Below, piece after piece: positions 1 to 64,000 of a DNA stretch of 64,000 nt. The translations under genes were made by a program, and so were the position numbers. The DNA lies in NCBI GenBank assembly GCA_034429745.1, contig DAOUFY010000123.1, positions 895-64,894 on the forward strand, read 5' to 3'. The notes under the pieces are model-generated. The model worked only from the letters and a program-made list of their open reading frames with translations, had not been told where the DNA came from and did not search any database. The stretch's first letter is position 1; every line of letters starts with the position of its first letter. Source of the stretch: Anaerolineales bacterium. GTDB lineage: Bacteria > Chloroflexota > Anaerolineae > Anaerolineales > DRKV01.

Positions 1-714
1 AGTGCTGACAGAAAGCCCTAAAGCTTGCGCCTCCTCTACCGTTATCGGGTAATCATGCGTAAACACTCCGCTTGCTAGGGTGGTGGCAATCTTTTCTGCT
101 TTTTCCTCATCCATCTTGTCACGCAGCAATTCAATCACTGTATTTTTCACCTGTTTGATGGCTTTCTTGGCAACATCCGCTAAGATGAGTGTTTCATCAT
201 CAATCTTTTCAATTGGTTTTTGCTCCAATACCTGCAGAATAGAAGCGGCCGGCTGCTGCCCTAATTGCGGATCTACCGGACCCAACACAGCATTACTGTC
301 CATCACAATCTCATCTGCTGCCAAAGCGATCAGCGTGCCGCCGGACATGGCATAGTGCGGCACAAAAACCGTTACCTTTGCCGGGTGCTTTTTCAGCGCA
401 TGAGCAATCTGTTCCGCCGCTAGCACCAAACCGCCCGGTGAATGAACGATCAAATCAATCGGCACATGTTCATCCGTCATCTTAATCGCCCTCAGAATAG
501 CTTCCGAATCATCAATATCAATATACCTGACAAGGGGAAAACCAAGCAAACTCATTGTCTCCTGACGATGTATGAGTGCAATCACCCGGCTGTTCCTTTC
601 CCGTTCAAGGCGGCTGAGCAGTTTAAAACGCTCCATCTCTAAAATCTTTTGACGCAAAATAGGCTGCAGTGAAGAGATGATGAAAAATATCCACAGCAGA
701 GAGAAAAAGTCCAT
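1..714 (-). CDS. ClpP-fold membrane serine protease (SDH/SppA-like family); the C-terminal end runs off the left window edge
   Basis: Absent from the ORF track because it has no in-window stop. My reverse translation from the ATG (comp. 712-714) reads MDFFSLLWIFFIISSLQPILRQKILEMERFKLLSRLERERNSRVIALIHRQETMSLLGFPLVRYIDIDDSEAILRAIKMTDEHVPIDLIVHSPGGLVLAAEQIAHALKKHPAKVTVFVPHYAMSGGTLIALAADEIVM... and stays open to nt 1. It has an N-terminal TM helix plus HSPGG and MSGGT motifs. Confidence 0.7.
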   Translation of the reverse strand, partial: MDFFSLLWIFFIISSLQPILRQKILEMERFKLLSRLERERNSRVIALIHRQETMSLLGFPLVRYIDIDDSEAILRAIKMTDEHVPIDLIVHSPGGLVLAAEQIAHALKKHPAKVTVFVPHYAMSGGTLIALAADEIVMDSNAVLGPVDPQLGQQPAASILQVLEQKPIEKIDDETLILADVAKKAIKQVKNTVIELLRDKMDEEKAEKIATTLASGVFTHDYPITVEEAQALGLSVST

Positions 715-744
715 CAAAACCTCCTTTTTACTTAGCGTTCAAGT

Positions 745-1440
745 TTACCAAGGATAATACTCATCAACATACGTTCGGCGTACATAATGCCTTTTAGCAA
801 ACAAAGGAGCTACTATCATTCCAGCTAAAAATCCGCCGATATGAGCCCACCAAGCCACTCCGCCAAATGCTTGCACCCCGCTCACCACTGTAAACAAACC
901 ATTGAGCAGTTGTGAGAAAAACCACATCCCTAGGTAAATCATTGCCGGGATTTCAATAAACCATGGCAAAAAGAACAAAGGCACTAAGGTAATCACTCGT
1001 GCGGTAGGGAAAAAGAGCACATACGCTGCCAGCACTCCGCTAATTGCTCCGCTTGCTCCAATCGTAGGCATGCTGGAATTTGGGTTGAATCCAATATGCA
1101 CAAAAGCAGCCACAAGACCGCACAGCAGATAAAACAGCAAATACCGGAAACTGCCCATCCTATCTTCCACGTTATCGCCAAAAATATACAGTGCCAGCAT
1201 ATTGCTGATCAAATGTGCCCAGCCGCCATGCAAAAACATCGAAGTAAAAATAGTAATGAAGTTATAAAGGTTATGTTGATGAATAAAGCGGGCAGGTACA
1301 ACCCCAAAGACATTCACCAATAATTCGCTCCCTCTTCCCAAAGAGAGCATAAACATAAAAGCCAGCACATTAAGCGTGATTAACATCCAGTTAACCACCG
1401 ACAGCGAGCGTGCATGAACCGTATCTCGGATGGGTATCAT
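745..1440 (-). CDS. Rhomboid-family intramembrane serine protease
   Basis: 231-aa polytopic membrane ORF. It carries the catalytic GASGAISGV (GxSG) motif, a downstream AHIGGFLAG histidine and a WAHLISNMLALYIFG helix. An AAGGAG Shine-Dalgarno (SD) lies 5 nt before the ATG. Confidence 0.85.
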   Translation of the reverse strand: MIPIRDTVHARSLSVVNWMLITLNVLAFMFMLSLGRGSELLVNVFGVVPARFIHQHNLYNFITIFTSMFLHGGWAHLISNMLALYIFGDNVEDRMGSFRYLLFYLLCGLVAAFVHIGFNPNSSMPTIGASGAISGVLAAYVLFFPTARVITLVPLFFLPWFIEIPAMIYLGMWFFSQLLNGLFTVVSGVQAFGGVAWWAHIGGFLAGMIVAPLFAKRHYVRRTYVDEYYPW

Positions 1441-1597
1441 CTTTGCTCCTTATATCCAATCCACTTCAACAAAACTAAAAAACTGCTGTACCAAAAACAC
1501 AAGTTTCTCCGTTCATATTTCAGGTAAAAACGCTGAAAATTCAGCATTCAAGGTTGCTCAATTATAACATCAAAAAAATCTTGCCCTGCCTAAAATA

Positions 1598-1606
1598 TGG
1601 TACAAT
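1598..1606 (+). promoter_or_regulatory. Extended -10 promoter element TGgTACAAT upstream of glmU
   Basis: TGgTACAAT was read directly. It belongs to the same motif class found upstream of four other operons in this window. Confidence 0.45.
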
Positions 1607-1656
1607 TAGCGCACTGCATCATATTATTCTATTCCTTGAAAAAGGAGCACCTTAGC

Positions 1657-3006
1657 ATGGATGTTCAATCAATCATTTTGGCAGCCGGCCAAGGAGTGCG
1701 GATGCACTCTAAACTGCCAAAAATTCTGCACCCCTTGCTGGGCAAACCGTTAATCTTTTATGCCATTGAAGCGGCTGAAAAAGTTACCCAAAGTCCTCCC
1801 TTGCTTGTCATTGGCCATGGAGCGGAGGCAGTTCGCCAAACCGTTGGTGAGCGCGTACGCTATGTCCTGCAGGAACGGCAGCTAGGCACTGCTCATGCTG
1901 TCCAGCAAGCTATGCCCCTGCTGAAAGATGGACCGGCATTGATCTTGGTAACATACGGGGACATGCCGCTGCTCACTGCCGAGACTCTGCAACGCCTCAT
2001 TCAAACCCAGCAGCAGCACCGCGGTCCCATCACAATGCTTACTGTACACCTCGAGGATGCCCATGGCTTTGGGCGCGTCATCCGCTCATCAAATGGGGAT
2101 GTTCAAGCCATCGTTGAAGAAGCTCAAGCCACACCTCAGCAGCTGAAGATCAATGAGTTAAATGTAGGCGTTTATTGTTTTTCACGCGATTGGCTGCTTT
2201 CAGCGTTGCCTCAGGTGCCTTTGTCTCCCAAAGGGGAATACTACCTTACAGACTTGATCGGGTTAGCCGTCGCTCAAGGATTAAGCGTTGCTGCCCTCGC
2301 CCTTACCGATTCGCATGAAGCTATTGGAGTAAATAATCGCCTTCACCTAGCTGAAGCAGCTGCAATTTTGCGGCAGCGCATCAACCGCCATTGGATGCTG
2401 AACGGCGTTACTTTAGAAGACCCAGCTACCATTACAATCGAACCCGAAGTGCAAATCGGACAAGATACCATTATCGCTGCCAATACCCATTTACGCGGCA
2501 AAACAACTATCGGTGAGGATTGCCTTATAGGACCTAATACCATCATAGAAGATTCCCAAATCGGCAACCGCTGCCAAGTATTCGCTTCGGTACTCGAGCA
2601 TGCAAAGCTGGAAGATGATGTTGATGTAGGTCCATTTTCCCACCTGCGCAAAGGAGCTCACTGTGCCCAAGGGGTACATATTGGCAATTTCGGTGAAATC
2701 AAACAATCCTACTTAGGACCTCACACCAAAATGGGGCATTTCTCTTATATCGGCGATGCAACGATTGGGGCAAATGTTAACATTGGCTGCGGTACAATCA
2801 CCTGCAATTATGATGGCACAAAGAAGAACCACACAGAAATCGGGGATAATGTCTTCATCGGCAGTGATACGATGCTGGTTGCGCCAGTAAAGATGGGCAA
2901 AGGAGCGCGTACGGGCGCCGGCGCGGTAGTTACCCGCGACATCCCGGAAAACGCTCTAGCCATTGGAGTACCAGCCCGCGTCAAAAGCACAAAAATCAGT
3001 GAATGA
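1657..3006 (+). CDS. glmU: Bifunctional UDP-N-acetylglucosamine pyrophosphorylase / glucosamine-1-phosphate N-acetyltransferase
   Basis: N-terminal nucleotidyltransferase loop LAAGQGVRM, then C-terminal hexapeptide (left-handed beta-helix) repeats. I moved the start to ATG 1657 (AAAAGGAG upstream) because the ORF-track start at 1597 overlaps the -10 box. Confidence 0.9.
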   Translation: MDVQSIILAAGQGVRMHSKLPKILHPLLGKPLIFYAIEAAEKVTQSPPLLVIGHGAEAVRQTVGERVRYVLQERQLGTAHAVQQAMPLLKDGPALILVTYGDMPLLTAETLQRLIQTQQQHRGPITMLTVHLEDAHGFGRVIRSSNGDVQAIVEEAQATPQQLKINELNVGVYCFSRDWLLSALPQVPLSPKGEYYLTDLIGLAVAQGLSVAALALTDSHEAIGVNNRLHLAEAAAILRQRINRHWMLNGVTLEDPATITIEPEVQIGQDTIIAANTHLRGKTTIGEDCLIGPNTIIEDSQIGNRCQVFASVLEHAKLEDDVDVGPFSHLRKGAHCAQGVHIGNFGEIKQSYLGPHTKMGHFSYIGDATIGANVNIGCGTITCNYDGTKKNHTEIGDNVFIGSDTMLVAPVKMGKGARTGAGAVVTRDIPENALAIGVPARVKSTKISE

Positions 3007-4318
3007 TATTACTTTCCTTTTTCTCCTGATTTTATTTATTTTTATTATCGTAGATATTTTTCTCTACGGAGCAATTTCTGCGCTTTCTGGAGTAAGCCGC
3101 GCGCGGCTTATATCTCTCCAAGAAGAGCAGCCGCAGGCTGTCCAGAAGATCTTCTCCTTGATTGATGCGCCGCTGCGTTGGTTTTCTGCGATTACCAGCT
3201 TGCAATGGGCGCGCAGAATCATCCTGCTTCTTATGTTCCTCTCAATCTACATCATGCTGTTCTGGTTGCTGCCCGAATCCGGTGAACTGCCATTGCTGCA
3301 GGTTTTCAGCAGCCGATCTTTTCTGCTGTGGCTCGCAGCCATGTTGCTTTTAAGTATCCTTCTGGCTTGGGCAGAGATGATCACAACCCAAATCATTCAG
3401 CAAAACCCTGAACGTTGGGCATTGCGGTGGATTGATTATATTCACTACTTAGAACGCGGTTTCTCTCCCTTTCTGGTGCCGGCGCTGCTGCTTTCACCCG
3501 CAAAGCAATCCTTCACGCAATTCCGCCACCTTGTAACCGAAGATGAACTTAAATCTATGGTTGATGCCAGCGAACAAGGCGGTGTCCTGGAGCAAGAAGA
3601 AAGAAAAATGATCTATTCTATCTTTGAACTGGGAGATACTGTTGTAAGGGAGATTATGGTACCGCGCATTGACATCGTTGCTTTGCCAAGCCAAGCTTCC
3701 ATATCTGATGCTTTGCAAACCCTAAACGAAAGCGGCTTTTCTCGCGTGCCGGTTTATGAAGAAACCATTGATAATATCCTAGGCATTCTCTATGCGAAAG
3801 ACCTGCTCAAGCTTATCAGTCTCCCTCAGCAAACCCATCAGGAACTCAGCTCCATTTTGCGCAAAGCTTATTTTGTCCCCGAAGCAAAAAAAGTGGATGA
3901 ATTGCTAGAAGAAATGCAAACCAATCACGTCCACCTGGCAATCGCAGTAGATGAATACGGCGGGGTAGCTGGGCTTGTAACGCTAGAAGATATTATCGAA
4001 GAAATCATTGGCGACATTCGCGATGAATTTGACGAAGGTGAAGAAATTTATTATCAGCAGATAGGAGAAGACGACTACCTCTGTTCCGGCAAAATGGATA
4101 TTGACGACGTGAACGATTTGTTCGGCAGCAATCTGCCGACCGATGAAGCTGACACCTTAGCCGGCTTAATCTATCAATTATTAGGTCGCATTCCCACCGA
4201 AAAAGAAACCATCACTGTTGACGATCTGCTGCTCACTCCCGTTCAAGTACATAAACGACGCATTCGCCAAGTGCGGGTGCAAAGAATTCCTCAAGGAGAC
4301 AAAAATGATCAATCCTGA
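2963..4318 (+). CDS. Hemolysin/CorC family protein (DUF21 membrane domain, CBS pair, CorC_HlyC C-terminal domain)
   Basis: Architecture: N-terminal TM helices, a CBS-pair region (VREIMVPRIDIV ... SRVPVYEETIDNILGILYAKDLL) and a C-terminal transporter-associated domain. The start is uncertain. The ORF-track start is a TTG at 2963, and an in-frame GTG at 2999 would give a GTGAATGA overlap with the glmU stop. Confidence 0.8.
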   Translation: MEYQPASKAQKSVNDITFLFLLILFIFIIVDIFLYGAISALSGVSRARLISLQEEQPQAVQKIFSLIDAPLRWFSAITSLQWARRIILLLMFLSIYIMLFWLLPESGELPLLQVFSSRSFLLWLAAMLLLSILLAWAEMITTQIIQQNPERWALRWIDYIHYLERGFSPFLVPALLLSPAKQSFTQFRHLVTEDELKSMVDASEQGGVLEQEERKMIYSIFELGDTVVREIMVPRIDIVALPSQASISDALQTLNESGFSRVPVYEETIDNILGILYAKDLLKLISLPQQTHQELSSILRKAYFVPEAKKVDELLEEMQTNHVHLAIAVDEYGGVAGLVTLEDIIEEIIGDIRDEFDEGEEIYYQQIGEDDYLCSGKMDIDDVNDLFGSNLPTDEADTLAGLIYQLLGRIPTEKETITVDDLLLTPVQVHKRRIRQVRVQRIPQGDKNDQS

Positions 4319-4709
4319 ACAGCGATCTGCAATTATTCAAGCTGCCTTAGCAGCTCGAACAAAAGCCTACGCACCCTACTCAAATTATGCCGTAGGAGCT
4401 GCTTTGCTTACCCGCAGCGGTAAAATCTTCAGCGGCGTCAACGTAGAAAACAGTTCATACCCCCTTACCCTTTGTGCCGAACGTACCGCAGTGGTCAAAG
4501 CTGTCTCAGAAGGTGAGAGAGAATTCTTAGCCATTGCTGTAGCCACTGAAGACGGCGGTTCACCCTGCGGAGCTTGCCGTCAGGTGCTGGCAGAGTTCGG
4601 GCTAGACCTCCTCGTGCTGATGATTAATGCTCAAGGTAATGTCATCCACGAAGTAAACCTTAGAGAATTACTGCCTTATGCTTTCTACCTACGGCATGAA
4701 AACCCGTAG
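4305..4709 (+). CDS. cdd: Cytidine deaminase
   Basis: Zinc-site motifs CAERTA and PCGACRQ. I set the start at ATG 4305 (AAGGAGAC SD) rather than the ORF-track start at 4218, which lies inside the upstream gene. Confidence 0.9.
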   Translation: MINPEQRSAIIQAALAARTKAYAPYSNYAVGAALLTRSGKIFSGVNVENSSYPLTLCAERTAVVKAVSEGEREFLAIAVATEDGGSPCGACRQVLAEFGLDLLVLMINAQGNVIHEVNLRELLPYAFYLRHENP

Positions 4710-4777
4710 TTTTTTAGCATTAACCTGCTTTACTCATAAATAAAGATACGCACTCATCAAAAAAGGAGTAATTTTTT

Positions 4778-5959
4778 ATGGATATTTTCGAGAAATGCTA
4801 TCAATTTACAGAAGCAAAAGAAGCAATTGAAAAAGGCATTTATCCCTATTTTTTGGCTCTTTCAGAAAACGAAGGCAGCGAGTCAGTATTCCGCGGCAAA
4901 CGGGTCATTATGTGCGGTTCAAACAATTACCTTGGGCTGACAACTCACCCCAAAGTCAAAGAGGCTGCCTGCCAAGCGTTAAAACGCTTTGGCACAAGCT
5001 GCACCGGCTCGCGTTTCCTCAACGGTACGCTGGAACTACATGAGCAATTAGAACACGAACTAGCAGAATGGGTCAGAAAGCCGGCTGCACTCATATTTTC
5101 TACAGGTATGCAGACCAATCTTGGCACCATCAGTGCCCTCGTAGGACGTGGCGATTACGTCATCCTAGACAAGCAGGATCATGCCAGCATTGTAGATGGT
5201 GCGCGTTTATCCTTCGGCAAAATTGTACGCTTCAATCACAACGACCTTCAGCACTTTGAAAAAGCGCTTGCCTCCATTCCACCTGAAGCCGGCAAACTTG
5301 TTGTTGTAGATGGACTGTACAGCATGGAAGGTGACCTCGCTCCCCTCCCCGACATGATCCCCATAATGCAAAAGTATCAAGCTCGCATCATGGTGGATGA
5401 TGCCCACGGCATGGGTGTTTTTGGTGGTGGACGCGGTGTAGCAGAACACTTTGGTGTAACCGATAAAATTGACCTGATCATGTCCACCTTCAGCAAGTCT
5501 TTCGCTTCACTTGGTGGTTTCATTGCTGGTGATGCAGATGTAGTGCATTACATCAAACACTTTGCCCGCGCCTTAATCTTCTCTGCCAGCATCCCCCCCG
5601 CCAACACAGCGGCTGCGCTAGCTGCCCTGCAGGTCATGCGAGAAGAACCTGAACGAATCGAAAGAGTTAACCGCAACGCAGAAAAAATGCGCAAAGGCTT
5701 CCGCGAACTTGGTTTCAATATTGGCAGGTCTGTTTCCCCCATCATACCCATCATCATTGGCGACGATCAGCTTACTTTCCTCACCTGGAAGCTCCTGCTT
5801 GATAACGGTGTTTTTGTCAACCCTGTCATATCACCTGCAGTACCTGTCGGCATGCAGCTGCTGCGCACCAGCTACATGGCTACCCACACTGATGAGCAGT
5901 TGGATAAAGTGCTCGAAGTGTTTGAAAAAGTAGGCAAACAAGTCGGGTTAATAAATTAA
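4778..5959 (+). CDS. PLP-dependent alpha-oxoamine synthase, serine-palmitoyltransferase/KBL-like
   Basis: Motifs NNYLGL, GSRFLNGT, FSTGMQTNLG, DHASIVDG and VRFNHND, with the PLP lysine in STFSKSFASLGGF. AAGGAG SD upstream. Confidence 0.8.
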   Translation: MDIFEKCYQFTEAKEAIEKGIYPYFLALSENEGSESVFRGKRVIMCGSNNYLGLTTHPKVKEAACQALKRFGTSCTGSRFLNGTLELHEQLEHELAEWVRKPAALIFSTGMQTNLGTISALVGRGDYVILDKQDHASIVDGARLSFGKIVRFNHNDLQHFEKALASIPPEAGKLVVVDGLYSMEGDLAPLPDMIPIMQKYQARIMVDDAHGMGVFGGGRGVAEHFGVTDKIDLIMSTFSKSFASLGGFIAGDADVVHYIKHFARALIFSASIPPANTAAALAALQVMREEPERIERVNRNAEKMRKGFRELGFNIGRSVSPIIPIIIGDDQLTFLTWKLLLDNGVFVNPVISPAVPVGMQLLRTSYMATHTDEQLDKVLEVFEKVGKQVGLIN

Positions 5960-6004
5960 ACTTTGAAGGAAAATGAAGAAAAACTGTCTTCGGTACAGTA
6001 ATCT

Positions 6005-6307
6005 TTCCCCTCTCCCCTTGTGGGAGAGGGGTTTGGGGTGAGGGTTTAATAAGCACGATCATCCCTCCCCTCTTGTGAGAGAAGATCCTCGGGACACAGT
6101 CCTAATATCCCACTCCTTTCCCCTTGCAGATGAGCATTCTGCAGTGAGTTTCACCCCCCTCTCCCCTCGTGGGAGAGAGGCCGGGTAGTTGTCTTTTGGG
6201 TATTCACAGCGCCGTATTCCCTCTCCCCTCGTGGGAGAAAAGCCCACGGAATGCAGGCTTAATATCCCCCCTCTCCCCTTTGTGGGAGAGGGGCCGGGGG
6301 TGAGGGC
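6005..6307. repeat. Cluster of five REP-like palindromic hairpin units (consensus CCCCTCTCCCC-N4-GGGAGAGGGG followed by a G-rich tail)
   Basis: Units at about 6007-6045, 6063-6084 (degenerate), 6154-6186, 6218-6245 and 6266-6307. The arms are exact reverse complements in units 1 and 5. Spacing is irregular and the cluster is intergenic. Confidence 0.85.
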
Positions 6308-6349
6308 TCCAAAGTACCCCCCCATGTCTCCCTGCTTGCTTTCGTCCAT

Positions 6350-6360
6350 TGTGGTATAAT
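6350..6360 (+). promoter_or_regulatory. Extended -10 promoter (TGTGGTATAAT) for the ABC transporter operon
   Basis: TTGTGGTATAATTACAA lies 30 nt upstream of ATG 6390. It is nearly identical to the ugd promoter motif at 25394-25410. Confidence 0.55.
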
Positions 6361-6389
6361 TACAAATCTAGCCACAAGGAGACAATACC

Positions 6390-7106
6390 ATGATCGAATT
6401 GCAGGATGTGCATAAGCATTACCGTAGTGAAGCAGGTCCTGTGATCGCACTCAACGGCATCAACCTCATTATTCAAACCGCTGAATATGTTGCTGTTTTG
6501 GGCAAATCCGGGGCCGGTAAGACCACCTTAGTGAACATGATCACTGCTCTTGATCGTCCAACGCAAGGCAAAATCTACATTGATGGCATAGCTGTCCACC
6601 AACTTAACGAAGCTCAAGCTGCTGCTTGGCGCGGCAAAAACATCGGCATTATCTTTGAATCATTTCATTTAATCCCTAGCTTAACCGTTTTGCAAAATGT
6701 AACTATGCCAATGGATTTTGCCCATTACGGCAGTCTGCAGCAGCGCAAAAGAAGAGCCTTAGCGTTATTGGAGCAGGTTGGCATAGCCGAGCATGCCAAT
6801 AAATACCCCAACGCGGTTTCCGGAGGGCAACAGCAGCGGATTGCTATTGCTCGTGCTTTAGCCAACGATCCTCCCATTCTCATTGCCGACGAACCCACTG
6901 GGCGGCTTGATTCAGTTACGGCGAAGGCAATTTATGAAATATTCTCCAACCTCTCGGCTGAGGGAAAAACCATAATCGTGATGACCCACGATCCCGACTT
7001 AGCCCAACGCGCTCAGCGCATCATTACCATTCACGATGGAATGATTATGAGCGATACCAATGCCACACAAGGAGTTCACCATGCTGCTGCCGTCGCCTTG
7101 GTATAA
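6390..7106 (+). CDS. ABC transporter ATP-binding protein (MacB/LolD-like)
   Basis: Walker A GKSGAGKTT, signature VSGGQQQRIAIARAL and Walker B ILIADEPTG. Confidence 0.9.
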   Translation: MIELQDVHKHYRSEAGPVIALNGINLIIQTAEYVAVLGKSGAGKTTLVNMITALDRPTQGKIYIDGIAVHQLNEAQAAAWRGKNIGIIFESFHLIPSLTVLQNVTMPMDFAHYGSLQQRKRRALALLEQVGIAEHANKYPNAVSGGQQQRIAIARALANDPPILIADEPTGRLDSVTAKAIYEIFSNLSAEGKTIIVMTHDPDLAQRAQRIITIHDGMIMSDTNATQGVHHAAAVALV

Positions 7107-9489
7107 AGTCCTACATGATATATGGAGCAATAAGACCCGCTCGATTCTTATTGTTCTATCCATAACCGTAGGGTTATTTGCTGTTGGTACAACCATCAAT
7201 TCCCGCAGCATCCTTTCGGTAGAGCTAGCTAAAAATTTCGCTCGTGTCAATCCATCCAGCGGTGTTGTGCGCACACTCGAATCATTCGACGAAGACTTTG
7301 TCCACTCTGTACGCCGCATGGATGAAGTTGCTGACGCAGACGCACGTCGTATTTTTACCGTGCGTGTCTATGTGCCTCAGCAAGAGCAATGGCGCGACCT
7401 TACCGTGTTTGCCCTCAAAGATTATAAAGATATCCGCGTCAACAAAATTTTTCCTATCAGTGGTGCATATCCTCCTGCCAAACGGGAAATTCTCATTGAG
7501 CGTTCTAGTGTTGGTTTCCTGAACGTAAAAGAAGGTGATCTCCTGATTATGGAAACCGCAGACCGTAAACACTGCACCATGCGTATTGCTGGTATTGTTC
7601 ACGATCTAGTTCAACTTCCTTCCCAAATTGATGGTACTCCTTATGGCTATGTCTCTTTTGACGGCTTGGATTGTTTCGGAGAACCACAAGGGTTTAACGA
7701 GCTGGCTGTTGTAGCAAAAAATGCTAAAGATAAAGCTCGCGCCCAACAAATTATCAATATGGTTAAGGACAAAGCCGAGCGCAGCGGTTACACCATTCCA
7801 CTCAGCTTGGTAGCCGAGCCGGGTCAGGTTCCTTTGGATGATGTCCTTCAAACCATTATCCTCGTGCTCAGTGGACTGGGCTTATTCTCTCTCTTGCTCA
7901 GTGCCTTCCTAATTATCAACACCTTCACCTCCATGATTGCCCAACAAATCCGTCAAATTGGCATTATGAAAGCGGTTGGGGCAAGTCGTGCCCAAATCAT
8001 GGGGTTGTATCTCGCGCTAGTCCTTTGTTTTGCTGCAGTCGCAACTCTCATCTCTATCCCTTTAGGCATTATTGGCGCAGAAAAATTGAGCAAATTCATG
8101 GCATCTTATTTTAATTTCGACCTCACCCAAGTAGATCTTCCAACTAAAGCCATCTCAATCCAGCTTGTCGTCGGCTTGCTTGTACCGTTCCTCTCAGCTT
8201 TATATCCGCTATTGACAAATTTAAGCATTTCAGCTGCAGAAGCAATGAATGCCGTACCCATGAGCAGGACTCTTGCAAAGACTAGCCGCTTTGAACTGAT
8301 TGTAGAAGGCGGCAGCTTGTTGTTCAATCGGTTTTTTCTATCTTGTCCACTGATTATTGCCTTCCGCAACACCTTTCGATCAAAAGGAAGATTGCTGCTT
8401 ACAATTGCCACGCTTTCGTTTGCTGGCGCAATATTCACTAATGTATTCAGCATCAATGCCTCCATGATGCGCACCGTTGATGATATGTTGCGCCTTTACG
8501 GTTTTGATCTTTGGATCACCTTCAACAAACCATACCGTTCAGAAGTTCTTATTCAAGAGGCATTGCAAATACCCAACGCAGAAAAAGCTGATGTGTGGCT
8601 GCAGTTTGCCAGCCGGCGCGTGCGCCCCAATGGCACCGAAAGCGGCTTGATCTACATCTTTGCACCAAAGCCAAGATCAGAAATCATCTTACCCCCGACC
8701 ATTACCCAAGGCAGATGGCTTACGTCGGAAGATCGCCATGCCATTGTAATTAATACAAACCTAGTTAAAGAGGAACCCGATCTGCGCCTTGGGAGCGATA
8801 TTACATTAAAAGTCAATGGCAAGGATGAAAGATTTATCATCGTCGGCATCTGTCTGGGTCAAGGTGCACCAATTGCCTATGCCCCGTACGATTACATCGC
8901 TGAAATCAGCGGCAACACCGGCCGAGCAAGCACCTTATTGATCCGCAGCACCCAACACGATCCTGCAAGCATTGCTCATTTTTCCAACCTTGCTGAACAA
9001 AGGCTTCGCAAACTAGGCTTCCGGCTGACAAGCATCATTACCACTTCAAATGAAAGGGAAGAAGCCAAAGCATTCTTTGATATCCTCACCGTATTATTTC
9101 TCTTAATGGCATTGTTGCTTGCCATTGTGGGGGGAATCAGTTTAATGGGAACGATGAGCATCAACGTTATCGAACGCACCCGCGAAATTGGTGTTATGCG
9201 CGCTGTTGGAGCATCAGATCGTAGCGTTGGCTTAATCTTTATCTTAGAAGGATTATTTATTGGCTGTTTAAGCTGGCTGTTAGGTTCATTGGCGTCCTTA
9301 GGCTTAGGCAAATTAACCAGCGACGTGGTAGGAAACTCGCTGTTGGGTGTGCCTCTCTCATACGAGTTTTCCCTGCTCGGCGTAGGAATTTGGTTGATCT
9401 TAGTGGTGATCATCAGCATTGCTTCAAGCTTCATCCCCGCCCGTAATGCCAGCCAACTTACTGTCCGTGAAGTTTTAGCTTATGAATAG
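7081..9489 (+). CDS. ABC transporter permease, duplicated FtsX/MacB-type
   Basis: About 800 aa with two blocks of four TM helices, each preceded by a large extracytoplasmic domain. Start set at ATG 7081 (AAGGAG 6 nt upstream), overlapping the ATPase gene. Confidence 0.8.
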   Translation: MLLPSPWYKVLHDIWSNKTRSILIVLSITVGLFAVGTTINSRSILSVELAKNFARVNPSSGVVRTLESFDEDFVHSVRRMDEVADADARRIFTVRVYVPQQEQWRDLTVFALKDYKDIRVNKIFPISGAYPPAKREILIERSSVGFLNVKEGDLLIMETADRKHCTMRIAGIVHDLVQLPSQIDGTPYGYVSFDGLDCFGEPQGFNELAVVAKNAKDKARAQQIINMVKDKAERSGYTIPLSLVAEPGQVPLDDVLQTIILVLSGLGLFSLLLSAFLIINTFTSMIAQQIRQIGIMKAVGASRAQIMGLYLALVLCFAAVATLISIPLGIIGAEKLSKFMASYFNFDLTQVDLPTKAISIQLVVGLLVPFLSALYPLLTNLSISAAEAMNAVPMSRTLAKTSRFELIVEGGSLLFNRFFLSCPLIIAFRNTFRSKGRLLLTIATLSFAGAIFTNVFSINASMMRTVDDMLRLYGFDLWITFNKPYRSEVLIQEALQIPNAEKADVWLQFASRRVRPNGTESGLIYIFAPKPRSEIILPPTITQGRWLTSEDRHAIVINTNLVKEEPDLRLGSDITLKVNGKDERFIIVGICLGQGAPIAYAPYDYIAEISGNTGRASTLLIRSTQHDPASIAHFSNLAEQRLRKLGFRLTSIITTSNEREEAKAFFDILTVLFLLMALLLAIVGGISLMGTMSINVIERTREIGVMRAVGASDRSVGLIFILEGLFIGCLSWLLGSLASLGLGKLTSDVVGNSLLGVPLSYEFSLLGVGIWLILVVIISIASSFIPARNASQLTVREVLAYE

Positions 9490-9509
9490 TAATTCTTGTC
9501 TGATAATGT

Positions 9510-10340
9510 ATGAGAGAGAAAGATAACCATTATCCCCTAATCTTCATCAAGCTCGGTGGCTCTCTTATTACAGAAAAATCCAAGCCTTTAACTGCACGGC
9601 AGGATGTTATAGAAAGAGCAGCAAAAGAAATCTCTCGGGTTTGGATTCAAAATCCTTCCCTGCGCCTCTTAATCGGACATGGTTCCGGCTCTTTTGGGCA
9701 TAGCGAAGCGAAAAAGCACAACACCCAAGACGGGGTTCAGGATTCTGCGGGTTGGATGGGTTTTGCCCAAGTCTGGTATGCTGCTAATCTTCTCAATCGC
9801 ATGGTAATAGACGCTCTACAGCAGCAGGGGCTACCCGCCATTTCACTTTCACCCCTTTCGATGATCATCAGCCGCAGTAAAGAGATCACTGCTTGGAACA
9901 TTCAGCCTTTGCGCGCGGCACTCGAGGCAAGACTGCTGCCGGTCATTCAAGGGGATGTTATTTTTGATGAAAGGCTCGGTGGCTGCATACTTTCCACAGA
10001 AGATTTATTCGTTCATCTTGTCCCTCATTTCCGCCCGCAGCAAGTTTTGCTCGCCGGCATTGAGCCGGGAGTCTGGGCAGACTACCCCGCTTGTACTCGC
10101 CTGCTGGATGTGATTGCACCCAACACCGATCTCTTCGAAAACCATGCCAACTCCTCCTTGCAAGGCTCTAGCGCACCTGATGTAACCGGTGGAATGGCTG
10201 CTAAAGTTAAACAAAGTCTAGCTATGATTAAAAGCAGCAGCTCTACTGTCGTCTATATTTTTTCAGGAGAACAAGAAAAAGCCATCGAAAATGCCCTTCA
10301 AGGCAAACCTCAAGGTACAAAAATTACTGCATTTCTGTAA
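9510..10340 (+). CDS. Isopentenyl phosphate kinase (amino-acid-kinase fold)
   Basis: IKLGGSLIT and GHGSGSFGH motifs, and a 276-aa size typical of IPK. Confidence 0.7.
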   Translation: MREKDNHYPLIFIKLGGSLITEKSKPLTARQDVIERAAKEISRVWIQNPSLRLLIGHGSGSFGHSEAKKHNTQDGVQDSAGWMGFAQVWYAANLLNRMVIDALQQQGLPAISLSPLSMIISRSKEITAWNIQPLRAALEARLLPVIQGDVIFDERLGGCILSTEDLFVHLVPHFRPQQVLLAGIEPGVWADYPACTRLLDVIAPNTDLFENHANSSLQGSSAPDVTGGMAAKVKQSLAMIKSSSSTVVYIFSGEQEKAIENALQGKPQGTKITAFL

Positions 10341-10385
10341 TTTTGTTAGACAAAGTACAACATTCAGATTAAAATATAACCTAGA

Positions 10386-10934
10386 ATGATAAAACACTCA
10401 CGTCGCGAAGTACTAACTTGGGATGATGTTAATAAACTCATTGACCACCTCATTCCCCAAATAGAGGTTGGGATAGATTGCATGCTGCTTATTACGCGCG
10501 GAGGTATCATCCCAGGTGGACTTTTAGCTCATGCGATGGATATCTACCAAATTTTTACCGCAGCAGTGGATTTCCCAGACATTGGCGACAGCAAAGTTAA
10601 ACGGCGCGGCTCCAAAGAAGAAATTGATGTAGGGTTGTGTGCTCTGCCGGTTTTTATTCAATTTCCAGAGGAAGAACTCCTCAAAGAGAAACGCGTCCTC
10701 ATCGTTGATGATGTGTGGGGCTCCGGACGTACAATGAACGCCGTGCGCAGCCGCGTTCTATCCAGCAAAGGAGATCCATACACTTGCGTGCTCCACTTTA
10801 ACCCCCACCGCAACCGCTTCAAACAACGTCCTGACTTTTATGCCGCCATCACCGATGCCTACATCGTTTATCCCTGGGAAATTGATCGCGGCTGGCACCA
10901 AGTGCTGCGCATGCCTTTTCCTCCAGCTCCATGA
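10386..10934 (+). CDS. Phosphoribosyltransferase (purine PRT-like)
   Basis: PRPP-binding loop VLIVDDVWGSGRTM. Confidence 0.7.
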   Translation: MIKHSRREVLTWDDVNKLIDHLIPQIEVGIDCMLLITRGGIIPGGLLAHAMDIYQIFTAAVDFPDIGDSKVKRRGSKEEIDVGLCALPVFIQFPEEELLKEKRVLIVDDVWGSGRTMNAVRSRVLSSKGDPYTCVLHFNPHRNRFKQRPDFYAAITDAYIVYPWEIDRGWHQVLRMPFPPAP

Positions 10935-11965
10935 ACTTGGATCTCCCTCCAGCCTTGTTTTGGCACAACGCCCGGCTTTGCGATGCACAAGCTATCCTCT
11001 CACTTATTCATAATGGTGCTCAAGCGCTTCACACCATTTCTACCATGCAACTCAAGGATGTTCAAGCCATCCTTCAAAGCCCGCGTTTTTCCGCAGAAGA
11101 AAGCTGCCTGATATTTATTAAAGAACAGCCTGATCCTATTTTGCTTGGCTTCTGTTGGTTGCTAAGCACCCCCCATCGCCCAAATCAAGCCGAAGTGTGG
11201 ATTCAAATCCACCCCAATCTTGATCAATTTGGCCTCTCCCCTCAAGTACTGGAAGACCCTCTCTTTGCGTGGCTCTTCTCTATCAGTCGCCAGCATTTTT
11301 CTTCTGCTCTATGCAACTACTCCTCTGATCCTACGCAAGGGTGTTGGTTGCTTGGAAGCAGCTGGCAGGATGATCAAACCCGCTGTTCCTCATTTTTGAA
11401 GGCTGGATTTTACCCTCTGCGATTCTCGCTTCACATGCGCCAAGAACTAAGTGATGTCCAGCGTTATTCTCTGCCTGCTTTGCCATCTCCATGCACCCTG
11501 CAGCCTTTCGATTCTAGCCATAGTCAGCATGTTTACCAAGTCTATCAAGAGAGCTTTCAAGATGATTGGCTTTTACAAGTTTCTTCCTTCCCTGCATGGC
11601 AGGAGTTATGGATCAACAAACCCAACTTCCTGCCCAAACTATCATTCATCGCTTTCGCTGAAAACGAACTGATCGGTTTTTTACTGACTGAAGAACACTC
11701 CACCGAAAATATACGCACCGCCCACATAAATATTCTGGGAATAAAACCTTCTTGGCGCAATCGAGGCATTGCCAAATACTTATTGCATTATGCGCTGCAT
11801 GCCTTTCACGCAAACGGCTTCGCTTATGCTACGCTGGACGCAGACCCAGATAGTCCCTATAATGTCGTAGAGTTTTATCAAAAGGCGAATTTTACCCCCA
11901 TAAGAATGAAAGTATATTTTGGTAAGCTTATAGAGAATCAACCAGCATACAACAATGTCAAATAA
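10931..11965 (+). CDS. GNAT-family N-acetyltransferase (two-domain)
   Basis: The C-terminal half has an acetyl-CoA loop, GIKPSWRNRGIAKYLL. The ATGA start overlaps the upstream stop. Confidence 0.6.
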   Translation: MNLDLPPALFWHNARLCDAQAILSLIHNGAQALHTISTMQLKDVQAILQSPRFSAEESCLIFIKEQPDPILLGFCWLLSTPHRPNQAEVWIQIHPNLDQFGLSPQVLEDPLFAWLFSISRQHFSSALCNYSSDPTQGCWLLGSSWQDDQTRCSSFLKAGFYPLRFSLHMRQELSDVQRYSLPALPSPCTLQPFDSSHSQHVYQVYQESFQDDWLLQVSSFPAWQELWINKPNFLPKLSFIAFAENELIGFLLTEEHSTENIRTAHINILGIKPSWRNRGIAKYLLHYALHAFHANGFAYATLDADPDSPYNVVEFYQKANFTPIRMKVYFGKLIENQPAYNNVK

Positions 11966-12954
11966 CTCACCGGCACATCGGCTGCTGCGCCGTAACGGCC
12001 ATCATCCGCAGTAAAAGTTGCAGCAGATGTAACCGCTCCAGCCTTAAAACGTAAGTTATGCATACCTGCGCTAACCCAAAGCGGCATTGTCAAACTTCCT
12101 GATTCTTGGGTAGCACTGGGTATTGTCGTGCAGCAGCGAACGTCTGTCGTATTATCCAACCCTATGCCAACGTGGGCAGTAGCACCAGAAGCAGAGGTAA
12201 CTCGATACATCAGTGAACTATAAATACATGCTCCGCTTGGGGCACCAATCATAAATTCAATCATGGGGTTCACTGTCGCCATGGTCGTACCGCTGCTGAT
12301 AGAATAAGTTGTCGCAGCATTATTATTGCTGTAATTTGGGCAAGAAAACCCGTGTCGCAGCACTTGATTATAATGGTTATACAGATAACGTTGGGTCAAT
12401 GTATCAAAACCCCAAATCCCCGCATACCCTGACCGATAGCCTCCATAAAATGATCCAAGATATCGGTACGTGCTGTCATCTGATTTCACCAATATGCCGT
12501 CTTGATAACCTAAGGGTACGCTGCGCGTTGTATCATTAACCCATTGGACTATAGCTAAAGCTACGGCTCCATTTTGCTCATATGCAAAAACATCATAAGG
12601 ATATCCATAAGGATAGGTTACTGCTCGCAAACTGAAACTGACATTTGAGAAAGTAAAAACATCCCACGTGCTCCCATCATATAAAGAGATCAAGTTGCCG
12701 CAATACGGGACAAAGAACAGGTCCGTAGCATAGCTTATCTCAGATTCTGGAACAGGGTTGGCTGCATTAAAGGACAACCTGCCTTGACATAACGAAGGCA
12801 TTACTGGAATTGAGGGGTTAATCAGTACATTTTTACTTACCGCTCCAATGTAGAGTTTTTCTGTATCAAGGGCGAAACCCATTTCCCCTGGCAGTAAGGT
12901 AGGTAAATCAGCTTGATTGCCGCGTCTAACCTGTATTCGAGTTCTTGTGGACAT
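11938..12954 (-). CDS. Phage tail fibre / receptor-binding protein
   Basis: The N-terminus IQVRRGNQADLPTLLPGEMGFALDTEKLYIG matches the Mtd_N/hyaluronidase-type tail-fibre N-terminal motif. It is the last gene of the module. Confidence 0.6.
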   Translation of the reverse strand: MSTRTRIQVRRGNQADLPTLLPGEMGFALDTEKLYIGAVSKNVLINPSIPVMPSLCQGRLSFNAANPVPESEISYATDLFFVPYCGNLISLYDGSTWDVFTFSNVSFSLRAVTYPYGYPYDVFAYEQNGAVALAIVQWVNDTTRSVPLGYQDGILVKSDDSTYRYLGSFYGGYRSGYAGIWGFDTLTQRYLYNHYNQVLRHGFSCPNYSNNNAATTYSISSGTTMATVNPMIEFMIGAPSGACIYSSLMYRVTSASGATAHVGIGLDNTTDVRCCTTIPSATQESGSLTMPLWVSAGMHNLRFKAGAVTSAATFTADDGRYGAAADVPVSYLTLLYAG

Positions 12955-12965
12955 TCCTCTCCTTT

Positions 12966-14264
12966 CTAGCCGGGTGGCGGTGATAAGGTGCCGCCATCCA
13001 GCGGTTCAGCTAAAAATTCATCTAAAAATCCAGCTCCGTCAAGATGCATATCAAACACCTCATCCATAAAGCAAGCCCCATCCAGGGTGGGATTTGTATA
13101 ATTATCCATATAGACTGCATCGGTCATTGAGGAGAAAAGCCATGGATTCAAGCTTTCCCCTTCTAATATACTTGAAGCTAACGAGATAGCTATCTGAACA
13201 CTCCCTACTTTCTGCGGCAGCACCGACAATGCCACTGCGTGAATCTTGGAAGTGAAAATTTCATCGGTAAATGGGTTATGAACTGAAACAATATCTCCAA
13301 GAAAGTAATGCTTGCCGTAATAGGCTGTTGGCGTTTGCACAACATCAAAGGTTAGTTTTGGGGTCGCAGAATGCTGCCTGAAAAAATTTTCAGCTAAGGT
13401 TGACAAGCCTTCATATGTAGCGGCTGCCGATCCATAAGTAAATGCTTCAATATCTCGCTTAACGCTGTAATCAGCTGAATAGCCTACAGCAACTTGACGA
13501 AGTATAGCTTCACCTCTGCCGGCTGCAATGACTGCCGTTACCTCTTGACTGCTTTTCAATTCATAGTATGGGTTCGCCATATTGCCTCTGGCTAATGCAA
13601 ACAAAACAATATTGCTCCGATCAGTCCCCATTCCGCCGTCATACCACCGAAATTCAAATCTTCCCCCACCGATATATGCCAACTCAAAGTTTCCGTTTCC
13701 AACAATAGCCAAACGCTGAAGCGCAGTCAACAAGTTGTGCAGCGGACAAGAAAAATCTATGCTCGCTCCTGAATCCGCACTCACTTGAACCTGAATGGGA
13801 AATAACGTATGCTGACCATCGCGCAGACGATGTGGTTCTAATCCCGCTGCTGTTGTCGCATTCCAAATTACCAGCTGTTTGGCTATCACTCCTGTTTGAA
13901 CTTGTAAAAACTGCGATCGATTCTGTACCCCACTTAAATAAGCCACAATGCGGGTCGAAAGCAGGAAATTAGGATGAAAAGCTTCTGCTTCAATCTGTGG
14001 CGCTTGATTTGCTGTAATAGAATATTTAATATCCAAGATGATGCCAAGATTTTCCTGATACCAACCAACCTGCTGACGCGGTTCGCACCGATAAAGTTGG
14101 ACAATATGATATACTTTGATATACTGGCAGGCAGGGTGAGAAGCAAGCACTGAAAAACGAATCGTACCTACCCCATTAATAATCTTTTCTGAAGTCAGTG
14201 AAAGAAAATCCGAAAATCGGGCTACAACCTCTCCACTTTGATTCATTATCACAAGATAAAGCAT
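12966..14264 (-). CDS. Phage tail-associated (Tal / Gp37-like) structural protein
   Basis: The N-terminal pattern MLYLVIMNQSGEVVARFSDFLSL...INGVGTIRFSV resembles tail-tip/endopeptidase-tail N-termini. Its position next to the fibre gene supports the call. Confidence 0.4.
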   Translation of the reverse strand: MLYLVIMNQSGEVVARFSDFLSLTSEKIINGVGTIRFSVLASHPACQYIKVYHIVQLYRCEPRQQVGWYQENLGIILDIKYSITANQAPQIEAEAFHPNFLLSTRIVAYLSGVQNRSQFLQVQTGVIAKQLVIWNATTAAGLEPHRLRDGQHTLFPIQVQVSADSGASIDFSCPLHNLLTALQRLAIVGNGNFELAYIGGGRFEFRWYDGGMGTDRSNIVLFALARGNMANPYYELKSSQEVTAVIAAGRGEAILRQVAVGYSADYSVKRDIEAFTYGSAAATYEGLSTLAENFFRQHSATPKLTFDVVQTPTAYYGKHYFLGDIVSVHNPFTDEIFTSKIHAVALSVLPQKVGSVQIAISLASSILEGESLNPWLFSSMTDAVYMDNYTNPTLDGACFMDEVFDMHLDGAGFLDEFLAEPLDGGTLSPPPG

Positions 14265-14283
14265 AGAATCTACATCATCCTAT

Positions 14284-14937
14284 TTAGTAAATGGGAGGAA
14301 TGCTGTTTTTGTTTTGCCACATCACAATCGCTTGGCTTCGATCAAATTGGTTTGTGATCTCTGCAAGCATATGCCGAAACGCAGCAAGCCGAGTCTGAGC
14401 TAACCGTTCGCATAAGTTCTTATCCAATATATCCCCTCGATTGGAAGCCGTGTACAGCAGCAAATTGCCCAACGTTCCCTGCAAAAGCAAATTAAGATGA
14501 GCTTGCAGGACTGTTGTTGTAGCCGCTTCATCCAAGCCTGCAATGGTATGCTGCTTTTCAAGCAGCAAGCGCAGCTCCTTGCCAGCTTGCGGAGGTGTTC
14601 CTGTGTTGGTTTGCAATGTAAGCACAAGCCTTTCTGCCACAACATCAATATTCCAGCGAACGATTTGGTTAGGTACTTGTTCAGCATAACATTTGGTGCT
14701 ATCCCAAGGATAATACACCTTGCGTACCCCCTCTGCAGCCATTGACTGCGGAAGCTCAATCTCGTTGCCCGAATTTACCAACTCAAAAACATACTCCTCA
14801 AGTCGAGGTAAAGATGCGCTGTATTCCTGCAAAGTAAAACGAAGGGCGAGTGCAATGCTCTCATCACTGTAAAGCATCTGCATTGAATCATTGAAATAAC
14901 TGAGGACTTGATTTTTGAAAAACAGAAAATCTGCCAT
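14284..14937 (-). CDS. Hypothetical protein of the phage structural module
   Basis: 217-aa ORF, co-directional and tightly packed with its neighbours. I recognise no motif. Confidence 0.4.
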   Translation of the reverse strand: MADFLFFKNQVLSYFNDSMQMLYSDESIALALRFTLQEYSASLPRLEEYVFELVNSGNEIELPQSMAAEGVRKVYYPWDSTKCYAEQVPNQIVRWNIDVVAERLVLTLQTNTGTPPQAGKELRLLLEKQHTIAGLDEAATTTVLQAHLNLLLQGTLGNLLLYTASNRGDILDKNLCERLAQTRLAAFRHMLAEITNQFDRSQAIVMWQNKNSIPPIY

Positions 14938-14943
14938 AATTTG

Positions 14944-15819
14944 TTATAGTGCTATTCGGGTTGGAGTAAAAGCGATCGCAACCCGAGTCGTTTCCCCGCA
15001 GTTTGCCCCTTCCACCTTAATACTATTGATTCCCCCAAGTGCTTCTGGTGCCGGTAAGAAAGCAAAACTTTCCAAATCCGAATCCGCTGAGAGGGCTGGA
15101 AGTAAGGACTCCGAACCTTTCATAATGGTTTTATAACCCGGCCGCAAATCTATGAATACCGTTTGGTTTTGTGCTATAGTTGTATTGAGATCGAGTTTCA
15201 TACCGCCACTTAAATTCGTAATAATTGGGTGAGTAATAGGACCGCGCAACGAAAACGGATAAGGATAGGCGAGCCATGTGCCGTTATATACAATATCCTT
15301 CGTTGAAGGAATATCATTTTGATAGAAAGTGGTTATCGTTTGGGTTGTATATTGAGTCCATACTGGGTTTGGTGCAACCAATGTAAAGTGTGCAGTCTGT
15401 AAAAATGGTGAAGGAGAATTGATGTCTTTACTTTTAGGTTTTGCACTAAAACTCAATGAAGTACAGAATACCTGCATTCGCCATGCGGTGCCTTCTGGCA
15501 GCCGGCACTCAAGGATGGAGGGAATAAGCGTATGATAAGGGCGCAGAACTTGTATTAAACTGCTGCGCCGCTGATAATACTCTGCTGAAGTTTGCGCCCT
15601 CATCGTCAATTGCACCTTGAGCTGACGCGGCGACAGATGAAACCCAAAATCACTTGCCCCATGCTGCAGTGGCGTAATTTCAAGATGTCGTTCAATCGGC
15701 GGCAGCGCCAACCCTTCTATCTGCTCATAAATAAAATTTTCTATTCCCAAGGATATCGAGAGAGCCAATGACGGATCATAAAGAGTAAAATTATGGAGTT
15801 CCTCTATCAAGTTGGACAT
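14944..15819 (-). CDS. Phage distal-tail (Dit)-like protein
   Basis: The C-terminal pattern IVYNGTWLAYPYPFSLRGPITHPIITNLSGGMKLDLNTTIAQNQTVFIDLRPG...SFAFLPAP...NSIKVEG is typical of phage tail family / distal tail proteins. Confidence 0.45.
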   Translation of the reverse strand: MSNLIEELHNFTLYDPSLALSISLGIENFIYEQIEGLALPPIERHLEITPLQHGASDFGFHLSPRQLKVQLTMRAQTSAEYYQRRSSLIQVLRPYHTLIPSILECRLPEGTAWRMQVFCTSLSFSAKPKSKDINSPSPFLQTAHFTLVAPNPVWTQYTTQTITTFYQNDIPSTKDIVYNGTWLAYPYPFSLRGPITHPIITNLSGGMKLDLNTTIAQNQTVFIDLRPGYKTIMKGSESLLPALSADSDLESFAFLPAPEALGGINSIKVEGANCGETTRVAIAFTPTRIAL

Positions 15820-16546
15820 AAGCTACTCCTTGAAAAACCGCAGCAATATAGAGAACTTCGCCAAAGCAAAGCCATATATCTTCCCATCCGCCTGATTGTA
15901 CGATAATCATCTTTTCATATCCCAATATCGCCGATTCATATAAGACACCAACCACCGGCGCTAGAACCGAAGGTGCCGAGCGGATGTTAAGCAGAGTAAC
16001 CTTTACTCTTGCTGTTCCTTTTTCATCTAATGTACGGCTGCTGAGCGTTGGGCTTTGTCCCTCTCCCGTAGGAGAGGGACAGACCAGAGAAGAAAAGGAG
16101 GTTTGGGAGAAGGATGAAGGTAGGGCAGATTCTTGCAGGTAAGGCAGTGGGTCAATGTACCCTTTATAAGCATCATTTTTGGCATAAGTGAGCTTACGCA
16201 AACCAAAATGTAAATGCGGACCTGTAGAAAACCCACTGTTTCCCATAAAACCAATTAAGTCGCCTGCTTTTAGCGTAGTTTTGTCTTTAGCAATCAGCCG
16301 CTGCAAATGACAATAATATGACGTAAGGCTCTCTTTGTGGGTGATCGTACAATACAAGCCATAACCCTGCGGATCAAAGGGGTGAATCTGCAGCAGTCCT
16401 GCATCCGCAGCATATATCGGATCGCCCAATGCTCCCGCAAAATCAATTCCGTTATGACCTGGAAAACCAAATTGTGCATACATTGTTGGGTTTTCACCAA
16501 ATTGTTGGGTAATTACCCTTGAAGAGGTAGGAAACTGCATTGCCAA
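15791..16546 (-). CDS. M23 (LytM) peptidoglycan endopeptidase with an SH3-like C-terminal domain
   Basis: M23 motifs GHNGIDFAG and GNSGFSTGPHLHFG. The linker contains an in-frame REP-type hairpin (see findings). Confidence 0.8.
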   Translation of the reverse strand: MAMQFPTSSRVITQQFGENPTMYAQFGFPGHNGIDFAGALGDPIYAADAGLLQIHPFDPQGYGLYCTITHKESLTSYYCHLQRLIAKDKTTLKAGDLIGFMGNSGFSTGPHLHFGLRKLTYAKNDAYKGYIDPLPYLQESALPSSFSQTSFSSLVCPSPTGEGQSPTLSSRTLDEKGTARVKVTLLNIRSAPSVLAPVVGVLYESAILGYEKMIIVQSGGWEDIWLCFGEVLYIAAVFQGVAYVQLDRGTP

Positions 16547-16553
16547 GCCTTAT

Positions 16554-18626
16554 TTATGGTACATTGTGTTTATACAAACCGCGATAATCCATTGCCCCTA
16601 CGGCAAAGAAAAAGCGTACCTTTATTGGCATCGTATCATTTGTGAACATTAACCCAGAGACTGGGTTAGCTACTGAAAAAATTTCTGGTGCGCGTCCATA
16701 ACGATAGCCAATACCAATAGTGGGATACAGCAGTGGATCGGCGACTGCAGCCCAATTCTTAGGATTCGTCCACAAATCAACCACAATTACCCGTGAGCGC
16801 GCCGAGCGCATACGCTCCGTCAAGGTATCGCCTTCAGCCCAAACGTTATCCAGATAATTAGCAGAACCAGACTGAGCTGCACCCAAAATCTGCAATGCTG
16901 TATTTTCCAGCTCATTAGGCACAAGCAAATATTTTGGCGCAGTAAGCATTCCCAATGCCGCTGCCGAAGCACCCGAAGCTGCAAACTCCGTTTGATCGCG
17001 CATTGCCTGCCGCGTGGCTGCCCAAGCGTTGGAAGAAAGCGGACTAGAACCTAAATTCCCATGATGAACGCTGTCAAACAAGGTATAGCCATCCGAGAGG
17101 ATTGGACCTACCGCCGAGCCACTTGTGGCATCTGTAAAAATTTCCGCAACAGCTTTGGATAACGTTAAGTAAGCCCCTTGAGCCAAGGCAGCCGGAGCAG
17201 TACGCAGTTTGCGGGTATCATCTTTATCAATAGCTTCAATGGTAATGCCCAAATAACCACCTTTCTTTATAAAAGAGGCTGTCTCTCGCTTATCATCCCA
17301 AGCTAATTCAGGGTAAGCATTGCCTTCATCAATGGTAGGCAATGCTCCTATGCCCGCTAAAGTGATCCATTTGATATCTTGCAATGTTTGGTAGTCTTCC
17401 TCGCGGACAATTGGCTCAAACCATTTGGGGAATTTCGCAAATTCATTGACCACTCGCTTGTTCAACGCATCCGCTACCAAACTCGACATAGTCGAAGAAT
17501 TTACATTAGCAAACATCACTCGTTCAGGATGGAACACACCACTTAATTCATAATCTCCCGAGATAAGATTATAAAATTCTCGAATGCCATTCAGCGGTTT
17601 TATGCCATTCGGTGGACGAACACCATCAAGCAAAGCCTCAAACGCTAAGGTTAATTGATCAAAACCAGTCATTCCACCTTGAATTTGGGAAGACCTCGGG
17701 GCAACATTGCCTATGTGAATTACCTGTTCCTGAACTAAAGAGGCTAAATATTCTTTTTCAGCTTTAATGGCTTGAGCAACCTCTGCCGGCGAGGAGTAAA
17801 GCTGACATTGCTGCAGCAGCTTATCTTTCGCCACCTGAGGTAAATCCGATGCCAAAATCAAAGACTGATTCGCAATAAAACTATACGAGCGAAGAGCTTG
17901 CTGCATGTGAGCTAATCGTTGCTCCATTTCCGCTGCAGAAGAAGCAGTCAAAGAAGCTTCAATATCCTGCCCTAATTTGGCTTCATCCTCACCAACCATA
18001 TCTCTTGATGATTCTATTGTCATATCATTCTCCATATCATTTGTAGCAAACTGAAAATTACTAGGGAGCTTTTTCTTTTCGTTCCCTATCATTCTGTCCG
18101 AGCTCAGCAGTTGTAAAAATCTTCCATCTGCCGCCGGCTGAAAAACAATATCAATTGATTCAATATGCTTAATTGCCGTTATAACTGTAGCTTCCGACGA
18201 TACTTCTAGCGAGGGGTAAAAGACAAGCGACAAACCAATATCCGGCGGCTTTGGGTCAGCAAGGATTTGCAGAAGCAAATCAGCTATCGCCATCCCGTCT
18301 TCTGTATCATAAAGTTGAATAGTGCCATAAACAGCTTGATCCTGCTCGTCCCAGGTTGAATGGATTGTCTTGCCAACCAAGTTGCGAAGCGAGGGTGGCT
18401 CACAAGGTTCGGCGTGGTCAATAAAAACAGCTTTATCATTGAAGGCGCCTTCCTCAACCGCTAACCGTAATGTCTCCGCTGCTATGCATATTGGTGCCGG
18501 CGAATTGTCAGCATAACGAATAAACCCAGCCCGAACAAAGCGGCACTTAAAAGCTATAGGTTCAAACTTCTTGTCTTCAAGAGCATGCAGCAATTTGCCA
18601 GCTGAAGATAAACGAAGAACTTTCAT
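16554..18626 (-). CDS. Putative prohead protease/scaffold fused to a major capsid protein
   Basis: 690 aa: an N-terminal ~170-aa globular part, an acidic/coiled-coil middle (EMEQRLAHMQQAL...) and a ~330-aa C-terminal capsid-like part. It lies directly downstream of the portal gene. Confidence 0.5.
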   Translation of the reverse strand: MKVLRLSSAGKLLHALEDKKFEPIAFKCRFVRAGFIRYADNSPAPICIAAETLRLAVEEGAFNDKAVFIDHAEPCEPPSLRNLVGKTIHSTWDEQDQAVYGTIQLYDTEDGMAIADLLLQILADPKPPDIGLSLVFYPSLEVSSEATVITAIKHIESIDIVFQPAADGRFLQLLSSDRMIGNEKKKLPSNFQFATNDMENDMTIESSRDMVGEDEAKLGQDIEASLTASSAAEMEQRLAHMQQALRSYSFIANQSLILASDLPQVAKDKLLQQCQLYSSPAEVAQAIKAEKEYLASLVQEQVIHIGNVAPRSSQIQGGMTGFDQLTLAFEALLDGVRPPNGIKPLNGIREFYNLISGDYELSGVFHPERVMFANVNSSTMSSLVADALNKRVVNEFAKFPKWFEPIVREEDYQTLQDIKWITLAGIGALPTIDEGNAYPELAWDDKRETASFIKKGGYLGITIEAIDKDDTRKLRTAPAALAQGAYLTLSKAVAEIFTDATSGSAVGPILSDGYTLFDSVHHGNLGSSPLSSNAWAATRQAMRDQTEFAASGASAAALGMLTAPKYLLVPNELENTALQILGAAQSGSANYLDNVWAEGDTLTERMRSARSRVIVVDLWTNPKNWAAVADPLLYPTIGIGYRYGRAPEIFSVANPVSGLMFTNDTMPIKVRFFFAVGAMDYRGLYKHNVP

Positions 18627-18653
18627 CTGCCTTCTTCCCTAAAATTTACCTAT

Positions 18654-18995
18654 TCATTCCGCAGCAGTAAAAGACTTCCCTATGAAAGGTGCAGATCTAA
18701 AAATCTTATGCGAAAGTTTTGAAACCCCCAACTGAGTTGTATAAGCAAAGACAATCAACAGCAATTCCGCGAGCTTCTCGGCTTGAATATCCAATGCTGC
18801 AATATCGGTTTGTGGTGAAAACAAATTCAATCCAATCAGCCCTGCCAAAGCTAAAAAATTGAGCAGTAAAGAATAAATCTGAGCCTCTCCATCTTTGACA
18901 ATAGACAACGTTTTAAGAATATTGATCAAGGCAGCAATGAGTGCCGACACCCCAGAAAGGGCGGCAAATTGAGTGAAAATGTCAGTTATTTCCAT
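18654..18995 (-). CDS. Small three-TM membrane protein, holin-like
   Basis: MEITDIFTQFAALSGVSALIAALINIL... with about three hydrophobic helices. Start set at internal ATG 18995, because the ORF-track start overlaps the portal gene. Confidence 0.35.
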   Translation of the reverse strand: MEITDIFTQFAALSGVSALIAALINILKTLSIVKDGEAQIYSLLLNFLALAGLIGLNLFSPQTDIAALDIQAEKLAELLLIVFAYTTQLGVSKLSHKIFRSAPFIGKSFTAAE

Positions 18996-19011
18996 CAGTT
19001 GTTTTTTCTCC

Positions 19012-20331
19012 TTATTTAGAATTATTATTGGGGTAAATTTCTTGTAGAATTTTCTCAAGCAGCTCTTCACTTAAGGGATTCCCGCCGGCATTCAGGATCA
19101 ACGAAGTAAACAATTTAGTCAATGTTGGGCTTGAGTTCGGAAGCTGCGATCCAAGCACTTGGTAAGTTTGGGCTAACATATGGGCAGCCTTTGCCAGTGA
19201 TTCATTATCCGTACGCGAAATATCCGGAAGCAGTGCAGTAAACAGCTTGTTGTAGTTCCGTTCTGTTAATTGCGGCACCTTTCCCAATTGATAAGCGCGT
19301 TGATAGGCTTGATAAGTAATATCCTGCAGGATATAAAGGAAATATTGCTGACGGCGCAGCAGGTGCCGTTCCGTTGGAGCTTGCATCGCTGTTGCGGTAG
19401 CGAGGTTTGCGTCTGCAGCTTCCCCGCGCCAATGAGGAGGAAAGCCGGCACCGGCATCAATCATTCCGCGCACCGCTTTTAAGTCTGCTTGTGCATCATT
19501 TGCATTGAGATTAGGCGTTACTGCTTGCCACTGCTCGGCATCATCCTTGATGATGATCGCCCCTGCTTCAGGAGGATGGGCATATTGCTGCTGTTTTTCG
19601 CGAATCTTATTCGTTGGCACAGTAACCAACCATAAAAAGGAACGCACAGCCCAATGCAAGCGCACTCGATCTTCCAACATGCGCGAGTAGCGCATGAGCC
19701 ACGGCAGCATTGAAGTTAAATCCGATTCCCCCAGCAATGCTCCCAACGGACGATTGATCGCATAATGCAGCATTACCGCTCCTTCTTGAGGTGATTCCGG
19801 GTGTTGCGGTGAGAGCCAGCGAGTTGCCTCTCCTAGCAAGTTCACTTCTTCATAAGCTAATTCTGTCTCATAATCGTTCGCTGCCGACTCAATCCGCCGA
19901 ATGCGGTCTTTTGTTACAAAACGAATGTAGGACATGCCATCCTGAGGATTGCGAAAGAGAAGCACAAACAAATCCCCCGCTCGTGTCAATTCATCACACA
20001 TTGCCTCTAAACGCAAATGTAGTTGATTCTTGGGATGATGCCAGAACTCATTGATAAAACGGCGCATAGAGCGGTAAGGTGATGAGAGTGAAATCCCATC
20101 TCCTGCAACGTAATCCGATGTGATCGCAACAATCCGCCAGGCAAGCGGATTTTTCCGCCATGCGGTTAGCGCATCATTATAAAGTTCCGCGACTTTTGCT
20201 GAATCGTAATCATGCGGGCTGACGGTCGTCGAAATCCAAACTTGCGGATATGCATCATCCACTTGAGGAGGTTTGACTGCCGTCGCGCGTTGAGGATAAA
20301 TTATTTTCTTGATTGTGTTAAGGATAGACAT
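19012..20331 (-). CDS. Phage portal protein
   Basis: 439 aa and first gene of the module. It contains NPLAWRIVAITSDYVAGDGISL, which resembles conserved portal N-terminal regions. The position upstream of the capsid gene supports the call. Confidence 0.55.
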   Translation of the reverse strand: MSILNTIKKIIYPQRATAVKPPQVDDAYPQVWISTTVSPHDYDSAKVAELYNDALTAWRKNPLAWRIVAITSDYVAGDGISLSSPYRSMRRFINEFWHHPKNQLHLRLEAMCDELTRAGDLFVLLFRNPQDGMSYIRFVTKDRIRRIESAANDYETELAYEEVNLLGEATRWLSPQHPESPQEGAVMLHYAINRPLGALLGESDLTSMLPWLMRYSRMLEDRVRLHWAVRSFLWLVTVPTNKIREKQQQYAHPPEAGAIIIKDDAEQWQAVTPNLNANDAQADLKAVRGMIDAGAGFPPHWRGEAADANLATATAMQAPTERHLLRRQQYFLYILQDITYQAYQRAYQLGKVPQLTERNYNKLFTALLPDISRTDNESLAKAAHMLAQTYQVLGSQLPNSSPTLTKLFTSLILNAGGNPLSEELLEKILQEIYPNNNSK

Positions 20332-20369
20332 AAAAGTTTTGCAAATTTTCCTGATCTTGGATTAATCTA

Positions 20370-20399
20370 ATTATAGTACATTTGTTCTATAAATGTCAA
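20370..20399 (-). promoter_or_regulatory. Consensus sigma70 promoter (TTGACA-18 nt-TATAAT) driving the portal-to-fibre operon
   Basis: Reverse complement of 20370-20399 is TTGACAtttatagaacaaatgtacTATAAT. The -10 box ends about 38 nt upstream of the portal ATG. Confidence 0.6.
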
Positions 20400-20400
20400 A

Positions 20401-20429
20401 TTTACACCCTTAAGGATTGATGGTATAAT
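20401..20429 (+). promoter_or_regulatory. Promoter TTTACA-17 nt-TATAAT with an extended -10 TG, driving the Zn-ribbon/CA-tail/rSAM operon
   Basis: TTTACAcccttaaggattgaTGgTATAAT was read directly. It sits back-to-back with the phage-module promoter. Confidence 0.6.
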
Positions 20430-20491
20430 GAAAACATCAGAGGTGTTTGGCAGAACATTCGGTTGCTTTGTTATCAATAGAGGAGGGTGTT

Positions 20492-20857
20492 ATGTCTGCT
20501 ATTCGAATCATTGCTTATATCGCCGCGGCAATCTTGATATTTTTCGGCGTTCTTTTCATTTGGGCAACCTTTAGCCCTCAAGGTAACTTGGGCTGGCTGC
20601 TGATTGGTGTAATTTCCGTGCTAATAGGCTTCGGGTTGATTTGGTTCGCTCAGCGCCGCAAGGCAGCCGAGGAGCAAGAAAAGAATATTACCTATAAAGT
20701 TGATCTTTCTGGTGATATTAAGCTAGAAAGCCTCAAATGCAAAGCTTGCGGTGGTCCACTAACACCTGACAACGTTAAAATGGTGGCCGGTGCTCCCGTA
20801 GTAACCTGCCCCTACTGCGGTGTATCTTATCAACTTACCGAAGAGCCTAAATGGTAA
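20492..20857 (+). CDS. Small membrane protein with a C-terminal zinc ribbon
   Basis: Two TM helices, then CKACGG...CPYCG (CxxC...CxxC). Start at ATG 20492 behind AGAGGAGGG. The ORF-track start at 20447 is a TTG. Confidence 0.6.
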   Translation: MSAIRIIAYIAAAILIFFGVLFIWATFSPQGNLGWLLIGVISVLIGFGLIWFAQRRKAAEEQEKNITYKVDLSGDIKLESLKCKACGGPLTPDNVKMVAGAPVVTCPYCGVSYQLTEEPKW

Positions 20858-20868
20858 GGAGGCTCTTC

Positions 20869-22551
20869 ATGAATAAAAGATTATTCACAATTATTTTTAT
20901 CACCTTACTGCTGCTGTCTTTCCCTGCTGCAGCTCTGGCACAACATTATTCTTTTTCCATAGACGAGATGATCGTCCATACCTACTGGCACGAGGACGGC
21001 ACGTTATCCTTAGACTACACCATTACTTTCACTAATCATCCTAATGGTGATCCAATTGACGTTGTTGACATTGGATTGCCTAACAAAAACTATGATCTCA
21101 GTACTGCCCGTGCCGAAATTAATGGTGTGCCTTTATCGCGTATTGAAGATTCTCCCTACGTAACCGGCATAGCTGTTGAGCTTGGTAACCAAGCAATTCA
21201 ACCTGGAAAAAGTGGCACACTTCATTTCTCCATCTCTGGAATTCGCGATGTATTATACGTAGATGATCAAGACCCCCAATATGCCTCAGCGGTCTTTAAA
21301 ACAACTTGGTTTGACAGTAGTTTTGTCTCCGGAACAGCAAAAATAACTGTTACATATCACCTCCCCCCCTCAATTCAGCCTGAAGAACCGCGCTGGCATA
21401 GTGCCCCATCAGGTTTTTCGGCTGAACCCACAGCCAACATTGACAATCTAGGCAGAATTACCTATACTTGGGAAAACCCAGCTGCTAACCCTTCAGAAGG
21501 TTATCTCTTTGGGGCATCATTCCCTGCTCGCAATATACCGCCTACCGCCATTCAAAAAACTGCAATCCCAAATGAGACGTTCGACCAACTAGTTAACTGC
21601 CTGTGCAATCCCTTTGGATTTTGTATCATCGTAATCTTCTTCGTCGCACTATCCATTGTTCCTCAAGTCATCATCGCCCGTCGCCGCTCAATGAAATACC
21701 TGCCCCCTTCAATCTCCATTGAAGGGCATGGCATCAAACGCGGCTTAACTGCAGTTGAAGCCGCAGTACTGATGGAACAGCCAATGGAAAAAATCCTTAC
21801 CATGATTTTATTCTCTGTCCTTAAAAAGAACGCTGCTGAAATCACCTCGCGTGAACCGCTTGAGATTAAGGTAGCCGATCCCCTTCCCGAAGACCTCTAC
21901 CCCTATGAAAAAGAATTTCTAAAAATTTATAGTGAAATAAAAGATAAAAGGCAACAGCAAATAGCCCTGCGGGATTTAATGGTCAATCTTGTTAAAAGTT
22001 TAGCCGAAAAAATGAAAGGCTTCAGCCGCAAAGAGACGGTGGATTATTACAAATCCATTTTAGAAAAAGCGTGGCAGCAAGTTCAAAGTGCTCAAACCCC
22101 TGAAGTGAAAAGCGAATTGTATAACCAGAATTTAGATTGGACAATATTAGATCCTAACTTTGAACGACGAACGAGTGAGGTATTTCGCACGGAGCCCATT
22201 TTTGTTCCGAACTGGTGGTGGCGTTATGATCCCACCTTTGCTCGTGCTAGCACAATGCACCGAGCCAGCCCAACCAGTACTGCTGCCCCCTCCGTCCCGC
22301 AAGGCAGCATCTCGCTGCCTACCTTGCCCGGCTCCACTTTCGCTGCCAATGTAGTTGGCGGAATGCAAAACATTGCCGGCAATTTAGTTGGGAACATCAC
22401 CAGCTTTACCAGTTCCATCACCAATGCCACCAACCCTCAGCCTAAAACCAGTTCTTCATCTTGGAAGAAAAGCAGTGGTGGCGGTTGTGCTTGCGCTTGT
22501 GCCTGTGCGTGCGCCGGATGTGCTTGTGCCTGTGCCGGCGGTGGTCGCTGA
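20869..22551 (+). CDS. Secreted/membrane protein with DUF2207-like architecture and a C-terminal (Cys-Ala)n tail
   Basis: Signal peptide MNKRLFTIIFITLLLLSFPAAALA, an N-terminal beta-rich ectodomain (YSFSIDEMIVHTYWHEDGTLSLDYTITF), a TM helix, and a tail reading SSGGGCACACACACAGCACACAGGGR. Start at 20869 behind TAAGGAGG. Confidence 0.65.
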   Translation: MNKRLFTIIFITLLLLSFPAAALAQHYSFSIDEMIVHTYWHEDGTLSLDYTITFTNHPNGDPIDVVDIGLPNKNYDLSTARAEINGVPLSRIEDSPYVTGIAVELGNQAIQPGKSGTLHFSISGIRDVLYVDDQDPQYASAVFKTTWFDSSFVSGTAKITVTYHLPPSIQPEEPRWHSAPSGFSAEPTANIDNLGRITYTWENPAANPSEGYLFGASFPARNIPPTAIQKTAIPNETFDQLVNCLCNPFGFCIIVIFFVALSIVPQVIIARRRSMKYLPPSISIEGHGIKRGLTAVEAAVLMEQPMEKILTMILFSVLKKNAAEITSREPLEIKVADPLPEDLYPYEKEFLKIYSEIKDKRQQQIALRDLMVNLVKSLAEKMKGFSRKETVDYYKSILEKAWQQVQSAQTPEVKSELYNQNLDWTILDPNFERRTSEVFRTEPIFVPNWWWRYDPTFARASTMHRASPTSTAAPSVPQGSISLPTLPGSTFAANVVGGMQNIAGNLVGNITSFTSSITNATNPQPKTSSSSWKKSSGGGCACACACACAGCACACAGGGR

Positions 22552-22584
22552 TCAAGAGCAGAGCGATCTGCATAATGCCATTCT

Positions 22585-23931
22585 ATGATAAACCAATGGT
22601 TCTCCAAGATCCTTAAACCTCCACCGCCAGCATCTCCACCCAAAAGCACCTTACCAAAACCAGGGCTTTATGCCTATGCGCGTAACGATTCCTGCGAAAA
22701 AATGACTCTTCACTTACGAGTTGAGGAAGATGGCAGAGGTACATTGGTGCTCAATGCCAATCGCATCTTTCACCTCAACCCAACCGCTGCCAGCATGACA
22801 TTTTTTATTCTCGAAGATACTCCACCAAACGAAGCTTTAAATAAAATTCTTAAAACATACCACGGCAATCGCAAACAAATAGAACAGGATTTTATAAACT
22901 TTCGCGAAACAATCCAAGCTCTCATTGAACACCAAGCAGCTTGCCCCATCTGCGATCTTAACATTAATGTCAACCCTCCATTCAGCACAGAACCTTCGGC
23001 TCCCTATCGCATGGATTTAGCACTCACATATAGCTGCAATAATCACTGCGTTCACTGCTACAACGAGACTGACCGTCATTTACAAAGCTTATCGCTCGAT
23101 CAATGGAAAAAAGTGATTGACCGCCTCTGGGAATTGCGTATTCCTCACCTCGTTTTTACCGGCGGTGAACCAACACTATCACCATATCTTCCTCAGTTGA
23201 TCGCTTATGCTCATGCTAAAGGATTCATTTGTGGCTTAAACACAAATGGACGGCGGCTAAGTCAACCAACTTATCTAGATTCTCTCATTGCTGCTGGGTT
23301 AGATCATGTCCAAATCACCCTAGAATCACACGATCCATCAATACATGACAATATTGTTCAAAGCTGCGGCGCTTGGCAAGAAACTACTGCCGGCCTTCGC
23401 CTTGCCCTGCAATCCCCCCTTTATGTGATGACCAACACAACTCTCCTTCGTCATAATACCCCCTACCTGCAAGAGACATTGCAATTTTTAGCCGAGCTTG
23501 GAGTGCCAACCATCGGGTTAAATGCACTTATTTTCGCCGGGCGAGGCAAAGAAATTCAAAACCCCTTGGCTGAAACCGAACTCGAAACTTTACTGACCAT
23601 TGCTAAGGAAATCACCCAAGATCATCAGCAGCGTTTGATCTGGTACACCCCCACACAGTACTGCCATTTTGACCCTGTAGAACAGGATTTAGGTATCAAA
23701 GGTTGTACAGCTGCACTTTACAATATGTGCATTGAACCGAATGGCAACGTTTTGCCATGTCAGTCATACTTTCAACCGGTCGGAAATATTCTAGTAAATC
23801 AATGGGAAGAAATATGGCAGCATGATCTCTGCCAATGGCTGCGTCAACGCCGCTTTGCTCCTCAGAAATGCCGCGGTTGCCCCTTGCTCAAAGAATGCGG
23901 TGCCGGTTGCCCCCTTGCTTTAGATCGCTAA
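22585..23931 (+). CDS. Radical SAM / SPASM-domain maturase with an N-terminal PqqD-like (RRE-like) extension
   Basis: Radical-SAM motif CNNHCVHC (Cx3Cx2C). The C-terminal CRGCPLLKECGAGC matches the SPASM pattern Cx2Cx5Cx3C exactly, preceded by CIEPNGNVLPC. About 130 aa precede the core. Confidence 0.85.
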   Translation: MINQWFSKILKPPPPASPPKSTLPKPGLYAYARNDSCEKMTLHLRVEEDGRGTLVLNANRIFHLNPTAASMTFFILEDTPPNEALNKILKTYHGNRKQIEQDFINFRETIQALIEHQAACPICDLNINVNPPFSTEPSAPYRMDLALTYSCNNHCVHCYNETDRHLQSLSLDQWKKVIDRLWELRIPHLVFTGGEPTLSPYLPQLIAYAHAKGFICGLNTNGRRLSQPTYLDSLIAAGLDHVQITLESHDPSIHDNIVQSCGAWQETTAGLRLALQSPLYVMTNTTLLRHNTPYLQETLQFLAELGVPTIGLNALIFAGRGKEIQNPLAETELETLLTIAKEITQDHQQRLIWYTPTQYCHFDPVEQDLGIKGCTAALYNMCIEPNGNVLPCQSYFQPVGNILVNQWEEIWQHDLCQWLRQRRFAPQKCRGCPLLKECGAGCPLALDR

Positions 23932-23963
23932 GTAAACCCTGCCCTAATCAGTTCTACAGATAA

Positions 23964-24791
23964 TTATCTCCGCAACCTCACCGCATAAATTGCCATGCCT
24001 ACTCCTAGCAAAAGAAAGAATGCACCCAATACACCAAGAATGGGGATCGTCCCTCCCTCATCACCGACAGGGGTATTCGTTTGTGGTTCAACAAACGGCG
24101 GGGCTGTGGCTGCAGCTTGTGTTTGAGCTCCAAAATCAATATAGGTTTCGTCCCCCGCTTTCAGTTCTATTCGATAGTAGGTTTGCGTTGTCGGGTTATA
24201 ACCAGCAGGTATCGCTACCGAAATATTATATTCTCCTGGTTCCAGTTCATCATAACAAATGGGATCCACTCCCCCTTTTGTCTCTCCCGAGATGGATATC
24301 TTGCCATCAACGCTTGCAATGCTTAGCGCCCCCCCTGCAATGGCAACTTCCTCCTCTTGGCGGATTGCGTCACCATTTACATCATCAAATAGAAGCAGAC
24401 ACAATTTAGCCGTCCCTTTCTCCGGCACCGGTGTGGGAGTGGCTGTCGGCGGAACAGCTGTGGGCAACGGTGTTGGCGATTCTGCTCCAGGACCTCCCAT
24501 CCCTAGAAATATTCGCTGCCCTTCATGAATAGCTTCATTTTGCCGTAAAGCATTCATCTCGCGCAATCGTTCAACCGGAATTCCGCTAATCGCAGCAATA
24601 CTCCATAGCGTATCTTCCTTTTGTACAATATAAATTATCCTTCCATCGGCTCCCGGTGTCGGAGTTTTAAAAGGAGTAGGTTGAAAAAGCGGTGCTGCAT
24701 CAGCCGTTGGTAACGAACCAAACAACACCGCGGCTATTATTAATAGGCATAAAAGCCACGTCCAAATAACATGATTATGCGAGATGTTCAT
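23964..24791 (-). CDS. LysM-domain membrane-anchored protein
   Basis: N-terminal TM/signal, LysM motif YIVQKEDTLWSIAAISGIPVERLREMN, a Pro/Thr-rich linker and a C-terminal TM helix. Confidence 0.7.
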   Translation of the reverse strand: MNISHNHVIWTWLLCLLIIAAVLFGSLPTADAAPLFQPTPFKTPTPGADGRIIYIVQKEDTLWSIAAISGIPVERLREMNALRQNEAIHEGQRIFLGMGGPGAESPTPLPTAVPPTATPTPVPEKGTAKLCLLLFDDVNGDAIRQEEEVAIAGGALSIASVDGKISISGETKGGVDPICYDELEPGEYNISVAIPAGYNPTTQTYYRIELKAGDETYIDFGAQTQAAATAPPFVEPQTNTPVGDEGGTIPILGVLGAFFLLLGVGMAIYAVRLRR

Positions 24792-24811
24792 AACTGATTT
24801 CAGGGCAAGAC

Positions 24812-25219
24812 TTAGTGTTGATGATTTACCAGCATATCGAATGTGGTATTTTTCAATCGTTGCACTATCTCTCCCTGAGTTTTACACCAAATTTCATGCA
24901 ATGGACAATTGCTTCCAAAATAGCATGTCTTTGGATCGGCAACACACTCATTTAGCCAAATCGGTCCATCAATGGCTTCTACTACTGAAAGTACAGTAAT
25001 CTCGCTTGGTGGTATGGCTAATGATACCCCACCTCGTGCACCGCGCGAGGTTTCCAACATGCCCGCGACTGCCAATTGAGAGATAATTTTAGCTAAAAAT
25101 GAGATAGGAATCTTCTGCTCAACGGCAATCTTATTGGTGGAGGCACGCTGATTCGTACCTAAGCGTGCAAGATACAGCACCGTTCGGAGTGCATAATCTG
25201 CTTGTCTTGTAATCTGCAT
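24812..25219 (-). CDS. Rrf2-family transcriptional regulator (probable Fe-S type)
   Basis: N-terminal wHTH MQITRQADYALRTVLYLA. Three Cys spaced C-x6-C-x5-C (CVADPKTCYFGSNC). Confidence 0.85.
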   Translation of the reverse strand: MQITRQADYALRTVLYLARLGTNQRASTNKIAVEQKIPISFLAKIISQLAVAGMLETSRGARGGVSLAIPPSEITVLSVVEAIDGPIWLNECVADPKTCYFGSNCPLHEIWCKTQGEIVQRLKNTTFDMLVNHQH

Positions 25220-25274
25220 ATTTTTTCCCTACCTTAACTAAATATATTGGATATATTAAACCGTTCAAGGTATT

Positions 25275-25287
25275 AATCATACCACAA
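25275..25287 (-). promoter_or_regulatory. Extended -10 promoter (TTGTGGTATGATT on the minus strand) for the rrf2-lysM genes
   Basis: Exact reverse complement of the 13-mer at 25394-25406. It lies about 50 nt upstream of the rrf2 ATG. Confidence 0.5.
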
Positions 25288-25393
25288 ATTTCTCTTTTTT
25301 GTGGTTATTTTACCAAATTCAACGAATTGAAATTTTCATATTTCTGGACAATCACTCATATAATTAATCCAACTTTTTCTCATTTGGCTCTCC

Positions 25394-25406
25394 TTGTGGT
25401 ATGATT
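25394..25406 (+). promoter_or_regulatory. Extended -10 promoter (TTGTGGTATGATT) for ugd
   Basis: TGgTATGAT lies 32 nt upstream of ATG 25438, with a GAGGAGG SD downstream. Confidence 0.55.
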
Positions 25407-25437
25407 ACAAGGAGAAAATTCCAACTGAGGAGGTTAT

Positions 25438-26754
25438 ATGGAACAAATTTGTGTCGTCGGTGTTGGCTACGTTGGCTTAGTTACTGCTGCCTGTTTCGCC
25501 GATCTCGGCAATCGCGTTGTCGCCTTAGATGTTGACGAGAAAAAGATCCAAGGTTTGAACAATGGCATTATGCCAATTTATGAGCCGGGATTAGAAGAAC
25601 TAGTAGAACGCAATCTGCGTGCTGGTCGCCTGAGCTTTACAACGTCCTACCAAGAAGGCCTGAAGGAAGCTGAATTTGCTTTCATCGCAGTTGGCACTCC
25701 TCCAGGAGTTGAAGGTGAAGCAGACCTTACTTTCGTGGCTGCAGCAGCTCAATCTATCGCCAAAAATATGCACGCTCCGCTCATCATCATCAATAAATCA
25801 ACTGTCCCCGTTGGTACAGGAGACTGGGTAGCCGAAATTGTTAAAACCCATCAACCTAAGCCAATAGATTTTGCCGTTGTCTCGTGTCCAGAATTTTTAC
25901 GCGAAGGATCTGCCATCTTAGACTTTATGAATCCGCATCGCATTGTTCTGGGCAGTCTCAACAAAGAAGCCGCAGAAAAAGTTGCCCGTCTGCACCTCCC
26001 TTTGCGTGCCCCCATTATCGTAACAGATCTGCGTACTGCTGAAATGATCAAATATGCCTCCAACGCTTTCCTTGCCACTAAAATTTCTTTCATTAATGAA
26101 ATCGCAAACATCTGCGAAGCCTTGGGCGCGGATGTAAAAGAGGTCGCAGTTGGAATGGGATACGATACCCGCATTGGCAAACAATTCCTTGATGCTGGTT
26201 TAGGTTATGGCGGCTCTTGCTTTCCAAAAGATGTTTTGGCTCTAGCTCATATGGCAGAAGAAAAAGGACATCACCCTCAGCTTCTGCATGCTGTAATGAA
26301 AATCAACCAAGACCGCCGAAAGATGGCTGTAGATCGCGTACGTGAGATGCTCGGTTCTCTACAGGATAAAGTCATCGGTTTGCTCGGTCTGGCTTTTAAA
26401 CCCAATACAGACGACATGCGCGATGCTCCTGCACTTGATATTGCTAAAGCCCTCATCAAAGAAGGTGCACGCGTAAAAGCTTATGATCCAGTCGCTATGG
26501 AAGTCGCTGCTTCTCTACTCCCCGAGGTGCAGCTTTGCCCTGATTCTTATGCAGTGGCTGAATCCGCAGACCTCCTCATGATTATTACCGATTGGAATGA
26601 ATTCAAATTCCTCGACCTCGAACGCATTAAAACGTTCATGCGTTCCCCCAATATCTTCGATGGCAGAAACATCTACGATCCCGAAAAAGTACGCAGTCTC
26701 GGGTTTAACTACTATGCCATCGGCAGAGGATATAATGGAACAAATTCCCTCTAA
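25438..26754 (+). CDS. ugd: UDP-glucose 6-dehydrogenase
   Basis: Rossmann motif VGVGYVGL and catalytic GGSCFPKD. Confidence 0.9.
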
Positions 26755-27682
26755 TCCCCCTTCTCTCCCTCCCCTTTGCAATTACGAAAACTCAGATTAT
26801 CAAACCACTTTTTGGGAGCAAGGGGGAAGGGAATATGAAGACCAAGCTGAAGCTGTTTCCTTAAAGCATCTATTGCCCCCCAAAGGGCAGTGGCTGCTAG
26901 AAATTGGAGCTGGTGCAGGCCGCAATACCCCGCGCTATCATGCTTTTCAGCATATTGTACTGCTGGATTATTCCCTCACTCAACTCCAACAAGCCCGAGA
27001 GCGGCTCTCCGTTGCCAATTCCTCATCTCTGTCTTCTGATGGTTTTGCGAGGTTTATCTACGTTGCTGCAAACGCTTACCGTCTTCCCTTTGCTCCGCAC
27101 AGTTTTGACTGCGTAACAACAATCCGCGTTATTCATCATCTAGCCAATGTTCCGCTAGCCATCCAAGAAATCCACCGAGTGATGCTGCCCAACGGCGTGC
27201 TTGTGATGGAATTTGCCAATAAGCACAACCTCAAAGCTATCTTGAGATATTGGTTAGGAAAGCAAACATGGAGTCCCTTCTCACTAGAGCCAATTGAATT
27301 TGTAAAATTGAATTTTGACTTTCACCCTAAATGGATGGAGCAAGTGCTTATCCAAAACGGTTTTACCATCCAAGAGAAGCGCAATGTATCTTCATTGCGC
27401 TTAGGCATATTAAAAAGAATACTCCCTTTGAGCAGTTTAGTCCATCTCGATACGCTGCTTCAACCAAGCGGCAAGTGGTTTCAGCTTGCGCCAAGCATAT
27501 TTTTCCGCGCCTCCGCTGTTCACCACCCTGAAACCCTAAGTCAACCCCCTTCTTCTTTGGTATTTGCCTGTCCGCAATGCCAAGCCTACCCGCTTGCTTC
27601 CACTCCCACAGCCTATATTTGCCCCTCATGCAGACGAGAATGGAGCATCCATAATGGCATTATTGATTTTAGAATCGGTTAA
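26735..27682 (+). CDS. Class I SAM-dependent methyltransferase with a C-terminal Trm112-like zinc ribbon
   Basis: SAM motif [11 protein letters not shown] and C-terminal CPQC...CPSC. Start set at ATG 26735, because the ORF-track start lies inside ugd. Confidence 0.7.
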
Positions 27683-27700
27683 TCCTATAAAAAACACGAT

Positions 27701-28444
27701 TTATAGTTTTTCCATAACCCAAAAATGAGAAAGTCCAAACACGCGCAAAGGCGTATTTTCCAACCCTTGCAAAACCATGCGTAAAGCGCGTCCAATCCAG
27801 CCTAAACGTTGAATAATATTATCATAAGCCCCAAACACATACGTCCGTTGCACGACCTTCAGCGGCAATTCATCAAATAATTGGCTTAAATCCTTTTGTG
27901 TATAAACTCTTACATGCGGCGCAAGACGATTGCGCCAGCGAATGGGAAGATAATTAACTAAGGGGATGTTTCCAAACACATACTTCCCCCGCCAAAAAAT
28001 GCCATGTGTCTCAAAAGGATAGCCGCGATTGGGACAAAAAAGCACTAATCGCCCACCGGGCTTAAGCACTCTTGCCATCTCACGTATAGCCTTCCGATCA
28101 TCTTCCACATGTTCAATCACTTCATGACTTAATAACGCATCAAATACTCCCTCCCCAAAAGGCAGGTTTTCACCCGCCCCACAAAGGATATGAGCATTCT
28201 TTTTCCTTGCTTCAAGTGCACGTTCAACATCGCGTTCCAGACCTACTACAACACCTCCTAGATTGCTAAGCTGCGTTACATAAGCCCCTACTCCGCAGCC
28301 ATCTTCAAGCACCTTCCCCTTTACCCTATCCCCCATGGCTAAACGGATCATGCTAAACCGTCTTTCCTGCCCGGCCCGCCACACATAGGATGGCTCTCCT
28401 AATTGTGCGGCTTTATCTAAGGCGTTGCGGTGCTCTTTTTGCAT
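27701..28444 (-). CDS. Class I SAM-dependent methyltransferase
   Basis: SAM motif VLEDGCGVGAY and acidic loop VVGLERD. Confidence 0.75.
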   Translation of the reverse strand: MQKEHRNALDKAAQLGEPSYVWRAGQERRFSMIRLAMGDRVKGKVLEDGCGVGAYVTQLSNLGGVVVGLERDVERALEARKKNAHILCGAGENLPFGEGVFDALLSHEVIEHVEDDRKAIREMARVLKPGGRLVLFCPNRGYPFETHGIFWRGKYVFGNIPLVNYLPIRWRNRLAPHVRVYTQKDLSQLFDELPLKVVQRTYVFGAYDNIIQRLGWIGRALRMVLQGLENTPLRVFGLSHFWVMEKL

Positions 28445-28719
28445 AGTTCTATCCCTAAAAATTTACAAAATATTAATAAAAAAGATGTTTTATTCAATAA
28501 ACCTTATACTTCGTATGTTGTACTTGAGCTATAAAATATTAACAAAAAAGATATACTCATTCTTCATAAAAATGGTGTAAAATAGAATCAAGTAGCAATG
28601 AATATTTTGCACCTTAACAAGTAGAAATTTCCTTATATTGTACCAAAAACTTGGCATTCATCTAACATTTTTTATTTTTTTCTTTTTTCAAGGAGGCGAA
28701 GCTTGCTTCGATATTCGAT

Positions 28720-29832
28720 ATGAGTGGAGAACTTATTTCACGTATTATTGGACTTATTATTTTAGCCATTGGAGGTATTATTGAAGGATTCGCTCTGCCG
28801 GATCAGCTTCAAGCTTCTGGGTTGAGCGAATTGTTTTCTTTGCATTTCACTGAATCTACCCATTATATTCTTGCAGCAGTTTTAGGAGTGCTTAGCGGTG
28901 CCCTGGGTTTTTGGCTTACGCCCCATCTTGTTTTAAACCCGCTAAAACTGCTGATCAATCGGCTCATCCAAATTCCAACCCAAAAACTTGTGGCAGGTCT
29001 TTTAGGACTGCTTAGCGGTCTCATTTTAGCTTCTTTGCTCACTTTTCCATTTTCAAGACTGCCCGTGCCTCTAAGTCAAATACTGCCCACCGTTTTTGCC
29101 ATTCTTTTCAGCTACTTAGGGGCGCTTGTTTTTATGACGCGTTCGCAAGATATTCTTGCCTTTCTGCGCAATCCATTTTCCTCCCGCAGCAGCAACGTCC
29201 TATCTGAAGACAATGCTCGGGTCCAGGCAGAAGGCAGACCAATCCTTATGGATACCAGCGTCATTATTGATGGGCGCATAGCCGATGTTGCCCAAACCGG
29301 CTTCATTACCGGTACTTTGGTCATCCCGCGGTTTGTATTGAACGAACTGCAATACATTGCCGATTCCGCCGACAGCATGCGCCGCCAACGCGGCCGCCGC
29401 GGCATGGAAATTATCTCATTGCTTCAAAAAAACACCAAAGTACCTGTACGCATCTCAGATATTGACGTCGAGGGAATTCGTGATGTTGATGAAAAATTGG
29501 TTGTGCTTGCCCGTCAGCTGCAATGTCCTATCCTTACCAACGACTATAACCTCAACCGCATAGCTGAGTTACAAGGTGTACCTATTCTTAACATCAACGA
29601 ATTAGCAAATGCTGTTAAAGCCATCCTCTTGCCCGGCGAATTGCTTTCCATCAAAGTAATTCAGGAAGGCAAAGAAGCTAACCAAGGGGTTGGCTATCTG
29701 GAAGATGGTACAATGGTTGTTGTTGAAGAAGGCAAGCACTTAATCGCAAGAAAACAGGAAACCACCGTTGTAGTTACCAAAGTGCTCCAAACTGCAGCTG
29801 GAAGAATGATTTTTGCTCGTCAGCAAGACTAG
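28720..29832 (+). CDS. PIN/TRAM-domain membrane protein (YacL-like)
   Basis: Four N-terminal TM helices, a PIN domain ([13 protein letters not shown] ... [11 protein letters not shown]) and a C-terminal TRAM-like region. It is followed by cysS and rlmB, as in the Bacillus yacL region. Confidence 0.75.
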
Positions 29833-29864
29833 AGTTTTTAATATATAAATATGGAGAAATTAAA

Positions 29865-31283
29865 ATGACGATTCAAATCTATAATACCTTGACTCGCCAA
29901 AAAGAACCTTTTGAACCGTTAAAACCTGGACAAGTTTCTATGTATGTATGCGGTCCTACTGTCTATAGCAAAGCTCACGTTGGACACGCGATGTCAGCCA
30001 TTGTGTTTGACATCATCCGCCGATATTTGGAATATCGCGGTTACCGCGTTCACCACGTTATGAATTACACCGATGTGGATGATAAAATCATTCAACGCGC
30101 CAACCAAGAAGGCAAAGACCCTTTTCAACTTGCAGAAACTTATGCCCAAGAATTCGATCAGCATTTGCGCGATTTAAATGTCCTCCCACCTATGGTCAAA
30201 CCACGCGCAACTCAGACAATTACTCAAATTATCCAAATGGTTCAAGCTCTCATTGAAAAGGGGTATGCCTATCCTGTCAATGGTGATGTTTATTTCCGCG
30301 TTCAAAAGTTCAAGGAGTATGGCAAGCTCTCTCACCGCCGTCTTGAAGAAATGCAGGCCGGCGCCCGGATTGAGGTGGACGAACGCAAAGAACATCCGAT
30401 GGATTTTGCTCTCTGGAAAGCAGCCAAAGAAGGCGAACCCGCTTGGAACAGCCCTTGGGGAAAAGGTCGTCCCGGTTGGCACATTGAATGCTCAGCAATG
30501 AATTTAGCCCACCTCGGTGATCAAATTGATATACATGGGGGCGGCAATGATCTGATATTCCCTCACCATGAAAATGAAATTGCCCAAAGTGAAAGCTTCA
30601 CCGGCAAACCTTTTGCCAAATATTGGGTTCACAACGGCATGCTTCAGCTTTCCGGTGAAAAGATGTCAAAATCATTAGGCAACCTCGTTACTATTGAGGA
30701 CTTTCTGAAGCAACATGATGCAGATGTGTTGCGTTTAATGATTCTGAACTCCAGTTACCGTTCACCGCTTACCTTCAACAACGAAGTCATCTCCCAAACA
30801 AAACGCGCCCTAGAACGTTTGCGCCTTGCTTTGAAACCCGCCCAGCCGCAAGACGACCAAACAAGTGAAGAAGAAAAAAATGCAGCCATTAAAGCCCTCA
30901 ACGAACAAATGGAAAAAACAAAAAGCGGGTTTATTGAATGCATGGACGATGACTTCAACACGGCCGGCGCCTTAGGCAACCTTTTTGACCTCGTCAAAGC
31001 CATTAACCAAGCTCGCGACGCCGGCGTTGGTGATGAAGAACTTTCCAAAGCGCAAGCATTGCTCCTAGAATTAAGTGGAGTGCTTGGCTTGCGATTGGAT
31101 TCTCCTTCAACCTCAGCCTCCCAACAGAATATAACCCCCTTTGTGGACCTGCTGATCGAAATCCGCAAAGAATTACGAGCCCAAAAACTATGGGCATTAT
31201 CCGATCTCATTCGCGATCGCTTAAGGGAGTTAGGCGTCATCCTTGAGGATCAAAAAGATGGCACAATTTGGCGGCTTGAATAA
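29865..31283 (+). CDS. cysS: Cysteine--tRNA ligase
   Basis: HIGH-type motif HVGHA, KMSKS motif, and WHIECS. Confidence 0.95.
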
Positions 31284-31289
31284 TCATCT

Positions 31290-32066
31290 ATGCCGGATAC
31301 AGAAGTAATTCTTGGTCAGCAACCCGTTGTAGAAGTACTGCGCGCCGCTCGACGGCGCGCTTTTCGCCTATATTTGCTTCAATCTAAAGAACAACAGCTT
31401 GAAAAAACTTCTTCAAAAACAAACAAATTAAAAGAAATCCTGCAATTATGCTATCAGCGCAATATCCCTATCCAAAAAGTAGATCGCATAAAACTGGACA
31501 GCTTAGGGAGCAATCATCAAGGCATCGCTCTTTTTGTTGAACCATATCCGTATGCTGATTTTGCTGAACTTCTTGAAATGCTTAACTCTCCAGATGAGCA
31601 GGCAAAACCTATGTTCCTTATCTTAGATATGATTCAAGACCCCCAAAATTTGGGCACACTGCTCCGCACAGCAGAAGCGGTTGGCGCGAAAGGTGTATTG
31701 CTTCCTTTACGACGTAGTGCCTTGATAACACCGGCTGTTGTTCATGCTTCCAGTGGTGCCACTGAACACTTGCATATTTGTCAAGTCAACCTTGCCCAAG
31801 CCATTGAGCGCCTGAAAAACCTTGGTGTTTGGGTAATCGGCTTGGATAGCAGTGGGGATGACCTCCATTTTCACCAACTGCCTTACAAAGAATCACTAGC
31901 TTTTGTCGTTGGTAACGAAGGAGAAGGTATGCGTCCATTGGTTCGCGCTTCTTGTGATATGCTCTTACGCCTTCCCATGTGCGGTAATATTGAATCACTT
32001 AATGCAGCAGTAGCCGGTTCAATCGTTCTCTATCTCGCTTGGTTAAGCCGTTTAAAGATGGTATAA
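31290..32066 (+). CDS. rlmB: SpoU/TrmH-family 23S rRNA 2'-O-methyltransferase (RlmB-like)
   Basis: Motifs DPQNLGTLLRTAEA, VVGNEGEGMR and IESLNAAVAGSIVLY. Confidence 0.8.
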   Translation: MPDTEVILGQQPVVEVLRAARRRAFRLYLLQSKEQQLEKTSSKTNKLKEILQLCYQRNIPIQKVDRIKLDSLGSNHQGIALFVEPYPYADFAELLEMLNSPDEQAKPMFLILDMIQDPQNLGTLLRTAEAVGAKGVLLPLRRSALITPAVVHASSGATEHLHICQVNLAQAIERLKNLGVWVIGLDSSGDDLHFHQLPYKESLAFVVGNEGEGMRPLVRASCDMLLRLPMCGNIESLNAAVAGSIVLYLAWLSRLKMV

Positions 32067-32088
32067 TCTATCTCATACGAGGAAAAGT

Positions 32089-32730
32089 ATGTTTAACATT
32101 CCCCCTGCAATGCTCATCGCAAACATTTTTGTATTAATCATCGCCTTTACCATTCACGAATTTGCCCATGCTTGGACAGCTAACTTCTTCGGCGATGATA
32201 CCCCACGTCTTAATGGTCGCCTAACCCTTAACCCCCTCGCTCATCTTGACGTAATGGGTTCGCTAATGCTGCTCATCGCTGGTTTTGGCTGGGCTAAGCC
32301 CGTTCCCATAGACCCTTATATCTTGCGACGCCGCTCCCCTTCCGCCCTCATGTGGGTTTCTTTCTCAGGTCCTCTCTCCAATCTATCTCTAGCTATTATT
32401 GGAGCAGTCCTCTTTCACACCGGCCTTTTTACCCCTAGTTTTCCTCACGGCTTGCTGCCAACCCCCTCACAAATACTCACGCAATTCGTCTTCATCAATA
32501 TTGTGTTGGCACTGTTCAATCTCCTTCCTATCCCTCCATTAGATGGGGATGAAATCGCAGCGCACTTTTTCCCATATTCTTGGACTCAATGGATGGACCG
32601 CTATATTCGTCCTTATGGTCCAGTCATCCTTTTAGTTCTCATCTTCGTTTTGCCCATGATTGGTATCAACATCCTTCAGTGGCTCATCTTCATCCCATCT
32701 CAGAACCTATTCCGCTTATTAGTTCTTTAA
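32089..32730 (+). CDS. Site-2 protease family (M50) zinc metalloprotease
   Basis: HEFAHAW (HExxH) within a TM helix, a polytopic fold, and a downstream LPIPPLDG motif. Confidence 0.8.
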   Translation: MFNIPPAMLIANIFVLIIAFTIHEFAHAWTANFFGDDTPRLNGRLTLNPLAHLDVMGSLMLLIAGFGWAKPVPIDPYILRRRSPSALMWVSFSGPLSNLSLAIIGAVLFHTGLFTPSFPHGLLPTPSQILTQFVFINIVLALFNLLPIPPLDGDEIAAHFFPYSWTQWMDRYIRPYGPVILLVLIFVLPMIGINILQWLIFIPSQNLFRLLVL

Positions 32731-32733
32731 ACG

Positions 32734-33726
32734 ATGAAACTTCCCATGAAAATCACAATCATTGGTCTAGGAGAACAGGGCATTTCCATCGGCTCTGCCT
32801 TATCCTCAGCTAAAGAGCGATTCTTGCGAATTGGCTATGATGCTGATATTAATCGCCAACACGCAGCCCAACGTGCTCAAGCAATTGATAAATCTGTACT
32901 TAATATCCATCAAGCAGTCCAAGATGCTGATATTATCGCACTTTGCGAATCGTGGGATAAACTCCAACCCACCCTTCAGACGATTGCCTCTAGTGTAAAG
33001 CAAAACAGCGTAATAATTGACACATCTCCGATGAAATGCCGCGTGGCAGAATGGGTGCGGGCTTATTTTCCACCAACTGTTTCATACATCGGTATTTACC
33101 CTGTTGAGCACTTAACCAATGCCTCCCTTTCTCCCAATACAGAAACTTTGTCATTCAACAATCTGCCTATTTATCTTGCCGCTCCAGGTGGAACTTCATC
33201 AGCTGCGCTTGACCTCGTTACACAACTCATCCAAGCTATGGCCGCCCACCCCATTTATATTGATTTATTAGAACTAGACGGCATTTTAGCGAAAACCCAG
33301 CTTCTTCCCCCTCTACTTGCTCAAGCACTGATTCAAACCACCATCAATCAAGGAGGATGGCAAGATGCCCGCAAGCTTTCCTCCCTTCCTTTTGCTTTCA
33401 TTACTAGTGCAATGAATACCCAAACTCCCGAAGCTCTTGTAGCTGCATGGAGTTCCAATCAGGAGAATACACTGCGCGTTCTAGATGACTTGATAGCTGC
33501 CTTGACTTCATTGCGCCAAACACTCGCTGAATTGTCTGAGAATAATCCCTCGCAGATTCAGCACCTCATCTCTGCCAGCAGCCAAGCCCAACAAGCTCAT
33601 CAGCAATGGTGGTCAGAACGATTAAACGAAAACTGGCAAGAAGGTGTCCCTTTGCCAGTCTTAGAAAAGCGCAGCTTTCTCAGCCGTTTCTCAGCTGCTT
33701 TATTTCAAACTAAACGTAAGAATTAA
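32734..33726 (+). CDS. NAD(P)-binding Rossmann protein, prephenate/arogenate dehydrogenase-like
   Basis: N-terminal ITIIGLGEQGISIG dinucleotide motif. I did not recognise the catalytic residues of TyrA. Confidence 0.3.
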   Translation: MKLPMKITIIGLGEQGISIGSALSSAKERFLRIGYDADINRQHAAQRAQAIDKSVLNIHQAVQDADIIALCESWDKLQPTLQTIASSVKQNSVIIDTSPMKCRVAEWVRAYFPPTVSYIGIYPVEHLTNASLSPNTETLSFNNLPIYLAAPGGTSSAALDLVTQLIQAMAAHPIYIDLLELDGILAKTQLLPPLLAQALIQTTINQGGWQDARKLSSLPFAFITSAMNTQTPEALVAAWSSNQENTLRVLDDLIAALTSLRQTLAELSENNPSQIQHLISASSQAQQAHQQWWSERLNENWQEGVPLPVLEKRSFLSRFSAALFQTKRKN

Positions 33727-34062
33727 AATTCCCAAAGCCCCAGCCACCCACCAATACCCAGCATAAGGCTGAGGCACAAACGTTGATGTTCTTACAGCTA
33801 CCGCAAGGCAGGAAAGCACAATCCCAACACCAAAAATCCACCAATTTTTTATCTGATACGTAATTTGGGGCGTCTCTTCCTTTTGCAGTGGCTTTGCACC
33901 ATATTTTTGGGCTTTCTTCTTCTTTGCTAACTGCTGAGGAGATAACTTCTCTTCTTCCGCTTTGCGTATCGTTTTCTTCTTGCGGCCTCGCAATTGAATA
34001 AACCGAAAATAGAAAATGACTACTGCAATGCCAACAATAATTATTCCAGGTTCAATATGCAC
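33700..34062 (-). CDS. Small membrane protein with a lysine-rich loop
   Basis: 120-aa ORF with three hydrophobic helices. No recognisable motif. Confidence 0.4.
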   Translation of the reverse strand: MHIEPGIIIVGIAVVIFYFRFIQLRGRKKKTIRKAEEEKLSPQQLAKKKKAQKYGAKPLQKEETPQITYQIKNWWIFGVGIVLSCLAVAVRTSTFVPQPYAGYWWVAGALGILILTFSLK

Positions 34063-34065
34063 AAT

Positions 34066-34560
34066 CTAACCCTCGCTTTCGTACCCTAAGACCTCAAGCA
34101 CCTTTTTATAAAAAACATCAAGATCTATCGGTAATCCTTCTTCGCCGGGGAAATACCTGCCCCGCGGCGTCCATTCCCCAAAAATCGTCTCTTTCCTTCC
34201 GTCTTCTTTTATTATCTGAGATAAAGAGAACACCTTGCAAAATTTTTTCCATATGAATAGTGTAGGCTTTTGCGGCGGATACAGCAAAGCAACAAAATAA
34301 GCTTCACCGTGCTTCTGAGGAGGCGGTGGTATTATCAAGGCCGTTCTTGCCCCATTAGCGTGCTCGCGTATTTCAAAGCTCATGCCATCGGCAATTCTGC
34401 GCTCTTCGGGCTCCAACCTTTCTCCTACATGATCCCACCAAAATTGCAAAAAGTCAAGCTTATCTTGCTCTAAATAATAAAAAAAACGTTCTGTGTCACT
34501 TCGAAAAGCGCTTGGCAATGCCTTATAACTGAAAATATATTGTTGAGATTGCTTACCCAT
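34066..34560 (-). CDS. Hypothetical protein
   Basis: 164-aa ORF, co-directional and abutting its neighbours. No recognisable motif. Confidence 0.4.
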   Translation of the reverse strand: MGKQSQQYIFSYKALPSAFRSDTERFFYYLEQDKLDFLQFWWDHVGERLEPEERRIADGMSFEIREHANGARTALIIPPPPQKHGEAYFVALLYPPQKPTLFIWKKFCKVFSLSQIIKEDGRKETIFGEWTPRGRYFPGEEGLPIDLDVFYKKVLEVLGYESEG

Positions 34561-35449
34561 ACTGCATCTCCTTAATTACCCGTTTCACAAAACTTCGAAA
34601 AGAAGTTGCCGGCCTTCCTAATAACCAACCCAATACATTGCTGTTTCCACAAAAGCCAAATTGCTCATAATATACAAACATTTTTTTTAGCGTTTCAAGC
34701 GCATATTCTCCCAACCCATTTATACGTGCTTGCTTCTCCCACTCTGCTAAGTCTAACTTTTCGGCTTTTACTTCCCTGCCTAATTCCTCACTCAGCACTT
34801 GTGCAACTTCTATTTGAGTCAAACACTCCGCTCCTGCCAGTTCATAAATCGCATCGCTATGCCTGTCTTCCATCATTACTTTGCTTGCGGCTTCGGCTAC
34901 ATCCAATAAATCTACCATACCCAAACGGGTTGTTGGGGCATATGGCACTCGATAAATACCGTTTTGTGTAATTACTTGCCAATAAGCAAGAATATTTTGC
35001 ATATAAGCAGCCGGCTGTAGTATTGTATAAGACAAACCACTCTCGAATATCTTCTCCTCAACCCGCATCTTTTGCCAATGATGGGGCATGGCTTCAACTT
35101 GCGGGTGCAGTACCGAATGATAGACTAATCGCCAAACATCATTGGCTTTTGCCGCATTCAGAAGCTTCTTTGCTATCGAGACTTCATCAGCACACATGTT
35201 TGGCGGAATATGATAAATAGTTTTCACTCCTTTGCACGCGCGTCTCAGATCTTCTTCTTGGTTTAAATCCCCTAAAACAACTTCATTTACCCCTAAGTCT
35301 TTTAAGTGCTCACCTGCCTGTGCATTGCGCACAAAAGCTCTTACACAAGCTTGTTTTTCCAATAACGCCTTAATAACGGCTCTTCCAGTTTTTCCGCTCG
35401 CTCCTGTAACCAGAATCATATCTTGCTCTGCCTTACAATCATTATTCAT
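34553..35449 (-). CDS. NmrA-like atypical SDR, NAD(P)-binding
   Basis: ILVTGASGKTGRAV glycine motif. The start may instead be the internal ATG at 35419 (MILVTGASG). Confidence 0.7.
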   Translation of the reverse strand: MNNDCKAEQDMILVTGASGKTGRAVIKALLEKQACVRAFVRNAQAGEHLKDLGVNEVVLGDLNQEEDLRRACKGVKTIYHIPPNMCADEVSIAKKLLNAAKANDVWRLVYHSVLHPQVEAMPHHWQKMRVEEKIFESGLSYTILQPAAYMQNILAYWQVITQNGIYRVPYAPTTRLGMVDLLDVAEAASKVMMEDRHSDAIYELAGAECLTQIEVAQVLSEELGREVKAEKLDLAEWEKQARINGLGEYALETLKKMFVYYEQFGFCGNSNVLGWLLGRPATSFRSFVKRVIKEMQYG

Positions 35450-35460
35450 TCAAACAGGCA

Positions 35461-35483
35461 TCCGAAGCCTTTCCAGCTTCGGA
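35461..35483 (-). terminator. Hairpin downstream of the permease gene (possible terminator or attenuator)
   Basis: TCCGAAGC-ctttcca-GCTTCGGA, an 8-bp perfect stem that extends to 11 bp with one G-U pair. On the minus strand it is followed by CUGUUUG. Confidence 0.45.
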
Positions 35484-35521
35484 CGCCTTTATCAATAATA
35501 TAATGAATATCTAAACCCAGA

Positions 35522-36937
35522 TTACTGGTTGAGGACATCCGCCCGCACTTCAGGGGCTTTGAAAACCAAAGTGATTAAGTTCATAATGATGCCTACAACC
35601 GCACCAGTCGCAATGGCCGGCCAACCATTGGGGAACACACCCTGCAGCAATGGAATGGGCAGGAATCCATTGGGGAACCCAATGTTGCCGCCGATGCCTA
35701 TAATGAGAATAGTCGCACCAATGGCTAAGTGCTTGGGATCATAAAGGTTGACCTTCTCTGCCATCATGAGCGCGATACCTTGCATACCAATCACACCAAA
35801 CAGGTAGATGGCTAGACCACCTGATACTGCGGTGGGAATGGAAGCAATAGCTTCAGCTAAAGGTCCTATGAAGCCTAAAATGATGGCAATAACACCGGCC
35901 GTGATGAGAGCGGGCCCAGAGTAGTTGCGGGTGATCACCATGAGCGAGTTGTTCTCACCATAGTTTGTACCTGCGGTTGAGCCAAACAGACCGTTGATGA
36001 AGTCATCCAAGCCATCAAGCATTAGGTTCAAGCCAATATACTGAGCTAAATTATAGCGCGGCTTGCCCAATAAATCAGCTAAGTGATCCACATAAAGGCT
36101 GATCTGATAGAGGTGTGCGGTCGATTCTGGAATGGTAGCAATTGCCATAATACCTACACCCACAATGACAGTTGCCGTCAAGGGATCGCCAAACGAGGGG
36201 AAGTTAATTTGCGGTGCTCGCAGAAAAGCCTCCTTGCCAAACGCAGCAAAATTAACTAATCCTAAAGGAATAGCCACAATGTAACCAATAATAGCGGCTA
36301 AAAGAATAGGCAGCATGCCGATGAAGCCTTTGCCCTGCAAATACACAGAGAGAATGAACGCTGCCAAGAGGGTAACTACCGCAGCAGTCCACCACTTTAA
36401 TTGCATTGCCGGCTCTGTAACCCCACAGCAAGTTCCTGCAGACATTCCCAAAGCTGCTGCGCCTAAACCAATACCAATCGTGCAGGCAACGGGACCAGTT
36501 ACAATCGGGGGCAGTACATAATCTAACGCTTCTTTACCTCCAGAGATACGAATGATTAAGCCTACAATGATGTTGATGATGCCGGTTGCGATAAAACCTG
36601 CCACAACGACTGAAATTACCTCTGGTGGCGCCACTGGAGCATCCGCAGGAACCCCTTTAGCTGCCATAATACCCGCAACCGCCGTGATATAGCTGAAGCT
36701 TGAGCCATAGTATAATGGAATATATTTGCCAATGCTCAGTTTCGCTCCAATCAGTGTTACTACTGTGCCTAAACCTGTAATGGTCAATACCGTGCTTACA
36801 GGGAACTTCATAAGAATAGCGCATAACACTGTAGCCGGGAACATGGTCAAGACGTGCTGCAAACCAAGCAGAACCATCTGCCCAAATGGGGGAGTATCAT
36901 TTGGTAGATAACCCATGACTTTTGTTTCTGTAGCCAT
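35522..36937 (-). CDS. NCS2-family nucleobase (uracil/xanthine-type) permease
   Basis: 471-aa polytopic protein whose glycine-rich TM pattern is typical of NCS2 permeases. It is the last gene of the catabolic operon. Confidence 0.75.
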   Translation of the reverse strand: MATETKVMGYLPNDTPPFGQMVLLGLQHVLTMFPATVLCAILMKFPVSTVLTITGLGTVVTLIGAKLSIGKYIPLYYGSSFSYITAVAGIMAAKGVPADAPVAPPEVISVVVAGFIATGIINIIVGLIIRISGGKEALDYVLPPIVTGPVACTIGIGLGAAALGMSAGTCCGVTEPAMQLKWWTAAVVTLLAAFILSVYLQGKGFIGMLPILLAAIIGYIVAIPLGLVNFAAFGKEAFLRAPQINFPSFGDPLTATVIVGVGIMAIATIPESTAHLYQISLYVDHLADLLGKPRYNLAQYIGLNLMLDGLDDFINGLFGSTAGTNYGENNSLMVITRNYSGPALITAGVIAIILGFIGPLAEAIASIPTAVSGGLAIYLFGVIGMQGIALMMAEKVNLYDPKHLAIGATILIIGIGGNIGFPNGFLPIPLLQGVFPNGWPAIATGAVVGIIMNLITLVFKAPEVRADVLNQ

Positions 36938-37221
36938 ACTAATCCTTCCTTTTCTAAAAAACTTTTAATTTCAGAACACCACTTAATAATAATTTTGATA
37001 CTTGAATAACCTCTCAACCGCGTCGGCATCAGTTTGGGTAATAAACCCTCCTTTCTGCCCCGCTCCTAGGCGGCATGACAATTATTGCAGCTCACCTAGA
37101 AAATACACAGCATTTGCTTTCCTCTTATTTGATACATCACCTCCTTTCACATATTACCCTCTGATCTCTTTCCAGATTCAGATAGTAAAACCAGCTTGAT
37201 TATGTCCACCACAACGCCTAT

Positions 37222-37362
37222 TTACTGCTTAAACAAATAGGCAATAATACCAAGGATCAACAGAGCGGGAACAATATACATAATGACCCGCGCTTCTTGG
37301 GTTTGAAGCAGATTGATATTTTGGCTGCCCTTGGATGCTTTTTCCATTTCCTTATTTGCCAT
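37222..37362 (-). CDS. 46-aa single-TM mini-protein, paralogous to the C-terminal anchor of the adjacent CoxG-like protein
   Basis: Below the ORF-track cutoff. My translation is MANKEMEKASKGSQNINLLQTQEARVIMYIVPALLILGIIAYLFKQ, to be compared with the CoxG tail ...NVLQSQEARVIMYVVPAIIILGILAYLLSNLPK. A GAGGAG SD lies upstream. Confidence 0.45.
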   Translation of the reverse strand: MANKEMEKASKGSQNINLLQTQEARVIMYIVPALLILGIIAYLFKQ

Positions 37363-37489
37363 AACCAACAAAACTCCTCTAAAATTATTAAATTATTTTA
37401 TTTATACAGGTAAAGAAAGACGTCTCCAGTTATACTTTTACTTTCAGCCCTGTATTAAACCAAATTCACTTACCTCTTTTGCCCATATC

Positions 37490-38122
37490 CTATTTTGGCA
37501 AATTCGATAACAAGTAGGCTAAAATACCCAGTATAATAATAGCCGGCACCACATACATGATCACGCGCGCTTCCTGAGATTGCAAAACGTTTTTACCCAC
37601 ATCCTTTGCCACTGCTGCAGCAAATTCAGCTTCTGAAGGGGGTTTATATTCCGCCGCCCGCCCTTCTGCTTTAGCGGCTATTCGCTCTTGCAGGGCTTTA
37701 TCCAACGATTCAAAAGCCTGTCGGATCATGCTCTTTGCCACACTATCTATCATCCGCTGTCCTACACTGGCTAGTGTACCTCCAAGCTGCAGCTCACCTT
37801 CATACTTCATTAAAGTTGTGCCATCAGCTTGCGCAATAAACTTCACATTACCCGAACCTTTTACAAATCCCGGCGCTCCCTTTCCATCTACCGTCAATGT
37901 GCAGCTCTCAGGAGGTACTTCATTGGAAATCAACAATTTCCCATCAAATACACCCGAAACAGGTCCAACCCGTACAAACATTTTGCCTTCATATTCATTT
38001 TTGCCTATTAATGTAAGGCTTTGCGTACCAGGTAAAGCACTTGCTAAGACGTTGGGATCATAAAACATCTCCCAAACCTCTGCTTGCGGACCATTAAACA
38101 CATGTTCACCTTCTAATTTCAT
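37490..38122 (-). CDS. CoxG-like SRPBCC protein with a C-terminal TM anchor
   Basis: N-terminal MKLEGEHVFNGPQAEVWEMFYDPNVLASALPG... follows the CoxG family pattern. The C-terminus is hydrophobic. Confidence 0.75.
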   Translation of the reverse strand: MKLEGEHVFNGPQAEVWEMFYDPNVLASALPGTQSLTLIGKNEYEGKMFVRVGPVSGVFDGKLLISNEVPPESCTLTVDGKGAPGFVKGSGNVKFIAQADGTTLMKYEGELQLGGTLASVGQRMIDSVAKSMIRQAFESLDKALQERIAAKAEGRAAEYKPPSEAEFAAAVAKDVGKNVLQSQEARVIMYVVPAIIILGILAYLLSNLPK

Positions 38123-38161
38123 AATAAAAACCTACCTAATTCTTTTATGTTTATGCATTAA

Positions 38162-40504
38162 TTATTGTTTTTGTTGTACAAGCTGCCATAAACGGCACGG
38201 ATCCAGTGGCGATTCTAATATCTCCACTCCTTCATCCTTCAGCGCATTTTCAACAGCGGAGGCGAATGCCGCCGGCGTTGGAATTGCACCGGCTTCGCCA
38301 ATTCCCTTCGCACCTAATTGGTTCAAGGGAGATGGAGTGGACAAGTGGGCTAATTCCATCTTGGGTGGCATATCCGTTGATACCGGCAGCAAATAATCCA
38401 TCAGTGAAGCATTAAGCAGCTGACCGTTCTCGTCATACACCATCCGTTCATAAAATGAATTGCCAATCCCCATAGATACGCCCCCCATAATCTGACCATC
38501 CAGGATCAGCGGATTGATCACTGTACCGCAATCATGGGCAATAACAAAGCGTTTAATCTGCACTAAGAAAGTCTCCGGATCAACTTCAACAATCATAGCT
38601 ACAGCGCCTTGCCCTGTTGCACCATGCGGCGGTCCATAAAATGCAGTTGCTTCTAAGCCGGGTTCCATATTGGGATCAATCGTGCCGCGCGTTGGGTTCG
38701 CCCGCATTGCCAATTCTCCCAAAGTAACGAATTTGCTAGGTACATCGGCTATACGCACTACACCATCGGCTAATTCCAACTCTTCTACTGGCGCACCCAA
38801 GACGCTGCTGGCTATTTGCAGCGCTTTATTCCGTACTTTGGTTGCGGCGGAATATATTGCATTGCCTGCCACTGTTGCTCCGCGGCTGGCAAAAGTCCCC
38901 GCTCCCCAATGGAAATGTCCTGTATCACCTGTAATAACGCGTACATCCCTTACGCTTACACCTAGCTGTTCCGCTACAAGTTGCGCAAAGGAAGTAAAAT
39001 GCCCTTGTCCTTGGGTACTGATGCCAGTTACTACAGTAACTTTGCCACCGCCATCTACATTAACCCGCGCTCCTTCATACGGACCAACGGCAGTCCCTTC
39101 TACAAAGCATACTACCCCTATGCCTACCTTTTTGCCTTCTGCTCTCAAACGCGGTTGTTCCTCTTTGATAAATTTTTCGTAGCCAATAATCTCTACCGCT
39201 TTCTTAAGCGTTGCAGGATAGTTGCCACTATCTAACACGTTCTCAACAAAATCTTGCCCAATTATCCCTGTCTTATAAGGGAATTGATTAGGCTGAATCA
39301 TGTTCTTTAAGCGCAGCTCAACCGGGTCTATGTTCAATTCTCTTGCGGCAATATCTATCATCCTTTCCATAACATAGACGCCATACATCCTGCCCGCACC
39401 GCGTACCGGGGTTACGACCATTTTATTTGTAAAGACCATAATGACCCGCGTGTAGAAATTAGGAATGTCATACGAGCCGGTGGTGTGGGTTTGCGTGTTT
39501 AGCGGTACCGTCATTCCGTACGGGTCATAAGCTCCCGTATTATGATAAAATACGTCCTTCAAGCCCAAAATGCGCCCATCTTTCGTCAGGGCAATTTCTA
39601 CATCATGAATTTGGTCACGCTCCGACGTCGTCGCTAAGAAATTTTCTCGTCGATCCTCTACCCATTTAATAGGACGTTTGAGCTTCATGGAGATCCACGG
39701 TAAAAGCACATCATCTGCCTGAGATGTCATAATCTTAGGCCCAAAACCGCCTCCCACAAAGGGGGTAATCAACCGTACTTGCGAGGCAGCCAAGCCTAAA
39801 TTAGCGGCGATAGTATTGCGCAGAGGGATAGGTGCTTGACAATTGCTCCAGCAAGTCATGGTTTGTGTCTTTTCATCCCAATCCACGATAAAGCCGCGGT
39901 TTTCCATAGCACCCGATGCGCCTCGGTCAATATAAAAGCGCCGCTTTATCACGACATCTGCTTTAGCTGCAGCCTCTGCATAATTTCCATGTTCTTGCTG
40001 CACATCAGCAGCAAGGTTTGTGCCTAAATCATCATGCACCAACGGCGAATTAGGCTCTAAAGCCTTTTCAAGATCCGTTACCGCCGGTAATGGCTCTAAA
40101 TCTACAATTATGTCTGCCAAGGCGTCCTCAGCAATATAGCGGCTTTCTGCAATAACCACCGCTAAAGGTTCGCCGGAAAAGCGCACCTTATCCTTAGCAA
40201 TCGGTGGCAATGGTCTAGCATTGAACTTCGCTCCCGCTATGGCTAAAGGTGGCGGCACTTGCAGAGGACCTACATGCCAGTAGTCTCCAAAATCCTCTGC
40301 TGTATATACAGCTACAACCCCAGGACGCTGTTTAGCTGCCGAAGTATCAATGGATTTAATTCGCGCATGCGCATAATCACTGCGCAAAAAAGCCGCATGC
40401 AGCATGCCCGGCAGATGAATATCATCTAGAAACAAAGCACTGCCGCTTAATAATTGCGCATCTTCGTTTCGGGTTATTCGTTGTCCAATTATTTTGTACG
40501 ACAT
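38162..40504 (-). CDS. Molybdopterin-binding large subunit of a xanthine dehydrogenase-family hydroxylase
   Basis: 780 aa with PVRGAGR and C-terminal KGIGEAGAIP (catalytic Glu region). It lacks the VAYRCSFR loop of true CO dehydrogenases. Confidence 0.85.
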   Translation of the reverse strand: MSYKIIGQRITRNEDAQLLSGSALFLDDIHLPGMLHAAFLRSDYAHARIKSIDTSAAKQRPGVVAVYTAEDFGDYWHVGPLQVPPPLAIAGAKFNARPLPPIAKDKVRFSGEPLAVVIAESRYIAEDALADIIVDLEPLPAVTDLEKALEPNSPLVHDDLGTNLAADVQQEHGNYAEAAAKADVVIKRRFYIDRGASGAMENRGFIVDWDEKTQTMTCWSNCQAPIPLRNTIAANLGLAASQVRLITPFVGGGFGPKIMTSQADDVLLPWISMKLKRPIKWVEDRRENFLATTSERDQIHDVEIALTKDGRILGLKDVFYHNTGAYDPYGMTVPLNTQTHTTGSYDIPNFYTRVIMVFTNKMVVTPVRGAGRMYGVYVMERMIDIAARELNIDPVELRLKNMIQPNQFPYKTGIIGQDFVENVLDSGNYPATLKKAVEIIGYEKFIKEEQPRLRAEGKKVGIGVVCFVEGTAVGPYEGARVNVDGGGKVTVVTGISTQGQGHFTSFAQLVAEQLGVSVRDVRVITGDTGHFHWGAGTFASRGATVAGNAIYSAATKVRNKALQIASSVLGAPVEELELADGVVRIADVPSKFVTLGELAMRANPTRGTIDPNMEPGLEATAFYGPPHGATGQGAVAMIVEVDPETFLVQIKRFVIAHDCGTVINPLILDGQIMGGVSMGIGNSFYERMVYDENGQLLNASLMDYLLPVSTDMPPKMELAHLSTPSPLNQLGAKGIGEAGAIPTPAAFASAVENALKDEGVEILESPLDPCRLWQLVQQKQ

Positions 40505-40518
40505 AGGATTACCTCACA

Positions 40519-41007
40519 CTATGCTTTCTTAGCCGCAGCTAATTTCTGAGCAGCCAATTCCACTGAATCAATGATGAACTCATAGCCGGTGCAGCGGCAA
40601 ATATTGCCGCTAATTGCTTCTCTAATCTCTTCCCGCGAGGGATGAGGATTTTCTTCAAGGAAAGCAGTTACCGTCATGAGAAAACCGGGTGTGCAAAAAC
40701 CACATTGCAAACCATGCTTTTCACGAAAAGCTTCCTGAATTGTGTGCAGATGATCCTTGTCGCCTAAGCTTTCGACAGTACGCACTTCATGATTATTTGC
40801 CTGTACTGCAAACATTAAACAAGAACGCACTGGCTTTCCATCAAAAAGAACAGTACAAGCTCCGCACACGCCGTGTTCACATCCAACGTGCGTTCCTGTC
40901 AATCCAAGCTCATGACGGATGAAATCGCTTAATAACATCCGCGCCTCTACATTGCGTTCATAAATCGTGCCATTTACATTGACTTTAACAGGGTAAAGCT
41001 TACTCAT
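40519..41007 (-). CDS. [2Fe-2S]-binding small subunit of the Mo-hydroxylase
   Basis: Cys motifs CEHGVCGACTV and CGFCTPG ... CRCTGY. Start at ATG 41007 behind AAGGAGG. Confidence 0.9.
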   Translation of the reverse strand: MSKLYPVKVNVNGTIYERNVEARMLLSDFIRHELGLTGTHVGCEHGVCGACTVLFDGKPVRSCLMFAVQANNHEVRTVESLGDKDHLHTIQEAFREKHGLQCGFCTPGFLMTVTAFLEENPHPSREEIREAISGNICRCTGYEFIIDSVELAAQKLAAAKKA

Positions 41008-41008
41008 C

Positions 41009-41887
41009 TTAACCTCCTTGAGCAGCACGCGCAAAGGCTACTTTCAGCGTATGTTGGACCAGCACTTTGGCTAAATGCCGCCGATATTCAGCTGTCGCGT
41101 GAATATCTGATCCCGGATCGATCTCTTTGGCAGCTTGTTCCGCTGCAGCTCGTATCCCTTCTTCTGATGGCTTTTGCCCAATTAAAAGCTGTGCTGCTTG
41201 TGGCACTGCTAGGGGTGTTTCTCCTACAGCAGAAAGCACCATCCTTGCAGCTTTGCAAGCACCCTTTTCATCCAACGTTACTACCGTAGAACATCCGACT
41301 AACGACGTTGCACCTTTCTGGCGGGCTACATGCTGATAGCACGTGCCTGTACGCGGCGGTAAAGGCGGTATAGCTATCTCCACCAGCATTTCGCCCGGGT
41401 CCACTGCCGGCGTGAAAGGTCCCATAAAAAAGTCTTCTGCAGCTACCCAGCGTTCTGCGCTCTTGCTTTTCACCAACAACTTAGCTTGCAGAGCCAAAAC
41501 TAAACCCGGAGCTTGCCCAGCCGGGTCTGCATGAGCAACTGCCCCTCCAAACGTACCCCGATTCCGTATCTGTGGATGGGCTACGTGGGGCATTGCCTCA
41601 TGAATCAAAGGTGCCTTCTTCTCAATTAAAGGGTCATGCTCAACAGTGCTTGAGCGTGTCATCGTCCCTATCAACAACCCGCCATCTGCAGCAGGTTTAA
41701 TATAAAATAATTCGCTGATATTGTTTAAGTCAACTAGCGCAGCTGGTTGCGCCATCCGGAAATTCATTGCCGCCACTAGGCTTTGACCTCCGGCCAGCAC
41801 TTTACCGTCATATCCAAGTTGCGCCAGCGTATCCAAAGCCTCTTCAAGTGAAGTCGGTGCATAATAATCAAATGGAGCTGGCTTCAT
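41009..41887 (-). CDS. FAD-binding medium subunit of the Mo-hydroxylase
   Basis: AGGQSL motif and the CoxM/XdhB-like pattern FDYYAPTSLEEAL. Start at ATG 41887 behind AAGGAGG. Confidence 0.85.
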   Translation of the reverse strand: MKPAPFDYYAPTSLEEALDTLAQLGYDGKVLAGGQSLVAAMNFRMAQPAALVDLNNISELFYIKPAADGGLLIGTMTRSSTVEHDPLIEKKAPLIHEAMPHVAHPQIRNRGTFGGAVAHADPAGQAPGLVLALQAKLLVKSKSAERWVAAEDFFMGPFTPAVDPGEMLVEIAIPPLPPRTGTCYQHVARQKGATSLVGCSTVVTLDEKGACKAARMVLSAVGETPLAVPQAAQLLIGQKPSEEGIRAAAEQAAKEIDPGSDIHATAEYRRHLAKVLVQHTLKVAFARAAQGG

Positions 41888-41895
41888 AGTTCGAT

Positions 41896-41947
41896 GCCTC
41901 CTTAACTTCCTCAAGGAGGCTTAGCAAGACCATCTCTAAGCCTCCTT
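41896..41947 (-). promoter_or_regulatory. Intercistronic RNA element: SD-like / anti-SD / SD triplet able to form two alternative hairpins
   Basis: On the mRNA, AAGGAGGCUUAG (comp. 41936-41947) pairs perfectly (12 bp) with CUAAGCCUCCUU (comp. 41913-41924). The same CCUCCUU can instead pair (8 bp) with the true SD AAGGAGGC (comp. 41896-41903). Confidence 0.5.
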
Positions 41948-41962
41948 TGATAACACTCGTTC

Positions 41963-43636
41963 TTATTTTCCTTCTTTGAAAGCTACGAACCTTCCCCACA
42001 TAGATTCTGCTTCCATAGCCTTCTGCAGGTAGCAGCCAATATAATAACGCCCACTCTTGGCATGAGCTATATCACCCGCTAAATTCTCAGCATGAACAAT
42101 GCGTTTGGGGAATAGATTCAAGTGCATATCCTGATAATATTCATCCAATGGATACATCTCATCCCAATCCTTGCCAAAATCTCGTTTTAGTTTTTCATTG
42201 GCTTCAGCAAAGGTCTTAGGATGCCAAATACGCATAATAGTATTCATAGGATGATCCGCACTCACGGCATCTACACCAATCCACTTGATTTGCATATCTG
42301 CAGCCCATTTTGAGAAATCTGGTGAAGGACCTGGATGTTTAACCATGTATCTAAACTCATCCGATTCTGGACTGCACCAGCCATATTTGTTCCAACCCGT
42401 TTTAATGACGAGAATATCTCCTTTGCGAATATCAACGACATCATGTATCATCTTTGGAGTATAAACACTCGAATCGCTTACAAGATGCGAAATATCTGCA
42501 ATAACACCTGGTCCTACCCATTCATTCAATGGCACCTGTCCAATTGTACGCCCGGCCGGGTAGAAGTGTTTTTCACCATCCATATGAGTGGCAAGGTGAA
42601 TGCTGGCATTGCAGATAGAGCCATTGCGCCCCATTCCAAAGTATTGACCACCCACTCGTTTAGTGTATGTTACACTCAAAGGAACATAGTTCAGCCATTG
42701 TGGAGTTTGCACGCTGAAGGGAACCGTCATATCCAGCATTTCAGCAGCTTCCATCTCCTTCATGAACTCCGCTTCACTCATCCACTCCGGCGCTTGATAA
42801 GCTACTACCCTTGCCCAAGCGGTCTCTACTTCCATAAAAGGAATCGGCATAATAGCAATCCAAGCTCGTTGATTCTTCAGCTTGTCTATTTCGCCTACTA
42901 TCGACTCTACAAAGACCAAGTGAGCCTTGGGCATTGTGATATGCGTCATCTCGTAGTACTCATCCTGCGGGAACATTTCGTCCCAACTCTTGCCGTATTC
43001 CTTCTTTAGCTTTTCCTCAGCGCGCTTAAAATGATTCTCATGCATACGGCGGATAGGCGTATTCATGGGGTGCTCTGCACAACCGCAGTCAACACCAATA
43101 ACCTTCAGCTTCATATCCAAAGCCCACTTATAAAAATCCGGCGATGGACCAGGATGGCGTACTAAGAAACCAAACTCTTTCGATTCCACTCCCCCTTGGG
43201 CATGCTCATTGAATACATCCGGCTGATCAAATGAATAGCGGTGATAGCCAGTATTGATAATGAGAATATCGCCTTTTTCAACTTTGGCTTTTTTCATAAT
43301 CATTTCCGGCGTGTACAAACTGTAATCCGAAACCATATCTGAAATATCTACAATCCCGCCGGGACCGCATAAATCCTTAAGAGGAATATCGCTGATAGCG
43401 CGCCCACCTGAATGAAAGGCGCGTTCACCAACTAAGTGCGTTCCAACCGTATTGCTCCAGTTAAGAATCTGCCCATTCGCGCCTTGTCCACCGCCATAAG
43501 CGCCTGTTACCCTTTTGAAGAAATGGATCTCCAGTGCTTTTTCCCCAGGCCAAGGCGGAGTGAAAATACTGCAGTCCTGGGTCAGATCGTACATTTTGGC
43601 TTCAGCCATCATTTTAATAAACTTCTCGCGATCCAT
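41963..43636 (-). CDS. Tandem cyclase-family (kynurenine-formamidase-like) hydrolase
   Basis: Two homologous halves (VRHPGPSPDFYKWALDMKLKVIGVDCGCAEHPMNT and VKHPGPSPDFSKWAADMQIKWIGVDAVSADHPMNT). The metal motif HLATHMDGEKH is present only in the second half. Start at ATG 43636 behind GGAGG. Confidence 0.65.
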   Translation of the reverse strand: MDREKFIKMMAEAKMYDLTQDCSIFTPPWPGEKALEIHFFKRVTGAYGGGQGANGQILNWSNTVGTHLVGERAFHSGGRAISDIPLKDLCGPGGIVDISDMVSDYSLYTPEMIMKKAKVEKGDILIINTGYHRYSFDQPDVFNEHAQGGVESKEFGFLVRHPGPSPDFYKWALDMKLKVIGVDCGCAEHPMNTPIRRMHENHFKRAEEKLKKEYGKSWDEMFPQDEYYEMTHITMPKAHLVFVESIVGEIDKLKNQRAWIAIMPIPFMEVETAWARVVAYQAPEWMSEAEFMKEMEAAEMLDMTVPFSVQTPQWLNYVPLSVTYTKRVGGQYFGMGRNGSICNASIHLATHMDGEKHFYPAGRTIGQVPLNEWVGPGVIADISHLVSDSSVYTPKMIHDVVDIRKGDILVIKTGWNKYGWCSPESDEFRYMVKHPGPSPDFSKWAADMQIKWIGVDAVSADHPMNTIMRIWHPKTFAEANEKLKRDFGKDWDEMYPLDEYYQDMHLNLFPKRIVHAENLAGDIAHAKSGRYYIGCYLQKAMEAESMWGRFVAFKEGK

Positions 43637-43671
43637 AATAATTAAACCTCCAAATCGCAACTGCTAAAAAA

Positions 43672-44916
43672 TTATATGTTATATTTCTCGGCAAACGCAA
43701 CCAGTGCATCTTCGAAGATGTTGGCTGGCGGGCTGACTACACCGGCTCCAACTTGACCCACTCCGGGGTCTTTATGAGCTACACCAGTGTTAACCCGTGG
43801 CAGCAAGTTCTTTTCAATAACCTTGCGAATATCAATTCCAGTCGGTGTGCCGCGAAAATCCAAGAATGGAATAGTGAAGAACTTATGCTCAGCATAAGTA
43901 ATTTCATACATGTCTAAAGTGGTATTAATCGCATCCTTTGGTGTCCCGCTGATAAAGGTTACAATCGCTGGCGCGGTTGCCATTGCGAAACCACCGATTC
44001 CTGCTGTTTCCGTGATGGTGCTGTCCCCAATATCCGGGTTTGCATCCTTTTCAGTAAAACCGGGGAAGTACAATGCTTTTACCTTGCCCGCCGGACCAGT
44101 AAACCATTGATCTCCCAAACCGCTAACTCGAATGCCAAAATCAGTACCGTTGCGTGCCATGACTGTTACAATCGTACTGCCTTCAATATTATGTCCTGCA
44201 TCGCACATTGTCTTGCAGGAAGCCATGACCGGGTTTAATACGCTCAAAGCGTTATCACCCAAGAACTTTATCACCTCACCGGCTGTTTTAGTATCTTTTG
44301 CAGTTCTCGCGATACCCGGCGCCAGGGCAACGGTGAACTGGATCGAGGCTGCGTCCAAACGGTTATGGCCATCATCCCCCATGTGCAATGCCTTCCCAAG
44401 CAAAGCGCGCATATCTACACCACCCACATCTTCGATGGCGGACTTTACGGTCGGACCAAGAACACTTTCCATCCAACGCACTTTCTCAATTACATCATCA
44501 CTATAAGCACCCATGCGCATTACTTTGCCGCGCCCCTCATTGAGGTTGGAATATGCGCGATTGCCATGTGTCTTATTCTCAATAATATAAACCAGCATAG
44601 AAGGAGAAATCACACCTGCCATAGGTCCTACCGCAGCATGATGATGGCAAGGAGCAAATTCCACTTTACCCTTCTTAATGAGGGCTTCAGCTTCATCCCA
44701 ATTCTTTGCCATTCCTTCAAAAATCATCGCCCCCACGATATTCCCTTTCATTGGTCCGGCCATCCGTTCCCAAGTAATGGGGGGACCAGCATGCAAGAAC
44801 AAGTTCTCCTTCATTCCCGGTATCACTTCAATGGCTTTGCCCATCCCAATAAGTACTGGATGAGCATCCATCATCCGTGTTACAGTCTCGGTATTAGCCT
44901 TTTCAATATCAACCAT
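43672..44916 (-). CDS. DUF1116 protein (YlbE-like)
   Basis: Motifs LHAGPPITWERMAGPMKG, CHHHAAVGPMAG, NLNEGRGKVMRMGAY, FGIRVSGLGDQWFT and GDSTITETAGIGG match my recollection of E. coli YlbE. It directly follows fdrA. Start at ATG 44916 behind GGAGG. Confidence 0.8.
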   Translation of the reverse strand: MVDIEKANTETVTRMMDAHPVLIGMGKAIEVIPGMKENLFLHAGPPITWERMAGPMKGNIVGAMIFEGMAKNWDEAEALIKKGKVEFAPCHHHAAVGPMAGVISPSMLVYIIENKTHGNRAYSNLNEGRGKVMRMGAYSDDVIEKVRWMESVLGPTVKSAIEDVGGVDMRALLGKALHMGDDGHNRLDAASIQFTVALAPGIARTAKDTKTAGEVIKFLGDNALSVLNPVMASCKTMCDAGHNIEGSTIVTVMARNGTDFGIRVSGLGDQWFTGPAGKVKALYFPGFTEKDANPDIGDSTITETAGIGGFAMATAPAIVTFISGTPKDAINTTLDMYEITYAEHKFFTIPFLDFRGTPTGIDIRKVIEKNLLPRVNTGVAHKDPGVGQVGAGVVSPPANIFEDALVAFAEKYNI

Positions 44917-44934
44917 AATAACCTCCAACAAAGA

Positions 44935-46671
44935 TCACTTTTGCTGCTTCATGCGCTGCAGAATCGAAGCCAATTTCTCATTGCCGCCCGCCGGAGGTCT
45001 CCAATCCACATGCATGACCTCAACCTTTTGGGCAATCAAGTTTTGAGCGAATGACTCTAAACCAACGTTAATGGCAACGACCGGTTTTTTAATCACATCC
45101 AAATCTACCGGCTTGAAGGAAAAAGCCTCTTGAGTCTCTTCTTGGTTAAGCGCTTGCACTAATGCTCCCGCATAGCGCACAACCACCTCATTATCTACAT
45201 CAACCCAAGCTCCCGCCTTTTTCAACTGCGCTATTTGGTTGTTGATGTTTTGTGGATCCTCATCTGTACCTGTAACCACTACCGCTACTTCAAGGTAACG
45301 TCCAGCTTTTTCAGCCAGCGCTTTAGCCTCAGCAATCGCTGGCGCCAGTTCGCTGGCAGGATCAGGATGTGAACCATACCCAATGACAACATCCAGCATA
45401 ATTACTGCGACAGAGGGATCAGCCGCCTCTTCCATCAGCCGTCGAATGCGCAGTTCATTATCCATCATGGGGTGCAAACGACCAACGGTGAACTCATCTT
45501 CTCCCAAATCCACAATACAATGCTCCTGGCTGACCAATGAATTGGGCAGCTTGTCCTCCTTGTTTATTGGGGCGTTGGCTAATACCCGCGGCAAATAATC
45601 CTTTAGAATGTGCTGTGCTTCATAGGCTAAAGTTCCGCCAGAAAACAGACCGCGGAAATACTTTTGCCCTGCAGCGAATTTACTGACAGGGAGCTCCACT
45701 TTGCGCTGCTGTTTGCCGCCGGCGCCCGATTTCACTAAATCCACTGCTATCCGCGCCGCATCATCTAAACCGCTAGCAAAGATCAAGTTATCCATCTCTC
45801 TGCTGCGAGAAACATACCCCACAAAACTGATCACTACCGGCTTGCCAGCTGCCTTTGCCTTTTCCAATACTTGCTGAGCTACTTTAGGTGCAGGCGGTTT
45901 TGAAACCAAAACTATCACTTTCGTATCCGCATCGCGGCTCAAGGCATCCAGACCCATCAAAAACGTTTTCGCCCCCACTTTTTCTGATAAATCGCGTCCG
46001 CCGGTGCCGATACCAAAAGTCATACCGCTGCCTAATTGATGAATGCGCGACGACACCTGTTGCAGCCCAGTCCCTGCCGCTGCCACTACGCCGATTGGAC
46101 CCAACCTCACTTTATTGGCAAATCCTAACCCTATACCGCGCACTACAGCTGTACCGCAATCAGGACCCATTACCAGCAAGCCTTTCTGGGCTGCCATCTC
46201 TTTAAGAGATATTTCTTCTTCTACCGGCACATTATCGCTGAAAAGAAACACATGCTTTCCAAGCGACAGCGCATCGCGGCTAACGCCCGCTGCATACCGT
46301 CCTGCAACTGAGACCAACACCCACTGAGATTCGGGAAGCGCTTTCGCGGCTGATTCAACACTTTGTGGCCGATACTCTTGTTCAATGGTTGAGCGGCGCT
46401 GTGTAAGCAGCTCATCCAGACGAGCCAACGCTTGGTCTGCAGCGGTCTCCGTATCGGCACGTACCACTACAACCAAATCATCCGCTTTTGCACTTTCCAC
46501 TTCAGGGGATAATAAATCAATTCGGGCAAGGAGTTCCTTATTCGTATCCGTGCCCATCACAACACCCGCGTCTTGCACGCCAGGCAAATCAGAAAAGGTG
46601 CGCTGAAGCTGCATAAGAAACGCAGAATCATAATACGCACCTCTGCGGATAACCGCCTTTATTGATGACAT
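44935..46671 (-). CDS. fdrA: FdrA-family protein (succinyl-CoA-synthetase-alpha-like)
   Basis: 578 aa with a CoA-ligase-like core (GPDCGTA, IGVVAAAGTGLQ). It pairs with the DUF1116 gene as in E. coli fdrA-ylbE. Confidence 0.75.
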   Translation of the reverse strand: MSSIKAVIRRGAYYDSAFLMQLQRTFSDLPGVQDAGVVMGTDTNKELLARIDLLSPEVESAKADDLVVVVRADTETAADQALARLDELLTQRRSTIEQEYRPQSVESAAKALPESQWVLVSVAGRYAAGVSRDALSLGKHVFLFSDNVPVEEEISLKEMAAQKGLLVMGPDCGTAVVRGIGLGFANKVRLGPIGVVAAAGTGLQQVSSRIHQLGSGMTFGIGTGGRDLSEKVGAKTFLMGLDALSRDADTKVIVLVSKPPAPKVAQQVLEKAKAAGKPVVISFVGYVSRSREMDNLIFASGLDDAARIAVDLVKSGAGGKQQRKVELPVSKFAAGQKYFRGLFSGGTLAYEAQHILKDYLPRVLANAPINKEDKLPNSLVSQEHCIVDLGEDEFTVGRLHPMMDNELRIRRLMEEAADPSVAVIMLDVVIGYGSHPDPASELAPAIAEAKALAEKAGRYLEVAVVVTGTDEDPQNINNQIAQLKKAGAWVDVDNEVVVRYAGALVQALNQEETQEAFSFKPVDLDVIKKPVVAINVGLESFAQNLIAQKVEVMHVDWRPPAGGNEKLASILQRMKQQK

Positions 46672-47004
46672 TGAAACCTCCTGCTATAAAAACAATCAAA
46701 AGGGGTTTGTAACAAAAATAACCTATACTCGCCCCTTTTTATAAGGGCATTATAACACAACTTTTTAAAATTGGGAAGCGTTTTCAAGAAATAGTCTTCT
46801 TCAATTTCATAATACCCGTAAAAAGGATTCGTTATCTATGTTCCTAGATTTCCTTCGGCTATTACCTTATTCACAAGCATTCCATACACCCCCACTGGCT
46901 AAATTAATTATCGAGATCTCCTTCTGTCTGAACAGGCAAGAAAACTGCACATAATTTGCCGGCAAGACCATAATCAAAGCTGTGAAGGTATTTTATGCTT
47001 CGTT

Positions 47005-49113
47005 TTATTGCACTCCCCACAGCTGTATAGCCCCACCATCAGACCCTGAAGCAAGAACCTCACCATCTGGTGAAAAAGCTACGCTCATCATCATGCCGGC
47101 GTCTCCCTCCAATGTACGTAGCAGCTCCCCATCTGCTGCCCGCCACAACCTCACACTCCCATCAGCCGACCCTGAGGCAAGAACAGTCCCGTCAGGCGAG
47201 AACGATATGCTCGAAATCCAATTCGTATGTCCTTCCAACGCGCGCAGCAACTCACCGTCCGCTGCTCGCCACAGCCGTACGGTACGATCCCCAGCCCCTG
47301 AAGCAAGCAATTTATCGTCTGGTGAGAAGGCTACGCTATATACCCCGTACGTATGTCCCTCCAATATGCGCAGCAACTCACCGTCCGCTGCTTGCCACAG
47401 CCGTACAGTGTTATCCCCGGAACCTGAGGCAATGACCGAACCATCCGCTGAGTAAGATACGCTTAATATTCCATCCGTGTGCCCCTCCAACGTGTGCAGC
47501 AGCATACCATCCTTTACCCCCCACAAGCGCACAGTGTTATCTCCAGACCCCGAGGCAAGGATCGAGCTGTCAGGTGAGAAGGTTACACTCGTTACATAGG
47601 ATGTGTGTCCCCATAGGGTACGCAGCAGCTCCCCGTCCGCTGCTCGCCACAGACGCACAGTGCGGTCCCCAGACCCTGTGGCAATGGTCAACCCATCCGC
47701 CGAATAAGCTATACTATTCACCCTATCCGTATGCCCCCACAACCTTCGCAGCAACTTACCGTCTGCTGCCCGCCATAGCCGCACAGTACCATTATCTGAC
47801 CCTGAGGCAAGAACTGACCCATCCGCTGAGTAGGCTATGCTCATCACCTTATCCTTTTGTCGCTCCAGTGTGCGCAGCAGTTGTACTTGAGCAGCATTTG
47901 CAGCAGAAATTCGTCTTTCCTGCACCGTCGCAGTTGCGCTAAATCGTTCAGTGGCAATAATCTCGTCCTTCTGCTCTATATCCTTCCTTTGCTGCCAACT
48001 TATCTCTTGTGTAAGCCCTTGTGCTACTCTCATTTGCGGTTCCATATCTTTCCTTTGCTGCCAAATGACACCCCAAGCAGCTATTATAAGAACAATAACC
48101 GCCGTTACCCATATCCACCTTTGAGTTAGTTGAAGGTTGGGGTGTTCCGCGGGAATCTTATTTGATAAAACTACCCTCTCCTCTGCTTTCATTCCATTAT
48201 TAGCTTTAGCTTTCTTAATCACCGTGTCCTCTAGCTCACTTGCCCTCTTCTCTCCGCTTGACTGCGACACGTTTATCGCTGCTCCGATCAACTTTTTCAT
48301 CGCACCAACCATCTCGTCCATCCCAGCATAGCGATCCCGCCAATCTTTTGCCAGCGCCTTGATTATCAAGTCCTCCGCTTCATCCGGGAGATCAGTCATT
48401 ATTTGCGATGGCTTTAGCAGTGGTTCTGTGGCTTGCTTGATGGCTATCGCCATCGGCGTGGTGGCTGTGTACGGCTTTCTCCCAGTTACCATCTCATAGA
48501 GAATCACCCCCAACGCATACTGGTCTGATTGTGGTAATGCCTCTCCTCTCCATTGCTCCGGCGCCATGTATTCCGGCGTGCCTACCCCAGCTCCACTCCT
48601 AGTCAATGCGGTCTCTTCCCCTTCCAGTATTTTCGCAACCCCAAAATCGGCAAGCATCAGCTCACCTGAGCGCGTGATCAATATATTCGAGGGTTTTACA
48701 TCGCGGTGTACTATTCCTTCTCCATGAGCATATTCCAATGCACAGGCTATGGGTAACAGTAGCTGTAGAGCTTCTATATACGACAGCTGACAACGCTCCT
48801 GCAGTAAAGATTTGAGTGTCCCTTTAGGCAGATACTCCATCACTAGATACGGCGAACCCTCATATTCTCCATAATCATATACCTTCACAATATTCGGGTG
48901 TGAAAGCCGCGCTAGCGATTTAGCCTCCCTCTCAAAACGCCTGAGAATACGCTTCAGAACAGCCGGCGCAAATTGCTCGGTGCGTATGACTTTGATAGCC
49001 ACATGGCGCTCAAGACGCGTATCGTAAGCTTTATAAACTATAGCCATCCCCCCTTCCCCTATTTGCTCAAGAATATGGTACCGCTCAAGATATTGTCCAA
49101 CGAGATTGGTCAT
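47005..49113 (-). CDS. Ser/Thr protein kinase with a TM helix and a seven-blade WD40 domain
   Basis: Kinase motifs GEGGMAIVYKA, HRDVKPSNIL, DFG and APE. One TM helix and 7 x 42-aa WD repeats (GHT...VRLW). Start at ATG 49113, since the AAGGAGG SD lies inside the longer ORF-track version. Confidence 0.9.
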   Translation of the reverse strand: MTNLVGQYLERYHILEQIGEGGMAIVYKAYDTRLERHVAIKVIRTEQFAPAVLKRILRRFEREAKSLARLSHPNIVKVYDYGEYEGSPYLVMEYLPKGTLKSLLQERCQLSYIEALQLLLPIACALEYAHGEGIVHRDVKPSNILITRSGELMLADFGVAKILEGEETALTRSGAGVGTPEYMAPEQWRGEALPQSDQYALGVILYEMVTGRKPYTATTPMAIAIKQATEPLLKPSQIMTDLPDEAEDLIIKALAKDWRDRYAGMDEMVGAMKKLIGAAINVSQSSGEKRASELEDTVIKKAKANNGMKAEERVVLSNKIPAEHPNLQLTQRWIWVTAVIVLIIAAWGVIWQQRKDMEPQMRVAQGLTQEISWQQRKDIEQKDEIIATERFSATATVQERRISAANAAQVQLLRTLERQKDKVMSIAYSADGSVLASGSDNGTVRLWRAADGKLLRRLWGHTDRVNSIAYSADGLTIATGSGDRTVRLWRAADGELLRTLWGHTSYVTSVTFSPDSSILASGSGDNTVRLWGVKDGMLLHTLEGHTDGILSVSYSADGSVIASGSGDNTVRLWQAADGELLRILEGHTYGVYSVAFSPDDKLLASGAGDRTVRLWRAADGELLRALEGHTNWISSISFSPDGTVLASGSADGSVRLWRAADGELLRTLEGDAGMMMSVAFSPDGEVLASGSDGGAIQLWGVQ
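47008..47889. repeat. Seven tandem 126-bp WD40-blade coding repeats with high nucleotide similarity
   Basis: Recurring ...GTVRLWRAADGELLRTLEGHT... at both protein and DNA level. The repeats generate long spurious antisense ORFs. Confidence 0.85.
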
Positions 49114-49630
49114 TGAGACCTCCTTTGCCAAGATTAATAAATCTTCCTAACAAACTACAATAGTTCAAATGATCATAATTTACCTCTATCTTCTGTTCCT
49201 TGTGCACTCTTGGTAAACAAATCGCTTTCCAGCGTAAATTAGCATCCTTTCTTCCTTAACTTAATTTATCATCAATAGTGAACATGATCATTTTAGGGGG
49301 CTATCAAACAAACTATATTTTTCCTAGGCTTCATTTATTAAAAAAGCAAAATTTATAGACACCAACTCTACCATTTTCATTATAGCACCGGAATTTCGCA
49401 TTGAGACATAAATCTCAATCTCTATGCTGTATCTTGCGTAACTTTTTTTAGAGAAGCGGGTTTTCTTTGTTAGGAAAAAGATTCTCACCTGCGAGTTGCA
49501 TTAGACAAAACGCTTCCCTTTAACCCAATCGGTTTTCAATTTAGTACCGTTATTGGCGAGCCTTAGCTTGCATAAGCAAAGGTGAGATTTTTTCTATCTA
49601 ACTTCACGAAAAAAGGAGATCGTATTCAAG

Positions 49631-52600
49631 ATGAGTACTACTCAACCTATTGCGATTGTTGGTTTAGGTGCCATTTTGCCTGATGCGCTAAATGTTCAGG
49701 ATTTTTGGCAAAACCTGCTTTCCGCTCGCTATAGCATTAGCGAGGTTACTAAAGACCGCTGGGACGAAGCTCTGTATTACGACTCTGACCCAAGCGTTCC
49801 TGATAAAACTTATTCAAAAATTGGCGGGTTTGTGCGCGGTTTTCGTTTTGAGCCCCTAAAGATGAAGCTGCCTATTCCACCTAATGTCGCCGCTGTCATG
49901 GATGAAGCCCAGCAATGGGCTATCGTTGCCAGCTATCAAGCCTTGCAGGATTATGGTTACCCTCAACGCTCACTTGATCCAGAAAGGGTGGCGGTTATCT
50001 TTGGCAACTCTATGGCTGGCGAATATCATTATCGAACCAATATGCGCATCTTTTTACCAGAGTACGAACAAGCGCTGGCTTCCTCTGAAGCTTTTCGCCA
50101 ATTAACCCCCGAAATTCAAGCGGCAATTTTGGAAGGGTTTAAATCCCAAATCCGCTCACGTATCCCCAACATCACCGAAGATACCATGCCCGGCGAGCTT
50201 TCAAATATCATCGCCGGCAGGGTCGCTAACTTATTCAACTTCAGTGGGCCCAATTTTGTTACTGATGCAGCTTGTGCCTCATCCTTCGCCGCACTTCAAG
50301 CAGCTATCGAAGGCTTGCAATCATACCAATTTGATGCTGTGCTTAGCGGCGGCATTGACCGCAATATGGGCGTTGAATCTTATGTAAAGTTCTGCAAAAT
50401 CGGCGCTCTTAGCCCGGATGGATCCCGCCCGTATGCCGATGGAGCTAATGGCTTCGTGATGGGTGAAGGTGCAGTGGTTTTCTTGCTTAAACGCCTAGCC
50501 GATGCCGAAAAAGATCAAGATCGCATCTATGCCGTTATCCGCGGAATAGGCGGCAGCAGTGATGGGAAAGGCAAAGGTATTACTGCTCCCAACCCATTAG
50601 GTCAGCAGCGAGCTATTGAACGTGCTTGGAAAAACGCTGCTCTATCTCCGAGTACTGCAACTCTCATCGAAGGTCATGGCACATCAACTCGAGTAGGTGA
50701 TGTGGTTGAAGTGAACACATTGAATACGGTGTTCTCACCCTTCAATCTGCCAACCGCCTCGATAGCTTTAGGTTCAGTAAAATCAAACATAGGCCATCTT
50801 AAAAGCGCAGCTGGAGCAGCTGGCTTGTTAAAAACCGTGCTTTCCCTTTATCATAAAAAACTCCTCCCCAACGCTAACTTCCATCGTCCAAATCCTAATT
50901 TAGACTTTGACCGTCTTCCTTTCTATGTGCTGACCACAGTAAAAGATTGGGATCAACCTAAAGCAGATATCCGCCGTGCCGGCATAAGTTCATTTGGGTT
51001 TGGTGGTACAAACTTCCATCTTGTCGTGGAAGAATATCTGCCCGGCTATGCCTTAAAGGGTTCCTCTTCTTACAGCGGCGTTGCATTGTCTGTTGCTCCT
51101 ATTCAATCAGCTTCCCCTGCCCACGTTAATGCGCAAACGATCCCTCAATCAATACCTGCAACACAAGTACAGTCAGCTTCTCCCTCACCAGCACCTCAGC
51201 CTGCTAATGCTGATATTCAAGCCACTGTCCTCAAACTCGTCGCTGAAAAAACCGGCTACCCTGAGGATATGCTCGACCTAGACCTCGACCTCGAAGCTGA
51301 CCTCGGTATTGATACCGTCAAGCAAGCTGAACTCTTCGCCACCATCCGCCAGCATTTCGGCATCCCCCGCCGCGAAGACCTGCGCCTCGCTGACTACAAT
51401 ACCCTCGCTAAAGTCATCCAATTCATGCAAGAAGCTCTCTCAGGCAGTTCACCTGCCCAAGCACCTCAACCAACAACAGCACCGCAGACAGCTCAGTCGG
51501 CTTCTCCCTCACCAGCACCTCAGCCTGCCAATGCTGATATTCAAGCCACTGTCCTCAAACTCGTCGCTGAAAAAACCGGCTACCCTGAGGATATGCTCGA
51601 CTTAGACCTCGACCTTGAAGCTGACCTCGGCATTGACACCGTCAAGCAAGCTGAACTCTTCGCTACCATCCGCCAGCACTTTGGCATCCCTCGCCGCGAA
51701 GACCTGCGCCTCGCTGACTACAACACCCTCGCCAAAGTCATCCAATTCATGCAAGAAGCCCTCTCAGGCAGTTCACCTGCCCAAGCACCTCAACCTTCAC
51801 CAGCACCGCAGGCAGCTCAGCAAGCTTCTCCCTCCCCAGCACCTCAGCCTGCTAATGCTGATATTCAAGCCACTGTCCTCAAGCTCGTCGCTGAAAAAAC
51901 CGGCTATCCTGAGGATATGCTCGACCTAGACCTCGACCTCGAAGCTGACCTCGGTATTGATACCGTCAAGCAAGCTGAACTCTTCGCCACCATCCGCCAG
52001 CATTTCGGCATCCCCCGCCGCGAAGATCTGCGCCTCGCTGATTACAACACCCTCGCCAAAGTCATCCAATTTATGCAAGAAGCCCTCTCAGGCAGTTCAC
52101 CTGCCCAAGCACCTCAACCAACAGCAGCTGCAGCCATATCCGTTGAAAAGGCTACCTTGCCTCCTTCTGCACCTCAGGCGTCAGCCCAGCCCAGACAGCG
52201 TGGATTGCGCGGAATTCTCTTCCTCAGTGCAACCGATCCCCAATCTCTACAGCAGCAGTGCGAACAAGCAATTAATGCAACCCGCAATGGGATTTTGCCA
52301 AATCAAGCTCCACTTTCCACTCATGAACTTTCTCAACCCGAACGATTAGCTATAGACTATGGCAGCGCTGAAGAACTTATAAAACGCGCTGAAAAAGCTC
52401 TTTCGGCTTTTGAAAACCCATCGCTTTGGCAAAATTTAACCGGGCAAGGCATTTATCGCTTCAGCGGTTCTAATAAAGACCACAAAGTAGCTTTCCTTTT
52501 CCCCGGTCAAGGTTCTCAATATGCCAATATGCTGCGCGACTTATTTGATGTTTCTTCTTCGGTAAGAGATACTTACGCCGAAGCAGATGCCGTTATGACA

Positions 52601-55600
52601 CCCCTTCTTGGCAAACCGCTTACCGACTACATTTTTTGTGAAAATACCGAAGAAGCTATTAAAGCCGCTGAAGCCGAATTGAAAAACACCATCATTACCC
52701 AGCCGGCTGTACTTACCGCAAATGTCGCTTTGATGCGTCTGCTGGGAGAATACAATATTCATCCCGATCTTGTGATTGGACACAGTCTTGGTGAATATGC
52801 TGCCTTAGTCGCAGCAGGAGTGCTCAGCTTTGCAGAAGCGCTTGAAGTTGTCAGTGCGCGCGGCCGTGAGATGAGCAAAGTTACTGTTGCGGATAACGGC
52901 ACCATGGCAGCTATTTCTGCCCCTCTAGAAGTAGTCGAATCAACACTCAAGCAAATTGACGGCTATATCGTTATCGCTAATATTAATAGTCCTTCCCAGT
53001 CCGTGATTGCCGGGGAAACCGCTGCAGTTGCTTCAGCAATCGAAGCTTTTCAAGCTGCCGGCTACCAAGCAGTCAAACTATCAGTATCTCACGCTTTTCA
53101 CAGTAAAATTGTTGCACCAGCCAGCGAACCGTTGCGCAAAGTCATTCAGCGCATGCACATTCACCCCCCCAAGCTGCCTATTGCAGCTAACGTTACTGGT
53201 GATCTATACCCCAACACAGTTGAGGAAATAACAGACTTGCTCTGTCAGCAGATTGCATCACCAGTTCAATTCATTCGCGGCATCAATACGCTATACAATC
53301 ATGGAGCTCGCATATTTGTGGAAGTTGGTCCCAAACGCGTCCTCAGTACTTTGGCTTTAGAAATCCTTAAAGACAAAAACGATGTGTATATTTTTTCCAC
53401 TAACCACCCACGCAAGGGCGGAATTGCCAGCTTCAATGAAGGGTTATGTGGCTTATATGCTTGCGGTTTGCCTCGTCAAACAGCAGGAACAACAATCCAA
53501 TCAACGCAGATGCCCTCCATCCCCAAGAATACTTCAATCAAATACACTAGCTTTCCTAAATGGAATGGCCGTCTTCCGTTAAGCGGTTCCGTGGTCATCA
53601 GTGGTGCAGGACTAGGTTTACCCGGTAAAGCTCACCACGTTTTCGAAGATGACAATATTCAACGGCTGCTCAATGGTGAAATGCGCATTGATCCACTTCC
53701 TGAAGAGATTCGGCGTGAGATGGTCTCTCTGCGTATTACTCGTTTAGAAAAAAGCGAAAGTGGTGCGGTGATGGTACCTATAGAATCAACCAATCAAGTA
53801 ATAAAGCTAGCCGGTCAACGCGGTGCTTTTGATTTGCATCAGGAGTTTGGCATACCTCAGGAGAGAGTAGATGCCCTCGATATAACCACTCAGCTCGCTA
53901 TCGCTGCCGGAATTGAGGCGCTGCGCGACGCAGGCATTCCACTAATAATGAATTTCCGTAAAACCAGCAAAGGCACTTATTTGCCTGACCGTTGGATGCT
54001 CCCTCCGGCTTTAGCTGACGAAACCGGCGTAATCTTTGCTTCCGCCTTCCCCGGCTTAGGTGGTATGGCAGAAGAGCTTGAACGCTACTACACCGCCCAG
54101 CAAATTCAGGCCCAAATCTCAGAAATAAGCAGCTTGCTTGATCTTATACCTAATGATAATCAAGCTTTGCGTGAAAATCTGCTCAATCGCTTAGCGGAAT
54201 TGGAAGAGCAATCGAAAGCTCATCCCTATCAATTTAACCGTAACTTCATCTTTCGTGTGCTGACGATGGGACATTCCCAATTTGCTGAATACATTGGGGC
54301 GCGCGGTCCAAACACTGCGGTCAACGCTGCTTGTGCTACAACAACTCATGCCTTGGCTATAGCAGAAGATTGGATCCGCGCCGGACGCTGCCGCCGCGTT
54401 ATTGTCATCGCCGGCGACGATCCAACAAGCGGCAGTATTGCTCCTTGGATCAGCGGCGGGATGTTCGCCAGCGGCGCAGCAACCACGGAAGGTAATTTGC
54501 GCCTTGCTGCCCTACCCTTTGATCGGCGTCGTAACGGAATGCTTATGGGAATGGGCGCAGCTGCCCTTGTCGTAGAAGCTCAAGAAGCCCTTGTTGAACG
54601 CGGTATGACACCCATCTGCGAAATTCTTGCCTCCGTCATAGCTAACAGTGCCTTCCATGGAACACGCTTAAACATAGACCATGTAAGTCAGGTAATGGAC
54701 CGAGTACTGAGCGAAGCAGAAACTCGCTACGGCATTAAGCGTTCTGAGATTGCCCCTCATACAGTATTCATCTCACATGAAACTTACACCCCGGCTCGCG
54801 GCGGCAGTGCTTCAGCTGAGATCCGTGCCCTGCGCTACACCTTTGGAGACCAAGCGGATAAAGTGATGATCGCCAATACCAAAGGTTACACTGGTCATGC
54901 TATGGGCGTCGGCATCGAGGACGTGCTTGCCACAAAAGCTCTGGAATACCAAATCGTTCCTCCGATTGCTCATATCAATGATGGCTTTGAACCCGATCCG
55001 GAATTGGGCAACCTCAACCTCTCGCGTGGCGGCAAAGCTGATGTTCACTACGCCTTACGGCTTGGAGCAGGTTTCGGTTCTCAGATCGCCATGTCCTTGA
55101 TGCGGAAAGTTGGCACCGCCGGGCAGCGTATTGACCATCCTCGCTACCAGAAGTGGCTATCCAACATCTCTGGTTACCCCAACCCGACATTAGAGGTTGT
55201 TCAACATACTTTGCGGATCAAAAATGAAGGCGTCCCTCCTCAACCTCCTGCAGATTCTGAATGGCAATATGGTCAGGTTCCAAAGGCTTGGGCATTAGAC
55301 GTACCGCCAACAGCAGATGCTTTCTTAGCTCACAGTGAGTCTATCCCTAGTGCTGATCAGTCCGAGATAACCCAACAACCAACACCGCAGAGTCCGGCAG
55401 CAACTAGTCCAATTGAACATGCTGACCCAACAACCTTAGCTGAAGTAGCTCAACACGTTCAACGCGCCCTAGTAAACGGCTCAGACCCCCTCAGCCTGTC
55501 AGCATATAAAGAACTATTTGAGCCGGCAAGCAAACTCCCCCAAGTAAGTGAAGAAAAGAGGATTTCACTGCTTGCACCAATTTTCAAAGCTGCTAGTCAA

Positions 55601-58204
55601 GCACAGCAACCTCCTGCAGAGCAATCTCCGCAGATCGAGATTAGCCATGAAAGTGAAAAGATTGAGGAGGCAAAACCAGAAATCAAGCGCCGCATTCCTT
55701 TGCCTAGTCTGCGCCCTCGCTTAGACCTATGCCTCCCAACCAACATTGCTCTCAATGCCGAAAGCCGTATCGTGTTTGTTGGCAGCAAGCATAAAGCCGC
55801 TGAAGCCTTGCTGCGCAAATTGCGCAACCGCAAAGTTAAGCTGCTTTCCATCCAGACTGATGATCCTCAGGAAATCCAAACTCAAATTCAAGCCTTCTCT
55901 CAAGAAGGTGAACTGCAAGGTGTGTTTTTCCTAGCTGCTTTAGATACAGAACCACCCCTTGGGGAAATGGATTATCTTGCCTGGCAAACTGAACTTGACC
56001 ATCGTCTCTATACTCTCGAAGCCATATTGCGTGCTATCCCTTACCAACCTAATGCAGCGCATCAACCCTTCCTTGTTTGCGCTACGGCTATGGGTGGTGC
56101 TTTTGGATATGATGTCGAAGGTGCCCGCTCGCCCTTAGGCGGAGCCGTGGTTGGTTTAGCTAAAGCCATTGCTCGTGAACGCCAAGGCTGGTTCGTTAAG
56201 GTAATAGACTTTTCGCCCAACGAAAGTTCTAACTTCATCGCTGAAAAGCTTATTGCCGAAACTCTTCAAGATAATGCTGTGATCGAAGTAGGGTGGAAAA
56301 ACAACATGCGCTTCGGCATTACTCTTCACGAACAGCCCCTGCCAAGCTCAGAATCAACTGTTTCCTTGAGTCTGGCAGATCAGACCCCCGTTGTTTTAGT
56401 AAGCGGCGGCAGTGGAGGTATCACCGTCCCAATTCTGCTAGATTTAGCAAAAACAGTCCAAGCTCATTTCTTCCTACTGAGCCGCACACCCCTCCAAGAA
56501 GATGACCCAGATCTTATTCTCTTCAAACAAATCGGCAGAAATGCCTTGAAACAAACTTTGCTCCAGCGAGCAAAAGAAAGCGGTGTTAAAGTAAAGCCGG
56601 CCGAAATTGAAAGGCAAATTGATGTACTCGAACGCAAAGCTGCTGCCCAAGCTGCTGTGGAAGCACTCACTCAAGCCGGCTCCCAAGTAACCCACTTGGT
56701 TTGTGATGTAAGCCAGAGTGAATCAGTAGAACAAACTGTACAGCAAGTATTGTCTCAAGCCGCTCGAGTTGATGTACTCATTCATGCAGCTGGTGTTGAA
56801 CGCAGCCGCAGTTTAGAGACCAAACCAACCGAAGAATTTCATCAAATTGTTGCCATCAAAGCCGGCGGTTTCTTCAACCTTTACTCAGCTTTGCTGAAGC
56901 ACCAAGCACTGCCTAAAGTGATGATCGCCTTCGGATCGGTAGCTGGCCGCTTTGGCAACAGCGGACAAACAGATTACAGTGCCGCCAATGATCTGCTGAG
57001 CAAGCTCTGTTCAGCTATCAGAAAGACTCATAACATTCAGGCAGTCTGCATTGATTGGGGCGCTTGGGCAGAGGTTGGCATGGCAAGCCGCGGTGTTATC
57101 CCTGAATTGATGCGCCGCGCCGGCATCGAGATGATGTCTCCTAACGCTGCTGCTCCCTTGTTGCGCCAAGAGCTGCTGAGCGGCTGCCCGCATAGCGAAG
57201 TCGTTTATAGCGGCAGCTTAGGCATTCTTGAACAACAAGCCGATGAAGCATATGGCTTGGATCTTGAAAAAGCAAATACTGCCCTCACTGAAGGCAAGCC
57301 TATTTATGAGATGATCACCCGTCTGAACAGCTTCACTCCTCAAGATGGCATCTACTTAGAAGCCGAGCTTGATCCTCAAGAATATCCCATGTTGCGCGAT
57401 CATGCCATTCGAGGTATTCCCGTTTTACCGGGCGTCATCGGTATTGAAGGCTTTCGCATTGCAGCCCGCCACATTGCCTCAACGCTTGCTTCTCAGAAAG
57501 GCAGTTTCCTAGCACAGCACCTTGAAGATATTCAATTCCTTGTCCCATTCAAGTTTTATCACAATGCACCGCGTCGCATTCTTTGGAAAGCAAAAGCTCT
57601 ACTGGAAGAAAAGGGGTTGATTGCTTATGCTACATTAGAGTCAACTCGCGTCCGCCCCAATGGTGAAGTTGACCATCGCTTGCATTTCAAAGGCAAGGTT
57701 TTCCTCACTCCCACCAAAGAAGCTCTGCAGCCTGTCAAAACTCAACCGCCGCATTGGAATGGAGCTTATACGGTAAGTTCAGATGATATTTACCGCATAT
57801 ATTTCCATGGTCCAGCTTTCCAAGTACTAGAAGCCGTACAACGCAACAATGGGCATATCATCGGTAAAATGCATCAGCAAGTGCTTGATTACACTAAAAA
57901 CCCCATCCCCTACTTAATCGAGCTCTGCCTGCAAACGGCCGGTGTTTGGGAAATTGGGCTTAGAGGCATCTTAGCTTTGCCGAACGCTATTGATCAACTC
58001 ACTATCTACACCAATAAGCTAAATGGAAAAGCCATTTTTGCCCAAGTATTTCCCCAAATAAATGGCGATTCTTATACCTTTGACGCCCAAGCCATTGATG
58101 CAGAAGGTAATTTACTCGTTGAGATGAAAGGGTACCGCACCATCGCCACCGAGATGTCGGTTGACTCTGATCTCATCCTTCCCTTAAGGAAGTTAATGGA
58201 ATAA
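49631..58204 (+). CDS. PUFA-synthase-like (pfaA-type) iterative type I PKS/FAS: KS - 3xACP - AT - KS - KR - DH
   Basis: KS1: DAACASS, HGTSTRVGD, NIGHLKSAAG. Three ACP-like domains follow. AT: GHSLGEY and HAFHS. KS2: NAACATTTH, SHETYT, GYTGHAMG. KR: SGGSGGIT and YSAAND. C-terminal DH: HAIRGIPVLPG (HxxxGxxxxP). Confidence 0.9.
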   Translation: MSTTQPIAIVGLGAILPDALNVQDFWQNLLSARYSISEVTKDRWDEALYYDSDPSVPDKTYSKIGGFVRGFRFEPLKMKLPIPPNVAAVMDEAQQWAIVASYQALQDYGYPQRSLDPERVAVIFGNSMAGEYHYRTNMRIFLPEYEQALASSEAFRQLTPEIQAAILEGFKSQIRSRIPNITEDTMPGELSNIIAGRVANLFNFSGPNFVTDAACASSFAALQAAIEGLQSYQFDAVLSGGIDRNMGVESYVKFCKIGALSPDGSRPYADGANGFVMGEGAVVFLLKRLADAEKDQDRIYAVIRGIGGSSDGKGKGITAPNPLGQQRAIERAWKNAALSPSTATLIEGHGTSTRVGDVVEVNTLNTVFSPFNLPTASIALGSVKSNIGHLKSAAGAAGLLKTVLSLYHKKLLPNANFHRPNPNLDFDRLPFYVLTTVKDWDQPKADIRRAGISSFGFGGTNFHLVVEEYLPGYALKGSSSYSGVALSVAPIQSASPAHVNAQTIPQSIPATQVQSASPSPAPQPANADIQATVLKLVAEKTGYPEDMLDLDLDLEADLGIDTVKQAELFATIRQHFGIPRREDLRLADYNTLAKVIQFMQEALSGSSPAQAPQPTTAPQTAQSASPSPAPQPANADIQATVLKLVAEKTGYPEDMLDLDLDLEADLGIDTVKQAELFATIRQHFGIPRREDLRLADYNTLAKVIQFMQEALSGSSPAQAPQPSPAPQAAQQASPSPAPQPANADIQATVLKLVAEKTGYPEDMLDLDLDLEADLGIDTVKQAELFATIRQHFGIPRREDLRLADYNTLAKVIQFMQEALSGSSPAQAPQPTAAAAISVEKATLPPSAPQASAQPRQRGLRGILFLSATDPQSLQQQCEQAINATRNGILPNQAPLSTHELSQPERLAIDYGSAEELIKRAEKALSAFENPSLWQNLTGQGIYRFSGSNKDHKVAFLFPGQGSQYANMLRDLFDVSSSVRDTYAEADAVMTPLLGKPLTDYIFCENTEEAIKAAEAELKNTIITQPAVLTANVALMRLLGEYNIHPDLVIGHSLGEYAALVAAGVLSFAEALEVVSARGREMSKVTVADNGTMAAISAPLEVVESTLKQIDGYIVIANINSPSQSVIAGETAAVASAIEAFQAAGYQAVKLSVSHAFHSKIVAPASEPLRKVIQRMHIHPPKLPIAANVTGDLYPNTVEEITDLLCQQIASPVQFIRGINTLYNHGARIFVEVGPKRVLSTLALEILKDKNDVYIFSTNHPRKGGIASFNEGLCGLYACGLPRQTAGTTIQSTQMPSIPKNTSIKYTSFPKWNGRLPLSGSVVISGAGLGLPGKAHHVFEDDNIQRLLNGEMRIDPLPEEIRREMVSLRITRLEKSESGAVMVPIESTNQVIKLAGQRGAFDLHQEFGIPQERVDALDITTQLAIAAGIEALRDAGIPLIMNFRKTSKGTYLPDRWMLPPALADETGVIFASAFPGLGGMAEELERYYTAQQIQAQISEISSLLDLIPNDNQALRENLLNRLAELEEQSKAHPYQFNRNFIFRVLTMGHSQFAEYIGARGPNTAVNAACATTTHALAIAEDWIRAGRCRRVIVIAGDDPTSGSIAPWISGGMFASGAATTEGNLRLAALPFDRRRNGMLMGMGAAALVVEAQEALVERGMTPICEILASVIANSAFHGTRLNIDHVSQVMDRVLSEAETRYGIKRSEIAPHTVFISHETYTPARGGSASAEIRALRYTFGDQADKVMIANTKGYTGHAMGVGIEDVLATKALEYQIVPPIAHINDGFEPDPELGNLNLSRGGKADVHYALRLGAGFGSQIAMSLMRKVGTAGQRIDHPRYQKWLSNISGYPNPTLEVVQHTLRIKNEGVPPQPPADSEWQYGQVPKAWALDVPPTADAFLAHSESIPSADQSEITQQPTPQSPAATSPIEHADPTTLAEVAQHVQRALVNGSDPLSLSAYKELFEPASKLPQVSEEKRISLLAPIFKAASQAQQPPAEQSPQIEISHESEKIEEAKPEIKRRIPLPSLRPRLDLCLPTNIALNAESRIVFVGSKHKAAEALLRKLRNRKVKLLSIQTDDPQEIQTQIQAFSQEGELQGVFFLAALDTEPPLGEMDYLAWQTELDHRLYTLEAILRAIPYQPNAAHQPFLVCATAMGGAFGYDVEGARSPLGGAVVGLAKAIARERQGWFVKVIDFSPNESSNFIAEKLIAETLQDNAVIEVGWKNNMRFGITLHEQPLPSSESTVSLSLADQTPVVLVSGGSGGITVPILLDLAKTVQAHFFLLSRTPLQEDDPDLILFKQIGRNALKQTLLQRAKESGVKVKPAEIERQIDVLERKAAAQAAVEALTQAGSQVTHLVCDVSQSESVEQTVQQVLSQAARVDVLIHAAGVERSRSLETKPTEEFHQIVAIKAGGFFNLYSALLKHQALPKVMIAFGSVAGRFGNSGQTDYSAANDLLSKLCSAIRKTHNIQAVCIDWGAWAEVGMASRGVIPELMRRAGIEMMSPNAAAPLLRQELLSGCPHSEVVYSGSLGILEQQADEAYGLDLEKANTALTEGKPIYEMITRLNSFTPQDGIYLEAELDPQEYPMLRDHAIRGIPVLPGVIGIEGFRIAARHIASTLASQKGSFLAQHLEDIQFLVPFKFYHNAPRRILWKAKALLEEKGLIAYATLESTRVRPNGEVDHRLHFKGKVFLTPTKEALQPVKTQPPHWNGAYTVSSDDIYRIYFHGPAFQVLEAVQRNNGHIIGKMHQQVLDYTKNPIPYLIELCLQTAGVWEIGLRGILALPNAIDQLTIYTNKLNGKAIFAQVFPQINGDSYTFDAQAIDAEGNLLVEMKGYRTIATEMSVDSDLILPLRKLME
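51176..52147 (+). repeat. Three tandem 324-bp near-identical repeats, each encoding one ACP domain plus a Pro/Ala/Gln linker
   Basis: The GCTTCTCCCTC... motif recurs at 51176, 51500 and 51824, an exact 324-nt period. Confidence 0.9.
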
Positions 58205-58256
58205 AACTCAAAGGCTTTTCCCATCCTTCCCATAAAGAAGGTTATCATATAAAATC

Positions 58257-58285
58257 GTAAGGGCGGATATCAAATCCGCCCTTAC
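58257..58285 (+). terminator. Rho-independent-type hairpin after the megasynthase gene
   Basis: GTAAGGGCGGAT-atcaa-ATCCGCCCTTAC, a 12-bp perfect stem followed by a pyrimidine-rich CTCTTCTCC rather than a clean U-run. Confidence 0.55.
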
Positions 58286-58325
58286 CTCTTCTCCGTATCA
58301 TTCAACCTTTGCCTCGATCTCTCTT

Positions 58326-59090
58326 ATGGATACCTTTATTTTTGAACAAGAATCTATTTATGGCATATTCCTCAATGCCCCTTCAGAACAAGACAAAGAA
58401 ACATGGCTAGCGTATGAAAATTATCTTTCGGAACAAGAAAAGCTATTTCTAGCAGGGCTGCGTTTCCCCAAGCGGCAGCGTGATTGGCTGTTAGGTCGCT
58501 TCACGGCTAAAAAACTGCTGCTTGAATTCCCGCACCTTGCGTCAAGCTGCCCCATTCACCAACTGACAATTGCTAATGACCCTCAAGGAGCCCCTTGCAT
58601 CCTTCTACCAGACCAAACCGTAATGAATGGTTGTTTATCCATCAGCCACAGCAGTGGTGCGGCTTTCTGTGCTTGGACTCCCCTTACAACTCAACACATT
58701 GGAGCAGATATTGAACTCATTGCCCCTCACCCTCAATACTTTATTGAAGATTATTTTACACCATTTGAAATCGCCCAATGTGCACAAGCCCCTGAACCAT
58801 TGCGCGCAGATCTTGTAACCGCAATTTGGAGCGCAAAAGAAGCTGTCCTCAAAGCTCTGCGGCAAGGCTTGAAATGGGACACACGTCAAGTTGAAATCAA
58901 TCTCTCTGCAATAAATCTCGAGCAAACGCAGTTCGGCATTTGGTACCCGGCAGAGGTTGCACAGCCAAAAAGCAAAGAAAAAACTTGGCAGCTTTGGATT
59001 CAACGCTCCCAAGTCTATATACTCACGTTAGCTTGCTTAAAAGAAACCGCCGTTATTGAACCAGAGGGGAATACGGCCGGTAGGCATTAA
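58326..59090 (+). CDS. Sfp-type 4'-phosphopantetheinyl transferase
   Basis: Motifs GADIELI and WSAKEAVLKAL (WxxKEAxxK). Confidence 0.8.
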   Translation: MDTFIFEQESIYGIFLNAPSEQDKETWLAYENYLSEQEKLFLAGLRFPKRQRDWLLGRFTAKKLLLEFPHLASSCPIHQLTIANDPQGAPCILLPDQTVMNGCLSISHSSGAAFCAWTPLTTQHIGADIELIAPHPQYFIEDYFTPFEIAQCAQAPEPLRADLVTAIWSAKEAVLKALRQGLKWDTRQVEINLSAINLEQTQFGIWYPAEVAQPKSKEKTWQLWIQRSQVYILTLACLKETAVIEPEGNTAGRH

Positions 59091-60690
59091 ACCAAGCCGC
59101 CGGCACAGGGATACCATAATCCATTAAGGTATGCAGCCTCCGTAGATAAGCAGCACCGCTCAGCAAATGCAAGGCTACATCCGCCACATGTCGTTGCGCA
59201 GGTTCTGCCAAATAGCTGCCTCGCACCCACTCATTGAAAGCTCCTAGACTCGGACCGCACCATATTTGGTAATCAACCTCACGTCCTTTCTCGCCAAGCA
59301 CTGCCCAATGGGAAGATAAGCCAAGATACCAGCGAAACACCAACGCCATTTTTTGCTTCGGGTCTCGTTTTGCCCGCTCTATTTGGCTTGCATCTCGTTG
59401 ACTGAAGAAGCGCTGAGTCTCCTCCCATATTTCCTCAAGACTGCGTTTAAAAATTTGCTTTTCTATCTTCTCTCGCTCTTCGGCTGGAATTTCTTCCAAA
59501 GAGCCATAGCGCACATAGAGCTCATATAGTTTTAGAGCTCGCATGGCAAACATTGTTCCTCTTTTCAGCACCTGCACCTTCACACCCATTTCAAACATAT
59601 CCGCTGCAGGCGCCATAGCAACATCGGTCATTTCCATTTGACTGAGCAGCTTTTTCACATGCTCACTTGTACCGCTCTCTACACAGGATTGATTCACCGA
59701 GCCGCTTACGAGATATGCAGCTCCTAATTGCAATGCAGCATAAGCAGCGGCAGGAGTGCCAATTCCTCCCCCACCACCAACGCGAACCGCTTGTGCATAC
59801 TTCTTTTCCGCTTGTATTTCATCTCGCAAAGCGATGATAGCAGGCAAAGCCAGCACTAAAGGACGGTTATCCGTATGTCCGCCGGAATCGGCTTCTACGG
59901 TAATGTCATCTGCCATGGGAACAGCTTCAGCTAGTGCAGCCTGTTGGGCGGTAATCTTTCCGGCAGCTAGCAGCTGCTGCACCATATCTGCCGCCGGCGG
60001 AAGCAGAAAATGCTTCGCTACCTCCTTGCGGGATACCTTCGCTATGATTCGGTTTCTTGGCTGCGGCTTACCTTGCTCATCTACCACCAAACCACAGACT
60101 CTATACTGCACTAAAGGTAGGGTTAACCCTAAATAAGCAGAAGCTTCTATAGCCCGAATTTCATGCTTTAAATACAGCTCGACTGTATTTTGCTCCATTG
60201 CCGGCTCATTTGGGCTATTGATCAAATTAAACAAATATGGGCCATTGGGAAGTGCCGCTTTTATGGTTTGGATTGCCTTTTCAATCCTTGAAAGCGACAG
60301 TCCAGCAGCTCCAAATGAACCCATTAAGCCAGCCTTTCCTAATGCGATAACCATCTCCTCTGAGCTGATGGCATTTGCCATTGCTCCTCCATAGTAAGCA
60401 TATCGACAGCCGTAAGTTCTGCAAAAGGTTTCATCTCCTAGCTGCTGGAGCGACAATGGTGGTAAATATGCCGCTAGCTGCCTTTCTCCTTCTTCTATCG
60501 CAAGGTTATCAGCTTTGCTAATGCTGCCTTCAATCGTGTAACCTAAGCGGTCGTGGTCATCAAGCACATAAACAGGCTGATCCAATTCCAACAAGACACG
60601 AGAGACTTGTTCTCCCTGAAAAGCGACTTTGCTCAAATCGCCTTTCCATTTCAATAAACGTAAAGGGTGGTTATAATTTGTTCCGTTCAT
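59053..60690 (-). CDS. PfaD-family trans-acting enoyl reductase (nitronate-monooxygenase fold)
   Basis: Motifs YGGAMANAISSEEMVIALGKAGLMGSFGAAG and SGGHTDNRP. Start placed at ATG 60690 (545 aa), because the 587-aa ORF-track version covers the divergent promoter. ATG 60714 is also possible. Confidence 0.8.
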   Translation of the reverse strand: MNGTNYNHPLRLLKWKGDLSKVAFQGEQVSRVLLELDQPVYVLDDHDRLGYTIEGSISKADNLAIEEGERQLAAYLPPLSLQQLGDETFCRTYGCRYAYYGGAMANAISSEEMVIALGKAGLMGSFGAAGLSLSRIEKAIQTIKAALPNGPYLFNLINSPNEPAMEQNTVELYLKHEIRAIEASAYLGLTLPLVQYRVCGLVVDEQGKPQPRNRIIAKVSRKEVAKHFLLPPAADMVQQLLAAGKITAQQAALAEAVPMADDITVEADSGGHTDNRPLVLALPAIIALRDEIQAEKKYAQAVRVGGGGGIGTPAAAYAALQLGAAYLVSGSVNQSCVESGTSEHVKKLLSQMEMTDVAMAPAADMFEMGVKVQVLKRGTMFAMRALKLYELYVRYGSLEEIPAEEREKIEKQIFKRSLEEIWEETQRFFSQRDASQIERAKRDPKQKMALVFRWYLGLSSHWAVLGEKGREVDYQIWCGPSLGAFNEWVRGSYLAEPAQRHVADVALHLLSGAAYLRRLHTLMDYGIPVPAAWFNAYRPYSPLVQ

Positions 60691-60753
60691 CACTTCTTTA
60701 AACCCTCTTGTCATAAAAACGTTGCACATTAAAAAATAAATTCTGCCAAGCAA

Positions 60754-60782
60754 TTGCTCACTTGCCAAAAATAGATTATAAT
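60754..60782 (+). promoter_or_regulatory. Promoter TTGCTC-17 nt-TATAAT for the Zn-ribbon/nuclease genes
   Basis: Read directly. The -10 box sits within the palindrome ATTATAAT, so the same box could also serve the divergent pfaD-like gene. Confidence 0.5.
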
Positions 60783-60821
60783 CGGCTTCACTATTGGAAT
60801 AAATAAAAAAGGACAACCATC

Positions 60822-62003
60822 ATGAAAAAATGTCTGAACTGTGGTAAGGAAAATCCAGACACTTCAAAGTTTTGTGGTTATTGTGGCACACCGCTGCCGG
60901 CCCAAGCAGAATCCGTTAGTCCTCCTCCCTCCGGCCCTGCAGCAGGTGTTCCGCGTCGAGAAACAGGAATACCGCCGGCTTATCCCCCCTCATATCCCAC
61001 ACCACCGCAAGGTGTTGAAGGAGTAAGACAGCCACGCGAAGCGTATCCTCCATCACCTCAAGCAATCCCACCGCAACCTGCACCTGCTCAGCCTCCGTAC
61101 CCGGCGGCGCAAAGCGGCTACCCCCAGCCACCGGCCACAGCGGGCGGCTACCCGCCCCCACCCATGCAACACCGCGAGGAGTATGTCTATCCTGAAAGAC
61201 CACTTCCTCCTGGTGCTCCTCCCCCCATAAGACCAGGGGGCCAAGCTGTCCGGCCTCCCTATCCTCCGCCCTCGCGCCCACCCAGAACCGCCGGTGCACC
61301 TGCAGCCAATAAATCATCGCAGCAACGCATCATCATTATTGCCGTTATTCTAGTTGTGCTCATCGGCATGATATTATGTGCCGTCATTGGCTGGACTCAA
61401 AAAGATAACATTGCCGGGTTAATCAACCCCGAAATTCGCGAAACCCAAATGGCAAAAGATATCGAAATAGGGCTTACCCAAACCGCGGCTGTCAGCATTG
61501 ATATTCCTGCCACAGTTCAAGCTCAAATCGTCCTTACCCAAGCCGCAGCAAGCGGAGAAAGCCAGCCTGCTCCAGCTGAAGCCCAAGGTACTCCCCAAGC
61601 TGCAGCTCCAGCTGACGAAACCACCTACGTTAACACTGTTAAACAACAAGTACCCCAGTATGCTCAAGCGATGAGCAAAATTCAAGAACTGCTCACCGCA
61701 GCCAGCAGTGACCCCAACAAACTTAAAGACGATCAATGGAAAAATGACTTCGCTGCTGCTACAGGTATGGTTACTCAAACCAGCAACGCCTTGCGCCAAT
61801 TATCTGCTCCGCCAAAATATCAAGAAGCCCATCAAACGCTGTTGGATGCCGCTCAAAAACTAGACAGTGCTGTTCAACAGCTCACTGAATACATCACCTC
61901 TTTCGAGCAAGCCAAGCTTGAACAGGCTACAAAGGACCGCGACGAAGGCAGCAGCTTATTAAAAACTTTCATGGAAAAGGTGGATCAGCTTAGCGCCCAA
62001 TAG
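60822..62003 (+). CDS. Zinc-ribbon protein with a proline-rich region, one TM helix and an extracytoplasmic helical domain
   Basis: N-terminal CLNCG...CGYCG, about 150 aa of PPxP-rich sequence, and the TM helix IIIIAVILVVLIGMILCAVIGW. Confidence 0.65.
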   Translation: MKKCLNCGKENPDTSKFCGYCGTPLPAQAESVSPPPSGPAAGVPRRETGIPPAYPPSYPTPPQGVEGVRQPREAYPPSPQAIPPQPAPAQPPYPAAQSGYPQPPATAGGYPPPPMQHREEYVYPERPLPPGAPPPIRPGGQAVRPPYPPPSRPPRTAGAPAANKSSQQRIIIIAVILVVLIGMILCAVIGWTQKDNIAGLINPEIRETQMAKDIEIGLTQTAAVSIDIPATVQAQIVLTQAAASGESQPAPAEAQGTPQAAAPADETTYVNTVKQQVPQYAQAMSKIQELLTAASSDPNKLKDDQWKNDFAAATGMVTQTSNALRQLSAPPKYQEAHQTLLDAAQKLDSAVQQLTEYITSFEQAKLEQATKDRDEGSSLLKTFMEKVDQLSAQ

Positions 62004-62049
62004 GTATAAACTGACTCTCAAGCTTGCAATAATTTTGGGAAGGTGAAAG

Positions 62050-62832
62050 ATGAGAACTCTCATCCTCTTGTTATTGTGTGTTGGAAGTTGGTTTTATCCT
62101 CTTGATCGTGGGCTTGCTTTAGAATCTCCAGCAGCTGTACCGACAAACCCGCCGAATGCTATTACATGCTTACCGCGCTCATCAAGCGTTATAAAAGCGC
62201 GTGTCTCAAAAGTTATTGACGGCGACACGATTGAGATTACCTATAAGGGCAAAAACTATCGTGTTCGCTACATTGGCATAGATACACCAGAATCAGTTCA
62301 CCCCAACCGTCCCGTTGAACCTTTCGGTAAAGAAGCCGCTGCAAAAAATAAAGAATTGGTCAGTGGAAAAGAGGTTTATCTAATCCGAGATGTCTCTCAA
62401 ACGGATAAATACGGGCGTCTTTTGCGATATGTTATTGCAGATGGCATTTTTGTGAATTACGAGCTTGTCAAACAAGGTTATGCCTATGCCGTAACTTATC
62501 CTCCAGATGTCGCCTGTGCTGAAGCCTTCCTTGCTGCTCAACGCGCCGCTCAAGCAGCCGGCAGAGGGTTATGGGGTTCAGATGCCTCTTCGAGCAATCC
62601 AAATGACAGCCCTTCTGGCAGTGTGCCAGTCAATCCAACTCCACCTGCCCCTGCTCAGCCTCAAAGAAGCGGCAATGCTCCCTGTAACTGCACCGGGTCG
62701 GATTTGGACTGCCGCGATTTCTCCTCCCACGCCAGTGCACAAGCTTGTTTCGATTATTGCTTCCCAAATTATGGAGACATCTTTAAACTAGATGGGAATG
62801 GTGATCGTAACGCTTGTGAAAAATTAAAATAG
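62050..62832 (+). CDS. Secreted thermonuclease (SNase)-family nuclease with a C-terminal Excalibur Ca-binding domain
   Basis: Signal peptide, SNase motifs VIDGDTIEI, RYIGIDTPE and DKYGRLLRYV, and an Excalibur-like CNCTGSDLDCRDF...DGNGDRNACE. Confidence 0.8.
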   Translation: MRTLILLLLCVGSWFYPLDRGLALESPAAVPTNPPNAITCLPRSSSVIKARVSKVIDGDTIEITYKGKNYRVRYIGIDTPESVHPNRPVEPFGKEAAAKNKELVSGKEVYLIRDVSQTDKYGRLLRYVIADGIFVNYELVKQGYAYAVTYPPDVACAEAFLAAQRAAQAAGRGLWGSDASSSNPNDSPSGSVPVNPTPPAPAQPQRSGNAPCNCTGSDLDCRDFSSHASAQACFDYCFPNYGDIFKLDGNGDRNACEKLK

Positions 62833-62857
62833 CTCTCAACGGCAGCTATTTTGACGA

Positions 62858-64000
62858 CTATTTAGAACTTAACACTGCACGGGCAGCGTCTTGTTTTCGC
62901 TCAAGCAATGTCAAAGTGAACAGAGTCAGCACAAGAACTGCACTCCCTCCTGCCAAACTCCACTGATAAATCCACTCTGGATGTATAGAATATAGCCAGC
63001 CAGCTAACAGCGGAGCTAGCATCATAGCCAAGCCATCTAAACTCTCTACTGCTCCATAGCCAATGCCAAGTCGGTGATCAGGCAGAAATTCCTTAGCCTG
63101 AGATGCCGCAAGCGAACGCGCTGTCCGAAAGCTACCCATGCAAAAATACCCTAGCCCTAACCATAGATAACCTTCTCCTTGCCATAAGCACAAGGAGAAT
63201 ACCAGCATAACCACTTGCGCCGCCAGATAGCCCCACCGCAATGGCAAATGTCCCAATACAAGATTGAAAAATACCACCCCCATTCCCGCAAAGGAGAGGA
63301 ATTGCCCAATCTCACTTAGCTTCATCCCACGCTGATTCTGTAAAAAGTTTGGTGAAAGCGGTTGGGGTAAAAACATAATAAAAAATACAATAAACACAAT
63401 CACTAAATAAAGGGTGAACTGTGGGGAAAACACTTCCCTCATTGACCCTCTCAGAGTTTCTGTTCTCGCTGTATGATTTACCTGCTGTGGTTGGATGAAA
63501 AAGATCACAAGGGTCGAAAGCACAAATAACCCGCAGGCAAAAAATAATACACTCCTTAGCCCCCAGTGTTCTGCAACCATTCCCCCCAGCCATGGACCAA
63601 GTATTCCACCCAAACTGAAAAATGCCGAAATGAGTGTGAATGTTCGCCCCACCGATAGCTTACCCCTCACAGCAGTGATATAGCTATTTAATGGGCTAGA
63701 AACAAAAAAAGTGAAACCGTAAATGACAGCCCCCAGTGAAAAGAAATGTATCTCGGTTGCCACCGCCATCATCAATCCCGAAACCAATCCAAGAATCCAT
63801 GAAGCGCGAATTAAAGGCAGCGGTCCAATCCGATCAGATAAATAACCAGCCGGTATATGAGAAAGCGCCATCGCTGCGCCAACAATACCTAATATACTCC
63901 CAATCGCAATTGGGTCTGCCCCAAGCGCTTGAAGATACAAGGGTCGAAAATCGTAAAACATGCTTTCGCCGACTCCCCAAATAAAAAGCGAAAGCGCAAT
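62858..64000 (-). CDS. MFS transporter; the N-terminus runs off the right window edge
   Basis: Polytopic membrane protein. The frame stays open upstream of the ORF-track Met (IALSLFIWGVGES-MFYDF...) to nt 64000. Confidence 0.75.
   Translation of the reverse strand: MALSLFIWGVGESMFYDFRPLYLQALGADPIAIGSILGIVGAAMALSHIPAGYLSDRIGPLPLIRASWILGLVSGLMMAVATEIHFFSLGAVIYGFTFFVSSPLNSYITAVRGKLSVGRTFTLISAFFSLGGILGPWLGGMVAEHWGLRSVLFFACGLFVLSTLVIFFIQPQQVNHTARTETLRGSMREVFSPQFTLYLVIVFIVFFIMFLPQPLSPNFLQNQRGMKLSEIGQFLSFAGMGVVFFNLVLGHLPLRWGYLAAQVVMLVFSLCLWQGEGYLWLGLGYFCMGSFRTARSLAASQAKEFLPDHRLGIGYGAVESLDGLAMMLAPLLAGWLYSIHPEWIYQWSLAGGSAVLVLTLFTLTLLERKQDAARAVLSSK

What the first reader, a model, noticed from the sequence alone, without database searches (positions are those of the whole stretch)
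49631..60690. Compact pfa-like secondary-lipid locus with a non-canonical single-polypeptide domain order
The 2857-aa synthase reads KS - ACPx3 - AT - KS - KR - DH. Canonical PfaA is KS-MAT-ACPn-KR-DH, with a separate PfaB (AT) and PfaC (KS-CLF-DH-DH).

Here the AT follows the ACPs. The second KS keeps a full Cys-His-His set (NAACATTTH / SHETYT / GYTGHAMG) instead of being a CLF. No FabA-type DH/isomerase pair is present.

An Sfp-type PPTase and a PfaD-like enoyl reductase complete the locus. These two genes converge and overlap by 38 nt.

The absence of FabA-like domains argues against a polyunsaturated product and for some other long-chain lipid. A 500-bp non-coding region and a divergent WD40 kinase lie upstream.
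Basis: partly seen in the sequence, partly recalled or inferred. Interest (0 to 1): 0.6.

Follow-up and report, generated by a model that had tools for sequence, protein, structure and literature searches.

The report
Shuffled pfa-like lipid synthase, threonine carriers
This three-gene locus from an Anaerolineae bacterium encodes a giant fatty-acid-type assembly line of a widespread family whose product is unknown, with its carrier domains moved to an unusual position, and across the whole family those carriers have threonine where every studied carrier protein has the cofactor-bearing serine.

Summary
Window 49631-58204(+) encodes a 2857-aa synthase ordered KS1-ACPx3-AT-KS2-psiKR/KR-DH. KS2 keeps Cys-His-His. 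An Sfp-type PPTase (58326-59090,+) and a PfaD enoyl reductase (59053-60690,-) follow, overlapping by 38 nt. No FabA-type, PfaB or PfaC gene lies in the 64 kb.

It is not a one-off. It belongs to a large family (609 cluster representatives at 50% identity). The usual order is KS-AT-KS2-ACPn-KR-DH, which matches Shulse & Allen's uncharacterised "Type R"; Roseiflexus proteins are 58-60% identical. In Anaerolineae the ACPs move between three linkers, and the window is the extreme case: all three sit before the AT.

- Every carrier domain has Thr at the phosphopantetheine-serine position: 650/650 sites in close relatives and about 210 of 216 in distant ones.
- The PPTase belongs to a lineage specific to this family and is fused to the synthase in remote relatives.
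- The enoyl-reductase role is filled by different modules: PfaD here, an acyl-CoA dehydrogenase with EtfAB and an Fe-S protein in other phyla, and a fused NMO domain elsewhere.

Most likely it is an iterative, fully reducing type I synthase that makes a saturated or nearly saturated long-chain acyl lipid. The product, the role of KS2 and modification on Thr remain untested.

The parts
49132..49630 (.). 499-bp AT-rich (34% GC) intergenic region between the divergent kinase gene and the synthase. It is the presumed promoter and leader region.
   Evidence: No ORF longer than 54 aa. GC count. Promoter-like hexamers are no more frequent than in shuffles. No Rfam family matches. The regulatory role is inferred only.
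49631..58204 (+). Synthase gene, 2857 aa: KS1-ACPx3-AT-KS2-psiKR/KR-DH (PfaA-like, 'Type R' family)
   Evidence: ORF. Pfam and NCBIfam; TIGR02813 scores 1059 bits against a cut-off of 1010. Homologues.
49643..51037 (+). KS1 (aa 5-469), the elongating ketosynthase, with Cys215, His349 and His389
   Evidence: PF00109, PF02801 and PF16197. Motifs. Closest solved structures are type I PKS KS domains.
51170..52128 (+). Three tandem carrier (ACP) domains (aa 532-598, 640-706, 748-814) encoded by a 324-bp repeat. Thr562, Thr670 and Thr778 occupy the attachment-Ser position (ACC codons at 51314-16, 51638-40 and 51962-64).
   Evidence: TRF finds 3.0 copies at 94% identity. PP-binding x3. Thr aligns with the Ser of solved ACPs. 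Codons.
52238..53383 (+). KS-AT linker region plus the malonyl-type acyltransferase (AT, aa 955-1251; Ser1052 in GHSLGE; HAFH at 1154-1157)
   Evidence: PF00698 at 2e-45. TIGR00128 FabD-like at 9e-66. Motifs. Reading HAFH as malonyl specificity rests on established PKS knowledge.
53588..55120 (+). KS2 (aa ~1320-1830), a second ketosynthase with an intact Cys1568/His1716/His1756 triad and a ~100-aa helical insert. It is the hallmark domain of the family.
   Evidence: PF00109, PF02801 and PF08545. Residue-level alignment to FabF 2gqd. Triad motifs are present in nearly all of the 120 best homologues: HETYT in 120/120 and the Cys motif in 119/120 by pattern, and the triad residues are invariant in a 10-sequence alignment. 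Identity across phyla is 58-61%.
55418..55474 (+). Possible remnant of the last helix of a lost post-KS2 carrier domain (aa 1930-1948, HADPTTLAEVAQHVQRALV). The support is weak.
   Evidence: Relatives carry an ACP at exactly this place. hhalign against an ACP profile gives E = 0.012 and probability 3.7%, which is inconclusive.
55748..57073 (+). Structural psiKR (aa ~2040-2165) and catalytic ketoreductase (aa 2255-2481; GGSGGIT; Tyr2449)
   Evidence: PF08659 hits in both segments. Motifs. Matches to PKS KR structures.
57335..58153 (+). PKS-type (double hot-dog) dehydratase, aa 2569-2841, with His2591 in HxxxGxxxxP. It is not FabA-type.
   Evidence: PF21089 and PF14765. Motif.
58257..58285 (.). 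12-bp-stem GC-rich hairpin in the 121-nt spacer between the synthase and the PPTase. On the minus strand it is followed by a T-run.
   Evidence: Terminator scan and sequence. Function was not tested. In relatives the two genes overlap instead.
58326..59090 (+). Sfp-type 4'-phosphopantetheinyl transferase (254 aa; IGADIE and WSAKEAVLKAL motifs), from a lineage specific to this synthase family
   Evidence: PF01648 and PF17837. Matches to Sfp and AASDHPPT structures. Identity of 30-37% to PPTase domains fused to remote family members. Found directly downstream of the synthase in Anaerolineae loci and many loci of other phyla.
59053..60690 (-). PfaD-family (FMN, FabK/NMO-type) trans-acting enoyl reductase, 545 aa from the ATG at 60690. 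It is convergent with the PPTase gene and overlaps it by 38 nt.
   Evidence: TIGR02814 scores 657 bits against a cut-off of 449. PfaD structures 6lkc and 4yx6 match at E = 1e-196 and 1e-192. Start codon and overlap. The convergent arrangement is conserved in 24 Anaerolineae loci.

Best explanation
The locus encodes a self-contained, iterative, fully reducing type I fatty-acid/polyketide synthase. It belongs to the 'Type R' pfa-like family, in the form specific to Anaerolineae.

Proposed mechanism:
1. The co-encoded PPTase converts the three tandem carrier domains to their holo form. The attachment site must be Thr562, Thr670 and Thr778, because the domain cores contain no Ser at or near the attachment site (inferred).
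2. The HAFH-type AT loads malonyl units (domain shown; specificity inferred from the motif).
3. KS1 and KS2, both with intact Cys-His-His triads, carry out decarboxylative condensations. They probably divide the work by stage or chain length, for example priming or malonyl decarboxylation versus elongation, as KS_A and KS_C do in PUFA synthases (inferred).
4. KR, the PKS-type DH and the trans-acting PfaD enoyl reductase complete each reduction cycle (domains shown).

Because there is no FabA-type dehydratase/isomerase, the product should be a saturated or nearly saturated long-chain acyl group, not a PUFA. No thioesterase is present, so release needs the AT or an unlinked acyltransferase (unknown).

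Placing all the carriers between KS1 and the AT is a derived, lineage-specific permutation. The ancestral order is KS-AT-KS2-ACPn-KR-DH. The carriers evidently work from any of three linkers.
For: Domain content and intact catalytic motifs.

PfaA and PfaD models are passed above their curated cut-offs, and the reductase matches solved PfaD structures.

The three-gene unit synthase-PPTase-PfaD is conserved with varying flanks in Anaerolinea thermolimosa and Bellilinea caldifistulae and in 24 of the Anaerolineae-type loci.

An enoyl-reducing partner is a constant feature of the family, supplied in mutually exclusive ways:
- PfaD in Anaerolineae.
- An acyl-CoA dehydrogenase, usually with EtfAB and an Fe-S oxidoreductase, directly upstream in 39 of 51 loci from other phyla. 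Its best family matches are clostridial acryloyl-CoA reductase AcrABC and the Bcd-Etf and CarC-Etf complexes.
- A fused N-terminal NMO domain in remote relatives.

Many non-Anaerolineae operons also carry a dedicated single-chain acetyl-CoA carboxylase. Together with the tandem carriers, this points to a high-flux acyl product.

ACP position varies among 120 homologues, with 25 architectures across three linkers, while everything else stays collinear.

Thr at the carrier site:
- 650 of 650 sites in the close family.
- About 210 of 216 in 68 distant representatives, the rest being Ser at the same position.
- Strong conservation of the motif DLG[IV]DTVK.
- A PPTase lineage that travels with the synthase, either adjacent or fused.
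Against: - No product, expression or enzymology data exist for any member. Type R was listed as uncharacterised in 2011, and no later paper turned up.
- Ser-to-Thr at the attachment site abolishes modification of E. coli ACP (PMC3340395), so whether these carriers are functional has not been proven.
- The PPTase shows only canonical Sfp motifs. Nothing in it explains acceptance of Thr.
- No off-loading domain is present.
- The role assigned to KS2 is purely inferential.
- Reading the ACAD-Etf module of relatives as a reductase rather than a desaturase is an inference. It rests on mutual exclusivity with PfaD and on family hits that fall below their cut-offs.
- The NJ tree places the window on a long branch away from the other clade with ACPs before the AT, so the history of the permutation is unsettled.
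Confidence: 0.68

Rival explanations
1. It is the housekeeping fatty-acid synthase of Anaerolineae. The type I enzyme plus PfaD would replace, or carry the main flux of, the dissociated FAS II system and make the bulk membrane C14-C17 acids.
For: - All activities of a FAS cycle are present: KS, AT, ACP, KR, DH and ER.
- The unit appears in every named Anaerolineae genus among the hits: Anaerolinea, Bellilinea, Longilinea, Leptolinea, Ornatilinea and Thermanaerothrix.
- Its flanks are housekeeping genes that differ between genomes.
- Biotin carboxylase, BCCP and carboxyltransferase genes lie just upstream in some loci.
- Tandem carriers suggest high flux.
Against: - The same family coexists with ordinary FAS in Acidobacteriota and Actinomycetota (established knowledge, not tested here).
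- Cultured Anaerolineae make iso- and anteiso-branched acids, which are typical of FabH priming (own knowledge).
- No census of fab genes in Anaerolineae genomes was possible with these tools. About 0.5 Mb of sequence flanking the locus contained no FAS II gene, which is uninformative.
Confidence: 0.12
2. It makes a partly reduced, functionalised long chain: a hydroxy, keto or mono-unsaturated alkyl chain, as in heterocyst-glycolipid aglycones or alkylresorcinol precursors. The ER would act only in some cycles, and the chain would be handed to unlinked tailoring enzymes.
For: - It is related to the pfa/hgl/ars group of secondary-lipid synthases.
- There is no thioesterase, so downstream partners must exist.
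- A trans-acting ER allows optional reduction.
- Two KS domains could gate different stages.
Against: - No reductase (R) domain, glycosyltransferase, type III PKS or other tailoring gene is conserved next to the Anaerolineae unit.
- Three different ways of supplying an ER across the family argue that enoyl reduction is central rather than occasional.
Confidence: 0.15
3. It is a canonical-type PUFA synthase, or a remnant of one, whose missing PfaB and PfaC functions are encoded elsewhere in the genome.
For: The synthase and the reductase pass the PfaA and PfaD family cut-offs. PfaD structures are the best matches.
Against: - No FabA-type DH, CLF, PfaB or PfaC lies in 64 kb or in any of about 80 related loci.
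- The family has its own conserved architecture and a KS2 in place of KS-CLF.
- Named Anaerolineae hosts are anaerobic fermenters (PMC11837533) and are not known to make PUFAs (own knowledge).
Confidence: 0.03
4. The carrier domains are dead, because Thr cannot be phosphopantetheinylated, and the locus is a decaying or repurposed relic.
For: The E. coli ACP S36T mutant cannot be modified. The window has lost its post-KS2 carrier.
Against: - Thr sits in an invariant DLG[IV]DTVK motif in all 650 carrier sites of the close family and about 97% of those in distant relatives.
- Carrier domains are among the best conserved parts, at 59-84% identity.
- All catalytic motifs are intact.
- A dedicated PPTase is retained, even fused to the synthase.
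- The 8.6-kb ORF is uninterrupted.
Confidence: 0.02

Closest known systems
'Type R' secondary-lipid synthase cluster of Shulse & Allen 2011 (PLoS One 6:e20146; Roseiflexus, Koribacter, Solibacter, Elusimicrobium), product uncharacterised
   Same: - A single giant PfaA homologue with a second KS-like domain directly after the AT, tandem ACPs and a KR (plus a PS-DH not annotated in 2011), followed by a PPTase gene.
- Roseiflexus sp. proteins P0433 and P0442 have KS1-AT-KS2-ACP3-4-psiKR-KR-DH. They are 58-60% identical to the window's KS1, AT and KS2, and they also carry Thr carriers.
   Different: - In the window all ACPs sit between KS1 and the AT, with none after KS2.
- A PfaD reductase gene is part of the unit, which the Type R description does not include. 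The Acidobacteriota- and Actinomycetota-type operons use ACAD-EtfAB-FeS plus a single-chain ACC instead.
- The domain called 'CLF' in 2011 has a full Cys-His-His triad.
pfaABCDE omega-3 PUFA synthase (Shewanella, Moritella, Photobacterium)
   Same: - PfaA-like KS, AT, tandem ACPs, KR and PS-DH.
- A PfaD reductase at E ~1e-196 to solved PfaD.
- An Sfp-type PPTase partner.

   Different: - No PfaB, no PfaC (KS-CLF) and no FabA-type DH/isomerase.
- Different domain order.
- An extra active KS after the AT.
- Thr instead of Ser in the carriers (PUFA ACPs have LGIDSIK; own knowledge).
- The PPTase is far below the HetI equivalog cut-off (41 vs 370 bits).
Heterocyst glycolipid synthase (HglE/HglC/HglD...) and the antiSMASH 'hglE-KS' class
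   Same: An iterative pfa-like synthase with tandem ACPs that makes a non-PUFA long chain and lacks FabA domains (PMC3098273; PMC11804610).
   Different: The Hgl system is multi-protein, with a KS-CLF-AT subunit and a terminal reductase, and it is linked to glycosyltransferases. None of these is present here.
Enediyne PKSE (KS-AT-ACP-KR-DH-PPTase) (own knowledge)
   Same: An iterative, PUFA-synthase-related type I enzyme that brings its own PPTase. Remote relatives of the window protein also have the PPTase fused at the C-terminus.
   Different: PKSE has one KS, one Ser-type ACP and no ER, and it makes a conjugated polyene. The family described here always has an ER partner and a second KS.
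ACAD-Etf enoyl-CoA reductase complexes (clostridial Bcd-EtfAB, acryloyl-CoA reductase AcrABC, caffeyl-CoA reductase CarCDE)
   Same: These are the best family and structure matches of the ACAD, EtfA and EtfB genes that occupy the ER role in non-Anaerolineae operons of this synthase family.
   Different: All scores fall below the curated cut-offs (e.g. 232 vs 640 bits). The module is absent from the window itself, where PfaD replaces it. The direction of catalysis is untested.

Membership tests
PfaA-type synthase subunit (NCBIfam TIGR02813 omega_3_PfaA) | Whole-protein score above the curated cut-off | tested here: met
   1059 bits against a cut-off of 1010.1
PfaA-type synthase subunit (NCBIfam TIGR02813 omega_3_PfaA) | Multiple tandem ACP domains in one polypeptide | tested here: met
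   Three PP-binding domains, encoded by a 324-bp repeat x3
PfaA-type synthase subunit (NCBIfam TIGR02813 omega_3_PfaA) | Domain order KS-MAT-ACPn-KR-DH | tested here: not met
   The order is KS1-ACP3-AT-KS2-psiKR/KR-DH
Canonical pfaABCDE PUFA synthase system | PfaC (KS-CLF plus two FabA-type DH/isomerase domains) and PfaB (AT) encoded with PfaA | tested here: not met
   No further KS, AT or DH in the 64 kb. None in about 80 related loci.
Canonical pfaABCDE PUFA synthase system | Makes EPA, DHA or ARA | not testable with these tools
   Needs lipid analysis
'Type R' secondary-lipid synthase (Shulse & Allen 2011) | One PfaA homologue containing KS, MAT, a second KS-like ('CLF') domain directly after the MAT, tandem ACPs and a KR | tested here: met
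   All domains are present and AT-KS2 are adjacent. Identity to Roseiflexus sp. proteins of Type R architecture is 58-60%.
'Type R' secondary-lipid synthase (Shulse & Allen 2011) | ACP block located between the second KS-like domain and the KR | tested here: not met
   The window has none there and all three before the AT. About 60% of close homologues do meet this feature.
'Type R' secondary-lipid synthase (Shulse & Allen 2011) | PPTase gene immediately downstream | tested here: met
   58326-59090. Conserved in relatives.
'Type R' secondary-lipid synthase (Shulse & Allen 2011) | KS1 falls in the Type R clade of the published KS phylogeny | not tested
   The reference Type A-T KS set was not available. 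Only similarity to proteins of the genus Roseiflexus was shown.
PfaD-family enoyl reductase (TIGR02814) | Score above the curated cut-off and full-length similarity to solved PfaD | tested here: met
   657 vs 449 bits. 6lkc matches at E = 3.7e-196 and 4yx6 at 8.7e-192 over aa 1-532.
Sfp-type (group II) PPTase | A two-lobed protein of about 230-250 aa with the ACPS domain and the (V/I)G(I/V)D and (F/W)(S/C/T)xKE(A/S)xxK motifs | tested here: met
   PF01648 and PF17837. IGADIE and WSAKEAVLKAL motifs. Matches to Sfp and AASDHPPT.
HetI equivalog (NF042922) | Score above the curated cut-off | tested here: not met
   41 bits against a cut-off of 370
Carrier protein (Pfam PP-binding / PROSITE PS00012) | PP-binding fold signature | tested here: met
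   PF00550, 94 bits over three domains. Alignments to solved ACPs.
Carrier protein (Pfam PP-binding / PROSITE PS00012) | Serine at the 4'-phosphopantetheine attachment position (D-S-L/I) | tested here: not met
   Thr562, Thr670 and Thr778 align with the Ser of PigH and AcpP structures. The family shows 650/650 Thr.
Carrier protein (Pfam PP-binding / PROSITE PS00012) | Is converted to the holo form in vivo | not testable with these tools
   Needs mass spectrometry
Chain-length factor (CLF / KS-beta) | KS fold lacking the active-site Cys | tested here: not met
   Cys1568, His1716 and His1756 align with the FabF triad. The triad motifs are found in nearly all of 120 homologues (HETYT in 120/120, the Cys motif in 119/120) and the residues are invariant in a 10-sequence alignment.

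The most novel reading that the evidence does not exclude
The tandem carrier domains of this widespread synthase superfamily carry their 4'-phosphopantetheine arm on threonine rather than serine. The arm would be installed by a co-evolving PPTase specific to the family, encoded next to the synthase or fused to it. This linkage is undescribed as far as these searches show. It could make the system independent of the cell's housekeeping AcpS and AcpH enzymes and change the stability of the prosthetic group.
Probability: 0.4. Interest if true: 0.8.

Novelty: new variant of a known kind. Interest (0 to 1): 0.64.

Why it matters
Type R pfa-like synthases were catalogued in 2011, and no product has been assigned to them in any paper found here.

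This work shows three things about the family:
- It is far larger than the five genomes first listed. It has hundreds of cluster representatives across Chloroflexota, Acidobacteriota, Actinomycetota, Myxococcota, Gemmatimonadota, Verrucomicrobiota and others.
- It always recruits an enoyl reductase, by three unrelated routes, and often its own acetyl-CoA carboxylase. That points to a high-flux, reduced acyl lipid of unknown identity in abundant soil, sediment and digester bacteria.
- Its carrier domains can work from different linkers, which is useful for engineering megasynthases.

Its Thr-type carrier domains contradict the textbook rule that phosphopantetheine is attached to serine.

The three-gene Anaerolineae version in this window is the smallest complete unit. 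That makes it the most practical construct for heterologous expression to settle three questions: the product, the role of the second KS, and the Thr modification.

Tried and rejected
- **Canonical PUFA synthase:** rejected. There is no FabA-type DH, CLF, PfaB or PfaC in the window or in related loci.
- **KS2 as a CLF:** rejected. The triad is intact and conserved.
- **ACP repeats as an assembly artefact:** rejected. The copies are 94%, not 100%, identical at DNA level, and relatives carry 1-6 copies. P0001, the 99%-identical JGI protein with one ACP, may be a collapsed assembly or real copy-number variation; this is unresolved.
- **A decayed ACP after KS2:** only a weak 19-residue similarity to the last ACP helix (hhalign E = 0.012, probability 3.7%). 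Left as inconclusive.
- **Regulatory RNA in the 499-bp leader:** no Rfam hit anywhere in the window. Promoter and terminator scans are at background level apart from the hairpin at 58257-58285.
- **Literature on Thr-linked phosphopantetheine, on KS-AT-KS architectures, and on ACAD/ETF/ACC-linked PUFA-like clusters:** nothing found beyond Shulse & Allen 2011. One search was wasted on poorly chosen terms.
- **A search with a 328-aa KS2 fragment from Oscillochloris:** it returned only fragmentary gene calls. The full-length query was needed to reach Roseiflexus.
- **FAS II genes in about 1.5 Mb of fetched loci, to test the housekeeping idea:** none found, but the sample is uninformative.
- **BLAST of the window's PfaD against the N-terminal NMO domains of remote relatives:** no hit, so these ER solutions look independent.
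- **Structure prediction:** not run. Residue-level alignments to solved FabF, ACP, PfaD and Sfp structures already answered the questions a model could address.

Full report
**1. Observation**

The ORF map matches the finding.
- Synthase: 49631-58204 (+), 2857 aa.
- PPTase: 58326-59090 (+), 254 aa.
- Reductase ORF: 59053-60816 (-). The probable start is the ATG at 60690, which has AAGAGGG upstream and gives 545 aa, against 553 aa in relatives.
- The two convergent genes overlap by 38 nt.
- The 499-bp gap at 49132-49630 is 34% GC and has no ORF longer than 54 aa.
- A Pkinase+WD40 gene lies divergently at 47005-49131.

Pfam and NCBIfam place the domains as follows:

| Domain | Residues |
|---|---|
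| KS1 | 5-469 |
| PP-binding x3 | 532-814 |
| AT | 955-1251 |
| KS2 | ~1320-1830 |
| psiKR | ~2040-2165 |
| KR | 2255-2481 |
| PS-DH | 2569-2841 |

KS2's NAACATT, SHETYT and GYTGH motifs align residue for residue with the Cys-His-His triad of S. aureus FabF. All other catalytic motifs are intact, and the AT has GHSLGE and HAFH.

tblastn with every domain finds no second copy in the 64 kb. Pfam scans of 29 neighbouring ORFs show unrelated genes: purine and allantoin catabolism, tRNA synthetase, transporters and a prophage-like block.

**2. It is a family, not a singleton**

A full-length search returned 7939 proteins at E <= 1e-20. The best 120 are all 2550-3030 aa with the same Pfam set. Every hit that carries an organism name belongs to Chloroflexota, nearly all labelled Anaerolineae: Anaerolinea thermolimosa, Bellilinea caldifistulae, Longilinea arvoryzae and Thermanaerothrix.

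The best hit, P0001, is 99% identical and comes from a JGI metagenome. The next best is about 60%, and the best KS2 identity in one-genome-per-species GTDB is 75%. The host is therefore an Anaerolineae lineage with no close sequenced representative.

The three-gene unit synthase-PPTase-convergent PfaD recurs with unrelated flanks. It is found in A. thermolimosa and B. caldifistulae and in 24 Anaerolineae-type loci.

**3. The domain order is a permutation of a known architecture**

I mapped domains in the 120 homologues. The commonest order is KS1-AT-KS2-ACPn-psiKR-KR-DH.

ACPs occupy any of three linkers: KS1|AT, AT|KS2 and KS2|psiKR. There are 25 architectures in all. The window and its near-identical twin P0001 are the only ones of 121 with no ACP after KS2.

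Where relatives have that last ACP, the window has a diverged stretch of similar length. It carries at most a weak trace of an ACP terminal helix.

Outside Anaerolineae the order is always KS1-AT-KS2-ACP(2-6)-psiKR-KR-DH.

This is the 'Type R' cluster of Shulse & Allen 2011: KS-MAT-CLF-ACP(3-6)-KR plus a PPTase, in Roseiflexus, Koribacter, Solibacter and Elusimicrobium, with the product uncharacterised (PMC3098273). Roseiflexus sp. proteins retrieved here have exactly that order and are 58-60% identical to the window's KS1, AT and KS2.

A rough NJ tree shows several Anaerolineae clades with relocated ACPs and places the window on a long branch. Synteny points another way. Loci L005, L006 and L014, which have ACPs before the AT, also have a divergent Ser/Thr kinase gene upstream, and their KS2 identity to the window is 69-73%. 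That ties the window to the clade with ACPs before the AT. The history remains unsettled.

**4. Size and spread**

The taxa include:
- Anaerolineae, Caldilineaceae and Oscillochloris
- Terriglobia, Bryobacterales, Blastocatellia and Solibacteraceae
- Acidimicrobiia, Thermoleophilia and Microthrixaceae
- Myxococcales, Gemmatimonadales, Verrucomicrobiia and Rhodothermales

A filter-free phmmer search of KS2 against 1.84 billion cluster representatives gave 609 hits at E <= 1e-30. KS2 is the best conserved domain across phyla, at 58-61%.

**5. What surrounds the synthase elsewhere**

I clustered the ORFs of 83 loci. In other phyla a conserved operon appears:
- an Fe-S/CCG oxidoreductase (~700 aa)
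- EtfB and EtfA
- an acyl-CoA dehydrogenase (~560 aa)
- the synthase
- a single-chain BC-BCCP-central-CT acetyl-CoA carboxylase (~1870 aa)
- the PPTase

The ACAD is present in 39 of 51 such loci and PfaD in none. PfaD is present in 24 Anaerolineae loci and the ACAD in none. The one exception is L029, labelled Anaerolineae, which has ACAD-synthase-PPTase and no PfaD.

The best curated-family matches for the ACAD, EtfA and EtfB are the clostridial acryloyl-CoA reductase subunits. Solved Bcd-Etf and CarC-Etf complexes also rank high. All scores are below the cut-offs.

Remote subfamilies, at 35-45% KS2 identity, fuse an NMO-type reductase domain to the N-terminus and often a PPTase to the C-terminus. 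P0240 is NMO-KS-KS'-AT-KS2-ACP6-KR-DH. P0192 ends in an ACPS domain.

My inference is that enoyl reduction is an obligatory function of the system, supplied by non-homologous modules. In the Anaerolineae version PfaD has displaced ACAD-Etf. This is the main argument for a reduced, largely saturated product.

Some Anaerolineae loci have multi-subunit biotin carboxylase, BCCP and carboxyltransferase genes just upstream.

**6. The carriers have threonine**

All three window ACPs read DLGIDTVK. Thr562, Thr670 and Thr778 (ACC codons) align with the attachment Ser of solved ACPs, for example DLGVDSI in PigH and DLGADSL in AcpP. The domain cores have no Ser at or near that position.

Counts of the residue at this site:
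- close family: 650 of 650 Thr (405 in 121 proteins and 245 in the fetched loci, with some overlap between the sets)
- 68 diverse full-length representatives: 210 Thr against about 6 Ser (P0183 has DLGIDSVK x5 and P0246 has DLGIDSIK)

Ser and Thr therefore substitute for each other at one homologous site, which is what one expects if Thr is the functional nucleophile.

In contrast, E. coli ACP S36T cannot be modified (PMC3340395). Phrase searches for Thr-linked phosphopantetheine found nothing. The searchable library covers open-access papers only, so prior description cannot be excluded.

The window PPTase has canonical Sfp motifs. It is 30-37% identical to the PPTase domains fused to remote family members. 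It therefore belongs to a lineage that travels with these carriers.

**7. Mechanism**

*Shown:*
- All domains of a complete reducing cycle are present, with a dedicated PPTase.
- Both KS domains are catalytically intact.
- The AT carries the malonyl-type motif.
- There is no FabA-type isomerase and no thioesterase.

*Inferred:*
- Operation is iterative.
- Holo-carriers are formed on Thr.
- KS1 and KS2 divide the work between priming or decarboxylation and elongation, or between chain-length ranges.
- PfaD reduces enoyl intermediates in trans.
- The product is a saturated or near-saturated long chain.
- Release is by the AT or by an unlinked acyltransferase.

*Rivals:*
- the housekeeping FAS of Anaerolineae (0.12)
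- a partly reduced functionalised chain (0.15)
- a PUFA synthase with missing parts elsewhere (0.03)
- dead carriers (0.02)

**8. Verdict**

The locus is best filed as a new variant of the known but uncharacterised Type R kind. It has the most extreme ACP relocation seen, and PfaD replaces ACAD-Etf.

The wider interest lies in the family-level features found on the way: Thr carriers with their own PPTase lineage, and the interchangeable enoyl-reductase modules. This compact three-gene unit makes both directly testable.

Noticed in passing
window 51314-51316, 51638-51640, 51962-51964 (Thr562, Thr670, Thr778 of the synthase): All three carrier domains have Thr (ACC) at the position of the phosphopantetheine-attachment Ser. 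The same holds in 650/650 carrier sites of the close family and about 97% of those in remote relatives, with rare Ser at the same site.
   Followed up: yes
L031-L083 (e.g. L036:578-21035, L037, L044, L053, L067): In Acidobacteriota, Actinomycetota and other phyla the homologous synthase sits in an operon: Fe-S/CCG oxidoreductase, EtfB, EtfA, acyl-CoA dehydrogenase, synthase, single-chain acetyl-CoA carboxylase (~1870 aa), PPTase. The ACAD and PfaD are mutually exclusive across loci.
   Followed up: yes
P0240, P0265, P0192, P0191, P0153 (remote relatives; no window coordinates): Remote subfamilies fuse an NMO-type enoyl reductase to the N-terminus and/or a PPTase to the C-terminus of the synthase (3500-4040 aa). 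Some carry three KS-like domains (KS-KS'-AT-KS2).
   Followed up: partly
window 58257-58285: A 12-bp-stem GC-rich hairpin lies in the 121-nt spacer between the synthase and the PPTase. It reads as a terminator-like element on the minus strand, which could end an ER transcript running antisense through the PPTase gene. In relatives the two genes overlap instead.
   Followed up: no
P0001 (JGI metagenome protein, 99% identical, 2641 aa): The near-identical relative has one ACP instead of three, exactly 2 x 108 aa shorter. This is either real copy-number variation of the 324-bp repeat or a collapsed assembly.
   Followed up: no
window 47005-49131 (-); L005:3203-5488, L006:1277-5511, L014:1146-5510: A divergently transcribed Ser/Thr protein kinase lies directly upstream of the synthase in the window (WD40 C-terminus). 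The same is seen in three related loci whose kinases have other C-terminal domains (PnrA-like/Bmp in the one scanned). Kinase domains are 35-41% identical. A regulatory link is possible.
   Followed up: partly
window 55418-55474 (aa 1930-1948): HADPTTLAEVAQHVQRALV resembles the last helix of the family's ACP (LADYNTLAKVIQFMQEAL). It lies exactly where relatives carry their post-KS2 ACP and may be a relic of a deleted carrier (hhalign E = 0.012, probability 3.7%).
   Followed up: yes
window ~11938-20331 (-): A prophage-like block: a protein with an Mtd_N (major tropism determinant) N-terminal domain, a Siphovirus Gp37-like protein and a phage capsid protein. The Mtd_N domain hints at a diversity-generating retroelement target.
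   Followed up: no
window 35522-46671 (-): A cluster for anaerobic purine and allantoin catabolism: a xanthine/uracil permease, the molybdopterin and FAD subunits of a xanthine-dehydrogenase-type enzyme, a cyclase, an AllG-like oxamate carbamoyltransferase subunit and a CoA-ligase-like protein.
   Followed up: no
L011:2738-6390, L020:1471-5170, L030:2772-6425: In some Anaerolineae loci carboxyltransferase, biotin carboxylase and BCCP genes lie immediately upstream of the synthase. This parallels the single-chain ACC of other phyla.
   Followed up: partly
one search hits such as P0279, P0348, P0390 (no window coordinates): Many KS2-only proteins of 300-570 aa are called on very long contigs (up to 2.5 Mb). 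They could be stand-alone KS2 genes or frameshift-split synthase genes in long-read assemblies.
   Followed up: no

What the first reader, a model, noticed from the sequence alone, without database searches (positions are those of the whole stretch)
51176..52147. All three tandem carrier domains carry Thr instead of the canonical phosphopantetheinyl Ser
Each repeat reads ...[45 protein letters not shown]... This aligns closely with PfaA ACPs as I recall them (...[28 protein letters not shown]...).

The modified residue in the DS(I/L) motif is Thr here, encoded as gat/gac ACC gtc in all three copies. No Ser lies nearby in the helix-II start.

Three readings are possible. These domains may be pantetheinylated on Thr by the adjacent PPTase. 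They may be non-canonical or inactive carriers. Or there is a family-specific variant I am not aware of.

The conservation across three otherwise slightly diverged DNA copies argues that it is not an error.
Basis: partly seen in the sequence, partly recalled or inferred. Interest (0 to 1): 0.6.

Follow-up and report, generated by a model that had tools for sequence, protein, structure and literature searches.

The report
Carrier domains with threonine acceptor site
All three acyl carrier domains of this fatty-acid/polyketide megasynthase have threonine where every textbook carrier protein has the cofactor-bearing serine, and the same holds in a large, unstudied enzyme family spread across many bacterial phyla, which points to an undescribed threonine-linked form of the phosphopantetheine modification.

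Summary
ORF 49631-58204 (+) encodes a 2857-aa PfaA-like synthase, KS-ACP x3-AT-KS2-KR-DH. All three ACPs read [13 protein letters not shown]. Thr562, Thr670 and Thr778 (ACC codons) align with the phosphopantetheinyl Ser of solved ACPs and start helix II in an AlphaFold model.

It is neither an error nor a local oddity.
- Thr is fixed in a large family found in at least 572 species-level genomes of Chloroflexota, Acidobacteriota, Elusimicrobiota, Actinomycetota, Myxococcota and others.
- This family matches the uncharacterised "Type R" secondary-lipid synthases.
- With the acceptor codon left free, a metagenome scan gave 301 Thr (all four codons), 2 Ser and nothing else.
- No Ser-type ACP lies within 10 kb in 82 related loci.
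- A homologous Sfp-type PPTase follows the synthase in 46 of 47 complete loci, and is sometimes fused to it.
- Sibling synthases with the same architecture and the same PPTase family carry Ser, and one array mixes S, T, T.

Best reading, about 0.7: Thr is the phosphopantetheine acceptor, loaded by the linked PPTase (58326-59090). This is inferred, not shown. E. coli ACP S36T is reported as unmodifiable, and I found no paper describing Thr carriers. I rate it a new variant of a known kind.

The parts
49631..58204 (+). PfaA-like iterative megasynthase, 2857 aa: KS - ACP x3 - AT - KS2 - KR - DH
   Evidence: ORF list and translation. Pfam domains. TIGR02813 scores 1059 bits against a cutoff of 1010. 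Catalytic motifs read: DAACASS, HGTST and SNIGH (KS); GHSLGE and HAFH (AT); YSAAN (KR); HxxxGxxxxP (DH).
49643..51037 (+). KS1 (aa 5-469)
   Evidence: PF00109, PF02801 and PF16197
51170..52128 (+). 324-bp tandem repeat x3 encoding the ACP array and its Pro/Ala-rich linkers
   Evidence: TRF score 1736, 94% matches. Synonymous-only divergence in the cores.
51203..51445 (+). ACP1 (aa 525-605). Acceptor-position Thr562, codon ACC 51314-51316.
   Evidence: PP-binding. Alignment to solved ACPs. AF2 pLDDT 87.6, with helix II starting at the Thr. Foldseek TM 0.83-0.89 to ACPs.
51527..51769 (+). ACP2 (aa 633-713). Thr670, codon ACC 51638-51640.
51851..52093 (+). ACP3 (aa 741-821). Thr778, codon ACC 51962-51964.
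52493..53383 (+). Malonyl-type acyltransferase (aa 955-1251)
   Evidence: PF00698 E=8e-44. TIGR00128 fabD E=9e-66.
53768..55180 (+). Second KS-like domain in the CLF position (aa ~1380-1850). It retains Cys (AACATT) and both His.
   Evidence: Ketoacyl-synt stretches and ACP_syn_III. Homology map. Motifs read.
56393..57073 (+). KR (aa 2255-2481)
   Evidence: PF08659 E=3e-36
57335..58153 (+). PKS-type dehydratase (aa 2569-2841)
   Evidence: PF21089 and PF14765
58326..59090 (+). Sfp-type 4'-phosphopantetheinyl transferase, 254 aa, directly downstream. It is the proposed loader of the Thr-ACPs.
   Evidence: PF01648. The IGADIE and WSAKEAVLKA catalytic motifs are intact. A family profile hits Sfp at 7e-12 and AcpS at 7e-14. 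Homologues sit downstream in 46 of 47 complete related loci and are fused in L065 and P0318.
59053..60816 (-). PfaD-family trans enoyl reductase, convergent with the PPTase
   Evidence: TIGR02814 scores 657 bits against a cutoff of 449. PfaD_N, NMO and FabD_helical_ins.

Best explanation
The three domains are functional PfaA-type acyl carrier domains in which the 4'-phosphopantetheine arm is attached to threonine (Thr562, Thr670, Thr778) instead of serine.

They belong to a large, ancient sister clade of the classical PfaA ACPs. Its motif is EADLG[IV]D-T-VKQ[AV]E, against D-S-IKRVE in the classical clade. This clade serves single-polypeptide secondary-lipid synthases: the "Type R" of Shulse & Allen, plus an Anaerolineae subgroup with PfaD to which this window belongs.

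Proposed mechanism:
- The Sfp-type PPTase encoded immediately downstream (58326-59090) transfers phosphopantetheine from CoA to the Thr hydroxyl at the N-terminus of helix II.
- The holo-ACPs then carry malonyl and growing acyl thioesters between KS, AT, KS2, KR, DH and the trans-ER PfaD, to build a long-chain fatty acyl product of unknown structure.

Shown: the Thr, its family-wide fixation, the ACP fold, the absence of any Ser carrier nearby, the linked PPTase, and the intact catalytic domains.

Inferred: that Thr is actually modified, that the linked PPTase does it, and the reason Thr is preferred. Possible reasons are insulation from housekeeping PPTases or hydrolases, or a more stable phosphodiester.
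For: 1. The residue sits exactly at the acceptor position. Evidence is the alignment to solved ACPs, an AF2 model with pLDDT 87.6 in which helix II starts at the Thr, and Foldseek TM 0.83-0.89 with rmsd ~1.5 A to ACPs.

2. Only hydroxyl residues occur there.
- A metagenome scan for DLG[IVM]D-X-VKQAE with X free gave 301 Thr and 2 Ser, no other residue. The Thr codons were ACC 154, ACG 109, ACT 21 and ACA 17.
- Among 628 HMM-aligned ACP domains from an exhaustive phmmer search, 390 were T, 233 S and 5 other. All five others are low-scoring copies: four have lost the helix-II motif altogether, and the fifth (P0258, T to A) keeps DLGID and VKQ but has diverged downstream.

3. The motif around Thr is more conserved than in Ser-type PfaA ACPs: D 1.0, T 1.0, V 0.98, K 0.99, Q 1.0.

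4. An ACP-independent query (KR-DH) recovers homologues at 37-52% identity. All 58 of their upstream ACP motifs have Thr.

5. No Ser-type ACP motif lies within 10 kb in 82 genome loci holding 275 Thr ACPs. The catalytic domains are intact and need a carrier.

6. A homologue of the window PPTase follows the synthase in 46 of 47 loci with full flanks. In L065 it is fused as a C-terminal domain.

7. Ser and Thr are interchangeable in homologous systems.
- P0318 has the same KS-AT-KS2-ACPn-KR-DH-PPTase architecture with Ser ACPs (DLGIDSVKVAE).
- L092 and L096 carry DSVKQAE and have the same PPTase family downstream.
- P0350 mixes S, T, T in one array.

8. The three window copies show only synonymous divergence in their cores.
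Against: There is no biochemical evidence here or in the searched literature that any PPTase can use Thr.

In the best-studied case, E. coli ACP S36T is described as unmodifiable and non-functional (PMC3340395).

PPTase linkage is not specific to Thr systems. Some classical pfa clusters and the Ser siblings have it too.

I could identify no convincing Thr-specific feature in the PPTase. The only candidate is Asp185, present in 59 of 64 Thr-linked enzymes against G, G and E in the three Ser-linked ones.

The product and physiological role of the whole family are unknown.
Confidence: 0.7

Rival explanations
1. Pseudo-carriers. The Thr domains are never pantetheinylated and serve a structural or scaffolding role, while a Ser-type ACP encoded elsewhere, such as the housekeeping AcpP, shuttles the intermediates.
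For: E. coli ACP S36T is reported as unmodifiable. The window covers only 64 kb, so a trans ACP elsewhere in the genome cannot be excluded. Inactive ACP-like copies do exist in some arrays.
Against: Genuinely decayed copies lose the helix-II motif, whereas the Thr domains keep it almost invariant across phyla. Strict S/T-only occupancy points to a needed hydroxyl, and a structural role would tolerate Ala, Gly or Asn. No Ser ACP lies within 10 kb in 82 loci. The linked or fused PPTase would have no substrate. Tandem multiplication of carriers (2-7 copies) is the hallmark of throughput-limiting active ACPs in Pfa synthases (PMC3098273).
Confidence: 0.13
2. The Thr hydroxyl is used, but for a different chemistry: either a different prosthetic group, or direct O-acylation of Thr without a pantetheine arm.
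For: The hydroxyl is clearly required. Nothing here identifies the attached group.
Against: The co-conserved neighbour is a bona fide Sfp-type PPTase with intact Mg/CoA and catalytic-base motifs. KS, AT, KR and DH domains of PfaA type act on pantetheine thioesters. Homologous Ser versions are ordinary PfaA-like ACPs. No phosphoribosyl-dephospho-CoA transferase genes were seen among the neighbours that were Pfam-scanned.
Confidence: 0.07
3. Artefact: a sequencing or assembly error, or a decaying pseudogene.
For: None beyond the a priori rarity of Thr at this site.
Against: Three diverged copies all carry ACC. The exact protein is present in independent public assemblies. 301 of 303 family sites in metagenomes and 275 of 275 in genomes have Thr, using all four codons. 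The 8.6-kb ORF is uninterrupted with intact catalytic motifs.
Confidence: 0.01

Closest known systems
Tandem ACP domains of PUFA synthase subunit PfaA (TIGR02813; Shewanella, Moritella, Photobacterium, Schizochytrium)
   Same: Four-helix ACP fold. The first half of the domain has a near-identical consensus ([23 protein letters not shown]). Both occur as tandem arrays with Pro/Ala-rich linkers, embedded in a KS/AT/KR/DH megasynthase that works with PfaD.
   Different: The acceptor residue is Thr, not Ser. The helix-II signature is T-V-K-Q-A-E-x-F instead of S-I-K-R-V-E-I-L. There is no PfaB or PfaC (FabA-type DH/I) partner in the window.
"Type R" secondary lipid synthase (Shulse & Allen 2011, PMC3098273): one pfaA homologue KS-MAT-CLF-ACP(3-6)-KR plus a downstream PPTase, in Koribacter, Solibacter, Elusimicrobium and Roseiflexus
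   Same: Single-polypeptide synthase with a PPTase immediately downstream. Same phyla. The Thr-ACP loci recovered here include Elusimicrobium minutum, Korobacteraceae, Bryobacteraceae and Chloroflexota. Product uncharacterised.
   Different: In the window the ACP array sits between KS1 and AT rather than after KS2. P0250 and P0289 carry ACPs at both sites. The window and its Anaerolineae relatives add a PfaD enoyl reductase. The paper does not mention serine or threonine at all.
Sfp-type PPTases (Sfp, PfaE, HetI, AASDHPPT) acting on Ser of carrier proteins
   Same: PF01648 domain, a two-lobed ~250-aa enzyme with conserved GxD-x-E and W-S-x-K-E-x-x-x-K motifs.
   Different: The presumed substrate hydroxyl is on Thr. 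The Thr-linked subfamily carries a GL-x-x-D-T-R motif after the catalytic helix that is absent from Sfp, AASDHPPT and a PfaE. The similarity to HetI is far below cutoff (41 against 370 bits).
E. coli AcpP S36T mutant
   Same: Ser-to-Thr at the acceptor position of an ACP.
   Different: The engineered mutant is reported as unmodifiable by 4'-PP and non-functional (PMC3340395). Here Thr is the naturally selected state in hundreds of species.

Membership tests
Acyl carrier protein / PP-binding domain (PF00550) | Four-helix bundle fold | tested here: met
   AF2 pLDDT 87.6, with helices at 2-19, 40-54, 64-67 and 70-82. Foldseek TM 0.83-0.89 and rmsd 1.4-1.5 A to many ACPs.
Acyl carrier protein / PP-binding domain (PF00550) | Profile match above the curated threshold | tested here: met
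   PF00550 scores 85 bits over three stretches against a cutoff of 20.8.
Acyl carrier protein / PP-binding domain (PF00550) | Conserved Ser in the D-S-(L/I) motif at the start of helix II as the 4'-phosphopantetheine acceptor | tested here: not met
   Thr at the aligned position in all three copies. There is no Ser anywhere in the folded core.
Acyl carrier protein / PP-binding domain (PF00550) | Covalent phosphopantetheine modification | not testable with these tools
   Needs mass spectrometry of protein co-expressed with the PPTase.
PfaA (polyketide-type PUFA synthase subunit A, TIGR02813) | Whole-protein score above the curated cutoff | tested here: met
   1059 bits against a cutoff of 1010.1.
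PfaA (polyketide-type PUFA synthase subunit A, TIGR02813) | Domain order KS-AT-ACPn-KR-DH, with PfaB, PfaC (KS-CLF-DH/I x2) and PfaD partners | tested here: not met
   The order is KS-ACP3-AT-KS2-KR-DH. Only PfaD is present. No FabA-type DH/I gene was found among the nine ORFs between 43.7 and 64 kb that were Pfam-scanned.
Type R secondary lipid synthase (Shulse & Allen 2011) | A single pfaA homologue containing KS, MAT, a second KS/CLF, tandem ACPs and KR | tested here: met
   All these domains are in one ORF.
Type R secondary lipid synthase (Shulse & Allen 2011) | ACP array located after the CLF (KS-MAT-CLF-ACP3-6-KR) | tested here: not met
   The array lies between KS1 and AT. Relatives P0250 and P0289 have arrays at both positions.
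Type R secondary lipid synthase (Shulse & Allen 2011) | PPTase gene directly downstream | tested here: met
   58326-59090 (+) in the window. Present in 46 of 47 related loci.
Sfp-type phosphopantetheinyl transferase | ACPS domain with Mg/CoA-binding Asp and Glu, and the W-x-x-K-E-x-x-x-K catalytic helix | tested here: met
   PF01648 E=2.6e-17. IGADIE and WSAKEAVLKA motifs. D128, E130, E172 and K176 are invariant in 64 relatives.
Sfp-type phosphopantetheinyl transferase | Pseudo-dimeric two-lobe enzyme of ~230-250 aa | tested here: met
   254 aa. The profile's N-terminal half aligns to AcpS (7e-14), and positions 45-184 align to Sfp residues 44-175 (7e-12).
Sfp-type phosphopantetheinyl transferase | Transfers Ppant to a carrier-protein Ser | not testable with these tools
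   The only cis substrates carry Thr. An in-vitro assay is needed.

The most novel reading that the evidence does not exclude
O-(4'-phosphopantetheinyl)-threonine is a natural, widespread post-translational modification. It would be made by a distinct subfamily of Sfp-type PPTases that co-evolved with Thr-type ACPs. The Thr/PPTase pair would form a carrier system insulated from the cell's Ser-specific AcpS, Sfp and ACP hydrolase machinery: a ready-made orthogonal carrier/PPTase pair.
Probability: 0.4. Interest if true: 0.85.

Novelty: new variant of a known kind. Interest (0 to 1): 0.72.

Why it matters
The "invariant serine" is the defining feature of all ACP, PCP and ArCP carrier domains. 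It underlies the PROSITE and Pfam site annotations, active/inactive calls in genome-mining tools, and PPTase enzymology.

A family of carriers in hundreds of species across at least seven phyla that has fixed Thr instead has several consequences:
- If modified, it adds a new residue to the chemistry of phosphopantetheinylation.
- It implies PPTases with an altered or broadened acceptor specificity.
- Genome-mining rules that demand Ser would mis-score these synthases.
- It offers a candidate orthogonal carrier/PPTase pair for engineering.
- It draws attention to an abundant, uncharacterised lipid synthase of soil, sludge and gut bacteria (Anaerolineae, Acidobacteriota, Elusimicrobiota).

It can be tested directly with one co-expression and an intact-mass measurement.

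Tried and rejected
- **Literature searches.** I made ten full-text searches: for the motif itself (DTVKQ, GIDTVK and similar), for Thr with phosphopantetheine or ACP, for "replaced by threonine", for explicit phrases such as "phosphopantetheinyl threonine", and for Type R, Chloroflexi or Acidobacteria pfa systems. None returned a report of Thr carriers or a product for this family. Subscription journals are largely absent from the library, so prior description cannot be excluded.
- **Thr-specific feature in the PPTase.** I compared 64 Thr-linked enzymes with 3 Ser-linked same-family enzymes, a PfaE, Sfp and AASDHPPT. Only Asp185 in a GLxxDTR motif stands out. The Ser-linked sample is too small to conclude.
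- **Origin of the window.** A cyanobacterial origin seemed likely at first. CysS places the window in Anaerolineae at 70-77% identity.
- **Standalone small Thr-ACP proteins.** The 66-146-aa hits looked like free-standing ACPs. The two checked, P0022 and P0039, lie within synthases split into several gene calls in metagenome-assembled genomes.
- **Names and RNA families.** Cluster-member look-ups gave almost no names. Rfam found nothing in the window.
- **An alternative Ser acceptor.** Rejected: the folded core has no Ser and the family alignment has no conserved Ser.
Full report
**1. What is in the sequence**

Positions 49631-58204 (+) form one uninterrupted ORF of 2857 aa.

Pfam and NCBIfam give this domain order:
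- KS, aa 5-469
- three PP-binding domains, aa ~525-821
- a malonyl-type AT, aa 955-1251
- a second KS-like domain in the position of a chain-length factor, aa ~1380-1850, which still has its Cys and both His
- KR, aa 2255-2481
- a PKS-type DH, aa 2569-2841

The whole protein passes the PfaA model TIGR02813, 1059 bits against a cutoff of 1010.

An Sfp-type PPTase lies directly downstream at 58326-59090 (+). A PfaD-family enoyl reductase converges on it at 59053-60816 (-), scoring 657 bits against a cutoff of 449 for TIGR02814.

The catalytic signatures of KS, AT, KR and DH are all readable in the translation. This is a working synthase, not a relic.

**2.

A 324-bp unit is repeated 3.0 times at 51170-52128 (TRF score 1736). 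Each unit encodes an identical ACP core...[65 protein letters not shown].

The acceptor-position codons are ACC at 51314-16, 51638-40 and 51962-64, giving Thr562, Thr670 and Thr778.

Alignments to solved ACPs place this Thr on the phosphopantetheinyl Ser. An AlphaFold2 model has pLDDT 87.6 and the canonical four helices, with helix II beginning exactly at the Thr. Foldseek matches ACPs at TM 0.83-0.89 and ~1.5 A.

The folded core contains no serine at all.

The copies differ by 17-34 nucleotides. Inside the cores these are 10-17 synonymous codon changes. Amino-acid changes occur only in the linkers.

**3. It is a family trait**

- A word-indexed search with one ACP returned 595 hits. All 120 listed carry EADLG[IV]DTVKQAE. 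This search is biased towards the motif.
- A KR-DH query is blind to the ACP. It found homologues at 37-52% identity, and all 58 of their upstream ACP motifs have Thr.
- An exhaustive phmmer search of 1.84 billion cluster representatives gave 6461 hits at E<=1e-3 and 918 at E<=1e-30.
- Among the top 150 proteins, about 105 have Thr-only arrays of 2-6 ACPs and about 40 are classical Ser-type PfaA (DSIKRVE or DSIKKAQ).
- Aligned by HMM, 628 ACP domains split into 390 T, 233 S and 5 other.
- All five others are low-scoring copies. In four the helix-II motif has decayed altogether. The fifth, P0258, has T to A with DLGID and VKQ retained and only the downstream sequence diverged. They serve as an internal picture of what a dead ACP looks like.
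They span Chloroflexota (Anaerolineae closest, 70-81% identity), Acidobacteriota, Elusimicrobiota, Actinomycetota (including a cultured Amycolatopsis), Myxococcota, Gemmatimonadota, Leptospiraceae and Thermodesulfobacteriota.
- The window itself is from an Anaerolineae-like organism. Its CysS is 70-77% identical to Anaerolineales proteins.

**4. The hydroxyl is what is selected**

I scanned metagenome contigs for DLG[IVM]D-X-VKQAE with the X codon unconstrained. The 303 sites gave 301 Thr (ACC 154, ACG 109, ACT 21, ACA 17), 2 Ser, and no other residue.

Ser is one nucleotide away from every Thr codon. The near-fixation of Thr across phyla therefore means Thr is preferred over Ser in this family. 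The total absence of Ala, Gly, Asn and similar residues means the hydroxyl is needed.

Around the site the Thr clade is more conserved than the Ser clade. The two consensus sequences are the same up to DLGID and diverge from the acceptor onward: T-V-K-Q-A-E-x-F against S-I-K-R-V-E-I-L.

**5. Context**

In 82 genome loci with 10-kb flanks there are 275 Thr ACP motifs and no Ser-type ACP motif. A homologue of the window's PPTase is present in 46 of the 47 loci with complete flanks, on the same strand just after the synthase. PfaD is present in 10 of the 47, mainly in Anaerolineae.

In L065 the PPTase is fused to the synthase C-terminus: KS-AT-KS2-ACP2-KR-DH-PPT.

The usual architecture is KS-AT-KS2-ACPn-KR-DH. 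The taxa match the "Type R" secondary lipid synthase of Shulse & Allen, whose product is unknown and whose description never mentions serine or threonine (PMC3098273).

The window is a variant in which the ACP array has moved to between KS1 and AT. P0250 and P0289 carry arrays at both positions.

**6. Ser and Thr are interchangeable in homologous systems**

- P0318 has the same single-protein architecture with a fused same-family PPTase, but Ser ACPs (DLGIDSVKVAE).
- The two Ser sites from the metagenome scan, L092 and L096, sit in related synthases. Each is followed by a PPTase of the same family, E ~1e-19 to the Thr-linked profile.
- P0350 has S, T, T in one array, and its Ser domain is closest to Thr-type domains.

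These cases argue that the Thr occupies the same functional role as the Ser.

**7. Mechanism proposed, and what is not shown**

The most economical reading is that the linked PPTase transfers phosphopantetheine from CoA to the Thr hydroxyl, and that the holo-ACPs serve the iterative KS/AT/KS2/KR/DH + PfaD cycle.

The PPTase keeps all the catalytic residues: D128, E130, E172 and K176, which are invariant in 64 relatives. Its profile matches Sfp at 7e-12 and AcpS at 7e-14.

What makes it accept Thr is unknown. The only candidate marker is Asp185 in a GLxxDTR motif. It is present in 59 of 64 Thr-linked enzymes, is G, G or E in the three Ser-linked relatives, and is absent from a PfaE, Sfp and AASDHPPT. 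That sample is too small to lean on.

Against the proposal, E. coli ACP S36T is described as incapable of 4'-PP modification and fails to complement (PMC3340395). No paper in the searchable library reports Thr-linked phosphopantetheine.

Why Thr would be preferred is speculation. Possibilities are insulation from housekeeping PPTases or ACP hydrolase, or a phosphodiester less prone to beta-elimination.

**8. Rivals**

- Pseudo-carriers with a trans Ser-ACP, about 0.13. This is disfavoured by the motif conservation, the S/T-only occupancy, the absence of a cis Ser-ACP, and the linked or fused PPTase. It cannot be excluded from a 64-kb window.
- A different prosthetic group or direct O-acylation, about 0.07. 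This fits the need for a hydroxyl, but not the PPTase or the PfaA-type partner domains.
- Error or pseudogene. Refuted.

**9. Verdict**

Thr as the genuine acceptor is the best-supported mechanism at about 0.7, but it needs one mass-spectrometry experiment.

The synthase family is known but uncharacterised. The Thr acceptor appears to be undescribed in the literature I could search. I classify it as a new variant of a known kind, with interest 0.72.

Noticed in passing
window 51170-52128, compared with P0250, P0289, P0312 and others: The ACP array has changed position within the megasynthase. The window has KS-ACP3-AT-KS2-KR-DH, while most Thr-type relatives have KS-AT-KS2-ACPn-KR-DH. P0250 and P0289 carry ACPs at both sites, which looks like an evolutionary intermediate of domain relocation.
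   Followed up: partly
P0400 and P0404 (same 90% cluster as the window PKS): Near-identical synthases of 2641 aa have one ACP instead of three, exactly two 108-aa repeats fewer. This is either real copy-number variation or repeat collapse in assembly.
   Followed up: partly
L065 2710-13383 (+), and P0318: The PPTase is fused as the C-terminal domain of the synthase, once with Thr ACPs (L065) and once with Ser ACPs (P0318). The layout resembles that of enediyne PKSE.
   Followed up: partly
P0258, P0272, P0279, P0349, P0368: Some Thr-type arrays contain one low-scoring, decayed ACP-like copy with A, I, D or G at the acceptor position. The helix-II motif is lost in four of them.
   Followed up: partly
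L001 1573-5161; L002 13251-18827; L206 321-1883: Acetyl-CoA carboxylase subunit genes (carboxyltransferase, biotin carboxylase, biotin-lipoyl) sit next to several of these synthases. This suggests a dedicated malonyl-CoA supply. None is seen next to the window cluster.
   Followed up: no
window 29865-31283: CysS is 70-77% identical to Anaerolineales and Chloroflexota proteins (72% to Anaerolinea thermophila). The window therefore comes from an Anaerolineae-like bacterium and not, as its WD40 kinase might suggest, a cyanobacterium.
   Followed up: yes
window 4778-5959 (+): A BioF/Kbl-family PLP acyltransferase scores best against the serine palmitoyltransferase model NF047600, at 547 bits, below the cutoff of 640. 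This may indicate sphingolipid-type chemistry in a Chloroflexota genome.
   Followed up: no
window 16554-18626 (-): A 690-aa ORF resembles prohead protease/major capsid protein fusion proteins (NF045541, E=1.6e-32). It could be a prophage remnant or an encapsulin-like element.
   Followed up: no
window 47005-49131 (-): A Ser/Thr protein kinase fused to a seven-blade WD40 propeller lies immediately upstream of the synthase and is divergently oriented. No link to the cluster was tested.
   Followed up: no
window 20851-23931 (+): A radical SAM/SPASM protein (22585-23931) follows a 566-aa ORF with no family match. This may be a peptide-maturation pair.
   Followed up: no
window PPTase aa 181-187 (58866-58886): Thr-linked PPTases share a GL-x-x-D-T-R motif after the catalytic helix. 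Asp185 is present in 59 of 64 of them, but is G, G or E in three Ser-linked relatives and absent from a PfaE, Sfp and AASDHPPT. It is a weak lead for acceptor specificity.
   Followed up: partly
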